A stretch of DNA of 64,000 bases from Oikopleura dioica (taxonomy: Eukaryota; Animalia; Chordata), in contig OU015568.1 in the NCBI GenBank assembly GCA_907165135.1, forward strand, positions 2,418,001-2,482,000, in the 5' to 3' direction. How positions within the stretch are numbered: the stretch's first letter is position 1; the number at the start of each line of letters is the position of its first letter. Under the pieces are notes generated by a model. It did not search any database and was not told the origin of the DNA. It worked only from the letters and a program-made list of their open reading frames with translations. Both the position numbers and the translations under genes were made by a program. Below are positions 1 to 64,000 of the stretch, piece by piece.

Positions 1-2329
1 AGGGAGCTTCTCCAATCAATTTCAACGGACTAATCCTTCTTCGTACCAGCCATGTGAAGAAGTAGTTAGCGATCGCAAGAATTATCAGAGAAATGACCAC
101 TTAATAATTATCAGTTAAACTTATATTTGAAAATGATATTCACGGATTGACAAAACGGTGTACCATCGATCAAGAACTTCCGTATTCAGTCCCTTGTCGA
201 GCCAGTAATCGGGGATGGTCTCGTTCCCGCTGCGGTCCATTCTCTAGTTCGACTCGAACTGTTCGAGACCTGGGCTCCTTTCCCAGGTTAAAAAACTGAT
301 GAACCTTCAATTCTCATTTTCTTGGAAATAAACATTTCTAGAAAATCCTAGCGCTTTTGGGATTTTTTCAACTCTGCCCGATTTCCCGCGAAATTAATTC
401 AAAGCTTTTAAAAGTTTTTGGTCTTGAGTACCATTTTTGCTTTCACTTCGCTTTCGGCTGACCGTTTTGATTTGTGAGAGGAAAGAAAAGTGCCAAAAAG
501 TGGAATTTCAAGTGGCGCCAATTTTGGCACGCGTCAACGACTCAATTAGCACACATTTCTGTTTTAGAAGTTATTAACAACACGCGAAAAAGGGTTTACG
601 CGTTTCTTGAATTACAGAACATGGAAAAATGAATTCCAGGGCCGAATCTTTTTCTCAGCGCTAGAATCAGATTTCTTTCTTTTTCTAGCTGGCGTTTCTA
701 TTTTGGCGGTATTTTGACCATCCGGGCTGGGCGATTTCGGAATTTCCGGAACTATTTCCTCTTTCAATCGGACGATTTACGATGTTATTTTTGCGGCTCA
801 GGGAATGTTTGATTGTTGCCGAGCGGTGGAATTCTTGCGGCAAGAATTACATTGCCGGAAATAATTCAAAATGCCTTTCAAGCTTTTCATTTTTCTTTTG
901 ACTCAAAAACTACTCATCGTTTGCTTCAGAAAATAAGGGTATCACTTTCTTATTTCAAAAAGTTCAGCTTTCAATCAGATTTTTAAAGAATGGAAATCAT
1001 CAACTACCACGGGAAATCTCTTCCTGAGCTTGTTGACCTTGATTTGAAAGACTTACCGGACTCTGCCGACGTTGAAAAAATAATTACCCGTCTGGCTATT
1101 TCCGCTCAAGAGGTTCAAGACAAAGCGCAACCTAATGAATAAATACACGAATCTGTTATTCCAAGGACAAAAGGAAGAGCGACGAAGAGCGTTATTTATT
1201 CCTCGCCAAGCACCTGACTGAATCTTCCTTAGCATTTTAACCTATTCACCGCTAAATACACAAATCAAGGCTGACATTTTCTTCCCGGGAGTAAACTGTC
1301 GAAATTCCGAATGGAGCCTGAGAAAGTAGGATTTCAGCCGGGTAAGAATGACATTTCGCGACTCTAGTAATTACCTCAGGAATGCGTGAACTTCATCAAA
1401 CAATCCAACAATCTGATGAGCTGCTCGACAACAGTAAAAACTGTGTGATGGCCTGTCATCAAGCTCCCGCCCTGTGGAGGCACCTCCAATCCGGGCGCCA
1501 TTTTAAAAGGTGCGCGGCGGGGGATGAGCTTTTCAATATAAATCCAACTATCACTTTCAACACTTATTCTTAAGATTATCGCAGCGGGACTTTTATCGAT
1601 TCAACGAACTTTTCTTCCGCCCTTTTATAAAAAAGGGTTTATATTTGACTTGCCCTTAAAGACTGTATTTAGTAAGAAAATATTGAATGAACTTTCAATG
1701 CAAAAAGAAAGACGCGGAAATGGATAATTTCCGGAGTTAATTAATAATTCGCTGTGAAGAATTTTCCCAAAGACCTTGAAAAGGAGGGATTAATGAGTTG
1801 ACCTTTCGGACAAAGCGGCCCCCAACGGTGGAACGAGAAAAACCGACGGATGTAAATAGTTGGAAATAGGAAATTCCAACTCACGACCTCGGATCCCGCC
1901 CCTGAATTCGCGGTTTCTAGCACTAGAATACCTCTTTTTCTCGAAAAAGTGTGTATTTCGCCCGTCAAAAGCTGATTTATACGCAACGGCTACCCTTTTG
2001 AAGACCGAACATTCTGAGACGATAATTACTTTTCCGATTTGTATTTCCTGTCAATCAAAAATTACCGATATTCTCAGGAAATCTCGGCTTTGATGTTATT
2101 TTTCCGATATTTCCCCAGAATTCTGGCCGCCAGCCACGATCTCATAAAAAGCCAATTCGTCTTCATAAAAGCGACTTCCAGAAGTCCACGTTTTATCCTC
2201 CTTTATTATGAGAATGATCAAGGCCAGGAAGCGGGCAATATTTCTTTGGCTCCAAAACCCAAATAAAACTTGGAGTTATTCGGAAGATTTAAGGAGGATA
2301 GACATCATCCGATTTAGCAACCCTAAATA

Positions 2330-2489
2330 AGGGGAGGTGTCTGCAACCGACAAAAAAAATTTGACAAATTTTGCGTGGAAATTTTCAACCAATCAGAAGC
2401 CTTGATCTGGCAAACCGGCCAATCAGCAGCCCAGTAGCCGCCCACGCAAAATTTGTCGAAATTTTTGTCGGTTCCAGACACCATCCCCT
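2330..2489. mobile_element. Small MITE (~160 bp) with ~45-bp imperfect terminal inverted repeats
   Basis: Left arm aggggaggtgtctgcaaccgacaaaaaaaatttgacaaattttgcgtgg (2330-2378) is close to the reverse complement of ccacgcaaaatttgtcgaaatttttgtcggttccagacaccatcccct (2442-2489). Both sides are flanked by aaata (2325-2329 and 2490-2494). Confidence 0.75.
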
Positions 2490-4123
2490 AAATAGGGACC
2501 CTTTTGCCGAACAACTTTGAGGATGGAGCTCACCCTAGCCATAGATTTTGAGAATTGCACCCACCCTAGGTGCCCCCATGACCACAAAACGCGTAAATCA
2601 GCGTTGTAAACCGGAAAACAACCATAAACCCGTGGCTGGTCTATTTGCCACAGTATTTGTTGAAAGACACTCGCTGCTCGAGTGGAAAAGGTTTTTGTCT
2701 CCCTAAAAATGCTCGAAGGTGGTCACGTGCCAAATATTGCCAAATCAACATGTCCGATCGAGTGCCGTGCAAGGAGCGTCGTCACTCTTCGTAAGTCGGA
2801 AGCAGAAATGTTTCGAAAACCGCTTCCGGAAGTGGTTCGCGCCGGATGTGATCCGACCTGAGAGACCCGGAAGTTTAGTACCACTCGTGAGAAATGCCAA
2901 ACATATAAAAACAGGCTGTTTAGGGACTTGAATTCTTAAAATTCTCATCCGCTATTACAATTTTAACAATCGAGTTCTATTTTTCCAATTATAAATAGTT
3001 AAGGAATTAACGAAGTGATACCCTTAAAATAAAACATCAGAGATGCGTTAGTTTTATTGATTAAGGGTGTCAAATCGATAATTCTAGAGGAAAAATTTTG
3101 TCCAAAACTGAGATTTTTGATATAATGCCAAGAATTTCGAGACATTCATTCCAGGAATCTGACAGTAGTTGAAAATCTGGAACTTTCTTGGCATCATTCA
3201 AAGGATCAGACTCTCCGGAGCCATGATTTCAAAAACGCTGCTCCCGGACTGACGGAAGCTATCAATTCCATCAATTGAAAGCGAGGCAAATTTCAACTCA
3301 TAAATTTCTCGATTTCTTCTTTCATCATCAAAATTCCTCAAAGAAGAACGTCTTTATTTATTGTTCTTCAAGTTAGTTCCAGTTCCCAAATTTTCTTTTA
3401 TTGCTTTGATTCTGTTCAACATTCGGCGAGTCCTTGATCTACGCGATTTCGGGAAAGTCTATTAATCCATTTGCTTATTTATGATCTTTTGTGGCGGATT
3501 GTGGACGGTTCTTGCACTTTCAGCTTCCAAATCCGACTAAATAAACAATCCTTCCTCCTTATTTTTCTGTAAAAAGGGGTGCCTTGTCAATCATTAAGGG
3601 GTAAAGCCCTCTAATTGGGGTCATTTCCTTGACATTGAACGTCAAATTATCGGGACTATCGACTCAAATTGACCAGAAACATGAAAAAATCGAATATTTT
3701 TACCCGAATTCTCGTTCTTTTTCATCATTTCTTTCATTAATTTTCAAGTGCTGTACCTGCCCTTAATTCCCCGTCTGGAGCCGCCCTTAATCTTCACATA
3801 AGTGTTATTCTCAGCGTGTGCTGCACATTGGCCCGTCTCCAGGCGCGTTTCTTTTCAAGTGATGAAAATTCATGGTATTTTTGTGAATTGGAAGCGAACA
3901 AGCACCTGACTGTGAAAGTGCTTCTCACTTTTCGCTTCAAACAACGCCACGTGATATCCGCTGCTTTGATCTGGCCTCAGCAGGTAGCCATGTTTAGTGT
4001 TATCGCTTTGCTTCAAGTGTTTCTCGACCATATGATCATTATTGCTTAAGGGTGCTTTCCTTTTAAAAGTATTTTAGATAGGGAGTAATTTGACGAAGGA
4101 TTAGAGATTAGCATTGTGCAATG

Positions 4124-4616
4124 CAGGGCTGGATATTTTGAAATCAGCAAAAATCTCAAATCGATTTTTGTGTGAAATCTCATTTTCATTTCAAAATTTT
4201 GCACCATTTCAACAAATTTCAAATTTCAATTTTATTGCAACTCCCTCGTCATTATTTTTCTTTTTTGAAATTGCTGAAATTTCAGAATCTCAAATCTCAA
4301 AATTTTGCAAACCGCGCAATGGCCGCAGACAAACGTCGCGGGCTTAGAGCAAGACTTGTGATTGGTTCAGATGGACCTGAAATGCTTGAGATCTCAGAAT
4401 TTCAAATTTCATTTCATTGCAACGCGCGTATCCAACTCACGCAGTTTTCTGAGATAATTGAGATCTCAGCATTTCAAATATCATTTTTTTGCAAAATCGA
4501 AAATTGAGATCTCAAACAGAAAATTTTCTGAGATTGCATTTTTGAAATGGATGAGATGACGATTCATGTTTTTTCGGGGTTTGAGATTTTTGTTGATTTC
4601 AAAATATCCAGCCCTG
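4124..4616. mobile_element. hAT-type MITE (493 bp) with 37-bp TIRs and 8-bp TSD
   Basis: TIRs cagggctggatattttgaaatcagcaaaaatctcaaa and tttgagatttttgttgatttcaaaatatccagccctg match at 36/37. Direct repeat gtgcaatg lies at 4116-4123 and 4617-4624. CAGGG termini with an 8-bp TSD are typical of hAT elements. Confidence 0.92.
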
Positions 4617-6489
4617 GTGCAATGTACATATAATACGAAATATTTATATTTATGCTTTAGCGTGGACCATTCAACTGTAAAATTCGATAAGACAATAAAA
4701 AATGCAATGGTTTTTGTGAAGCCCCCTACAGATGGTCTTATTTTCCTAGCAATCAAGAAAATATGCTTTGACTCAAGAGAACAGTCTGTTCGATCTCATC
4801 TTTTCTTTCGTAATTTTTGGCTTGATGACATGCAAGTATTCTGAGAGGTGTGTTTCACATGGCAGCTGGAATGTTAGAATCAAAGCTGCTCGGAATTCAA
4901 TCGAACCCGGCGGCAGGAAGGGGGAGGAAGCGTAAACCTTGTGAACCGAGTGCCAAAATCCGCTTCGCTTATGAGGATTTTGCAAATAAGACGCGTCTCG
5001 AGGAACACTCTTTTCCGGAGAAGATTCTTATTTTTAGGAAAAGTTCTTCGATTTATAGACGAGAATTCAAGAAAGACATCCTTATCCGTCCCCAAAACCA
5101 TAACTGATTTCTTTTCCTGTTTATTTATCACTCTTCACCCGCCCCAGGCCATGTGACACATGTCCTCGGCCAATACAACAACCCTTTTGATCCTCCGGGG
5201 ACACTCCAAAAATTGAGCCCTTGACTTTTGATGAATTGAAAACGGCCTGCGCAAATTTCAAAAGTATTGGATTTGTTTGGATATTGTTTGGGGCCCATAT
5301 GTGTATGTCAAAAGTAGGAATTTATTGCCAAACACACGCCCGGGGGCGGGCCGTTAATTTGACTCCTTGTTGAAGGATGGAATTGACATTTTTAAAGCTG
5401 TCACGTGATTTTTTTGCGATTGATCTTACCTCCTACTTATAAAGAAGAAAATAAGGGTGTCAAGATGCAATTTCCAGAGATGAATTTACTTCTCCAAAAA
5501 GCTCTGTTTGTCGCCAATTGGATAACAATTTCTACGAATCGTCATGATTACCAATTAGTTGATGTTTGTTTCAATTAGCTAGAAAAATGGGCACTTTGTC
5601 CGTTTTGCCGGTTTTTGGATATTCTTGTTTTTGGAGTGGATTACGAAGTGGAATTCGTGTAGCCCATTAGCCATGGACAAAACTGCTACTAACAACCCCC
5701 GTGACCACTAGAATGTTAATCCCTTTTCTTCTCTTCCCAGAGTGCGCCGGGTGAGGGCCCCGCCCTGTGCGCTAGAAAAACGCGAAAACAAACGAAAACT
5801 CTACAAATGCGCATTTAGCCAGTTTAATCCGCAGAAAGTCGAAACAAAAATAGTGGTTATGCAAACCAACGAAAACACAAACAAAGCAGAGGCTTTTAAA
5901 ACTCTGTTACTGTAAATATAAATTATAAAATACTTTCTTTTCCATCGCGAATTCAGAATGTTTTCGGGACATTTTAATATTGTGTCACCCTTATTTTCAG
6001 CAAGAAGAGATGAGGGCAAATAGAATGAAATTTTCTAGTACTTTCTTTTTTACGATTTTAACTGTAACTATCGCTGGAATTTCACAGCGGCAGTTGGGCA
6101 GCAAAAGCAAGCCTGATCGGCATTTGGATAAACAGTCTTCTTCGGTATCAGTATTTGGCTTGATTCAACAAATACGCATCTGACAAGATCAATTGATTGG
6201 AGAGACAGCTCCTGAAACTCACCAAAACATCATCTCGATCTAAGAACTGTATTTTTATTTACCGTCGTCAAGATACTCTAGGGACGGTTTTGAAGATGGC
6301 CAGGACAAGTTTGTAAACTGTCGAAATCCATCCATCATAATAATTTCGCTAATTTGACCCGTGAGAAATTTTTAAACAACCAGGAAATTTCTAATTGCGG
6401 GATAGACTGGTTTGTTTTGAAGCAATTTTCTGAAAACTCCGGTTTTTTTCGGGGTGTCCTCTGCTTATATCTAAAAATTAACAATGTTT

Positions 6490-6665
6490 AACCGCGGTTA
6501 ACCGTGGTCCGAGCTTGGAAACCTGTGAAGAAACCTGAGTCAGGGTTTAAACTCAGATTTAAAGCTTTTTTGGCGGAGCCGCTTTGCGGCTTCATCAAGA
6601 AAAAGCCGCTACGCGGCTTTCAATGACAAGTCATTCCTAACCCTGACTCAGGTTTTTTCACAGGT
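6490..6665. repeat. Palindromic / fold-back dispersed repeat (MITE-like)
   Basis: Starts with aaccgcggttaaccgtgg. 6521-6547 and 6639-6665 form a 27-bp inverted repeat (26/27), and internal hairpins include aagccgctacgcggctt. Parts recur at 12456, 13177, 15817-15886, 21271-21314, 36932 and 61909-61993. Confidence 0.65.
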
Positions 6666-6818
6666 GAGCCGAGCCAAGACCTTGGTTTCTTACTTATGCG
6701 ACACATAAACTTTGACTCGTAAATTAGCTCAAAATTATCCTCGAAGGTTGATCTAACCTTGAAAAACACGAGTATGGCACCTTGTAGGCCTTGTAGTACG
6801 GAAATGAGGTTTAAGTAT

Positions 6819-7011
6819 TGTTGTGATCGCGAATCTGCCGATTCCCTTATTTGGAGATTCGCCTCGTGCACCTGCTGTTCATAACTTTCGCCGGCGCAAG
6901 CCTCGTTTTCTGTTCACTCTTTAACTTGAAAACTAGCCTAATATACGCTTTTATAAAAACCGCGGATAATTGCTCTCCAATTCTCTTGCAAGGCAAATCG
7001 TTACCACAACA
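6819..7011 (+). repeat. 5' LTR (193 bp)
   Basis: Identical by eye to 12043-12235; TG...CA ends with a 7-bp terminal inverted repeat; TATA-like ttttataaaaa near 6950. Confidence 0.97.
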
Positions 7012-7014
7012 TAC

Positions 7015-7025
7015 TGGTACCAGGA
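7015..7025 (+). other. Primer-binding site TGGTACCAGGA
   Basis: Begins with TGG 3 nt after the 5' LTR. It is complementary to a tRNA 3' end ...UCCUGGUACCA, which resembles tRNA-Leu(UAA) ends; the tRNA identity is an inference. Confidence 0.7.
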
Positions 7026-7287
7026 AAAATCGACCCCACGGTCCTACAACACCCATTCCCAGCCAGCCATCTAGAGAAGCTAATTTGGGAAGAAAATCAT
7101 CTTGGTGGACCAATTCGCCGAGAGGAAAACGCAAGTTGTGGTTTCAGCCAATCACGTGGATTAATCCTGAGCGGGAATCAAACCCTTCACGGAGGTCACT
7201 CAGCAATTTCGAAACCTATCGAAATTGAAATCTGAGTGCACCAATAAGGTAACGCCATTCAAAAGAGTCACCTAACTGCTTTTCGCC

Positions 7288-8321
7288 ATGTCGCTCGAAA
7301 CTCTCAAATGGATCCGAGAAACGATCGCTGAGCTAGATGAAGAAATAACGGCGCTCAATTCGCCAAATTCAGCAGCCACAAAAGAGAAAAAAGAATTACA
7401 GAAGAAACTCAAGGCAAAGCTGGACATCGCCATCGACGGGATCAAAGTGGAAGGTAACGAGTTAACAAGAGAGCAGGCAAGTGCGATCAAATCCGCGGAA
7501 AATGCCCTGAACGAATTAACATACAGCGGGCGAGATTTCGATGAAACATCGGTGTTCACTTCCAAAGTAACACAAATTTACGAAATTTATATCGCCGATG
7601 ACCCAAAATTGCACGAAATCTTCGCGTCAAAGGTTAAGCTGCGCTTCAGCCCTTCAATTTACTCGCGGCTTAAAAACGCAACAAAATCGACGAAAACTTG
7701 GATTGAGCTGCGCGAGTGGTTAAATTTAACATACGATTCGGGATTATCAGCGCTGCAACTCTTAACAAGAGTAATGGAAACGCAATTCGACGAAAATTCA
7801 CCGTGGAAAAAGTACGCGCAGGACATAGAAGATCGTATGGAGCCGGCTAAAGCCGCTATTTGCGCTCAAATCCGCCGAACCAAAATGAAAAAGAACCCGG
7901 GCACACAAGAAAACGACGATAGTAATGCTCCAACCGCGGATGACATATTCGACTTCGTTTCTGCGAGCATTATCGCGGGGCGATTGAAAGTCACGAAACC
8001 TTCGGTGCATGCACACATGGCCAATGAATGGGCTCAAATCTCAGATGCTCAAACAATCGCGACAAAGTCGAATTCCTGATTTCTCAAACAACCAATCAGG
8101 GCGGATCAGTATTTTTCGCACGCCAGAGCCAGAAACCAAAGTCAAAAATGCCAATATGCAAATATTTTGCCGCGGGGAACTGCAGAGTCAAAAACTGCAG
8201 ATTTCGTCACGAGAAACCTAAACGACAAGAAGACCGCGGTAAGAAGACCAACACTTTCGTTGCTCAAGCAAATGAAGAAGAACGTCTACCAGAGGAAAAT
8301 GAAGCGTCGGTTTTTCTATAA
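7288..8321 (+). CDS. gag: Gag-like protein with C-terminal CCCH zinc finger; split by a 1-nt frameshift at ~8064
   Basis: First ORF after the PBS (7288-8079, coiled-coil N-terminus) continues in the overlapping ORF 8028-8321 containing CKYFAAGNCRVKNCRFRH. One extra A in the AAA at 8064-8066 joins TIATK to VEFLISQ. Confidence 0.8.
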
Positions 8322-11300
8322 ATGCTGGTAATGAGTGCGAATTATCAGCATGCTTATCGTGCAGCACAAATATCACTAATTCTTTCTTCAACACAAAAAT
8401 TACGCTTATGATGAATGGATTTACACTAAAAGTCACTGCATTGGTCGACAGCGGATCTGACAAATGTATTTTGCCAATGCATCTCCTTCCATCGTCACTT
8501 CACAAGTTTATCGAGCCAACTTCAATGGAATTCCGCGGATGTGGAAGAATAAAATCAATTGGTAGGATATCCGCAATAGTGAAAGCTCACCAATCAAATT
8601 ACAAATTCCGCGGTGTATGCTTTTACATCGTGAGAGAAGGTTTGCCGGCAATCCTCGGCAAAGATTTTATCATAGGACACTCAAGCAGCGAGCACGGAAA
8701 CTTCAAAATCGCCGGTTATGGAATGGAAATAATGATTCACTCTGGCCGAAGGGTCCTATTCCCTTGGTCAGAAGTCAACGCGCTGTTTAGGATGGAAGTC
8801 AGCAAATTAACGACGCAGCAAAAGGTGGAACTACGGGAGAAAACGAAAGAACTAAAACTCGACAACACTATCTTCAAAGGTGAAAATTTCGAACGATTCA
8901 TCAACATCCTCTTCCGAAAGCAAAAAGTTTTCAAAGGGCCAAACGATAAAGTAGGCCTGTTTTCGGAGCAAGTGAGGATCCCGACAATCCCTGGATTAAC
9001 GAAAAGCGCTCGACCGCGGCCAATAGCCAAACATCTGCAACCGAAAGTAGATGGTAAGATGGAAACGATGCTCAATGGGAAGATAATCGAGGAGTGCCCC
9101 GACGGAAAGGGTTTTCACAGTCCACTAGTCATTGTCCCTAAAAAAGACGACGATATAAGAGTATGCTCCGATTTCAAGTCCGGGCTTAACCAGTGCCTCA
9201 CAGAGGAGACGGACATCTGGAACGTGCCAAATATAGATTGTTTGTTTGCGGACATGGAGACTGGAAACCACATCTTCTCTGACATTGATATAAACGCGGC
9301 ATATTGGAACATGGAAATCCACCCAGACGACCGACATAAAACGAATTTTTATTATAAGGACAAGCTGTATCAGTACATCAGAATGCCGTTTGGAATGAAA
9401 CACAGCGGCGACGCATTTTGCAAATGTGTCGCAAAAATGCTAGGGACGGTGAAGCTACAAAACAACTTCAAAAGCTATGTGGATGATATATTGCTACATA
9501 GCCGTGACGAAGAAACGCATCTTCAGGTCTTGGAGCAGGTTTTGGATGCCTGCGAAAAATTCGGCGTCAAGCTGGGGGGAAAAAAGTGCAATTTCGGCCG
9601 GCGATCAACAAAATTCATGGGCCGACAAATTTCCGCGGAAGGGATAAGCATCCCAGAAGAAAACATGAAAGCAATAAAGGAATTGCAGCCACCGCGGAAC
9701 AGGAAGGAATTAATGTCAGTCCTCGGAACCCTTGGTTGGTGGAAAAGCTGGATCTCATGCAACGTTGGTGACCGAGTGGCCATCAACTCATTCAGCTCAA
9801 TCGTCAAAGAAATGTCTGTGCTGAACAGGCAAAATAAACCATTTCAGTGGAATGACGACGCTCAAGCGAGCTTCGATAACGCAAAAAGGATCTTGGCAAG
9901 TAATAAGGTATTTAGTCTCCTGATTTTTCTCGACCATTTGTGGTCGTTTGCGATGCATCCAAAGTGGCTATTGGAGGAGCCATTATGCAAAAATTCGGCA
10001 ACAAACAAAAACTGATCGCCGTTTATTCGAAAACACTGTCGTCAACAGAATCGAAATGGTCAACGACGGAACGAGAAGCTTTCGCACTATTGATGACAAT
10101 CGAGAAATTTTCATATTATTTGGAGGGAAAGCCATTCTTATGCCTCACCGATCACAAAGCTTTATGCGCCTTGGACAAGAAAATAATGGCAAACGACAAG
10201 CTCCAAAGATGGCAAGATCGACTCAGTAAGTTTCGATTTACAATTCAGTACATTAAAGGACAAGACAATTGCCTGGCAGATATATTGTCACGACCGTGGC
10301 ACAAAGTCTGTGCGAAAAACGAAAAACCAAGCGACGAACTGGCAGGAAAATTCTACAATCCGGCCGGAGAGAGCGACCTCATAATTTATATCCCGTCATG
10401 GTGCGGTGGTGAAAGTTTACCACAGAAAATGCTCCTCGAAAACAAAGAAGTCGCCGCGGAAATTTATGCTTTAAAATCAGCTGCCACAGGAGTTCTGAGC
10501 GAAAACGTACCTATCCTGGAGCTGCGGATAATTGAAAATGCTCAATCAGAAGATAAACTCATAGGTACAGTAAAAAACTTTGTAGAAAACAAAATATCCG
10601 CGGAAAAATGGCAAGTCCCAGATAGTCTTTACGGCATAGAATCATACAAACGCTGGTCGAAAAAATTGGAAATCCATCCGGAGAGTAAAGCCTTGACGAT
10701 CAACTGGGGGGGAAAAGAAGTGCCTTGTGCTTCCCAAAAGCCTTATTCCTCACTATTTAAAAGCTGCTCATCACAAAGCGCACACCGGAGTTGATCGAAC
10801 AAGGGAATTGCTATCATGGTCGTGGTGGCCCGACCAATTGGACGATATCCGCGGATTTGTCTCAAGTTGCGACATTTGCCTGAAAAGAAAAGGCCAGGAC
10901 ATGCAGAAAGGTAAACCAGATATGCAGACCCTTTACCGTGCCAAGCGACCATGGGAAATCATTTATGTCGACTTTATACAACTCGAGCGATCGAAAACCG
11001 GTAAATCATACGCATTAACCATTATGGATGGATACAGTCGTTTCTTGTCAGTTTATCCGACTGCGAGGTGCCGAGCAAGTGACGCTGCTCGCCAAATTAT
11101 GCGTCACATTCTATTGTACGATTTCCCGAAGATTATCAGCAGCGACCAAGGTAAACATTTCCGAAATGAAATGCTGAGTGAGCTTTGTCATTTGCTTGGA
11201 GTCAAGCAGAATTTACATGTTCCTTATCGCCCGGAAAGTACTGGATGCCTAGAGCGATCGCACCGTGTTCTCAAAAATGCGTTATATGGAATCGCCTTGG

Positions 11301-11917
11301 AACGAAATCTGTGTTGGGAATTAGTTCTACCATCAGTGGTGAGTACTATGAATAAATGCAAAAATGTGGCAACGCGCGTCTCGCCATTCGAAATTATTTA
11401 CGGAAGAAAACCTTCGTTCGACGGAATACAAATGGCCGAAAACCCATCCGCGGATTCTCCAAAAACGTACGCCACTGAAATAGCCGCGACCCTAAGCCGC
11501 GTCCACAAGCTCGTCGATTTAGCTCAATCGGAAGCAGACCTCGTCGCTAAAAATAAGGGAAAATCTATAATTGAACCAATAACGATAACCAAAGGCGACA
11601 GAGTTCTGCTAAAAAGACCCATGTCCGCGGAAACGAAGGAGAGCAAGGGCGCTTGGAATGGACCCTTTGAAGTGGTGGACACTAATGGCGTTATAGTTCG
11701 ACTGGACATTAGTGGAAAGCTCAGTTGGGTACACCGACATCACTGTATTCTCTACAAGGACCGTCCACAGCACCTGGACCCGGATTATTGCGGCCAAAAT
11801 CAACCCGAGAACCCCGTTGTTAAGAAACGACCCGACGCTGAACCGGCCTCATCGTTCACCGAAAGATATCCGCGGCGCGCCCGGAAAAAGACTGTACCTT
11901 TCCAAGCAAGATCATAA
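8303..11917 (+). CDS. pol: Pol polyprotein (aspartic protease, RT, RNase H, integrase) with two 1-nt frameshifts
   Basis: Protease ALVDSGSD; RT YVDD; RNase H CDAS...ERE...TDH...LADILSR; integrase HHKAH...CDIC, VDF...SDQG...E; GPF motif WNGPFEVV. The frame is open from 8303. Frame breaks fall at CC 9919-9920 and G7 10706-10712. Confidence 0.95.
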
Positions 11918-12030
11918 CAAATCATTTATTATCACTATTTGATCAGAAAAGACAACGAGGAGGCTTCAAGTCGACGAACCCGCTCTCGTCACCAACTTGG
12001 ACTCTGCGTCGGTCAACCTTCACGCCAGTC

Positions 12031-12042
12031 GAATCTGGGGGA
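12031..12042 (+). other. Short polypurine tract (gaatctggggga)
   Basis: Purine run immediately 5' of the 3' LTR. Confidence 0.55.
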
Positions 12043-12235
12043 TGTTGTGATCGCGAATCTGCCGATTCCCTTATTTGGAGATTCGCCTCGTGCACCTGCT
12101 GTTCATAACTTTCGCCGGCGCAAGCCTCGTTTTCTGTTCACTCTTTAACTTGAAAACTAGCCTAATATACGCTTTTATAAAAACCGCGGATAATTGCTCT
12201 CCAATTCTCTTGCAAGGCAAATCGTTACCACAACA
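12043..12235 (+). repeat. 3' LTR (193 bp)
   Basis: Identical to 6819-7011 and followed by the TSD GTAT. Confidence 0.97.
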
Positions 12236-15200
12236 GTATTTTAATGGCCTGCGAATGATTTCGAAACGAGCTGTCAGATTGATTTCACTTTGGCGATTGA
12301 TCAGTGCACGATTTACAAACTGAAAAGCCGAACAACACGCACTAAACACGACTTTTCAAACAGTTGTGGCGGCGAGAAGAAAGCTAGACGGTTCCTAAAA
12401 ATAGAAAAATCCAAAAATGGATTTTCAAGATTGATTGTCGTTAGATTTTTCAGGCCCCTGACTCAGGTTTTTCGATTTGTTTTCCAAAAATTGCGCCCGG
12501 AAGCTTTATTTAGTAATTTCTAGAGCTAAGGAGTAATTTTTGATATCTGATGGCCTCAAAATTTGATCTTGCGAGACCCGAAAACTGCCAAGGTTGATTA
12601 ATTTTTACAAGCGGAACGGCTCGTGTGGCCCTGTAAAGCCAAGTAGGAGTTGATTATTTTTCAACTGTAAAACCATGTTCTCGTCTTTCTGGGGTAATGA
12701 TGTCGTGGCACATCGATTGGACAATTAGCGGAAGGCTTTAGAAAACGAAGCTTCAATACTGTAGAAGTCCTGCTGGGCGGTGATTTGCCGCCCCGAATTA
12801 CTGTCACATAAAACTCGATAATGTACTGGGCCCTGATCGAATTGAGAAATTCAAAACTAAAGGGGCATCCTTTCTCGATACTTATTCGAACGCAAAGGGG
12901 AGGTATTCGTAAACGATCTTATGTTACGAAGCATCGAAGGATGTTCGACAGAGCGAGTGATGTCCGGAGCGGGGCGGCGCGAACTCTTGATCCCCTTCCG
13001 GGAGCGATTCCGACACGGAGCGGCGCCAATTCTTGAGAGGCATCCTCCAAATTCCGCTGCTTTTATTTCGAGCACCGCTCATTACAAAAAGAAATATTAA
13101 CCTCGAGTATCATTATTCTGGGCTGGTGGGTCGATCTTACGGTCTTTTTACTGTAGTGTCATTACAGTAAGAAGATAACCGCGGTTAACCACGGTTCAAC
13201 AAGTTTTGGCGAGAAAACTGCGCAAGATTAAGAATGAACCTTGATTCCCAGTCCCAGACAATCTTCATCCTCTTGGATTAGGTCGAGTAAAGTCACGTGG
13301 TCACGCGCAATTGAGTCCGTATTTCAAGGGGAGCTGAATATCCTCCCCAAACAATGGCAAATCCGAGAATTGTTTCAATTCTCAAATTCAAGGGGACTTT
13401 TTGCATAAAGACTTTGAGGGCCCTCCAGTCATTTAGTCGTTCATTCTCGATGGGTTAAAATTTGGAAGCCATTAGCTTGAATGTTTGTTTCACAAAGTTG
13501 TGAATTTCTGCCGAACCCTTTTTACGACAATTTGAAAATTTGCTCTGCACACCAACTTGACGGAATGCACATCCTTTCTTGAGAACGGCAATTTTTAACG
13601 GAACTATGAAATATTTTCATTGCTTTTGGTTTTTTCTCAACTTCAAGTGCCAAGAGCTAAAATTGACGGAAAACCATAATTTCGGATTTTCCCGTTAAAA
13701 ACTAGTCTTATTATTATCTCTTCACATTCGATAATAGATAGTTAATGAAAACCTCAGTTTCAATGCGGTCAGCGTTTATTTAGCTCTAAATTTATTTACT
13801 AAACTTCATTCAAAATATAACTGATGCTATCCTCAACTTTACGGTGTTTGATAGCCGTAGTCACGTGAATGTTATCGATCACTCGCGTTAATTCTACGAT
13901 AACAAAGGTATATTTTGATAAATCTGATCGGCGATGATGATGGATCGCACACTCGTGCACTTCCGGAAAATCAAAATTTTAAGTTGCTTTGGTTACCGAT
14001 TTTGTCAGGGTCTGCTCTAGTAAGCAGCTAAAATGGAAGGCTTCTCAAAAAAGGGTAAAGGCCGGAAATGAAGGGCGATCAGAGGGATGGAGCTTGAGCC
14101 GGAAATTACAGCGTTTGAAGATTTTCTAAGTCATTGGCTTTTTTGTCAGAAAACAATAATTAAGTATGGCAAGAAAATTAGGATATATCTTCATAAAGTC
14201 AATGAAAATCGCCTTAACTAACTTTCATGATTAATTTAAACCAATATCTGTCCCCCTAAATCCCTTCAAAATCAAATCAAGCCCGGATTCACTACAAATC
14301 CGTGTGCTTGGATAGGCAGTGAAAATATTTTGCTGCTTAGTCCTTGGCGGCCGCCAGTGGGTCTTTAGCTTCGACTTGGCGGCGCCGGGCCGCTGCTCCG
14401 CTCGATTCCTTCCCAGAATTCTTCCTTTCGAAAGGTTGAATAGTAGCGAGCAAGATCATTAACGGATCGGCTTACCTTTGATCTAGGCGGCGAAATTGAC
14501 CGCTCATGTGGACTCATGCCGGATCATTTCCGCAATTATAAACAGCCGAGAGAAGCATTATTAGCTTCGCCACGGGAGAGCTCAAACTCGAGCCAAAAAA
14601 TGAGGATGATGAGCAAAAAAGAGGTCCTCGAATATAGACAACTATGAGTTTAGGCAATGATCGAATTAATGATAGGATTTTGCAAATTTTATTGCCCCTT
14701 AGAAACCCATTGGATTCTCAAAAAATAATTTCTAAAAGCCGCCAACGGAGCGTGCCAATCTGTGGATCTCAGAATCCCTCGCCCCTTGACTGCATTTGAA
14801 TCGCGCTCATCAGATAATTTTTCTTCTAAGTGTCCATTTTTGGCAGCAAAACACATCTAATGACGCGTGAGAAGCTGCTTACCTCGCGGGGCATAATTTT
14901 ACGTCGCTCTCGACAAAAATCATAATCTCGATGGACAAGCAAAGGCTTATCCCATTATTCGCAATTATGAAAGACTAGGCAAATGTCATCGAGGCAAATT
15001 TCAAAGCGAAAACTATACGAAATTATCGTTAAAGATAAATTTGTCATGGAAACTCTCCATTTTCTGGTGGAAAAGAAAACTCTGAATTTGATTTCACGAA
15101 AAAACCATAAATGGCTTTTTTATTTTATATTTTTGGATTTTTCTATTCATAAATATTTGATTTATTTGACATATCATATGCAAAAGAAGAAGTACAAGAA

Positions 15201-17545
15201 GAACACAGAAAAATCAATGATCACTAAGTCTATCTAGATTCTACCCATTATCAGTTATTTCCTAATGATCTGGCTTCGATTTGAGTCCTAGTTTCTGTTA
15301 TTTTGGGTTGGCTTGGTCCAACAAAAGCCAGCTTTATCACCTTGGCCTGAGTGTCCTTATTTTCATTTTTTTTTTCTAAGAAAAAAGAAAATCACCCTGG
15401 GTGATCTTGAAAAACGCAACTTTTTAATAAACAAAGTAAAAGATAATGGCCCCGTTCGGCTCTGGCCTGATGGGCGTCCTTTTATTTGGAGATAATGAAG
15501 GTATCGAGTTCGCCGAAAGAAATCCTGTCGTTTTTCAGCGGGACATCCTCCCAGACTTCCTCAGCTTTGTTGGAGCTTCTTTAGATTCCAACAATGTGGT
15601 GGTAATTTCTGAACAGCCAAATATACAGATCATCAATTATTTAACAACGCTTTTGTTACTGAAGCAAGGCGGTCAGAATTTTTCATAAGATGGTTACTCT
15701 CATCGTTTTTTGCTCAATGAAATTTTAAGACTCTTACAGTCACTCTTTCGTTTTCTGACAGAATTTTTTCTTGGTAAAAAACCTGAAGCAGGATTTGAAA
15801 AGCGTTTTTCTAAATTCTGACTCAGGTTTTTTACACAAGTTTCTCAGGCCTTCGATGGATAATTCCAACCGCGGTTAACCGCGGTTCGAAGTAAGTTAAA
15901 AATTTGATGAGTAAGTAAATCTCATTTTGTGGGAATCGAATTCCCTGTAAACATCGTTTTTGGCAAAAATCAGTGTCGTCTTTTTGCCCCCACAGACAGT
16001 CGGCACCACAGGTAGCCGTTTGAGTTTAACTTCTGCGGAAATTGAATCTGGCTGATTTGTAGTCTCTCTCTTGACGATGTCCGGGGCCGCCAATCCGGCG
16101 GCAGCGGGGCGCTCCCGGAAGTGCCCCCGAAAAATAACCACCTGAATAAATTAGCATTCTGTACTGATTTCCTGCATTTCAGACAAGCAAAACACAACCA
16201 CTTCAAAAATTTTGATAGCTGGAACTCTGCTTGTTACAAAATGCTTGTTTTTTCTGAAGATCGTCAATTGACGATTGTTGAGAAAACAGAACTCAAGCCG
16301 AGTTGAAAACAAATCAGCCGAGCACGACCGGGTCAGCAAGCTCGGTGACCCCGACCGGGAGGTGATGACTCACATGGATAACTTCATTTCGTTCCTGCTT
16401 TGGAGAAACCATAATGTAAGAATTTCTAAAGATTTTAAATAAATTTAAGCTTCGTGGAGTATGACTTACAATTAATACATTTCGATTTCATCTAATTCCC
16501 TCCACTACCACCAAATCGCTATAGTAACTTAATAATAAATTAATAAGAGTTCTCCTAAAATTAGTCTAAGGGAAAAACTCCGCTCAAGACTCACAAGGTT
16601 GATGTTTGCCACATGACGTGTCATTTCGCTCCATCAAATGCTGGCATACTTAGGCCATAACCACGGCCATAATTGACGGCAGTAAAAATGAAATATCTCC
16701 GAGTTTCAAAGAAGCGCGCCTCGGAAATAGGCCTAAGAGCCTTTCAATCAGGCCCCGGACAGGGATGTACATTCGCAGTGGGGAAATCGCAGAAACCTTC
16801 GCAGTGCGACCTGCGAACTGCGGAATTTCGCACTTCGCAGCGCAGTCAGAGCAACGTATGCACATCGCACCGCAGTCCGCAGTTTTCGCAGAATTTTCGA
16901 GAACTGCGAATTTTCCACGGTCATTTTCCGCAGTTTTTGATTAATCTCGCAGTTCGCAGACTGCGGATTCTGCGGTCATTTTCCAGCATTTTTTTCAATT
17001 TTTTCTCTTGTGTGTTACTGGAAATACACGAAAAATAGGGCGTCGTAAGAATGGTCTCCATTTGTCCAAGTCGCCGTTCGCCCAACTTGATCAAACTTTA
17101 AATCAAAACCATAATTGAGCTAAAAACAGTGATAATTTTAATTTTTTAAATAATGGGTGAGGGAGGGGTTGGGGACAGAACTGAGATTAATCAACTCATA
17201 GTTCAAAGCCTTTGTCAAGCCCCTTAAACTTAAAAATCATGGAACGGGGCTGAGACGGCCCCCGGAATGATGACCTCGAACTGGCTAGAGCGAAAAATCC
17301 GGCGACTTTTTTGATGGATTTCAGGCTCGTGGCGAAAGAAATATTAGTGAGGAAGATTGAGGGCGATCTGATGATTCTTCTTTTATGATTTGGATTGAAA
17401 ACTTTTTGATACCGCGAAAAGATAATAATAAGGCTTCTAAGAATGACGATTTTTGATTGAAATTTTTGATTACAAAAGTAAGTCAGAATCCGAGTTGCAA
17501 ATTTGCCTATTTATGGGCCTATTTCGCTGCCCTTTTTCAGGGGTC

Positions 17546-17872
17546 ATTGAGCTGAGCTGAGCTGAGCAGACCTTTTTTTAGGTAGTTGAGCTGAGCCGAG
17601 CAGACCCTAAAAAGAGCTGAGCTAAGCTTGGTGAGCTGAACTGAGGTGTTTCTCACTCTATTTTTAGTTGTTAAAATGTTATAAAATCATCGAGCTGAGC
17701 TGAGCTTAGCTGAATGATACTTATTTGAGCTGAGCAGAACTTATCAAATTAGGAAATAATTGAGCGGACCTGAGCTGAGCTGAGCTGACCTGAGTGATAA
17801 TTGTCTGAGCTGAGCAGATCAGATCATTTTCGAAAATCACTAAGCTGAGCTCAGCTCAGCTCACTCTGCTCA
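17546..17872. repeat. Degenerate repeat built from (GAGCT)n / (AGCTC)n pentamer arrays
   Basis: Many gagctgagct units across the region and inverted ctcagctcagctc units at the right end; no clean TSD found. Confidence 0.55.
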
Positions 17873-18295
17873 ACAAATTTGGAAATAGGGTAGGCCAACC
17901 GAAGGAAAACCGGCATTTTGAAGTCGAAAAGAACAGTATTTCGGGTCGATTATATAAATTAATCGGGAGGGTAAAATTGCGTCCCCTCTTTTTGCGGCGG
18001 GAATGATGTCTTAGAAGCCACTTCCGGCGTCAGAGTGGCGCCGCCCGATCGCCCCTCCGTTGATTTAACCACTGCGCGCGTGCGTGGCTCCCCGGCGCCA
18101 TCCTGGCCGCGCGTTTTTACCCTCCCGCGCCATCTACACCGTTTTTTCGCCGAGTTTCGCTAATTCGCCAACGCTCGCTAAAAATTAAAAAAACGAAAAC
18201 CAATTTCAATCAATCCAATTTACAGGAAACCGATTTTTTTACATGAACAAGTGAATACTTATCGAATTAATCAGAGTTAACGAAGAACCACAAAT

Positions 18296-21200
18296 ATGGC
18301 AAGAAGAATAGCGCTTCTAGTGCAGACGATCGGTAAGTGAAACTTGCAGTGTGTAATTGAGGTTTCCTGGTGCATGGCGCCGGAGAATTAGAATTTTCTA
18401 GAGCTACCCAGAGGGTTGGAAATCATGTTTTTATGACATTCTTTTCGAATTTTCGAATCCTTTCTAAATTTAATCATAATTTATTTTCCTTCGTTTTGTT
18501 TTGTCTGGCAGACAAATCAGCTTGTCTACCAGACAAATCCATTTTCACCGAAATAATGTATCCCTTATACGCAAATACAGGCAGTTTCTCCTTCTTTCAA
18601 CAGAAGGATTAGCTCCCTTCTCTAGAATTTGTTGTGTTTCCTCCCTAGCTCAAGCGACGTTAAATCCCCACCGGGAGGTCGGCCGATTATTGTCTCAGAA
18701 AACGGGATTTAATAAAGTGACCCGAACACAAACTCTACCGAAAAAGTCTCCTCTAAGAAAACATAATATTGACTTCTGAAAGCGCAAACATAAAGCTAAA
18801 GGAATTCGCTCCAAGAAAAAGGAGAAAAAACTGTCTTTCAAAAAAAACGGTTTTAAAAAATCGGTAAATAACGAGGTCAAGAGAGCAAAAAGCACGAATC
18901 TTAAGGGTCCTCCAGCCTTGATTGTGTATTTCCTCAAGCGCGGCTTTTAAACAAGAATCAAAAGACAATTAGAGTACGAGACATATTTTACCTTCAAGGG
19001 GATCGACTCAATAAAAAAATCGGCTAATCCTTTCAAAATTCCATTCTTTTCCAAATATTTTGCCAAGAAGAAAGCTTGTATAATGTATATCATCTACTGA
19101 GCATTGTAATAAAAGACGCTAATGGTAGGCCAGCGAAACTATTAAAACAATCATTTTCCAACGGGAGCGTAACTCACCCACCGCCAGAGTGGAGACATTC
19201 TGACCTTTTGGGAGAAAGCGAAACGCGCTAGTTGGAGCTTTCCAGCCAAGATTAGCGAACTTTGCGCAGATTCAACTCTTAGTACCTTGATTATTTTTAA
19301 CAAATAAATAAGTGTCTGTTAGACAATCCATGCGTAAACATTCAATCCATCATTCATTCGATCCGCAATATATCGAAATATCGAAAAAGAAGCAAAATAA
19401 TCTGCCAAACCAATAATATCTACATATATCTATAAATATCTTCCTTATTTTTGAAGTGCTGTTGCTGTAATTATATAATTTATTTGGACATCAATAAACT
19501 CCAGCTTATCCCTGAACAATAATCCGGCTTTGCCTCGGTCGAATTCTGGCACAGTCTCAAAATTTATACACTAATCCCAATTCAGTATATTTTCAAGTTT
19601 GACCCCGAATAATTTGTCTTTTGAAAGTGCGCGCAAATGTATATTTCCAGCCGCTAGAAAGCAAAATAAAACAAAACGTTTGTTGTGGCGCCGCGACTTG
19701 AAAATATCAAAAAGGGGGAGAGTATGCTTTATTTTGTGGTAAAAAGTGAATACAAATACTCCCATGTTACATGCTTTAGCCTTATACAAATAGACGCGGG
19801 AGCTTTTCGAAGGAAAATAAATCGAATTTTTACCATTTTTTTCTTTCAAATAACAATTTTTTTCAGTCTCTGCTGCCTTCCCCGAATTCATACTCGTCCC
19901 AGAGCAACAAAACTACCTCCTGGAGTCGCAGAAGTCGATCGATCTTCAGTGCGTCTTTCAAAACGCCGACGAAATCTCCTGGAAATGCAACGGCAGATCG
20001 GTTCCGGACAAAAGCTTCTCAGTCTCGGATGAAGATGGCGTCGTCAAATCCGTCCTTACTGTTAGCCGAATGGATGTCCTGTCATTCTTCGGCAATGACG
20101 ACTACTGGTGCATGTGTCAGATCCGAGATGGGAAAAATTCGGAGCAGTCTGGATGGGTCAAAAGCCAGCGATCCTTCATCGTTCATTCTTGTAAGTTCCG
20201 GGAATCTATCAAAAAATTCAGCTTAGAGCCAAGTTTGAAAATTGAACTCATCCTTTTCTTTAAGATCTTCACAACAAATTCCAAAAGCCTCTTCCCCAAT
20301 CAGGCGGAGTAAAATTCGGAGAGAAGTTTGTCCTCGATTGCCGGCCCCCAGCTGGGAATCCAAAACCATTAGGTACGTTTTTAATTCAAAAAGTCCATCC
20401 GGAAAATGCTCGTTTCGGGGCGGATGATCCTCGTCCCGGAAGTGCCCGAGGTTGATTTAACCTGTCAGGGCTTCAACCTTGGACCACTTCTTATTTTTAA
20501 CGTCAATCCGCCGCCAGAGTACTTCCGGTCACTTAATCATGCTAAAATCGATGCTTCAGTTTCGTGGCTCAAAGATGGTGAGCCGATCAAAATCGACGGC
20601 GAAAACTACGAATTGACGAGCCAGGGCGATTTGATTGTCAATACTGTTGACAAGACTGCGGCCGGCAATTACACTTGCAGAGCCAGCTCCGTTGTTGGAA
20701 GTCGTCTTTCGCCCCCGGCTAGTGTTTTTGTCTACAGTGAGTTTCAGATTTCCGATTGAAGAACATATTCTAACCCCCGCTTTCAGCCGAGCCAACCTGG
20801 TCTGACTGGTCAGATTGGTCCGCCTGCGAAGTCAACAACGACTCCGGCTGCGGCTCTGGCTACCAAAAGCAAACACGCTCCTGCTCTAACCCCCTTCCAA
20901 TGTACGACGGAGTCAAATGCCGTGGCCCAGCAAAACGCCTCGAAAAATGCTTTGTTATGTGCCCAAACGCTCGCGGGAACAGTTTCAAAAGCATCGCCGC
21001 TTCTGATCCTTTAGAAAATAATCATGATGAAGGTAAGAAAATAGCTCGCTCTTGTATAATTACGAGAAAGGACTTCATTGAACATTTAACGACAGACACC
21101 GCGCCAAAATGGCACCGAAAGTGAATTTTTTGTTTTGGAAAATAAGGTGGGAGCTCAAAGGAAAATTCACTGTGGCGTTTTTCCGAGACTTTTGAAGTCG

Positions 21201-22138
21201 AAAAATCTTAGAAAAAATCAACTTTCCAATTAAGTCACTTAATAAAATCCTTGATAAATAAATATTAACAGAGCCGCTACCCGGCTCCGACCAAGAAAAG
21301 CCGCTACGCGGCTTCAGAAACAAATTCCATTATCAACATTTTTTAACTTTGCAAACTAAAAGTTTATATATTTTCCAAAAATTGCTCCAGCCCACTAATC
21401 GGGCTGTTAAGGCTCTGTGTTTGGTTGTTTTTTTTCTTCGTTCTTTTGGAACTAGAGTTTTAACGTTTTCAATTTCAGAGAGCGGCGACTTGGTGGTGGT
21501 GGCGTCGGTGACTGGCGCCGCCTGTCTGCTTTTCCTGCTCGTCGTGGCGGGCGCCCTTTTCGTCAAAAACCGGCGCAAGTTTGACTACTTCAAGCACAAT
21601 CCCCACAAGGGCGCCCAGTTTACTGCCAATCGTAAGTGGACTTCAGCTTTCTTATTTCTATATTTAGCCGCGGTATAAAATCGAAATAGCGCTGCATAAA
21701 AATCTTATGATTATTGAATTGAGAAGTCTATTTTTATTTATTTCATTTTTAGAAGATTTCGATATCATCCGCGTCCCAACTCACGCTCCTGAATACTCGG
21801 CCTTGACCAGCAGAAAAGACGGCCACTTCGAAACCATCGAGAATCTGCTCTACAGATCTGAATGCTCGAAGAAAACGACTCTCACGGATCTCGGCTCGAA
21901 CGGCTCTTCCAACTCCGATGGAGTTTACCACCACGTCCCAACTTTCCCAGCCAAAGGGCCAGCTGGGCAGAATGCGACTTCTTACCAACCAGTACCTCAG
22001 CAAACATCTCCTAATTCTCCATATCACCCAGTTGCGCCCAATCAGCGGCCTGCTAGCCCTCTTATGCAACCCCCAGTCTATCAATATGTCAACCCGTATT
22101 CCTATTCTTACAATCCCAATCCTCATACATCTCGTTAA
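18296..22138 (+). CDS. UNC5: UNC5-like netrin receptor (signal, 2 Ig, 1 TSP1, TM, short Pro/Tyr-rich tail); 7 exons
   Basis: Phase-consistent GT-AG exons: 18296-18332, 19867-20190, 20265-20372, 20560-20736, 20787-~21031, 21479-~21631, 21753-22138. Motifs WKCNG...DYWCMC, YLHNKF...LDCRPPAGNP, SWLKDG...GNYTCRA...VFVY, WSDWSDWSAC...RSC and TM VASVTGAACLLFLLVVAGALFV follow the UNC5 ectodomain order. Confidence 0.8.
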
Positions 22139-23038
22139 AAGGAAATTACAGTCAGATAATACCAAAAGAGTAATATCGTCGATTGAAATATCTCTATCTT
22201 GCACATTTCTACCCGTCATTTTTCCTTAACTGTAACTCTTACTATAACTGTGTAAAAATATCTATTTTCGATGCCTTAGACGTACTGTATATTGTCAACA
22301 ACAACACTTCAAAAATGATAAATAAAGATTCTAATTTCGAAAAATTCGGTTCTCTTCGTTGATTTCAGTCGGCAAAAAGGTACTTTCGCTGAAATTTGAT
22401 CGTAATTTTACACTTCAACTATCTTAATTGAGGGATAAAAGAACTTCAATCTTTTTATTTGAATCTTGACAAGATCTTAAGTGTTGTAATTGAGTTCTGA
22501 TTATCAAGTTTTATTGTTATTTGGTATATCTTGAGTGTTTGAACATACGAAATTATGTTAATTTTCTTTTATGGTCAATGTGTCAAATGATGCTACTCTT
22601 TTACAGTTGATAAGTTGGGAGAGACTAATGCCTGCCTGTATGTATACTATTCTCAGATATACAGGTAGGGGATTACGGATCAACCCTGCGGAAAGTCGAT
22701 AGAATGCGGCGAAGATGTTTTCAAATCAAAAAGTCAAATGGTAGAGAGAAAAAAATGATAAAGGCACCAAGAAACAGGTAGGAGAGTCGATTTTAATAAC
22801 TGAATGATTAACTTTTACAAACAAGAACACGGCAGAAACTAAGGGCCACGATCACCTTATTAATAAGCCTATGAATCCCTAATGAAGCGTCTTAGACTCT
22901 TAGAATCGCCGGTTTTTACTTTTTTCCTAGAAAAAATACAGAAATGAGCGTTTACCATCTTGGAGTCAGATTTCCAGCGTATGCTTTTCATTCTGATAAG
23001 AGACTAAAAACAACCCTAGAAATGCGAGAATACCGAAA

Positions 23039-24771
23039 ATGCTCATGTCGGACGAAGTCATCAACGCCGTCTTTCCCGACACCCTAAGACAGCGGGCACA
23101 GAAGCAGAAATTAATTAATAATAACTATTACCGACAGTCGTTCATTTTTATTGACAGTAATTTATTAGAGCGTTCCTTTTTTCAAAAAAAAAGAGATCAT
23201 AGAGGAAATGATGGGAAATAAGTTTTGCGATATAGATTGTGGGATTAGTCTGAGCCCGAGTAGTCAGAAGATTTTTAACGAAATTTATCCAGATCCGCTA
23301 ACGGGGAAATATGGCATCGCAGGTACGAATTGAAGTTTGATCGATTCCATTTTATTTATAACAATTTGATACATGCATTAAACAATTAGGGCTCCGAACC
23401 TTCTCCTTCATGTCTTTCGGCCGACAACTGCTCTATCAGCTTACAAGTTCTTTGTTGTTTATTGCTTGCGGCTTGTACTTGCTCATCAATCGCCCTTTTG
23501 CTGGAATTGGAACTGGTTCTTGCAGAGAAATTATTTTCAACAAGATAATTGCTGAACCAACATAAAGCAGTAGAACCTCTTTTAATTGGATTCCTGATGA
23601 TAATCGTTTCTTCTATCGCTTTTTGTACAAGATCATTAAGAAAAGTGCTTTTAAAAAATAGACAGCAAGTTTATGCACCGCTAGACTAGGGCAAATGTAA
23701 TCAGCATCTTCGAAGAGGACTACTTTTGACAAGATTCATGGCATTTATCTTTGCTGGAATCATGTTTGCCTTGATATTCATGGTGTTAAGAAATGGTAAG
23801 AGCTTTGATTAGATGTTATTATTTGATGTATAAAACACTTTTGAGAGCTTGTTAGAGCAATTTAAATGAATCTAACATTGTCCCAGACTAAGGTTCTAGA
23901 AAATGTGGTGATAACTTTTAAGGTAATCGATATTTTTCGAATCTAACATTCATTTAGACCATGATAAAATCATGAGGATAAGGTCTTCAAGCGACGAAGT
24001 AACAGATTTATGGTGTTTGATTGTGCTCGGGTAAGCTTGTTTCTTCTATGTTCATTTCTTGTTCTTCATTCTTTCAACTAGCCAAATGATCACATGCTTT
24101 CCAACATACAGTGTCACAGATTTTTAAAATGTCTTCCCTAGTATCGCTTCCATGATCGACTTTTGTATGGGTTTGGCCGTCTGCACGACACTTTTACGAT
24201 ACGCAGATATCACAGACTCATTGGAAGTTTATCAGGAGGCTTTGAAGTCGAAGCTAGAAGGGCGTCATCGAAATACGAGGATAAAGGCTAAAATAAGTTA
24301 ACCCTCATTATCTTTAGCTATATTCTTTAGATAAAAAGGATAGATAAACAGCTGAAGCCAAGTTGATAAACAATATAGTCTATATGATATACACTAAATA
24401 AAATGCCGGTTAACCATCTTTCTCAAGATGATAAAGTCGATAACAAACTCATCATTGTTTTCTTTTATTTATGAAAATTCAGACAGATAAAGGAATATAA
24501 TTTACTTTATCAGATTCAAAGACGAACATCTAATCTATCGCATAAACTATAAAAGGGAATCAAGTATGAATTGAATAGCCTCAATAGATTCCATGTTTCG
24601 AACTATTCCTCTGGCAGTGGAAGCTCGATGGAAAATTATTTACCTGGTGGACATACCAAGCAGAAAAGCCACTATTTTGTTGGTTCTGACGTCGAATGCC
24701 TTTCTGAAGTAGGGCACGATTGTATGCAAAAAATGGCCGAATTTGATGAAGCTCATCAGGAATCACTTTAA
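23039..24771 (+). CDS. Uncharacterised multipass membrane protein (multi-exon, boundaries approximate)
   Basis: Spliceable hydrophobic segments GLRTFSFMSFGRQLLYQLTSSLLLLLAACTCSSIALLL, EPLLIGFLMIIVSSIAFC, FMAFIFAGIMFALIFMVL and SIASMIDFCMGLAVCTTLL, then the C-terminal ORF 24571-24771. No family recognised. Confidence 0.45.
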
Positions 24772-25017
24772 ACTCATTTTATGATATTAAGATTCGCAGT
24801 TTGAGATGACTATAAAATTTTAGTTAATTGTGCTTCTGAAGCTTTTGAACTAATGTTTTAAGAGTCGATCAAAGAAAGAAGACATCGAAATGGAAACAGA
24901 AATTATGTGCAATAACGGCGATAATGATCGAGTTTGAGGACATGTCCTTTTCATTGTTATCTGCAAGTGTATGTACATTTAATTTGGTATTTACATTAAA
25001 AGGGGCAGAATTAAATT

Positions 25018-26790
25018 AATATCCAGCAAGTTTTCTTTGATACAAAGCTCGCATTTTGAAGGTGCTCTTGTTCCTGCTCGACAATCCCCATTTCGGGAAG
25101 CAGTTTAGGAGCCAGGTTAGTTTCTTGTCGTCCCATGTGCGGAAGAGCGAGCATCTTCGTTCGACTAGACATGTGACTGTCGCCTCCTAAAATTATTCAT
25201 AAGCTCGGTGTTGGTTCGAAAGCCTGATTGACCTTTAGAAAACGGCCCCATTGATTGTCGCAGTACTTGATGTCATCAAGGGAAATCGGCTTTGGTCTTG
25301 GGCGTCGGTCTCGTTGAAGGTCATTTTCCGGGCATTCTCGTGAGCCAAGAGTGTTGTCCTGGTGTAAATATATGAAGATGATTTACTCAAATAATTGTCA
25401 AAGAAATCAGTTCTATCAGAAAATTATCACACTATATTTATCTCATAATTTAAGAAACCGCTTTTGATCTGAGCCCTGCTTCCCGATAAATTTAGTTTAG
25501 TTTCAAGATTAAAATTCTAACTCCATCTGTTGATAAGGTCAAATTATCCTACATGAGCTAGATAAACAAAAGCATCAATAGACTGTGAGGAAGAAAATTA
25601 CCTTACTACAAGCAAAAACAATTCCTTCGACTTTTTTGCAAGATCGAGATCGAAGCTGACGTTTTGTTATTTTATCGCAATTTTGCCACTCTCCCCATTC
25701 GCTGTACAAAACGTTTTCAGGCACATTTCCAAAAATCGAAAGGTCGAGTTTGATAGGTCTTCCATTGCGGGTTATTGCTTTGCACTCCGGAGTTCGTCGA
25801 GAGTTCAAGTCGATTTGAACGACGGATTGAGTTGTTGGAGCTTGAGTGCTTGGTGTAACCGGTCTTGGGGACCAGTTACTCGGGATCGTCTAAAATTTCT
25901 CGGTTTAATTATTTTAATTGTGAATAAAATCTGATGCAGCTTAAAACGGAGGTATTCTAATGCCGATAATTGGCACTTGAAAGTGGAGATATCGTCTTTA
26001 TGCGAAATTAACGGACAAAATCATTTTTACATCTCGGATAATAGCCTATTATTAATAGGGCGTTTATTGCTCTTGTATCTGATGTTGAGATGTCCATCTT
26101 CCTTAACGCTTTGAGAAAAATTCGGGAGATAATAAGCTTAATTCCAAGGTGCTGATCGTGAGATTTCGTACCGGAAAATAAGTCGGAATAAAAGGACGGG
26201 AGCTCTTCGTTGTCGCCGTTTTTACGGTAGTTCTCAAAGGGGCGAACGTCGTTGTTGGCTCTGTCGTCTGAAGTTCAGTAGTTTCTTCGAATGCTTGTGT
26301 TGTTGGCCTGCCTCTATAGATACTGTAAGTGCTCTGGGTGGGAGAAATTGTTGTGCGAACTTTTCCACCGCCCCAAAAGTCGTTGAAATTCCAGCCGAGA
26401 TATGAGAGGACGCCATTGCTAGAATTGGCAGTGGTTCTTTAAAAAGGCTAGCTACTGCATTTTTGGCGAAACAAATTGATCATTCAAGACCGAATGGCAT
26501 TTGCTTGTTCAAAGCGTAAATTAAAATCAATTATATCATATAATTTATATGAAATGTTTACCAATGCAATTTTATTAATTAATTAGTAATTAATAATTAT
26601 ATAACAAATTATATAAATAAGTTAAAGGCCAATTTAAAACATAAAGCAATAAAAACCCTTTCCTTATTGTCTTTCCAAAAACGCTTCTCCTCGATCTTGT
26701 CGCCGTAAATGCTCTTGAAGGAAATGCCTTATCGTCAAAGTACTTTTGCCAGTCCAATAAACACTCGCGGGTATCGTATTTATTGTCAAT
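25018..26790 (-). CDS. Thr-rich (mucin-like) protein with a TSP1-like module; 5' end unresolved
   Basis: Exons encode ...ETTELQTTEPTTTFAPLRTTVKTATTKSS, then YSEWGEWQNCDKITKRQLRSRSC (WxxW...RxRxC), and end at YQRKLAGY*. Boundaries are approximate. Confidence 0.55.
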
Positions 26791-27219
26791 TGAGCATCTA
26801 AATTGAATTTTTATTTGATGTAACGACTTCTACTTGACTATCGAAATGATGGAATTCAGCTCTTTGATGCTTCTTTTAAGCTCAATTTAGAAAACTCTTC
26901 AAAGTGGACCTGTATTTACAGATTTAATTTCTGTTTTAATGACCGTTTTAAAGAAAATCGACTAGCGAAGAATTCAAGCAAGAAAAAAACCTATGTTTTC
27001 ATCCGTTTTTCATTTCCAGACGCCTTTCATGGTAAATGAGCAAACAAAAATTGCTCATGACCACGATTTTTCGCTCTTCGACTTCGATGAAAAAGGTCAA
27101 TTAAAAAAAGCGAACTCAAGCAAACAAACAATAATTCCTCGCTTATATAAGGAAGGTTGAACTTTTCCAATGTTGAAATTTTATATTCGAAGTGATTGAG
27201 AAACGAGAAAAAGGGAAAC

Positions 27220-27981
27220 ATGAAGCTCGCAGTTGGACTGTTTAGCTTTGCATTCGCGAACCCTGCAGCGGAAGACTGGGCGTTTAGAGTCTGGACTGAA
27301 AAAGCCGATGAAGTTTTTGAATACGCCAATGCAAATGCGAACGACTTTGTGTCTGCCGTTAACTCTCAACCAGATAGGTAGTTGAAAAAGGCATTCTATA
27401 TTTATCATTTTTTTAGTTTTTTCAAAGCGACATAGAAATTTTGCGACGAAAACGACGATGAAATAGTCTCCGCATCTGAATACATGAGCTGTGGAGAGCG
27501 AGTAACTGAGCTTATTGGCTCTTCCGACCCTGGTTTTCAAGCAAAAACCGATGCGATAATGGACAAGGTACACGCTTGTAGGGAAATAGAAAGTTGACTT
27601 AATTTCAGTACTGGTATTTTTTCGACAAAGACCGAAGCGATTCTTTGAGCTGGGATGAGTGGCGATACGCGAATTCTGCCTTTGCTGTGGTTGATGCTCT
27701 TGTGATTCTGGAAGCGTTTGATGCGGATCGTGATCAATCTTTGAGCTCGACTGTAAGTTTCCGTCTTAGAAAGCGATTGCACGAATCATTTTTAGGAGCA
27801 AAACGCCTGGAGATCAAAAATGAGAGAGATGTTCTCTGCGTTCGGATACCAGCCAACTCCTGAGCAACATGCTGCCATGGTTGCTGCTTGGGCTCTCTCT
27901 CAGACAGATGATGATCCCTCCGCTTCACTTATCGAACTTTCTCGATTCAATTTACTCCTATGGAATTCTTTCTATCAATAA
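27220..27981 (+). CDS. Secreted EF-hand calcium-binding protein (4 exons)
   Basis: Signal-like MKLAVGLFSFAFA; EF-loop motifs CDENDDEIVSASEY, DKDRSDSLSWDEW and DADRDQSLSSTE; ends LLWNSFYQ*. Confidence 0.7.
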
Positions 27982-28095
27982 ATTTTTTCCCAAATAGACT
28001 ATTTGAAATAGTTCAAGACTATTAAATTAAAAAAAAAATTTTTGATAATTGAAAATCCGGACAAAACTCAGTTTTATCACATTTTGAAACGCGTC

Positions 28096-28389
28096 TTACT
28101 TGGATCCTCCTTCAGGTCCGTCGAAACAGTCTCTAACCCTAGCTTGGCCGGCGCTTTTGGAATCGTACGGGCAGCATGGTCCCCATTCTGACCACAGCCC
28201 GTAGCCCTCTCCACATTCAAAGCCGGTATCACAAGGCTCGCAGGAGGGAATTCCAGTCGTGTAAATGTCCGAAGTAAAGTATTTACACCTCTGTCCAAGT
28301 CCGCAGCTCGTCGAGCATTCTCCCCACTCGCCCCAAGTTCCTCTCAAACTGCCTTCAACGGCGAAAATGACGAAAAAAGCAAGCTTCAT
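28096..28389 (-). CDS. Small secreted cysteine-rich protein with two TSP1-like WxxWxxC motifs
   Basis: Signal MKLAFFVIFAVEG, then TWGEWGECSTSCGLGQR and LWSEWGPCC...RVRDC. The ORF is 97 aa; a GT donor at the stop could mean a further exon. Confidence 0.75.
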   Translation of the reverse strand: MKLAFFVIFAVEGSLRGTWGEWGECSTSCGLGQRCKYFTSDIYTTGIPSCEPCDTGFECGEGYGLWSEWGPCCPYDSKSAGQARVRDCFDGPEGGSK

Positions 28390-29416
28390 TTTTAATTCGG
28401 AAATTTATGGTTCAAAATATTTTCCGTTTATTTGGCAATGAAAAAAAGAATGTGAAGAGAGTTTTAAGCATGAAATTTGAAGCTCGCATGCGCCGCTTAT
28501 TTTCTGATGATTGGAGATAATCGTTTCGAAGTCTCGAAACCGTGTGCCAGGTTCAATTCGAAATTGATCGATTGCGAGTTCGAGCTAAGTCGAAAAGCTG
28601 AACACAATTATTTATAAGTAGCAGATTGAAAATGAGCCCTCCGCCAAGACTTGGAGATTGCAAAAGCCAATCTTCAGTAATTATTTTAATCGTCCATGCA
28701 AAGAAAACTAAATTTCTATTATCAGATTGATAATAATCGTAAAAAATAGACAGGAAAGAGGAAAAATGCATTATTTTGAATAAAAAAAGCATCAAAGATC
28801 ACAAAAAAATAATGCAAATCTTTCTACTTTTGAATTTAAATAGATTCTTTTTATGGACATAATTTGTATGCGTCCGCCATTATCAGGCTCAAAATAGTCA
28901 GTATTTCTATTTTTCTCAAAATAAGCTGGCTTCTTTTTCTATGGTTATAAAAGAAATGCCTACTCAAACTATAAGTACCTCTCTTAAAATTGCAGAAACT
29001 ATCAGTTAACTCAAACTTTCAGACAGTCCTTCAAAGGATAAAATAGGCAAAAATAACTAACCTACTGCGATGAGCAGCATATCATATGATATGCTTGTCA
29101 ACCAAAATTTTTCTGTAGCATTTTGCATTTATCCAGCTTTATCGTATTCACGAGAGAGAAGTTTCAATGATTATGCTCAGCAGACTAATTTCGAAATAGT
29201 CCGTTCGATAGCTTATAGGAATATATCTTGTGCTGTCTATTTTTTGGTCCTCATGATGCTGTTTGTGTACTCTCTAGCGTAAAGCCGGGTTCAATTATCC
29301 TCTAACGATGCGCCCTCCTGCGGTACTTTCCACGTATATAAGACCCTCTGCTTTCCCAGGTATTCATCAGTCCTCATATAATAATTCAAACTCTTCAACT
29401 ACTAACTATAAGCAGC

Positions 29417-30643
29417 ATGAACACTCTACTAGTCTTCTTCAGCATCCTCATCAGCTACTGCAACTGCAACGTCAGTCCAGTCGGTGTCCAGTACTTGGAA
29501 AACATCTGGAGCGACGAGATGATGGACAAAATCCGCGAAGTCTTCAGGGAATCGACTATCACCGACATGGCAGCTGATGACATCCCAGCCTCTCAATTCG
29601 ACAACATCGGTGAATCCCTTCCTCTTGATCCTAACGGCCGCTGCCCAGCTGAATACACTGTCAATAAGCAAGGAACACGATGTGTTTTCATTGGCCGTAT
29701 TGACGTAGCCACCGAGTACGTAAAAACAGGAGGGATCAGCCGACAGAGGAAGAGCATAGAAGGCCTCTACTCTGCCGCTAACCCCTTCATCTCAAAAGTC
29801 CAAAATGGTGCCAGGCGAGAAGAACTCGCAGAAATCATGGCTAAATCTCCAGTCAGCGGCGCTCTCGAAAACACTTGCCAGGAAGGCATCCTCAGAAATG
29901 TCGTCATGACGATGTTGATCATGCTTCCCGGCCAAACTGTCCCTGTTCACTACGATATTCCTCTCTTTTCCGATCTTCCAAAAGCAAATGCACCAGCCTG
30001 GCTCCAAGTTGCCTACGCTCTAAGTGGGCTCAACAAGGATCGGGAAATCCGACAAGTGCAGACCATCACATACTTGACCGGCAATGCCTCCAACTCCAAC
30101 CAAGGTGGCGACTTTGTCTACTGGCTTGAAGGACCCCAAGGGCCAATGGAAAGCTTCCCTGTTGTGGCCAACTCGGCCATTGTCACTGATGGCGTCCACG
30201 TTGCCCACGCTGTCAAGGTTTGGCAGCCAGAATCCGGCCATTCCGCACCAAAACTGAACAAAGATGACCAAAACGAGATCCGATACATCGGCGACTCCAA
30301 GTGGCAGATTTTCATCAACGGCGTCGGCGAGAAAGTCTACGAGGAATCCGAGCTCCGAATGTCTTTCATTTCCCGATACATCTGTTTCCGCGATCAAGAA
30401 GAAGAAAACTCTTACACCTTCCAAAGTGGCCAGAAAAACGCCACTTCCGTTCTTGAAGAAATGTCGGAGGCACTTGAAACCGACCTTGTAACGGGCGAAA
30501 ACCGAAAAACCGCGCGAGACACAATTTTGACGAATTATCTTCAATATCCGGCAACAGGAGGATTGAATTACTGCGTCCTGCCGGAACTTGTTCCTGGAAC
30601 TGCCGGATCAGTTCTGAAATTTATCTTCTCGTATATCTGCTAA
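29417..30643 (+). CDS. Intronless secreted 2OG-Fe(II) oxygenase-superfamily protein (408 aa)
   Basis: Signal MNTLLVFFSILISYCNC; HxD motif PGQTVPVHYD; GGDFVYW strand; distal His in DGVHVAHAV; RxS motif LRMSF. Confidence 0.75.
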   Translation: MNTLLVFFSILISYCNCNVSPVGVQYLENIWSDEMMDKIREVFRESTITDMAADDIPASQFDNIGESLPLDPNGRCPAEYTVNKQGTRCVFIGRIDVATEYVKTGGISRQRKSIEGLYSAANPFISKVQNGARREELAEIMAKSPVSGALENTCQEGILRNVVMTMLIMLPGQTVPVHYDIPLFSDLPKANAPAWLQVAYALSGLNKDREIRQVQTITYLTGNASNSNQGGDFVYWLEGPQGPMESFPVVANSAIVTDGVHVAHAVKVWQPESGHSAPKLNKDDQNEIRYIGDSKWQIFINGVGEKVYEESELRMSFISRYICFRDQEEENSYTFQSGQKNATSVLEEMSEALETDLVTGENRKTARDTILTNYLQYPATGGLNYCVLPELVPGTAGSVLKFIFSYIC

Positions 30644-33600
30644 TCATTTAAAATTGAAAATTTACCTGTCTATATTTTAATCTGTACATTTCGAAAATTG
30701 CAAATGACAAATATATTTAATCATATCAAAACAATAAGTGGATAGTTTATTCAGTTATCAAAAAAAATGCTTCAAAAGGCTTCTTGAAAAAGTGCAGGAT
30801 TTGATTGCTTCCATTTCTTATGCTCGAAATTTGAGAGCGATTCTTTTGCATTTATCAACAATTTGAAATTTTAACTAACTTCCAGAAAAATGAGGGAAAA
30901 TATGTCGATGGATTCCTGAAGGTCTAATTGTTACATCATCATATCTCCTCTCACTGAAATGAGACGAGCTGAATCCTGTGGCTTTTCCAACTGCTTCTGT
31001 CGCTAGAATCCGTTCGTTTTTCAGGACTGGAAAGTCTTTGGTATAGGAAGTGATAGAAGATGTCTTTCCTGGAGTCTTGAAATATCTGAAGCACGCAGTT
31101 TATGAATTTTTATGTAAGAAAAACGCAATTGCATTTTAATTAAATGCAATTTACAAATGGCGATAAAAGATCTGAAGAGCATAAAATAAGCCGTAGTGAT
31201 AAAATGTTGTAAGTGCTCAAATAAAATAATTTCCAAGAAACATGATAATTTTAAAGGGCATGTAGACATGGTTCAGCGAAGTTTTTTAATTAAAAGAAAA
31301 TTGTTTTACCTATTGCTAGCTGAGTTTTCTACGAAGCCTGACGATTCAATCGGACCGATTGTTGAGGCTTTTGTGATCGGCGAGGGCTTAATTTGACGTC
31401 TCATTTATGATTTAATTTGAAATTACCTGTAAATTGGTATATGATCCTTGAAATAGTTTGTCATTAAATCAAATGAAGCCTTATATACAAAAAATTAGTA
31501 CCTTGCTACTATAGAGTCTAGACTTTTTTCTTTCAGACATCCGCGTCTGTCCCAATTAAAAGTGATCAAAATCACCATATTTTGAAACTTTTCCTTTTGT
31601 TATAGATTGCCAGCGCGAAGAGTTTTCAAAATAGAGCTTTTCCGCATGATTGTCTTTTGACGTCTTTCTTTTCCAAAAAGCTGGGAGCGACGATTCTGAT
31701 TCTGGAACTTCATGAGGCGAATTTGTATTCGGCATCCTGATGATTATGTTCATTTATATATGTTGAAGAGTACGCACCTTATGTTTTTAGAAAATGAAGT
31801 GCTCGGATAATGAAAAGCTTGAGCAGTGACATCACTATTTGGTCCAGCAACTTTCCTAAAGCTTTATATGTTTATGAATAACTATCTTAAATGACATAAT
31901 ATGAATTAAGCAGGCTTTTATATGCAGTGTGAAAATCAAAAGCCAACAATATCCTCAACAAAAACGATCAATAAACGCGAACGAATACTTCGGAGATCAT
32001 TTTAACCAATTCATTTACATTTGTATTACATACAAGAACCTAATTCAACTATCCCACTTTATTGTCTCTATCTGAGATAGACTATCTCTATTCTTTATAA
32101 ACATTTCCATCGTCACACATCTGTGCGTTCTGTTCTTGAATTGGTTTCCTTTGTGTAAATTTCTCTCATTATCAGATAGATAACGTCTAAGAAAACCCCT
32201 AGTCAAAGCGTTGATTTTGATTAGATGTCCACCCCGAGCCGGTTTTCTTCCTTGCTATCAGTGGCAAATATGTCTTTTTTATCGAAAAGGTTTTCTCGTT
32301 TTTCGATATCGAAGGGCAGTTTTGTTACGTCTGAGTCTGACAATGACTTGTAAAGGATAAACTTTTCAATTCTATAGTTCGATATCGTTCCTTGAAGTCT
32401 TTATAGTAAACGTCAGATAAACCAACATTAGCTTGATGCTTCGTCCAGCCCGTTAATCGAGGAGCAAAGGATGTCTTTGTTGCAAACTGTCTATTTTTTC
32501 GGATGAAAGACCGGCAAAAAAATAATGACGTGATGTTTTATCAATGTTTTCAGCATAAAACGTTTATGCTTCAATCAACAACATCATATTAGTTTTTAGA
32601 ATACTTTTTCTACTTGATGACTATCAACCTTACTTTCGTATTTGGGCATTGAATTCGAAAGTTCGCCGGCCAAGGGAACTTTTGAGTCAGTTTTTCTCAG
32701 TTTTTTTTTTTGAAAATATTTAGTTTTTATAACAAAAATCACTGAAAGAAGTATCAAAACTCAATTTCCTTTTGACAGAAAAAGTGGTTTATTATTGACC
32801 GCCCATCCCGTAATCTGGTCACATCGGACCGCCCGTGGCTTGAACTCCTTGTGCATTCTAGTGCTCGTCTCTGTTGCGTAATGATTAAACCCATCTCGGC
32901 TCGCTCCGGCAGAAACCTAAAGAAGCGTTCGGAAAAGTCAAGAATCGTCGCTTCTTACTGCTACCATTTTTTCTCTCTTTCAGAGTGCGCTGAAAGAAGA
33001 AGGCGATCTCTCTTTTGGGCTTTCTTCTGAGACAAGAGAAAGCGCCTTTTTTGATGAAAGTAAAGATGATACTGTCAGTGTTTGACAAGAGACGCTTCTG
33101 TACTTCAACTTGATGAGCACTTACTAAGCATATTTAACCCTTGGTGCTTGAAAGCTGGATTGTTTTCGATACGATTTCGAACCAAAAATTGACGAAGACG
33201 TGTTGACCTCCTAGAAAGATTACAGAGTGACACCCTTATTTCTTAGGGACCTTACCATTATCCCTTACCAAACCCTACTTAACCCTTCAAGAAAGTCTAT
33301 GATTTCTTTCCGGCTCTGGTTTATATAAAAAAGAGTATAAGATTAGTCACAGCTGATAAAATTTCACGCCTGCTTGGCTTTTATTTTAATTTTCGAACTT
33401 GAAAATACCGAGCTCCCTTGGGGGCCCTCGATCCCTCGCTCGCTTTATTTGAAAAAAAATCGAAAGCCTCAAAATAGACAATCTCTGTTTTCAAAATATC
33501 AAAGAGAAAACTCTGAAATAAACTTTTTGAATAGAAAAACTATCGACAAAATATCCAAAATTTTTTACTAAAGACTTTTCAGTTTACTATTTTTTTATTT

Positions 33601-34677
33601 TCGTATTCGGTAAAAACATTATGGTCCATAATTTATGGAGAAGGATTGTTTGATGATAATCAAAGACTCAAGCTGCATTTTTAACGGAGTTCCATATACG
33701 TATATCCGTATATTGTTTTGTTGACAACTTCTTTCGTAAATGAAAACATTCAAATAAATTAATTTATCTTTCGTTTCCAGCTTGCATCGCGGCTGGAGTC
33801 TTTGATTATCATCAAATGATCATCCTCGTTGTCTGTCTTTTGTCTTAGAGAGTCGTATTTTACGGCTGCCAAGAGAGAGATTATGCGTCTCACTCTTCTC
33901 AAGAATTTTTACAAAGAAAGAGAGAAGAATATTTTGTTCGGCTAAGATTCTTCAATATTCTTCAAAGCTCGAAAAATGAGTTGAGTTAGAAATAAGTCGA
34001 CAGAACAAGAGCGGTTCTTCACTGTCTCCGCTCTTTTTCCGATCATCTTGGAATCGAGAGTGATGCTCAGATGATCTGAGTCAGATCTAAGGACTTTTGA
34101 GCAATTTTGGCGGAATGGCAATGAGAAGAGCATTTTTTCCTCATTTTTGACTCAGCTCAGAAGTAGCAATTTTAAATTTCGCGCGCTTTCCTGACTTGTG
34201 ATTTTGCTCATCAACAAATAATGAAAACATTTTTCTTCAAAATTTTCCCCCGATTTTTTTTTCTTTCTGTAACAAATTTCAAATTCGTAATTATCAAAAT
34301 TGTCTTTCAGAAATTATTTGTTCCCAACGAGACGGGGTATCCTGCTGCCGTCAGCAAAAAGACCCTAGTCTCTCAGAGAAAGCAAATCGAAGAGCAAATC
34401 TTCCGAATCGAAAATCGGGGCAATTGTGACTCTGCCCGGGGCGCGTGAGGGTCGTGATCGATTCTGAAAAGAAAAGAGAAAGAAAAGAAAGGAAGAAAAA
34501 AGGTATTTTGGATAGGCTGAGACTGACGAATAAGGGGACACCTCTGCTTCAGTCAAGGTCTCGAGGCCATGTCTCTTGCCTAAATTTTCATCAGTTATAA
34601 AATAATTTCAGAAAGAACGAAAACTAGAAAACTCTGGTTTTTGGAAAATTCTACGAACAGAAACCTCTCGACTGTAA

Positions 34678-37600
34678 ATGCCGAGAAAACAGCGCTCGAG
34701 AAAAGACCGAAAGAAAAACAACAACAAGCAGCAGCAACAACAACAGCAAAATAACGAATCTAAGAAAGAACCAGAAAGAGAGCCCTCTGAAAAGGTAGGA
34801 TGTGATAAGCTGACTTTAATTTATGGCGACGAGGGTTTTTTTAAAGTCTCGCATGTTGGCCCGGAGCCAACAGGGCAACCCGGCTTGGTCGGGAAGTTAA
34901 AAAATGTATTGAAAAAATTCTTTATTTTTTCCTGTTTTGGGAATTCGGGACAGAGAAACTCAAATAACAATTGTTATTTGTTACTCACAATGCATTTTGC
35001 AGAGTTTTTCAAGAACTATCAGAAATTGGTTGTAAGAAATATTCTCGAGATTTCTAAATATTTAAAATCAGCTCAATTAAATACAGTGAAAACCCAAAAT
35101 TTGCCCACCCAAAATTTGGCCGCTTTTTGTCTAAATCCGCTTTTTTTGGAACCTGAAATCAACCCGAAATTTTGCCGTTTTTTTGAAAATAAAAAAATTT
35201 TCATCAGAATTGGGCTCAAATGATGCTAATCCGATCATTTTTAGCTTTTAAAAACTGTTTTAGTCATTAAAAATGACTAAATTCTCATAAGAATGTCTTT
35301 AAACAAGCAAAAATTTGACTAAAATTCATCAAAAATGTGAAAATCATGCCGATTTTCGAAAATTTCGAAACTTTGCCTTTTGAAGGGGAAACTTGGCTAC
35401 CCGGCAAAAAACCCAAAATTTGGCCGCTTTTTTCGGAAATTTATATCTGAAAACCGGCCAATTTTCGGGTTTTCACTGTAATGAATTAAAAAAATGAAAT
35501 CTACAATTTGCGTCAAATTTACATTAAATCCGCAATTTTTATCCATCTTATTTTAAGGAATCCGAAAATAGAGGAAATGAAGCCACTCAACCCGAAAACA
35601 TCCAACCCATTGTGGATGAGCCTCTTCCTGAGATTCCATCAGCTTTGACCGGCAGTTTGGTCGAGGGACAGTCGCAAATTGACCTGCTGAACGCTTTAGA
35701 AGAAGATGTTCCGCTTGCTCAAACTTCAGATCATACACTTGCTGTTACCCAAGATAAACTCGAGTTCGAATCAGGTCCGGATGCATAAATTGGAGATTAG
35801 CAAAGGCAATGATTTTGGCAAAATCGGACAGCGTGTTCGCTATTCTAGCCATATATGCTATATAATAAAGAGCCACTCCTATAATTTATTAGCTATAAAT
35901 TTATGATAGATATGCGATTTCTTCAGAGAATACGATTTTTTTAAGAACTCGACATATATTTTTATTGGAATAAAATTTAATGAGACTATAGGAGATATGC
36001 TCTGATGAACAGGATTTAAGATTCTCTTGAAAAAAAGCAAGTTCACAATGCCCTGTATCAAAATCTAATTTTAGCATCCTAGAATTAAGAAATAGACAAA
36101 GAAGAATCTCCACCACAAGAAACAATCATCACCATCCCAGAAGCTAGGGTCGGACCCCTTACTAAGGTTTCCTTAGTTACTAAGGGTAAGGATTTTAAAA
36201 TTGATGAAAATCAAGAAAGGCCTAAGGAAGGACTAAGGGCCTTCCTTACTAAGGCCTTAGTAACCTTAGTAAGGATCTGATTAAATGCGATTCGATAAAA
36301 TGTTCTTATTGATAAAAATAGCAATAATTTAAGTTTATTTGGTATTTTCTGCTGTCAGTAAGTTGACAAGAGACATTTTTATAGAATTCCTTCACAACTG
36401 GTCCTTAATTTCCTTCCTTACCAAGGCTTTTGCAAAGGTATTTTTGATAAAAGCGCTCTCAAACTGCGTAGGCCGTCGAAAAAATCCTTTTTAAAATCCT
36501 TAGTAAGGAAAGGAATTAAGGAAAAATCGCTAAGGATTGAAGATCCTTACTAAGGACCTCTGAAAACTAACAAAGGAACTATGGTAAGGATTTTTTTCCG
36601 CCGAAATCCGAAAAAGGGTAAGGAAGTAATCCTTACCTTACTAAGGTAAGGACCCTTAGTAAGCAAAAAAATAAGGAAGGAAGTCCGACCCTAGCCCAGA
36701 AGTCCAAGACGAGATCCCCCCAGAAGCAAGTGTAGTCGTCGAGGAGCCAAAGAGTGAGTCGAAACAGGAAAAAGAAGAATTCGAAGCTCGGTCTTTGGAA
36801 GTCTTCCAAAAGCTCTTCAAATCGCCGGTGAAATGTAATTTTCCGCTGCCGAATAGCGCTCTGAATGCGTCGGTTTTCGAAGCTTCAAATCCTCCTCTAC
36901 CAGGTCAGTATGAGCGAAGAATCCTGGCAAGAAACCTGAGTCAGGGTTCACAAAAGCTATTAAAGAAAAGCCCCTCAACGTCAACTTATTTCTAGCCATT
37001 TCGTTGTCTCACGAAAACTACTTCGACTCTCGTCCGATTCTCTCGAAAAGCGCAAATGAAGCAGAAGCTCCAGATGCCATCGTCCCGATTTCATCAAAGC
37101 GCAATCTCTTCCTGGACGAGTTCGATGCCAATCTCTCCGATTCTCATTCGCTTCCTGAAAACGATGCTAATTCAAATGCCATGTTCGAGTCCATGCCCGA
37201 TTTAGAACAAGAATCTGAAGATGATGGTGATGAAAATCGAGCAATTGAGGAAGGAATCAGCGCGCTATCAATAGAAGCTGCGGTAGAAGAAGTTCTTGAT
37301 TCGGACGATGAACAATCAAGTGAAAGAATTTCTCGTCGTCTTGATCAAAATCATCCGTTGCTGACCTTCGAATGCGAGTTCAACCCGATGGATTCTGAAT
37401 CCGATTCTGAAGAGATTCAAATTCAAAACGAAGAAGAGTACCCACATATCGAAGAACATCAGTTATGGAAAGGAGATCATGTGCATCAAGAAGAGCATCA
37501 GTGTCAACAATCAGATGAATTTGATCAATTACGGGAAGAGCCTATCGGAAATAAGCAATTTGTCGATTCAAATTCTATTTCTGATGAAGATCAATTTATT

Positions 37601-40267
37601 GAGGTAATTCTATCTACCTCAATCGTTCAGAATAAGAAAAATACCGAGAAAGTAGTTTAAGTATAACCGTGGCATTTTTCCCATTTGATGCCTTCATTAA
37701 ATTTTCAGGAAAAGCCGGCTCCAATCGCCGCTTTCTCTCCCTCCCCAGAACCGAACCTCATCGACTTCCCAGTTCCGAAAGAAGAAGAAGAAGAAGATCT
37801 ATTCTCCCCACCTCGTTCCGTTTCTCCTCCGATTATTCAAACGATTCCTACACAAGCAGCAATCAACACGAATTTGTTAGCTCAAGACGAGATATCGTTC
37901 AAAAACGACTTTGATTACGAAAGCATCATTTCTTCTTTTAAAAACAATGGAGCAGAAAATGCGTTGATGGGAAGTGCGTCTATGCATAATTCTTCGATAA
38001 TTAGACATCTTGGAAACATGCAAAAACGAGGGGAAGGAGTCGATCTGGCGCTGGAATCCACGACCGGCGAAAGAATTTGGGTCCATCGCTTTATCCTTGA
38101 AAGCTTTTGTGCCGATTCTTCTCTGTCTACTTTTGGAAGAATCGCCAAATGTCCGTTTGACAACTTCACAATTTCGATCGCCGTCGAGTTTCTTTACAAA
38201 AACCGGCTGTTTCTAACGCTAGAAAACGCAGACATGTACCTCTCCATCTCTGAGTTCTTTGGCGGAATAGAGTGCCTGGAAATGACAATTCTTGAGTTTC
38301 TTTGCCAGTCTATATCTGACGAAAACTACGCCGACATCATGCAAATCGCGGAGAAATACAACAAATCGAATCTACAAGACTTGATTCTCAATAAAATCTG
38401 CGAGAATGTTTCGGACTATCAAAACGAAATTCTGAAACTTTCGCCTGAATCCTTCATTGAACTCATTCGCCGCGACGAACTAAGCGTTAAATCTGAAGAA
38501 GACGTCGTCGAGCTCGTCAAGAAGTGGACAAAAGAAGACGTTAAAAATAGAACGCTTTGGCTGCCAAAGATTCTCGATCACGTGCGTTTCTCGTGTCTCC
38601 AGCCGAATTTCATCGTGACGCAAATCGCCTCAGACGCGATTTTCTCCGGCCCGTGTTCCGCTTCGATCATGCAGGCCATGTCATATCATCTTTTGGGGAA
38701 TGCCAAGTTTGAAAATGACTTGGCAAAGATGTACCCGAGGAATTCGAGCAAGAATATTTGCGTTGTCGGTGAGTTACGATCACTGAACAGGAAGTAGTTT
38801 TCAACACTTTTTTCAGGTTATACTCGTGACAATACTCAAATCTCCGGCCTGAAGAACTCGCAATGGATTAATTTCGACTCTTCCTGTATTCCCCCTTCTT
38901 TGACTTCCTTTCAAACTGTGACAGTCGAGGGATTCATTTTCATCATTGGCGGCGAGGTGCAAAACTCATCCACTGGCGCCAAGGTTTCCTCAAAATCAGT
39001 TTACATCTACGATCCACGGTAACACCTGCGCTAGATTCTTTAAAAATGATTTCCATATAATTTTAGTCTCGAAGAAATTCGAGAAACTACTCCAATGAGC
39101 TACGGCAGAACGCATTTTTCGGCCGTTTATGTAAGCAGCGGGAAGATTTTCGTTTTTGGCGGGCGAAATAGCGAGACTGGCATTTTGCGAGAGAACGAAG
39201 TTTATGACATCAAATCTGCGAAGTGGACCAGCATCCGGCCTTTGGAACATGGCCGCTGCTCCCATGATGCCTCAGTTGTTGGCGCGAATGTTGTTCTGAC
39301 AGGAGGATATGTTCAGGTTTTAAAACTTTCTTTAAAAAGTCCTAAAGAAATAATTATCCTTTTATAAGTTGTTAAATGAAATGATTAGGAACGAAACGGC
39401 AGGACTAAATACACAAGTTCTGTGATCATGTTCGATACCATCTGCGGGCTTTGGAAGCAAATTGGCGATTTGACAACCCCACGAGGATGGCACAAGAGCA
39501 TCGTGTACCAGGATGAAATTTATGTTTTCGGCGGATACTACCAAGTAGGCAAAATTTATGATATTATGTTATGGATAGAATCATTCGCAATTAGAGCATG
39601 TAAGCAAATGTCTATTTTTGAAAATGTATATTTTCTGCTTGAAGAACTTGCGAGTAAAATTGAATTTCAAAATATTAATTTTATCGTTTTAGAACGCCAC
39701 TCAAAGAATAACTGTCGCTCCGGTTGAAAGAATATCGCTAACCGGATCAACTCAGACGATCGATTTGGACTTGATAATCAACTCGTCGCCAGGTACATCT
39801 TTTTATCGGAATCGCACTACGAAGTAAAGGGCCCTTAGTCTATACCTCGATAATATTTATTATCAGCCTGTCTACTTTTCCCCACGTCTGAAGGTGTTCA
39901 TTACATGGACCTTTGTAATATTTATGTTAGATAGAATATTGTGGTCTAATTCTTTCCTTTCAGGTATTGCGCTAGATGGTAATCAAGTGTATATTACCGG
40001 CGGCTGGGATGAGAAATGGAGGAGATTCTCTCAGGTACGTCATGAATTTCATGAATTGAATTGAAAATGGAAGTCTGATAATTGCGGATTATCCGTATTA
40101 TTTCTTCCTTCCCGTGAACGTATTTGATCTGTCTAAAGCTGAGACTCTAAATTCTTCCATTTCAGATTTGCTTCAAAGTAGATCTGGACACCTTTACCGT
40201 CGAAAAGCTCGAAATGCGACTGCAGAATTCGGTCAACTTCCACCAAACCACTTTTGTTCAATTTTGA
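34678..40267 (+). CDS. BTB-BACK-Kelch (KLHL-family) protein with long acidic N-terminal extension; exon 3 interrupted by a MITE
   Basis: BTB (ERIWVHRFIL...VEFLY), BACK (LSVKSEEDVVELVKKW...LDHVRF) and Kelch repeats (FIIGG, FVFGG, VLTGG, YVFGG, YITGG). Apart from the insertion at 36144-36694, the introns traced are phase-consistent GT-AG. Confidence 0.88.
35084..35479. mobile_element. Tc1/mariner-like MITE (396 bp) in intron 1 of the Kelch gene
   Basis: CAGTG...CACTG termini with ~19-bp imperfect TIRs (cagtgaaaacccaaaattt vs cagtgaaaaacccgaaaatt); TA on both sides (35082-35083 and 35480-35481). Confidence 0.8.
36144..36694. mobile_element. hAT-type MITE (551 bp) with 12-bp TIRs and 8-bp TSD, inside a coding exon
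   Basis: TIRs ctagggtcggac / gtccgaccctag; TSD cccagaag at 36136-36143 and 36695-36702; many internal ccttactaagg / ccttagtaagg subterminal motifs. Confidence 0.93.
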
Positions 40268-41639
40268 AAACATCTTGCCTTTATACGAAAAAACCAAAAC
40301 GATAGAAAAATCTTCAAAATGAGAAAAAATATCTTTTCAGCATAAAATAACTAGACTGTATTTTAAAATATTTCTTTTATTTAAATCTGTAAAATTACAC
40401 CGTTTTACCTTACATTTCAACAAAAAAGAGAGCCTAGAAAACTGGGCTAGAAAAAAATAACAAAAAAATGATCTATTTACCGCGGGAATTCATTTTCTGC
40501 TCTTCTTTCTGCTACTTCAAAACTGTTCTTGAAAAATTTCAAAAAAAAAATACAAAAATAAAAATTCTGACAAAACTGATAACGAATCTCTTGGTTGACA
40601 TTTATTTCACAGCATTGGCAAAATAAGTTTCTCTGATAATTTTTATCTACCGGAAAAGATGGGTAAGAGTCAATTTGGGCTCGTTTGAGAGTGAATTCAA
40701 AAATATGCTCTCCTCGAAATCAGCGAGGAAGTCTTCTATCATCTGCTCATGGCTTGGTTCCGAATCTGAAATTTAATGGTTTTTCTTACAAAATAAATGA
40801 TTATGCCGAAAAACAGGCTTTTCTCTTACAAGGTCTTTATTTTTACAATCAACTCTGTTTCTTACCAAAAGAAGAAGCCCAGGAAATTGCATTTCCATTC
40901 GCAGAAATAGCAAAAAGGACCATCGGAAAAAGTTTCATTTTTCTTTCAATTTTTTGAAAGATCACAGCGTTCTTCAGTTTATATGAAGAAGGCGAGGCGC
41001 ACGCAATATGCGCAGCAAAAGCATAAGCCGGCTCGTAGGGGATGAAACTCGAGAAGTGAGCGACTGGTAATGGAAAAGATTAAACGCCCAGTCGGATTTA
41101 TAATGAATGTACATTGTTCATTATTCTGTATTTTCTTTACCTACTGTCAGATCGTCCATGGGATCAGCGGAAAGGGATATTGAAAGGGTAAACAATTACG
41201 ACGGTGAAGGTAAGTTCAATGTCGGATATTTCAGATTTGCGCATTTAAAATGCGGCATTTTCTATACGAATGCGAATTTGGAAGTATGAACTTTCATCTA
41301 AATAGTGATATTAAAAAGCAGACATTGATAAAGTTTCTTAACATTTTTCCGCTTCGGTTTTTACCAAAAATAAAGGTGTCAACAGTCAAAATTATGCTCC
41401 AAGAAATTCATTGAAATTGGAGCTTCCACGCCTTTTTTTATTATCACTTTAAACTTATATGTATTGTGTTATTTATATGCTTTAATGTTTAATTTGAAAT
41501 TTTCTATTTCCGAAATAACTCAAGCGCAAATGTCTAAAACTTCGATTCTCATACATATACCTATCTGCTAGCAATCACGCAATCAAACAATCAATGCACC
41601 TTGTATTTTGTACAAATTATTTTATTACATCTTTATTCG

Positions 41640-43503
41640 TTAGTCTATTTTCTTAGCCATCAGATGTTCCTGTATCTGTTCCATCGTTTCCTTTATTTCG
41701 CCGAAAGAATTAAAATTCGAAGCAGACGAGCAGTCCATCGAAAGGTGCTGATTGAAGCTTGACATGATGGTTTCCATTGACGTTAATCGCCGGACACTTA
41801 ATACATATTTTAAGCAGAAACATAAAGCCTTTTAAATCAGCCTGAACATCATGGAATTAGCTTAAATTCGTCTGTGGTCTGTACCTTAGTCCTCTGTGCA
41901 GACAGGGATCCGTTTCAATCTCCGTCCCTGCCGACTCAGGAACATCAGGGAACAGATCATTCTCAAGCACCCTCAGTCCCAGGCAAACTTCCCCCAGCGG
42001 CTTCATTTCTAGTTGCATTCTTTCAAAAGCAAGGCCGAAATTCATGCTTGAATCGGGATAGCTTGCGTATTGCTGAGCATTGAGGAGACTTGATATTCGA
42101 TTAAGGGCATCAAAAGACATGATAATGAAGGATTTCTCGGCTGAAAGTTTTCTTTAAAAAGAATTGAAAATAGTCAACTTACGAATGATTTTAGGGAAAT
42201 CAGTGAAAGTATATTCCTTGCGCATTTCGTCGGGTATAAAACCGATGTCAAACGGGTCATCCGATTCTGCCCATCCTTGTATCGGACACGCGCCTATGAA
42301 TTCATGGTCAGTTATCTGATCGAGTCGCCATTCTAGCTGCTTTGGAAAGAGAACAACGTCCACATCGACAATTATGATTTTGTCGCCATTAAAATTGCCT
42401 CGCAAAAAACTGAAGTTGACCCTCAAATATGTAGAATAATCATTAAATATGGCATAAACTATTAACTGATAACTATCAAAACTTTTGATTCAAAATTATA
42501 TCAAAGAGAGTCCGATCCTTAATGCCACCTTATCAACGATAGGAGTATTGTACTCTCTTGAAAGCACTGGCACTTGTAGCACGTCATTTATCAGCGTATC
42601 TTCAAACGCGCCAATGGTTATTACGTGGAAAACGCAGATATCGTACTTCGAGGGCCAGTACTTTTGATTGCCCCAGCTATCGCGGACTTCATTGCGCTTT
42701 GCGTGATCACGCGCGGCGGATCTGACCAAAATGGCGAGATTCGAAGTTGGTGAGCAAGGATAGGGAACTTCAAATGGAACGATTTCTCCTCGACGACGAA
42801 AATTTGACCAAATGTTTAATCTTTCTGCTTTTCCGGTGAAAGAGAGTCGGTCTTGTTTCACCGTGCTTTAAAGAGTTCAAGAAAGTTTGAAAAAATTTTA
42901 AGCAGAAAAAAGAAAGACTTGAACTTTTCCTGAACTGCGCCAATTCATGATGTTTTTCGACAAGTCTCGTAGCCCAAGTTTGCATCACTCCCGCCGGAAC
43001 AACATTTGGCTTGATTTGATGCACTTGCACTTGGTTGTTAACTTTTCCCTTCGGATCACAAGTGTAGCAAATGTCTTTTCCTTTGACATGCGAGTTGTCG
43101 AGTCTCATGCCAAAATTCTCTCCATGATTTGCTTCTCGCACTGTGAAATCTTCGAGAGGAATCTTATGCTAAAAATTTTGCTTACAAATTGATTAAACCT
43201 TAACTTGCCTGGACAATTTTGCCATTCAATTTGTCCCTAGATTCTTTCTGTATTTTCGAGTTTGCAATCATATAAACCTCGTTCTCGGGATCGTCGATCT
43301 TTTCATTTAAAGAAGGTCTGTTGAAGCTCTTCCAGTTATCCGATGATCTGTAATTTTGCGGCGCAAAGTCATTTTCATTTCGAATCAGATCTCAAAACTC
43401 AACTCAGAAAGCGATCCTTGTTTCTTTACTTACTTGAAAGATTTTTGAAGAGCAAGATAATCACGATGCAAAGAAGAAGACTGCTTTCTCTCAAATTCCT
43501 CAT
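41640..43503 (-). CDS. GT31-family beta-1,3-glycosyltransferase (B3GALT/B3GNT-like), type II membrane protein
   Basis: N-terminal TM MRNLRESSLLLCIVIILLFK; LAILVRSAARDHAKRNEVRDSWG motif; DxD in IVDVDVVL; spliceable short exons ending at MAKKID*. Confidence 0.8.
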
Positions 43504-44405
43504 CGTTTATATTTTGACTTTAAGAAACTCGATGCGGAATAAGATAAAAGTCCGGTCGGAAAATAACAATATTATCGGTCTTTAGGGCCGATCGGTTGTT
43601 TTATTGAAATTAGCAATTTCTTGATGTAGCAGAAGAAAGAAGCGACGTTTTAGTTTTGATATTGCAGGTGGGATTGTCTTCACTGGAGGCTTTCAGTCCA
43701 AGAAAGTCTTCGATGATGATGTTTTCAAATTTTAAAAGGTCAAGCATGCTTAGGGTTTTTCACGGAACGGCGCGGCCCGCTCTGGGGTCCATCCACGAAT
43801 ATTAAAAGTCTTCTATTGAAGCAAAATTGATAATTCAAAAAATGAAACGTACTAATTCAAGGGAATAGATTCATAATATTGCATTTGTTTTTCTTTCGAA
43901 TGCAAGAATTCGCTGTAAGACGGTTTTTCTTACTCAATTTCGACTTTTGTATCTGAGTACATCAAAATACACTCTCTATTTTCAAATATGTAGGAAATAA
44001 GATGTTTAATTTTCAGCTCTCAAAATTTGGGATTTCGGAAACTTTCGGAAGGTGTTCAAATCGTCAGATAAGTGAGTGAAAGTGACTGCGCGCTAGTGCT
44101 TTACGCCGCTGCGCGGGACGCCCAAAAAGCATTAGCGCGCGCCATAATCCCAGCGGGTGGTTTCTATGACCTAGTATCCCAAATCTGATGCGAATTACAC
44201 CGTGTGATTTGCACAAACAATTTCCCGGAAGTGTCAAGCTTCGTATTTGAGATGAATTAGACGGATTTATATCACTCGGAACAACAAAACTGATGAGATC
44301 TTTTTTTATCATCCTTATCATTATTGCACCACCACCAGGTCAGAATTTTTAATTATTTTCAGATATTTGAAATCAGCAGCTCAAGTAACACTTATTTTGA
44401 AATTT

Positions 44406-45797
44406 TCAGGCCCATTGAATGATATACCACTTTCCGTGAAAAACCCTAAGCATGCTGCCCTCATTTTTCTGGTGCCGGTCGATGAGGATCGAAAAAACGA
44501 CGGAATATGCACTCTCTCCGGTGACCTGAGCGATTCGCTTAGAAAGACGATCCAGGTCTGCGGATGATTTTGTTCGTGTGATAAGATACTCGCGGGATTC
44601 TAGCTTTTCCATCGCGAAAACCATATCCAACCTGAAGGATGAAAAAATGGAAATACAAGCATTTATCTTACTGTGAGGTAAGAAAGTCGATATTTTTATC
44701 ATCGTAGATAGTCTTCTGAACAATATATTATTAAAATTCTGCAGCTTGGTTAGTCCCGCATGGTCTAGGGGTTAGGATTCCGGATTCTCACTCCGGCGGC
44801 CCGGGTTCGATTCCCGGTGCGGGAGGACTTTTTGAGTCATCGGCCCGAAGTACCGTTTTGAGCCGATGTCGGGCCATTTTTACCTTGATCCTTGCTAATT
44901 CTAGCTCAACTTGAAAATCCTCGGAGAAGGGAATGAAGCCGTAGAAGTTGTAAAGATCGAAATCTGTTTTCGAAGTCCCATAGTTGACAAAAAGTTCATG
45001 TCCTTTAGCGATTTTCGTTTTGGCGAAGATTTCAAACGCTGTCTTCTGTTGATTCCATCTGTATTCGCAGTTGAAGTCCTGGTGGTGGTTTATCAAATCG
45101 ATAGCTGGACAAAGGACGAAATCCGCAGAGTTTTCGACTTCAATCTTCATCCCTCCTTCGTCCTTACATCGTTCTGGAGAGCCACTAAAGCTCCGACTGA
45201 GAATAACTGAAAAGCACCAGTCTAATGTCTCCTTGTTGATTTCATTCCTTCAAAAATTTATGAAGGCCAAAGAAAATTGCTGTAGCTGTACTTGTTTTGA
45301 TGAAGGAAATTTGATGCTACTTTCAGCTTTTGTTTCAGACATTTGGAAGGTAATCTGACTTTAGCTGTGAGCAAATTGAGCTCCTTATCCTCGAGCATGA
45401 AAGGATTCCAGAGCTCATCGGGAATCGACTCCAAAAAAGCTCTCCACTTCGAATCGGGCTTTGAAAACTCAAGATAGATGGCAACGACGAGAAGGTCCGT
45501 CCCGTTGAGAGAGAATCTTTCTAGAATGAACTCAGTTATGAACCTTTCACGTGGTCAGAATTTACTGAGTTGAGAGACTGATTTATCGCTCTCGATGACG
45601 TGCTGCGCTTTTCTTGTCGTTAGCAAGGCGTTGATAGGCACACTGAAATACAGTTCATCCTTTATTATAGACGGGTTGGGAACATATCGCTACAGAAATA
45701 TGGTCAACCTGATGAGAAGCTCATTTTCTTCGATCGACGATTCGCAAAAGACCCCACGACCGAAATTTCCAGCGTCAAGTTTTATTTTTTCTGACAT
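44406..45797 (-). CDS. SET-domain methyltransferase of the Rubisco-LSMT/SETD3/4/6 class (SETD4-like)
   Basis: FGRGVFCESSIEENELLISVP; SKWRAFLESIP; LCPAIDLINH; ELFVNYG...YNFYGF; GT-AG introns. Confidence 0.82.
44754..44825 (+). tRNA. tRNA-Glu (anticodon CTC)
   Basis: Acceptor stem TCCCGCA/TGCGGGA; anticodon arm CCGGA-TT CTC AC-TCCGG; T-loop GGTTCGATTCC; 72 nt; T5 Pol III terminator at 44829-44833. Confidence 0.95.
44829..44833 (+). terminator. RNA polymerase III terminator (T5) of tRNA-Glu
   Basis: TTTTT run starting 4 nt after the tRNA 3' end. Confidence 0.75.
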
Positions 45798-46522
45798 AAA
45801 AATACTTTTTCCTGGATCACCTTATTGACAATCGCCGATTTATTCTTTAGGGAGCGAGCATAAGAGACAATAAAGTCTGGTTAAACCGAAGCATTAGTAA
45901 TTTATAATTTATAAAGCGGCTTAAAATTTCTTTGTTTAGTTCGAATGTCTTGATGATCCAATAACTAAAAACTTCTCTGAGATTTTCAAAATGATCTTTC
46001 ATCTTTGAATTTGTTTAGTTATTTTTTTTGAAGACTGAACGAGGTGTGTCCTCTCAGAATATTTTTTGAAGTCTTTACTTGTTGAAAGATGGTGATTTCA
46101 AAGCTAGAACCAGCTTGCTTTCTCGAAAGTTTAAACAACAAGTGATGGGGATTGATTGCGATAAGCAGAGTCTTATTGTCTGCTTACTGTCTTTCTGTGG
46201 CTTTGTTTCCGTGCTAGATTTATAACATCCGTCGACTAACATTTTGAAAAACTAATTCTTTACTCTATCTTTCAAAAATAATCAAAAAATGAAAATCTAG
46301 CTTCCTCTTTGACTAATCTTTGATCTTTTATGTTCAATAAGTTGCTATCTTTCTTATCATAGAACGCATCTCAAACTTATCATCTGGAGGAAATGAGTTC
46401 TTTCATCATGAATCATGATTGATTACAGCTGTTGTTCTTGCGCCACCTTTTCTCAATCCTCATATAAGTGGTCGACTGAGATTTTTCATTCAGAACAAAT
46501 AGAAATTTAAAAATCACCAACA

Positions 46523-47035
46523 ATGTGCATCAACTGCAAAGGAACTCCATTTCAAACGAAATTCGGCAGATGCAAACTTCAATATTCCAACCTCGGCAAA
46601 ACTGTCGTCCCCGGTCTTGGAATCGTCTCTGTCCTTGCCATATCCGAGATCGGTTCCCGAGTCGTCCACACTTTCTACGACACCGGTTTTCTTGAAGAAG
46701 CTTTTCTTAAAAATGGTGCTCTGACAACTGCTCAAGCGGACGCGATTTTGAACCTCATGAACGAAGATCACGATCAAGAAGTCGAAAAATTAGCGATCAA
46801 CCTCGCCCGCGCCGAACTGAAGCGAAAACTGGAAGTGCCAAAGAAAATCAAGCTGTCATCAAAGCCGAAGAAACCTCTCACTGACGAAGAACTCATCAAG
46901 CTTTTTGGAGAAGCTGACGAACCATCAGCTCAGGCTCCTCAAAAGAAGCGAGCGAAGAAAATCAACAAGAAAAAGCCGAATCAAGGAAAAGCACCAAATG
47001 CGATTCGAAAGACGAAGAAACCTGCTCGACTCTAA
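46523..47035 (+). CDS. Hypothetical 170-aa protein with a Lys-rich, possibly nuclear, C-terminus
   Basis: Clean single-exon ORF between the SET gene and the dynein 3' end, with coding-like composition. No family recognised. Confidence 0.55.
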   Translation: MCINCKGTPFQTKFGRCKLQYSNLGKTVVPGLGIVSVLAISEIGSRVVHTFYDTGFLEEAFLKNGALTTAQADAILNLMNEDHDQEVEKLAINLARAELKRKLEVPKKIKLSSKPKKPLTDEELIKLFGEADEPSAQAPQKKRAKKINKKKPNQGKAPNAIRKTKKPARL

Positions 47036-47311
47036 TTTTTCAAACTTTACTGCCATTTCTGATATTTCTGCAAATAAAAATTAAGAAAATTATTCAAGAA
47101 AGGGATAGTAAATGCAAGCATAGTCAGGATTCGACAAGACGAATACTGACTTAAAAATCTTTTTATTTAATTATTTTATTATTTTGATATATATATTTAT
47201 AATTTACAAGATGCAGCAGAGAAATGTTGCATTAAATAAAATAGATTTTTTTATACAAATATAATTTGTTGAGTATAAAAATAAAATTTAGAAGCGAGAA
47301 GCTTCTTTCTT

Positions 47312-50300
47312 TTAGTCGTCCAGCGAGCAGAGTGCGCAGACACCTCGTTTGACCCAGTGAGCTTGAGGGAGGTCTGAAAAGAAGAAACGGTTAAGGGGGA
47401 GTCGTATTGGATTACGAGTTACCTGATTTGAGCTTGAGGAAGAGGACGAAGTTGGTAGAGTGACCGGTCGTGGAGAGGGTACCCTAAAGTTGATGATTAT
47501 AAAAAGCAGCGGTAGTTTAAATCTCACCTTTCGTTCTGATGTCTTGTAAGTCGGGCACTCGTAGCATCCGTCCATGGAAATCTCGACCTTCTTCATCGGC
47601 TTGAACCAAATGATGGGCATCGATTCGAAAAGGATCTTGTGATGGGATTCGACCAGAGATCCGCGCTCACGGTCCCATCGGGCTCCTTCGAGGTAAACAC
47701 CGGCGCAGTAGACACCATCGTCTGGCTGTGGAAGGGGGTTTGACCAGAACTGTTTTGGGAATCCTGTTTTTCGGAAATTTTAATTTAGCAACTTTCAAAA
47801 AACAAAAAAAAAATAATCAAGAAGGGTGAAAATTTCTAAAATTTCAAAGAATCATGATTTTGAAATTGAATCAATTGAGAATCATGCGATTTGATGAGAA
47901 CGAAATAAGAAAGATAATTTCTTATTCTTAAAAAATGATTTTCGTGATTTTGGTAGTCATGCTTTTTTGGCAAACCTCCCGGCAGGTCGGCTGTGTCCTT
48001 TGGAAGGACTTCAAAGTCGAACTCGACGGCGTCGATAGGGATGGTGTATCGTCGGGCAAAGTTCTGTCTTGCACCAGTCAAGAAAGCCTTGAAAAGGGAT
48101 GAGGATATATTTTGAGAATTATTATTTTACCTGAGTGAAGTAGAAACCAGAGAGCCAGAAGACAGTTGGCTTGCCGTTTTCGTACCATTCTTGGAAGAAG
48201 TTCAATCTGAAAAACAATTCTTGAGCTTGATTTTCGAAGAGAAAAAAGTTTACCTGGCGAGGAAATCGGTGATGTATCCAGCAAGAGGCTTGAGCGAGGG
48301 ATAGGATCGTTTCATCCAAGCATCGGGGACTTTACCAATGAGCAGAGCTCGGGCGATATTTTCTAACTCGGCGTTCATGACAATGAAACCGGCGATGGCT
48401 TTCTTCATGTTGATGAGGGAGATTCGGATGGTGCGGAGCAAGTTGTTGAATCGCTCCATTTCTTGGACGAGGACAGTGTTCATGGACTCGTTGTACTCGA
48501 CGGGGAATCGCTTCATTGCCGCGTCCAAGTCGAAATCGGCCGGCAGTTTGCCGAGGATATCGTTGACGATATCGCTGAGGGCTTCGTCCGAGCCACCGCC
48601 GCCTCCACCGCCAGCAGTAGCACCAGTGGTGAGGAGAATCGAGTCAAAGACCATCTTCGTTTCTTGCAATTCCTTGGTGATGTTGACGTTGTCGTGCATT
48701 CCGAAGATCTCGGGAACTTGCTCGGGAATCGTTCGGATGAACTCGAGGTAGTGATCGTAGTCGCCATCTGGTGGAATGTGGAAGAGACCGGAAGGACAGA
48801 GCTTGTGCTGGTTCTGGTGAACGACTTCGCGGGAGTAGAAGATTCGGAGGAGATCCATCAGCAATCTTCGATCCTTGTCGTCAGTAACTCGACCACCGTA
48901 GTTACACTCACCTGTGAGGTAAGTAATCGCCTCGTATGGAATTTCTTCGTACTGATTCATGAAGATCTGCAGCTGACGCACAGAAATTCGCATATCAGAC
49001 TCGTTGAATCCATAGGCGATATTCCAACCGATTGGACCAAACTTTCTTCGCTCCTGGACAAGAGCGTGGAAGAAACAAAGAGAGAAAAGCAGTCGGGTGA
49101 AGGCGGATTGTTTTTCTTCGGCAACACCAGCAAAGAAAACAGGATCAGAGATTGGATCGGCCAGGTAAGAAGCGAGAATGTTGTTCTTGAGACCAGTGGG
49201 AGGCTCATTTGTCATTTTGACGGAGTTCTGAAGGACCGAAACGGGGAATTTGTCGGATGGGTAAGAAGTAAGCCAGAGTCGGAAATCGGGGTGAATGTTC
49301 TCGGGGTTCATCTCTTCGCAAAGACGCTCCATCGCGGGCATCCATGAGACTGCCAAGTGACAGTTCTGAAGACAGACCCAGGAGCCATTCTCCATCGCAG
49401 CCTTGATCATTCGCATGGCAATTGGACCCTGTCCCTGACCAAGCGAGATAGCGCCGAATTTATCTCCATCCATGGACATTTGGGAGGCAAATTTGAGTAG
49501 AGCCGCCATAGGATCGGCACCAGGGGAAAGAACGAAAACAATTGGTGAATCGCAAGAGGAATCGTTGAAAGATCCGTGCAGATCGAAAGGTGGTGGGGAG
49601 ACAAAGATGTTTCCGAGCTTTTCGCTGATGAACTTTGACATGGCGGGAATGGCCTTGTCAGGTCGGAGACATCGAACGATGATCATTTTCTGCATTGGGG
49701 TGAGTTTCTCATTCCAGGGCGCGGGGTACTCGACATTGAAGGGAGTAGCGGAATCGTAAACGGCCTTCCATGACTCACAATCGGATGTGAACGAGCTTAG
49801 GAAGCCAGTAAACTGAGACAAATCAGACATACGGCAGATTTCGTCCCAGCTCTTGTCGGAGAGCCAGCCGGAGGACGGATTGGCCTTGGTGTTTTCCAAA
49901 CCGACACCGCCAGTGAGGAAGAACATAAGCTCTTCGTTGGTGAGTTCATTCTTTGACTTGAGGATGTTAGTGCAGAGAATGAAGGAGAAAAGAAGTTTGT
50001 CCTTTTCGAAAAGCGATCGGCAGACGTTACAGTACAAACTGTAAGTGAAGAAGTCCTTGAGGTAGCGAAGACGCTTCTCCAAGTTCTTGGTCTTGTTAGA
50101 ATCTTTGATGGCTCGAACATAGAGATTTACGAACCATTCAAGTGAGTACTGGTACATAGGATCGATGTTGGGCAACTCGGTGAGTGAGAAGAAGAGAACG
50201 GACGAGTGGAAGGCCACTGGTCGGTATCCTTCTCGAGATTCCTTGATCTTAACTTCGGTTTCTTCGGCGATCTTCTGTTTCTTTTCGATTTCGTTAGAAA

Positions 50301-53300
50301 TGACCTTGGCTTCGTCGAGGACGGCGATGGCACCTTCATCTTCGAGAATGTTTCCTTCTGAAGCAGAAAGAGTGTACAGAATTTTGTCCTCAATTTCTTT
50401 CAGCGCCTTTTTATTTGCAGCAGATTGAAGAATGAGCTGCTGTCGCTCTTCTTCGAGCTCAGGTCGTTCTTTCGCGACGACGATACCGAGAAGCTGATCT
50501 TCAAGACCATCGGGAGTGATCATGAAGTTCAGAAGGGAGACTTTCGTGGCAAGCTCAGGGAGATAGTGAGGATTTCGAAGCTTTGTTGTGATGTAAAACT
50601 TGAACTCGGAGGAGTACTCAATGACGGACTCACCAAGTTTGATCATATCAACACCAGCTTGTCGGAAAACTTGCTTCAAGAGCAAAGGCTCGAGCGAAGG
50701 ATCGAGTTCTTCACCAACGTTTTCAAGGAGAACGGGCGTACCGAATTGGATAGAGTTTTCAAGCGTTCGCATGAAGTTTCCGTCGGTAAGTTTGATGATT
50801 TCGATACCGTTTTCCTTCTCCATATTTCGGATCCACTTGTTAGCCTGTCCCTGAGGATCGATCAAGAGTGGCCATCGACGGGAGTTGTCAATGATGACAC
50901 CATTGTCGCAGGAGAAGCTATCAGTGGGCAAGCCATTGATGTTATTTTCTCGGATCTTGATTGGGTCACCGAGAACGTTAGAGACGGAGAACTCTTTCGA
51001 GCATGTGATATTACGCTGAGTACACTCGTTCGACCAGTTGGCGATGATTCGTGTTCGGAAAGAAGCGACGAATGGACCAAGATAGGCGACAACACCGGAA
51101 GAAATGAGGACATCACCAGTGAGATTGTCGTACTGCTGCTGGAGTCGTTCAGCTGCTTCACCCCATCGAGTCTTTTCACCACCGAGACCGCCAATAAGCT
51201 TGTTGGCTCGGATGAGTTTCTTTTCACAAAGATCGACCTGGAATTCGAGCTGCTGTTTCTTGTCAGTAGCAGCCTGGAAATCAGCGTTAAGCTTGGCAAG
51301 TCGGTCCTGGACCTCCTTGAGTTCAGCCTGCTTGGTAGCAAGAAGAGCCATGGTTTCCTTGAGAGAAGCTTCGGCGACGGCGAGAGCGGCCTTTTTGGGA
51401 GCGACGACCTTGGCAACTCGATCGTAGATTTCCATAGCCAGTACCCACTTACAGAGACCCTCAGCGGCTGATGAGGATTTCTTGGCGTTCTCTGGGGTGA
51501 AATCAGGATTGGGCTTGTAGTCGGCTCGGATTTTCTTCATGACGGCTTCGGGAATGTTGTCCTTATCGTAAGATTTGAGTCGGGCGAGGAAACCAAGATC
51601 GGAAAGAAGCTTCTTCGAGGGGCCCCAGTAATCGTTGACCTTCTTGGTACCACCGTTTGGATCGTTGATCTTGTCGGGTTTCACTTCCAACATAATACAC
51701 ACACCTTCCATGACAAGCTTGACACCAGCGGGTGGATTGGACATAGTCTTGATGACACCAATATCAGCTGGTTTAATAGTGTCGAGGGCTTTCAGGGCGG
51801 ATTCAAGTGCGGGGATAGCTTCAGCAAGCTCTTCCTCACATTCCTGTTTCATCGCAGCGGATTTTTGCGCCTCAGCGTTCGCCTCGGCTTCATCTTTCAA
51901 GACAACAACAGTCTTTGCCTCTACCTCAGCGGTTTCAACTGTGATGACTTCCATAAGCTCAGCGTTTTCTTTCGAAGCGATGACGAGCTGCGGCTGGAGA
52001 TCTTCAAGCTCTTTCTGCATAGTAGCGACCTGCTCTTCTGCAAAAGCGAGTTTTTCGAGACCGACGACGTATCGATTTCGAGCCTTAAGGACAATATCTC
52101 GCTGGTTTCCAAGAAGATTCTTGAAAGAAGCGATCAATTCCAAATACGAGATTGGAGTCACATAGTTGTGTCGACCAAGTTCGCGGAGATAGTCATGTGA
52201 CAGTTCTCGAGCAGAGACGTGGAAGTGCTTGCAAATCGGGATGATTTCTTTTCGCTCGTGAGCGGAGAGCTCAACTTCTTCGAGGAAGTGGTTGGCGACT
52301 CGCTCGAGGGCTTCTTCGGGCCAGGCCTTGAACCAATCGATAGTACAACAGTTGATAAGGGAGGGGAACTGTCGAAGACGCTCTCTGAAGGCATCACCAA
52401 TCGGCGAGAAAGCGATGATAATATGGAGATTTTCCTTGCATCGCTGGACGAAGAAGTTAAACATTTCAAGTGGAGAAAGATCAGCATCTTTTCCAAATCG
52501 CTGGGCGATAACTGGTCGGACGAGTTCGATGAGTTCTTGCTTCTCATCAGCTGCGTAGAGATTGGCAACTTCACCGGTGTTAAGAAGAGAATCGATGTCT
52601 TCGAGGAAAGACTCTTCTTTGATCTGCGAATCAGTGATGAGGAAGATCATTTTCTTACCAAGACCACCAGCGTTCTTGAGCAGAGCTTTGATATCATCTC
52701 GCCACTCTGGGACACCGTAGGTCTTCGAAATTTCAGGCTGGAAGGTGCTCATGCCAGCCATGAAGCCAGCAAGGCGGGTGAGAGACTGTCGACCGGAACC
52801 ACCGACACCAACAAGGAGGGCATTTCCACCAGGAGACTTCAGGACTCGACAGATTCGAGAAAGATGCTCGAGCACGTATCTGAAGATTACGAGGGAGAGC
52901 GGAGCCTTGTTAACAGCGTTGTACTCTTCAATCGATGTCTGGACGACTTCCTGGAATTCCGTGAGCGAAGTGATTTCTTTGTAAAGACGATCGTCGCCTT
53001 CAGCGCCGAGTTCCATGTAATCACCGAAAATGAGCGATCGACAATCTTCTTCAGAAACTGGTCGACCACCCTGTTTCAAGTGAGTGAAGACTTTATCGAA
53101 GTCTTTTGAGAAGTAAGTCTTTGTGACTTCCTTCAGCAGTTTGAAGAGCCAGGCACCGTCAGAATCATCGACAAGTCGATCGTAGAAGACTCGGAAGATT
53201 TCGTGAACGAAGAGTCGAGTCATGTAGTCTTTGTCTGGCACAGTATCTTTCTTCACAACGAGACAACCCATAATGACACGGGAGAAATCTCGCAAGTTGA

Positions 53301-56300
53301 AGATGTAATGTGACTTGGCCGGTGTGGGGAGAAGGTTTTCCATTGCCTGTTTGTAGATAAAAGTCGTGGCTTCGACGATTGGCTTGGTGACGCCCTTGAT
53401 GTCGCCGGAGAAGTTGTTAGCGCTGAAGTAGCCATCCATGATCGTGCCGAAGATCTTCGACATAGTGTCATCTGAGAATGGCAACATGGTGATCAAATTA
53501 AAGTGACGGAGGAATCGCTGGGTGACGACCTGTCGGGAACCACCGGGTGGACCCATTGCGCCCATGAAGAGAATATCCTGGAGACCGATAGGAGAAGTAT
53601 CTTGAAGATCGTACCACTGGTGATGATCCAAGTACTGTCTCATCAATTCAATAGGAGGCTGTGCGCCGTAGATTTCTCGGGTAGGCATGTTCAAATCATC
53701 GACAAAGATGATGGCCTTCTTTTGAGCTGGAGGACCGTACACACCTTTTCTTCGCTTGTCCAACCGACTCATGATCAAATTCTGGGTTTGCTGAGCGGTG
53801 GTTTTGGCGGAGAAGTTAATAAAGTTTGTGACAAACTTATCTTCGGGGATGCCAGTCATGAGTTTGCCCTTGACGTAAGCAGATTTACCGGTACCAGTTG
53901 GCCCACAGAAGAGAACTGGTCGATCGTGCATGACACAGACGTGGATCAAGTAATGAGTTCGAGCAGTGTCCATCGTTGGGACGATGACGTTCTGAAGATT
54001 GTCGCCTGGTCGGATGTCGACGCCGCTCTTTCCCTGAAGGAGTTTGTTCCAGCTAGTCCAAGAGCCCATTCCTTCAATCTTGAAATAGGTGTCGTAGACG
54101 TAATCGGAAACAGGGTTCTCGATCTTGGTGATGCCTTCTGGTGGTGGGTAGTCCTCATGTTTGCCCTTCTGCATGGTGAGAATGAAATCAGAGAACTTGG
54201 CTCGCGAGTCCAAATCGCAAGAAGCAGCGATTGACCAGATAAGAGAGAAGATGAAAACACCGTGAATCCAGGATTTCATGTTTTTCTTGGCGTTGTCTTG
54301 GGCACAGACTTCAGCGTCGAGGTGCATCTCGAACATGTACATGAGCGATCGGACCTGCTGCATGTCAGTGGTGACGAGGACTTCCTTGCACTTCTTTCGC
54401 AAGAATTCCAAGGATGGATCGATGAACCATTCGAAAAGGCCATTAATAAGCTCGCTGTGCTCTTGAATCACTTCTGGGAGGGTCAAAAGCCAGGATTTGA
54501 ACATTGGTCGCCAACCGATGGATCGAGGCTCCATGTAAATCATACCACATCGGGAGACAGTGGCGGGAGAGGCTTGCGAAAGATCTTGGGTTTCGAAAAT
54601 GAGCGACATCTCGGGAGTACATTGGATAATCTCACCAGACATGAGACACAGTTTTTTGTTATCATCGAGTACGGTGTTCATAGACTCAATCCAAAGGGTA
54701 TCAATGGGACCGTCGAAAAGGACCCACTTTCGATCGCTAGTTGGCGTGGAAGCGAACTGTCGGAAGATTGTGGCGACGTTTCCATCGGACCATTCGTGAG
54801 AAACGGGATCGAATTGACCGAAAAGCTGTCCCATGGTGATAGCTTTAGGGTTCACAGTTTTGTACTTGACTTTTTCGACCAAGTTACCGGCCTGTTCGTG
54901 TTGGATCTCATTCATCCTGTTCGACATTTCAGCCAAGACGTGGAGGCATTGAGTTTTTCCGGAAAATGGGTCACCAACCAACATAAAACCGTGACGAACG
55001 ACCATCATTTCGTAAGTCTGGATCAGCTTCTCGAGGAAGGCAGGGACGGGCTGGATGCCAAAGTCGGCGCAAACAGCGTGTGCAGTTTCGAGGAAGACTT
55101 TGTAGTCGGCTTCGGGGAGCTTGATACCGGGGAACAAATCCGAAGTGATACCGTGGAAGAGGGGAATATCGTGCGACAAGAATTTTGGCAAGTTAACATC
55201 GATAATCGATCGGAGAGTCAGGATATCTTCGTTTTCATCTGGGAACTGGAGCTTCAAGTTACCACAGGAGACCAGGACGGCCTTGACGGCTCGCATACCG
55301 TAATCGTAATGGAACTGTGAGGACAGCTGTTCGGAACAAAGTCGGTATGTCATCACGATCTTGACGGACAAGGGCTTGGCATTGAGGAAACCGCATGAGT
55401 AGAGCGAAATCTCCGAAATGAGGGCGTAGTCGGGAACCATCATAGCGACGGTTCGGAAAAGAACCTTCAAGTTATCGGGCAGCTCGGATCGACCAGCGTA
55501 ACCAGGGTTCATAGTGATGGCGACGAAGCAGTTAGGATTGAGTGTCAGTTCGGTGCCTTCGAAGTCAAAGGTCTTAACATCGTTCTGGACGGCGCGCTGG
55601 ATGCACAACATCTGCTGCGCGATGACGGACAAGACTTCAAGTTCGATACGGTTGAACTCATCAAAGCACGCCCAAGCACCAGCAGAGGCAAGACCCTTGA
55701 AGAATTTACCCATAGCGAGGTAATCGAGACCATCGGAACAGTTGAAGACAACACACTGGACGGCGAGGGCCTTGGCCAAATCCTTGGTTGTCTCAGTTTT
55801 ACCGGTACCGGCGGGACCTTCAGGAGCACCACCCAAGTTGAGGTAGAAAGCGCCGACAAGGGTTCGGTAACAACGATCAGTAAGGGGCGTGATGACGAGT
55901 CGGAAGGAGTTTCCGAGGTATTCGTAAGCGTACTTGACGTCGGCGTTGATGATATGGGCCCGGACCTGATCGTTCTGCCAGTAGTAACGGAGTTGAGCCA
56001 GCCAGTTGAAATCGGTCGACAGCTCGACGCCTTGGCTGGCCATGTCGTCGACGACATCACGAGCGTGGACGTCGAGGGTGACGAGAGCACCAAGAGTTGT
56101 TCGAGTTTGTCGAGTGAGCTTGCCTCGGACGAGTTCGACAATGTCCATCAAATCGGAGGTCAATTTCTTTGAATAGTTCTTGAGACCTTGGTTTCCTTCG
56201 TTGTCGATCGATTCCTGGACTTCGGAAGTCCAGAACATTTGGGTGACACCGAGAACGATCTGACCAGGCCATTCCTTGACCCACTGATTTCGCGCTTTCT

Positions 56301-59300
56301 TGACGTAATCGTCCTTGGCGAGGATGAACACGTGACGAACAGAGATGATCATGACTTCTTCGACTTGGAGGAGCCACTTTTCGACGGAACCACGAGCATC
56401 AGAAGTGGAAATAAGGGTGGAAAGACCGACGGATTCGCCTTCGGATGAAATCATTGACTTGATATCCAGGTTGGGCAGGAATTCGAGCTTGGCGATACCT
56501 TCGAAGCACTTTTTCAAGTGAGGCTGCACGCGAGTCGGGTCTTTTGTTTCGGAAAGAATTTCCAACATTTCGTCGTTTGAAAGGAAGAAAAATCTAAAGT
56601 TAAATTTAATTAATAAGCTTAATAAATTGTTATTTCTGCGAAATTTTGCTAAAGCCGGCGGCCTGTTACTGAATTAAAATATTTATAACTTGCTCTGCAG
56701 ATAACTGATTTGCTAATTGATGAATTCCTGCGGAAAAGGACAAAAATAATAATTGATAAATGAAGAGTGCTGCTTGCCTGGGGAAGAACAATCGTTTCTT
56801 TTCCAAATATGCGTTGAGACCTTTCATAATCTTATCTAAAAGATCATTTGACTGAACCATCTTGTTCAAGAAGGTTGAATCTCCACCAACAGCGACGACC
56901 TGAAAGATAAAAACTCAACGACAGTTGTTAAGGTTATCAAAATATTGCGTTGCTGAAAATGCTTCTTCGGGTAAAACAATATAAACGGGCTTATACGATT
57001 CAAAAAATCTGCTTGCAATTAAAAAGATGCATGACTTTATGTACGACATTGTCTAAAATACCTTGAAAAGTAAAGCCGCTTCTTCTCGAGATAGGCATTC
57101 AGCCCTCTCATTATACTTTCTAGGAGCGAAACGCATTCTCGCAGAGTATTCAGCAAGTTAGGAATGTCGTTGGCAACGAGAACCTATTTTTAAAATTATT
57201 AATTATTAAATTAATAATTATATTTTCAGAACTTTCGTATAAACAGGTTTTTTTTAAGACAGCTCCTCAACTGTGGAGCGGTTTTCAGTATCTTTGAATG
57301 GAGATATTTCAATTATCTCTTTTGCATCATGTAGGGGAGGCTCCATAGTGTGTTAAATAAGCTTTTGGTGTGTTCATCTTAATCGGTGGTGGTGCAATGA
57401 CGTCATCATTCCGTAATGCTGCATCTTTTGTCGTCGGCACCCAAAAATTGAAAAGTGGTAAAAAACAATAAACTTATGTTCTTATCGCGCAGACGTCTTC
57501 CTCACATCAGTATAAAGTTTTTCTGATGTTTTCTGGTGTCAGTACAAATGTTGGTGGTGGAGTAATGACGTCATCGCCAATTTTTCCTATGATTTTAGTG
57601 TATTTTTGACTATCTGATTACTCCACCACCAGTGATGGTGTTGACACCAAATCCTTATTTAACACACTACAGACCTTCTATAACAAGATACAAAAGAATG
57701 AATAAAAAAATCTTGACTCCAAGGTATTCAAAATCGCTCCACAGTTGAGGAGCTGTCTTAAAAAAAACCTGTTATAAGAATTTGGTATTTTAGTTTCTTA
57801 GCTTGAAAGTTATGTACGAAAAGACTTACACTTGGGTCGTTCTTCGTTGCAGTCATAACTTCTCTCCAATTCGTATCGACTTGTTTGAACATTCTTCCTT
57901 CCTCAGGCATCTGCGCCATAATATCCTCCGAGGAGAAAATCGGTTCCAAATACAGCCACTGAGACTGCACCTTGAGCCATTCATCCAGAGTGTCCTGAAT
58001 TCTCAACAGTCGCTCTTCCCAGTCTTTAATCTCGCTTTCAATCGGTTTAATGAACGGGGATCCGCGCATCGTTTGTGTCTTGACAATTTGATCGTCCAGC
58101 ATCGTTTGGATTTCGTCCGTACTGGCGAGGATGCAGATGCCGTCTCTGTACTCGACCAAGTTGAACTGGATCGGCTCCCATTCTTCCATCATCTTGTACA
58201 TCGCCTTTTCGAGCGAATGTTCCTTCGTAGCTGCGCCGGAGATGCTCTCGAACTGCTCCATGTATCCTTCAAGTCCCATCTTGAGAATCTTCCTCAGACT
58301 CGTTCCAGCATCAGGAGTCAAATCAAAGCCACAAATGTCAGACATTTGTTTCCAATGTCGCTCCCGGATGCCAGGATTGCAGAGCGTCGCAATCATAGGA
58401 ACATGTTCCTTGAAATTCTTGATATCGTCCATTGTACCAGACGTGAGCTTGACGAGAATGTTGACTGGGGCACCTTTGCCCTTGGCCGTCTTGCCTTTGG
58501 GCTGCTTTTGATCGCCGCCGGCGCGCTTTTCGAAGAGCTTGTTTGATTTGTAGGTTTCTCGGAACATGTCGTCGATTTCGTTGGAGATTTTTTCGGCTTC
58601 CAAGGCAAGGAATTCGCCGTCGAACCACTTTTTCTGCTGCTTCTGCCAGTTTGCAACGTTGTTGTACATGACCTGGTAGGGTTCCAGCTCTTTGGAGAGC
58701 AATTCCAGCGCAGGATATGTCGTTTGCTCCCACTGGAAGAGTTCTTCTTCTCGATTGATCGCTTCGACATTGGCGTTTGCTTGGGCAATGCGTCGTGAGA
58801 TGCCCTGGCAATCTTTGACGTACTGGTGGATGTGTTCTGGATCGCCGCAGTTTTCCAAATCGGCGATTCGTTCTCGCTCGGATTCGATATCCGCGACGAG
58901 TTTTTCTCTTCGCTCTTTGAGCGCGCTCTGTTTCTCGTTCTGCGACTTTTCGATGAGCAGCGAGTTCGCGGCGAAAACCGGCTCGATGTTCGTTGGCCAG
59001 GTGAAGGCGATCGCGGTTCGGAGAAGATCTCCTTCGGGGAAGAAGTGCACGTCCATCATGAACAAGAATCGATCCAGCATCGACATGAGCTGATCATCGA
59101 TGTTCTTGAGCTTGGTTTCCTTGATTTCCTTGATGTAATCCTGGATTTTGACGAGTTCTTCGGTATCTTCTGGCTCTCGCTCGGCACGGTCCTTGATCAC
59201 TTCGAATTCTTTGATGACTCGTTCGACCTCGTGTCGGTGTTTCGAGGCCAGTTTGTTGACGATCGTTTCAGCGTGTCCGCGAGCAGCAGCGATAAGACCA

Positions 59301-62300
59301 TGCTTCGCTTCTTCGTAGTCGAGTTTCGTGACTTCGAAGAAGTTGAGACAGGGGATTTCGTAGATCTCCTTGACAAGTTTTCGGAACTTGTTGACCTTAG
59401 CGGTCGCCTCGGCGAAGGTGAAATCGGTGCGCAAGAAGGCTTTGACTTCTTCTTCGTCTGTTCCGTCGATCAGGTGCGCGTACTTTTCGTTGTACTTGTC
59501 CAGCTCTGCCTGGGTGGACTTGAAGAGCTTTGCGAGCTTGAGCTTCACACGCTTGATGATGGGATCGACGACGGTGGAAGGAAGAGCGGTATTATAGTGA
59601 ACACTGCCTTGTCCATCGTCAGCAACGATTTGCTCGTCGATGAGTGGGATGGTAGCGAGGGAGTTTGAGATTCGGTCGATGATTTCAACTGCGCTTTCTT
59701 CAAGCATCTTGAAAGATGGGTAGAATTCCAACTTGTTTTCAAGGGTGATTCGCATCTCGAACTGCGGCGGCTGCGCCTGGTCGAAAAGATCTGCCCATGA
59801 AAGAAGCGTCTTCTCCTTGAGTCGTTGAAACTGCTGTTCAATGACTGTCTTTGCGGTCTTTCTGAATCCATCCTCGGTTTCGTATTCTGGCGCGACTTGT
59901 GGGGTAGCGAAGATGGCGACGAGTTTGGGAATCCAGCGATTTTGGAGAATATTCTCTTCTTTTTGAAGCTCGAATTTGACGTTCAAGAGGAGCTGCGAGA
60001 TAGGCTGGCCCCAATCAGCAGCGAGTCGTTTCAAATCGATCAGGTCTTGGGCTAAAAGAGAGATTGATAGACGAAGAGCTTAGGTTCAGTTCTAGAGTGG
60101 TTGACTTACTGCTAAAGTGGTTGTAGCAAAGCTGAAGAGTGTCCTGCATGCAGGGGCGCATGATCCACAACTTGTTCTTGAGTTGGGCTCGAGTCTTCTT
60201 GAACTTTGCCTTTCCCATTCGGCACGACTTCGACGGCATTGGCTTCCGGGCTGGGCGGTTTTCCGGCTTGTCTTCGGGAAACTCCATCGGACAGGTGACT
60301 CCATCTTTGGGAAGAATGTCCACTCGGGGGGAGACCGTCAAAGTGTTCTGAAAATTGATGAGCGGAGTTCGAAGAATCGATGAAATTATTATTTCTAAAC
60401 AGCACAAAGGCTACAGAAATCGAGAAATAATGAAATTTTAGCAAAAAGAAAATATAAATCGTAAAAGTGGAGTGTCCCAACTTGGGACGACAAGTGAAAC
60501 AGAGAAAAAAAGCACTCTTTTCTAGAATTCGCTCAGTTCGGAAAAGAAAAGATAAAAGTTCAACTTCGAGAATTTCAACGACGGAGCGGGCGACTCTTAT
60601 TGGCCAGTCGCGCCAGTGAGAAGTTCTCACTGAGAACTTTTCATCGAGAATCTGGCTTCTCAGAAAATAGCTCTAATGTGGATTATCTTTCGTTGAAGAC
60701 TTCAACTCTTAAGGATATAGCCTGTAAAATTCAACTTTCGTAGCGGCTAAACGCGAGGTCGGATCTTTTTCATTTCAAAAGCAATCCTACCTAAAAATGC
60801 ACGAAAAACTCAATTCTGGTATATTTTTTAAAATTTTCACCTAAATTTTTCTCTCTAGAGCGACTCGAAATCTTACGATCGCGATTTCTCAAAATTTTTC
60901 CATTAATTCGCTAAAACTAAACCGTGTTCTCTGTTGTCATGATGCTTAGCTAGAAAATTGAGGGAATAAAATTCTCAAACTCGATCAAATTTTCATTCTA
61001 GTATTATCCTCTTTCTTGCTCTTGCTTTTCTTCCCTGCGCGCTTTATCGCGTGTAGCCAATCAGAGCGCTAGCAAAAACACGCACGCTCTCCCGGAAAAA
61101 AGGAGGCGAGAGAGCGAGCGCCGAGCGCAGCACTTTTCATAGCTTCTGCGCGCTGAGTTAGCCTCATGGAAATGGCTGTAAAATCGGTTTCTTTCGGACT
61201 TAGAGAAAACTAAACCGTCAATTTTGTAGATAAAGGTCTAAAGAACCTACCTATCGAAAAAACTCGACCGATTTAGTGAAAAACTTTCGAGGAATCGCGA
61301 TCGTAAGATTTCAAATCGCTCTAGAGAGAAAAATTCAAGTGAAAATTTTTAAAAAAGTACCAAAATTGAATTTTCCGTCCATTTTTAGGTAGGATTGTAC
61401 TTGAAATGAAAAGATCCGACCTCCCGTTTAGCCGCTACGAAAGTTGAATTTTACAGGCTATATCCTTAAATTTGAACTTCTACTAGAGTTGATGGAATTT
61501 TTTTCTTTTACCTTGACTCTCCAGGCTCGAAGCGATCCAAAAGCAACTTCTTTGGCCTCATCCAAAGTGTCCTCGATCAGCGCGGGCGCATCAGTCGTCG
61601 AGTTCTTTAGGCTTTTGGGAAGTCGTCTGGCCACTCGCCCGAGGCCGATTTCGATCATTCCTCGCTCGACGGGTTCCAGGTCGGCCGCGTTGACAGCATC
61701 TTCCAGTTTGATGTAGTTGAGTCGCGTTTGGCGCATCTTTGACATCATTGTTTCCGGCAACTCAGGCTTGTTATCTGAGTCACCGCCCTGTGCTTCGATT
61801 TCTTCGAGAGCTGAAATGATTCAATGAAAAAAGTGACATTATTCTCATTTTCGACCAACAAATTTCACCGGTATTGAGATAGACTATCTAGTTCGGCTCA
61901 AAATCGAGAAGCCACTTGCGGCTTCGAGTAAAAGAAAACGGTAAGCCTCGTTTTGTCCGGCTTACTAATGGGTATTCTCAAACTCGAAGCCGCAGGGGGA
62001 CTCTTGATTTTCAGCAGCTACTACTAGGTATTTTATTGTACAAACTATCTCAATTCCAGTAAAGATTTGTCGTTCAGAGGTGAGAAGGTCGTGGTTTTAT
62101 CTTTGCTTGCCATGTAAAATTGGCAAAAAATGCGGAAGATGGCAAAATAGTCGCGACTTCTATCAAAAACCGTTTTTACCATGAAATCTATCAAAACCGC
62201 AAAACCTACCTTCCAAGAAATGCGCACGGCAGAACTGAATCAAAGAGGTTGAAAATTGGAAAACATTTTCATCCTTGAGGATGTTCTAGAAACCGTCGAA

Positions 62301-63062
62301 AATTCTCACTTTTTAAAAATGGTTTTTGTTGAGCTTACCTTCTTCTCTCTCTTCCATCGCCTTTTCGAGGATTATTTTGTCCAACTTCGTCGTCATCGCT
62401 TGAGAACGACTAGTGAATTTCTTCTTGGCAATTGGGAGATTTTTCGCTTTTACAAGGTTGACAATCATTTTTCAATAAGGAAATTTCAAGTTAAAAAAGA
62501 GAGCAACCCATTCCTTCATCGTGGCGCTTCATAACGGCTTCAAAGGTGATCTTTTCGCGCGGATTGATCGGCAACTTTTTGCCTGCCTGATTTTTCGGTT
62601 CCAGATTTTTAAGAAAAAAAGTGTTTAAAATTCGGTAAATAACAAATTATTGCATTGAAAACGAGAAAAAAATAACTAATCTTAGAAACCTAACGAAGGC
62701 GACGGGAGACAGTCCTTGTCGGGCTCCATTTTTTGTGTTTGGACTGACTTGATTTGGTGCTAAAATGGTGCAGTTTTGATTTTGATAACTCATATGAAAG
62801 AAAATTTTTCCGAATTAATTCAAGAATTTATTGAATAAAAATGCCCCTTTGAGCAAAAAAGCGTAAATACTCACGTGCTTCCGCCTCGAATTCAGTCCAA
62901 ATTCAAACTGACCCCAATCCGTAAAAACATTAACCATCCCTTGATTGTTCTAGAAACGCCCTCAAAATTTCAACCCTTGATTTTAACTTTGTCGTTTCTA
63001 CGTATCCGAAACCGCTCCTTCCTGGCCTCCATGAAAGCCGCCTGTTCTATTATTTTCTCCAT
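47312..63062 (-). CDS. DNAH12: Axonemal inner-arm dynein heavy chain, DNAH12-like (full length)
   Basis: P-loops [24 protein letters not shown] and GVGGSGRQS; stalk/MTBD; C-terminus [12 protein letters not shown]. Diagnostic [38 protein letters not shown] and [17 protein letters not shown] match my recollection of DNAH12 better than DNAH3 or DNAH7. Exons traced from an ATG at 63062. Confidence 0.9.
57244..57771. mobile_element. Fold-back/MITE (~528 bp) in a dynein intron, with ~40-bp TIRs
   Basis: caggttttttttaagacagctcctcaactgtggagcg is the reverse complement of cgctccacagttgaggagctgtcttaaaaaaaacctg. TSD not clear. Confidence 0.8.
57348..57667. mobile_element. Inner TA-flanked MITE (320 bp) nested in the 57244-57771 element
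   Basis: gtgtgttaaataagcttttggtgt vs acaccaaatccttatttaacacac (near-perfect inverted repeat); TA at 57346-57347 and 57668-57669. Confidence 0.65.
60713..61465. mobile_element. Non-autonomous TTAA-targeting DNA transposon (Kolobok-like, 753 bp) with ~178-bp TIRs, in a dynein intron
   Basis: TTAA at 60709-60712 and 61466-61469; ends GGATATAGCC...GGCTATATCC; arms 60713-~60890 and ~61289-61465 are imperfect reverse complements. Confidence 0.85.
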
Positions 63063-63404
63063 GTTTCTTTAATTTTTTAATCTCTTCTCATTTTGTTAAA
63101 GTATCAATCCTCTTTCTTGAGATTTTACGAGAGGATTCCGAAATCTGCGAAAGTGCGAACAACCAGTTGCCAGGGCGACTACTTACTCATTGTACTGATT
63201 TTTTTTCTTCTTTTCTCAAACACTATCAACGCCCTTTTAATCTTTTTGTAAACAAACTTAGATTTATTGCACCATAAATATGGCAAAAATGAGCTTATGT
63301 TTTCTGAAACTCGTCATTTTTGAAGATGTCGATTTGAGAGATCTGAGGTCTTTTGATTTAAAAAAGAATGCAAATGATTTATTTACAGAAAATATCGATA
63401 AAAC

Positions 63405-64000
63405 TCAGTAATCATCAAAACTAGCGCTTCTAGCCTTCAAAACGTCAAGTGCTGGCTTCGGCGACTCGCGTCCAAATCTTTCCGTCCTGTAGCATCGAGA
63501 AATGAAAGGGTATTCATCAAGAACTGATTGATCTTCTTCCCAGCAGCATCCCATTGAAAGACATTCTTCCCTAAAAATATGATTGAAGAACTAAATGATA
63601 TGATTTAAATACCTGTTTGGCTCCTCGAGAGGGCTTCTTCGCTGAGCAGTTGCATACAGTAAGCTGTCAACGCGAAGATTGCAGCTAAGGCGGGACTCGT
63701 AAAAATCCTTTATTCGGTAAGGATTGTCATTGCTTTTGATAGGTTGAAAATTATAAGAACCATAAGCGCAAAAAAAATATTTTGTAAACATATTTAAAAG
63801 ACCTTTTTTTGATGAAGAAGTATTACTACATATAACATCGATGTTCTCCGATAACCAGACGTTAGAGCATAATTTCAACCCGTATTCAATCTCCCGCAAA
63901 CGCCCGAATCGGCCCAAGCATATCTTGATAGTCCGTTTCAACAGTTGATCCGTCCATATCTCCGATTCTCGTCGCTTCCTCAGCTCTCGAAAGTGGCAGA
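63405..64000 (-). CDS. 3' part of an uncharacterised gene with a trefoil-like cysteine motif (runs off the window)
   Basis: Spliceable minus-strand segments give ...PLEEPNR|EECLSMGCCWEED...SRCY, which resembles the P-type/trefoil EEC-x3-GCCW motif. The model is tentative. Confidence 0.35.

Follow-up and report, generated by a model that had tools for sequence, protein, structure and literature searches.

Insertions of the maize hAT elements Ds and Ds1 into exons are spliced from the pre-mRNA as imperfect introns, as was shown by cDNA. Exonisation of Ds1 is also discussed in PMC5432752. The introners of Aureococcus add 4 nt of the element and 8 nt of the TSD to the message, which corresponds to four residues (PMC9860276), and among the tunicates introners have been reported in Styela clava (PMC12130899). 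In Fritillaria borealis, MITE-derived introns carry TIRs and TSDs and occupy species-specific positions (PMC11282704, PMC13326754); they have AG/AC or AG/AT termini, and a YAY triplet precedes the 5' site and recurs at the 3' end (PMC13326754). Larvaceans are known to gain introns rapidly and to be permissive in splicing (PMC4122922, PMC13326754). In O. dioica the median intron is 49 nt long and 11–12% of introns are non-canonical (PMC8008620), the intron turnover is high and the spliceosome is permissive (PMC8008620, PMC4122922). The intron gain in this species has been credited mainly to a reverse-splicing-like spread in a review in which no account of MITE-born introns in O. dioica was found (PMC4122922).

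Larvacean tunicates have the fastest intron turnover known among animals, and the origin of their new introns is only partly understood. An intact MITE lying in a constrained exon, for which relatives preserve the empty site, makes a clean test case. Here we describe such a locus in a 64-kb stretch of O. dioica DNA (below, the window). The type of event is already known, and the comparators are Ds-type exon elements, introners and the MITE introns of Fritillaria.

The element and its host gene

The host gene lies on the plus strand, with its start codon at 34678 and GT-AG introns at 34796–35557, 35775–36095, 36904–36995 and 37606–37708. Exon 2 (35558–35774) ends in phase 1 and is conserved in a rather distant ortholog (L005). 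Exon 3 (36096–36903, with an alternative acceptor 6 nt upstream, at 36090) is the one interrupted by the element; it measures 808 nt as it stands and 249 nt without the element, and runs from phase 1 to phase 1. Exon 4 (36996–37605) is acidic and of low complexity, with an open frame, and is followed by an exon encoding BTB and BACK domains (37709–38770; Pfam BACK 3e-21, BTB 6e-4) and by Kelch-repeat exons (about 38817–40060; Pfam Kelch 1e-11), the exon boundaries downstream of 37709 being approximate, as read from the sequence. The close relatives of this gene come from marine metagenomes only, Tara Oceans among them. The neighbouring axonemal dynein heavy-chain gene consists of a single exon of 2772 codons; its best named relatives are those of the tunicates Clavelina and Ciona (70%), ahead of those of vertebrates (67%), and a protein from a JGI marine metagenome is 95% identical. 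Taken with the short introns of the window and its one GC-AG intron, this points to a planktonic tunicate, most likely a larvacean similar to Oikopleura.

The element itself occupies positions 36144–36694 (551 bp, no strand assigned) and was delimited by its TIRs, its TSD and a scan of the window. The TIR CTAGGGTCGGAC is found at 36144–36155 on the plus strand and, as the same 12-mer, at 36683–36694 on the minus strand; the two copies match at 12 of 12 positions, or at 13 with the flanking G and C included. The last three letters of the right TIR are TAG, which could serve as a 3' splice site exactly where the element ends. The flanking direct repeat CCCAGAAG (8 bp, 8/8 match) lies at 36136–36143 and 36695–36702, and the AGs of its right copy, at 36698–36699 and 36701–36702, are the proposed acceptors. 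When the element and one TSD copy are removed, the frame is open across the junction (...TIITIPE^VQDEIPPE..., the caret marking the junction here and below), and when it is read through, a TGA is reached after 45 foreign codons. The stop is premature, lying in exon 3 with at least six coding exons further downstream (read from the sequence). A preliminary description of the same DNA had given the size of the element, the lengths of its TIRs and TSD, the restoration of the frame by removal of the element with one TSD, and a read-through of about 45 codons to a TGA; our analysis bears out all of these points, the repeats being perfect.

The length below about 800 bp, the TIRs, the flanking TSD and the absence of transposase coding capacity are those of a MITE: the GC content is 36%, the longest ORF is 51 aa, no ORF starts with ATG and all frames contain stops. 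The TSD length of 8 bp and the TIR would place the element in the hAT superfamily, with the reservations that P, Merlin and some other superfamilies may also generate 8-bp TSDs and that the TIR reads C-TAGGGTCGGAC, so that TAGGG stands one base off the hAT motif 5'-YARNG. No autonomous element encoding a hAT transposase and having the same ends is present within the 64-kb window.

The interior of the element is dominated by the palindromic 11-mer CCTTA[C/G]TAAGG, present in 7 or 8 copies between 36157 and 36664 (14 strand-matches against 0.59 expected) and absent from the rest of the window. In hAT elements such as Ac/Ds the transposase typically binds to short subterminal motifs that are repeated, and the copies of the 11-mer are likely to be the subterminal transposase-binding repeats of this element. 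Folding of the RNA of the element together with both TSD copies gives -200 kcal/mol (z = -10.4), the TIRs pairing as the closing stem.

The window was also scanned for 8-bp direct repeats immediately flanking inverted ends that match at 11 or more of 14 positions. Four places were found in the 64 kb, representing three clear elements, the one at 36144–36694 included, and one doubtful case. The same scan on 20 block-shuffled windows gave 0 or 1 place each, with a mean of about 0.1, so the structure of the element is far above chance. We consider it barely credible that the element is an assembly artefact or a chance repeat and is not in this gene in the animal. A single copy in the window would agree with such an explanation, but a perfect TSD and perfect TIRs that exactly bracket the gap relative to the orthologs are the signature of transposition, and chance yields only about 0.1 such structures per window.

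No second copy of the family was found in the window, where blastn of the element against the rest gave nothing longer than 30 nt. The pattern of TIR and 11-mer had 0 matches in the JGI metagenome contigs and 0 in the GTDB genome contigs. A relaxed pattern gave 7 matches in IMG/VR, all of them lone 12-mers lacking a partner TIR or the motif, and therefore chance matches.

The two other clear elements, at 4124–4616 and 43751–44448, are young MITEs with perfect 8-bp TSDs and hAT-style ends (CAGGG and TAGGG, respectively), and all three belong to unrelated families. By their ends and TSDs these two elements show apparent hAT-like activity in the genome. The MITE at 43751–44448 interrupts the last exon of a SET-domain gene on the minus strand, 7 kb from the first element; its removal yields 43 more codons and a stop, with AATAAA 8 nt later. 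The presence of two of the three young MITEs in open reading frames would be expected if insertion into a gene-dense genome were unselected. It agrees with very recent, still segregating insertions as well as with tolerance through splicing, and does not discriminate between the two.

Empty sites in relatives and the age of the insertion

Two near-identical marine-metagenome contigs from independent ENA assemblies (L002 and L003), with 80–89% nucleotide identity to the window, carry at the orthologous site a single CCCCGAAG without the element, and an ORF of 314 aa (P0007) runs continuously across this empty site. Compared with L003, the window minus the element has a dN/dS of 0.20 in exon 3 and 0.27 in exon 4, at a dS of 0.33–0.57. 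The value of 0.20 implies that exon 3 is coding and constrained by purifying selection. The statement of the preliminary description that the insertion lies in a coding exon of an otherwise intact BTB-Kelch gene is supported.

The more distant ortholog L005 (75% nucleotide identity) also lacks the element, but around the site it is not alignable with the window, and a gap of 10 residues adjoins the site. The insertion is thus located within an indel-tolerant acidic linker. About 20 residues downstream of the site there is the well-conserved motif EKEEFEARSLEVF.KLFKSP, the best conserved across the lineages.

The 20 paired positions of the TIRs and the TSD contain no mismatches. Set against the dS of 0.33–0.57, this suggests that the insertion is young, and much younger than the split from the lineage with the empty site, although the age so obtained is a rough bound only, because the TSD is itself coding.

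The comparison of relatives also bears on the history of intron 3 (36904–36995, GT-AG, 92 nt), which L004 and L005 possess and L002 and L003 lack. A lineage-specific gain of this intron was considered and rejected, since an intron occupies this position in the more distant L005 too; it is L002 and L003 that lost it.

The closest relative (L001, 94% nucleotide identity) does not extend to the site. A 21-mer of exon 3 conserved across the lineages was used to look for an allele of the same species and had 0 matches in the JGI metagenomes, and look-ups of the exact products of five window ORFs returned no record. Besides its own query, the representative search with the 314-aa ORF returned only L005, a fragment of 92 aa, and one match of low complexity. 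No annotated protein of the BTB-BACK-Kelch gene was retrieved in the homolog searches, the length window of which left out full-length models.

Splice sites in and around the element

The strongest in-phase 5' site ahead of the first in-frame stop is a candidate donor GTAAGG at 36186–36191 on the plus strand, in the context AGG^GTAAGG. Joining it to the AGs of the second TSD copy removes 514 nt (36186–36699) or 517 nt (36186–36702), in frame and without stops, and adds 15 or 14 residues, respectively; the retained peptide is ARVGPLTKVSLVTK. A GG-AG route from 36148 to 36694 removes 547 nt, is likewise in frame and stop-free, and adds four residues (ASPE), its footprint being composed of 4 nt of the element and 8 nt of the TSD, 12 nt in total. 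The donor and the routes proposed in the preliminary description are therefore real as arithmetic, and so is its count of 14–15 added residues; the letters that it gave for the peptide require correction, because ARVGPLTKVSLVTK has L where F had been written.

The weight of this arithmetic, however, is small. There are 251 in-frame, stop-free single-intron routes obeying the GN-AG rule, and for this reason the mere existence of an in-frame route was rejected as evidence for splicing. Even after dinucleotide shuffling of the element, a GT-AG route to a terminal AG persists in half of the cases. If a GTRAG donor is required, an in-frame, stop-free route to a terminal AG appears in only 2–3% of the shuffles. 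Splice-like words are abundant in the element: GTAAG occurs 8 times on the plus strand and 6 times on the minus strand (0.43 expected), and TACTAAG 5 and 4 times (0.05 expected). This richness in GTAAGG and TACTAAG in both orientations is made by the 11-mer.

Splicing of the Oikopleura type, with non-canonical donors starting with G, had been invoked for the element, and the window agrees with it in having introns of about 40–46 nt and one GC-AG intron; exact excision by the GN-AG rule, on the other hand, is not available. The nine registers of exact excision have the ends CC-AG, CC-GC, CA-CC, AG-CC, GA-CA, AA-AG, AG-GA, GC-AA and CT-AG, none of which (0/9) is GN-AG, and removal by this rule therefore leaves a footprint and does not restore the original mRNA exactly. 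An exact non-canonical excision of the Fritillaria type was rejected as well, since none of the nine registers has AG/AC or AG/AT ends with YAY.

Birth of a functional intron with partial exonisation, that is, splicing from 36186 to 36699 or 36702 yielding a functional allele with 15 or 14 extra residues, appears doubtful to us. It is favoured by routes that are in frame and free of stops, by a donor that is among the strongest in the window, by a branch-like word TACTAAG at 36639, some 55–60 nt upstream of the TSD AGs, and by the position of the insertion in a non-conserved segment; furthermore, introners have been documented in which a 5' site within the element is combined with a TSD-derived 3' site (PMC9860276, PMC11282704). 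The difficulty lies in the choice of the acceptor. The donor at 36186 is followed by 44 candidate AGs. One of them is the last AG of the element (36694), which lies 5–8 nt ahead of the TSD AGs; splicing to it leaves 50 nt behind and throws the message out of frame. About 10 others occur downstream of the branch-like word and before the TSD. The in-frame rescue depends on two AGs that happen to be present in the TSD of this insertion, at 5 and 8 nt from 36694; the site-independent route from 36186 to the end of the element would not provide it. The terminal AGs have 1–2 T in the 20 nt upstream, versus 4–13 T for the ten bona fide acceptors examined in the window, and a better-looking acceptor is available inside the element: the acceptor-like CAG at 36358 (36334–36358, plus strand) has a T-rich tract (14 pyrimidines in 20 nt, of which 12 are T). 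By this tract it ranks with the best of the candidate AGs, and among those ending in CAG it comes first. Joining the donor at 36186 to it brings an in-frame TGA two codons past the junction, as read from the sequence. The TSD AGs named as acceptors in the preliminary description are in frame as it said, but they are T-poor and face both an out-of-frame AG at 36694 and a stronger acceptor-like site at 36358. Weak terminal AGs are not in themselves disqualifying, since in this genome weak donors (GTCCGG, GTTTGC, GCAAGC) are in use, as are A-rich acceptors, e.g. AAAAACAG directly before the junction.

The GG-AG route, CTAG^GG...CCCTAG^ (36148–36694), would proceed from TIR to TIR and leave four codons. 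As both sites lie in the symmetrical TIRs, it would work at any site and in either orientation, as in an introner family. Besides being in frame and stop-free, it would match the Aureococcus introners in the size and composition of its footprint (PMC9860276), in a species where 11–12% of introns are not GT-AG (PMC8008620) and in a window with one GC-AG intron, and the pairing of the TIRs in the RNA fold brings the ends together. We nevertheless judge it very improbable. The donor GGTCGG fits the 5' consensus only at +1 and +5, while the sole non-canonical donor in the window (GCAAGC) keeps AAG at +3 to +5; consensus GTAAGG donors are located 38 nt downstream; both sites are buried in a 13-bp duplex; and no further copy of the family was found in the window, in the JGI metagenome or in the GTDB contigs.

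The main outcome may also be the skipping of the whole 808-nt exon 3, with exon 2 joined to exon 4 and 83 residues lost. Both boundaries are of phase 1, with 249 nt between them if the element is disregarded, and the frame is kept; skipping is, moreover, a common outcome for exons enlarged by transposons. Such skipping would, however, remove the best-conserved motif, EKEEFEARSLEVF.KLFKSP, and the product may be non-functional, and genomes with tiny introns are thought to rely on intron recognition rather than on exon recognition. We hold it to be an improbable main outcome.

Reading of the locus and comparison with known systems

The element is best interpreted as a young null or leaky insertion allele and not as an established intron, a reading to which we assign a probability of about 0.55. 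Of the two possibilities offered in the preliminary description, intron gain and null allele, we lean to the latter. A non-autonomous cut-and-paste transposon, probably of the hAT type, has inserted into coding exon 3, in all likelihood recently, the default outcome being a null or leaky allele owing to the premature stop in this exon. Some fraction of the transcripts may be rescued if the donor at 36186 is joined to one of the AGs of the right-hand TSD copy, which would add 14–15 residues to the poorly conserved, indel-tolerant acidic linker. The reading as a null or leaky allele rests on the T-poor terminal AGs, the 44 competing AGs, the better acceptor at 36358 and the out-of-frame AG at 36694, as well as on the presence in the 64 kb of two other, unrelated young MITEs with 8-bp TSDs, one of them in an open reading frame. 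Three young MITEs in 64 kb would indicate ongoing transposition to which the filter of selection has not yet been applied, and the insertion is probably recent and either polymorphic or confined to a single haplotype. Several points run counter to a null or leaky allele: splice-like words are abundant in both orientations of the element, in-frame routes from a strong donor are rare among the shuffles, weak splice sites are in use in this genome, larvacean splicing is known to be permissive, and the location of two of the three young MITEs of the window in open frames is easier to understand if they are tolerated.

A bolder possibility, which we regard as a long shot, is that in this larvacean genome MITEs of the hAT type function as introners, in either orientation and with a footprint of a few codons. 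The permissive spliceosome would then use either the (C)TAG^GG...CCCTAG^ ends, which are symmetrical, or the words GTAAGG and TACTAAG contained in the 11-mer. If this were true, the elements at 36144–36694 and 43751–44448 would both be intron births on a generation-scale time in a chordate. If the element in exon 3 is spliced, transposon-born introns would extend from Fritillaria and the algae to an Oikopleura-type genome with GT-AG/G*-AG introns; if it is not, as our preferred reading has it, the locus represents an ordinary insertional mutation and serves mainly as a marker of current hAT activity.

Among the known systems, maize Ds/Ds1 resembles this locus in being a non-autonomous element of the hAT type with an 8-bp TSD, inserted into a coding exon, with donors near one end and acceptors near the other, a footprint of the element in the product and leaky alleles. 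The differences are that splicing was demonstrated there, while here the splice routes are candidates, and that the present host is an animal with tiny introns and the element is unrelated in sequence.

The introners of Micromonas, Aureococcus, Symbiodinium and others are likewise MITE-like elements with TIRs and TSDs in coding sequences, in which the element supplies one of the two splice sites and the TSD is recruited for the other. In size and composition, the footprint of the GG-AG route would equal that in Aureococcus. Introners, however, form families of many intron copies, whereas only one copy is seen here, and the strong canonical donor of our element gives no site-independent in-frame intron: by the introner frame criterion, a footprint of 0 or a multiple of three nt, the GG-AG route leaves 12 nt and the route from GTAAGG to the last AG leaves 50 nt.

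The MITE introns of Fritillaria borealis are the nearest by host, which is also a larvacean tunicate, but their characteristic ends occur in 0/9 of the exact-excision registers, and the other introns of the window are GT-AG or GC-AG. In its 40–46-nt introns and its one GC-AG intron the window resembles O. dioica as it has been described.

An intron missing from close lineages

The 92-nt GT-AG intron that follows exon 3 of the BTB-BACK-Kelch gene (36904-36995) is missing in both marine-metagenome contigs that carry an orthologous, element-free exon 3, at positions 254-259 of L002 and 445-450 of L003. The more distant ortholog L005 has a counterpart of 42 nt (L005:626-667), and in L004, a Tara metagenome scaffold holding a relative of the gene, the counterpart (approximately 204-412) is larger than the intron of the window by about 120 bp. 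This pattern of presence and absence across the window and the four metagenomic sequences indicates a precise loss of the intron in the lineage of L002 and L003.

Within exon 3, L004 and the window share approximately 90% identity. The first base of L004 corresponds exactly to window position 36702, where the right TSD copy ends and where the insertion boundary of the 551-bp element lies. One possibility is that the assembly broke off here because that population is polymorphic, or has a repeat, at this position; the other is coincidence.

Other mobile elements of the window

A second MITE, 698 bp long and unrelated to the 551-bp element, occupies positions 43751-44448. Its TIRs match at 14 of 14 positions (TAGGGTTTTTCACG), and it is flanked by a perfect, palindromic 8-bp TSD, AGCATGCT, with copies at 43743-43750 and 44449-44456. 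The interrupted gene is a SET-domain gene on the minus strand (45150-43610), and the insertion lies in its last coding exon. Reading through the element adds 13 foreign residues before a stop; without it, 43 codons are regained together with a stop, and an AATAAA lies close by.

A third young MITE, of 493 bp, lies at 4124-4616. Its TIRs, CAGGGCTGGATATT, agree at 14 of 14 positions and can be followed out to about 37 nt if 2 mismatches are allowed; its TSD is GTGCAATG, and no open frame runs across its site. At 7288-11917 there are ORFs with protease, reverse transcriptase and integrase domains, of the kind found in LTR retroelements; they may be part of a Tor/gypsy-like element.

The dynein heavy-chain gene

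In a dynein heavy-chain gene on the minus strand, one exon of about 43 codons is present in two tandem versions, 57183-57055 and 56902-56777. The match to the metagenomic relative P0010 is 90% for the second version and 53% for the first. The two are either mutually exclusive exons or an exon and its decaying duplicate. The second version is followed by a GC-AG intron (CAG|GCAAGC, from 56776 downward). The preceding intron contains a 157-nt inverted repeat with 77% complementarity (57242-57398 and 57617-57773), possibly another foldback element.

At 48250-56568 on the minus strand, the gene of a DNAH12-like axonemal dynein heavy chain has one unbroken exon of 2772 codons, which shows extreme intron poverty, the vertebrate counterpart gene being many-introned.
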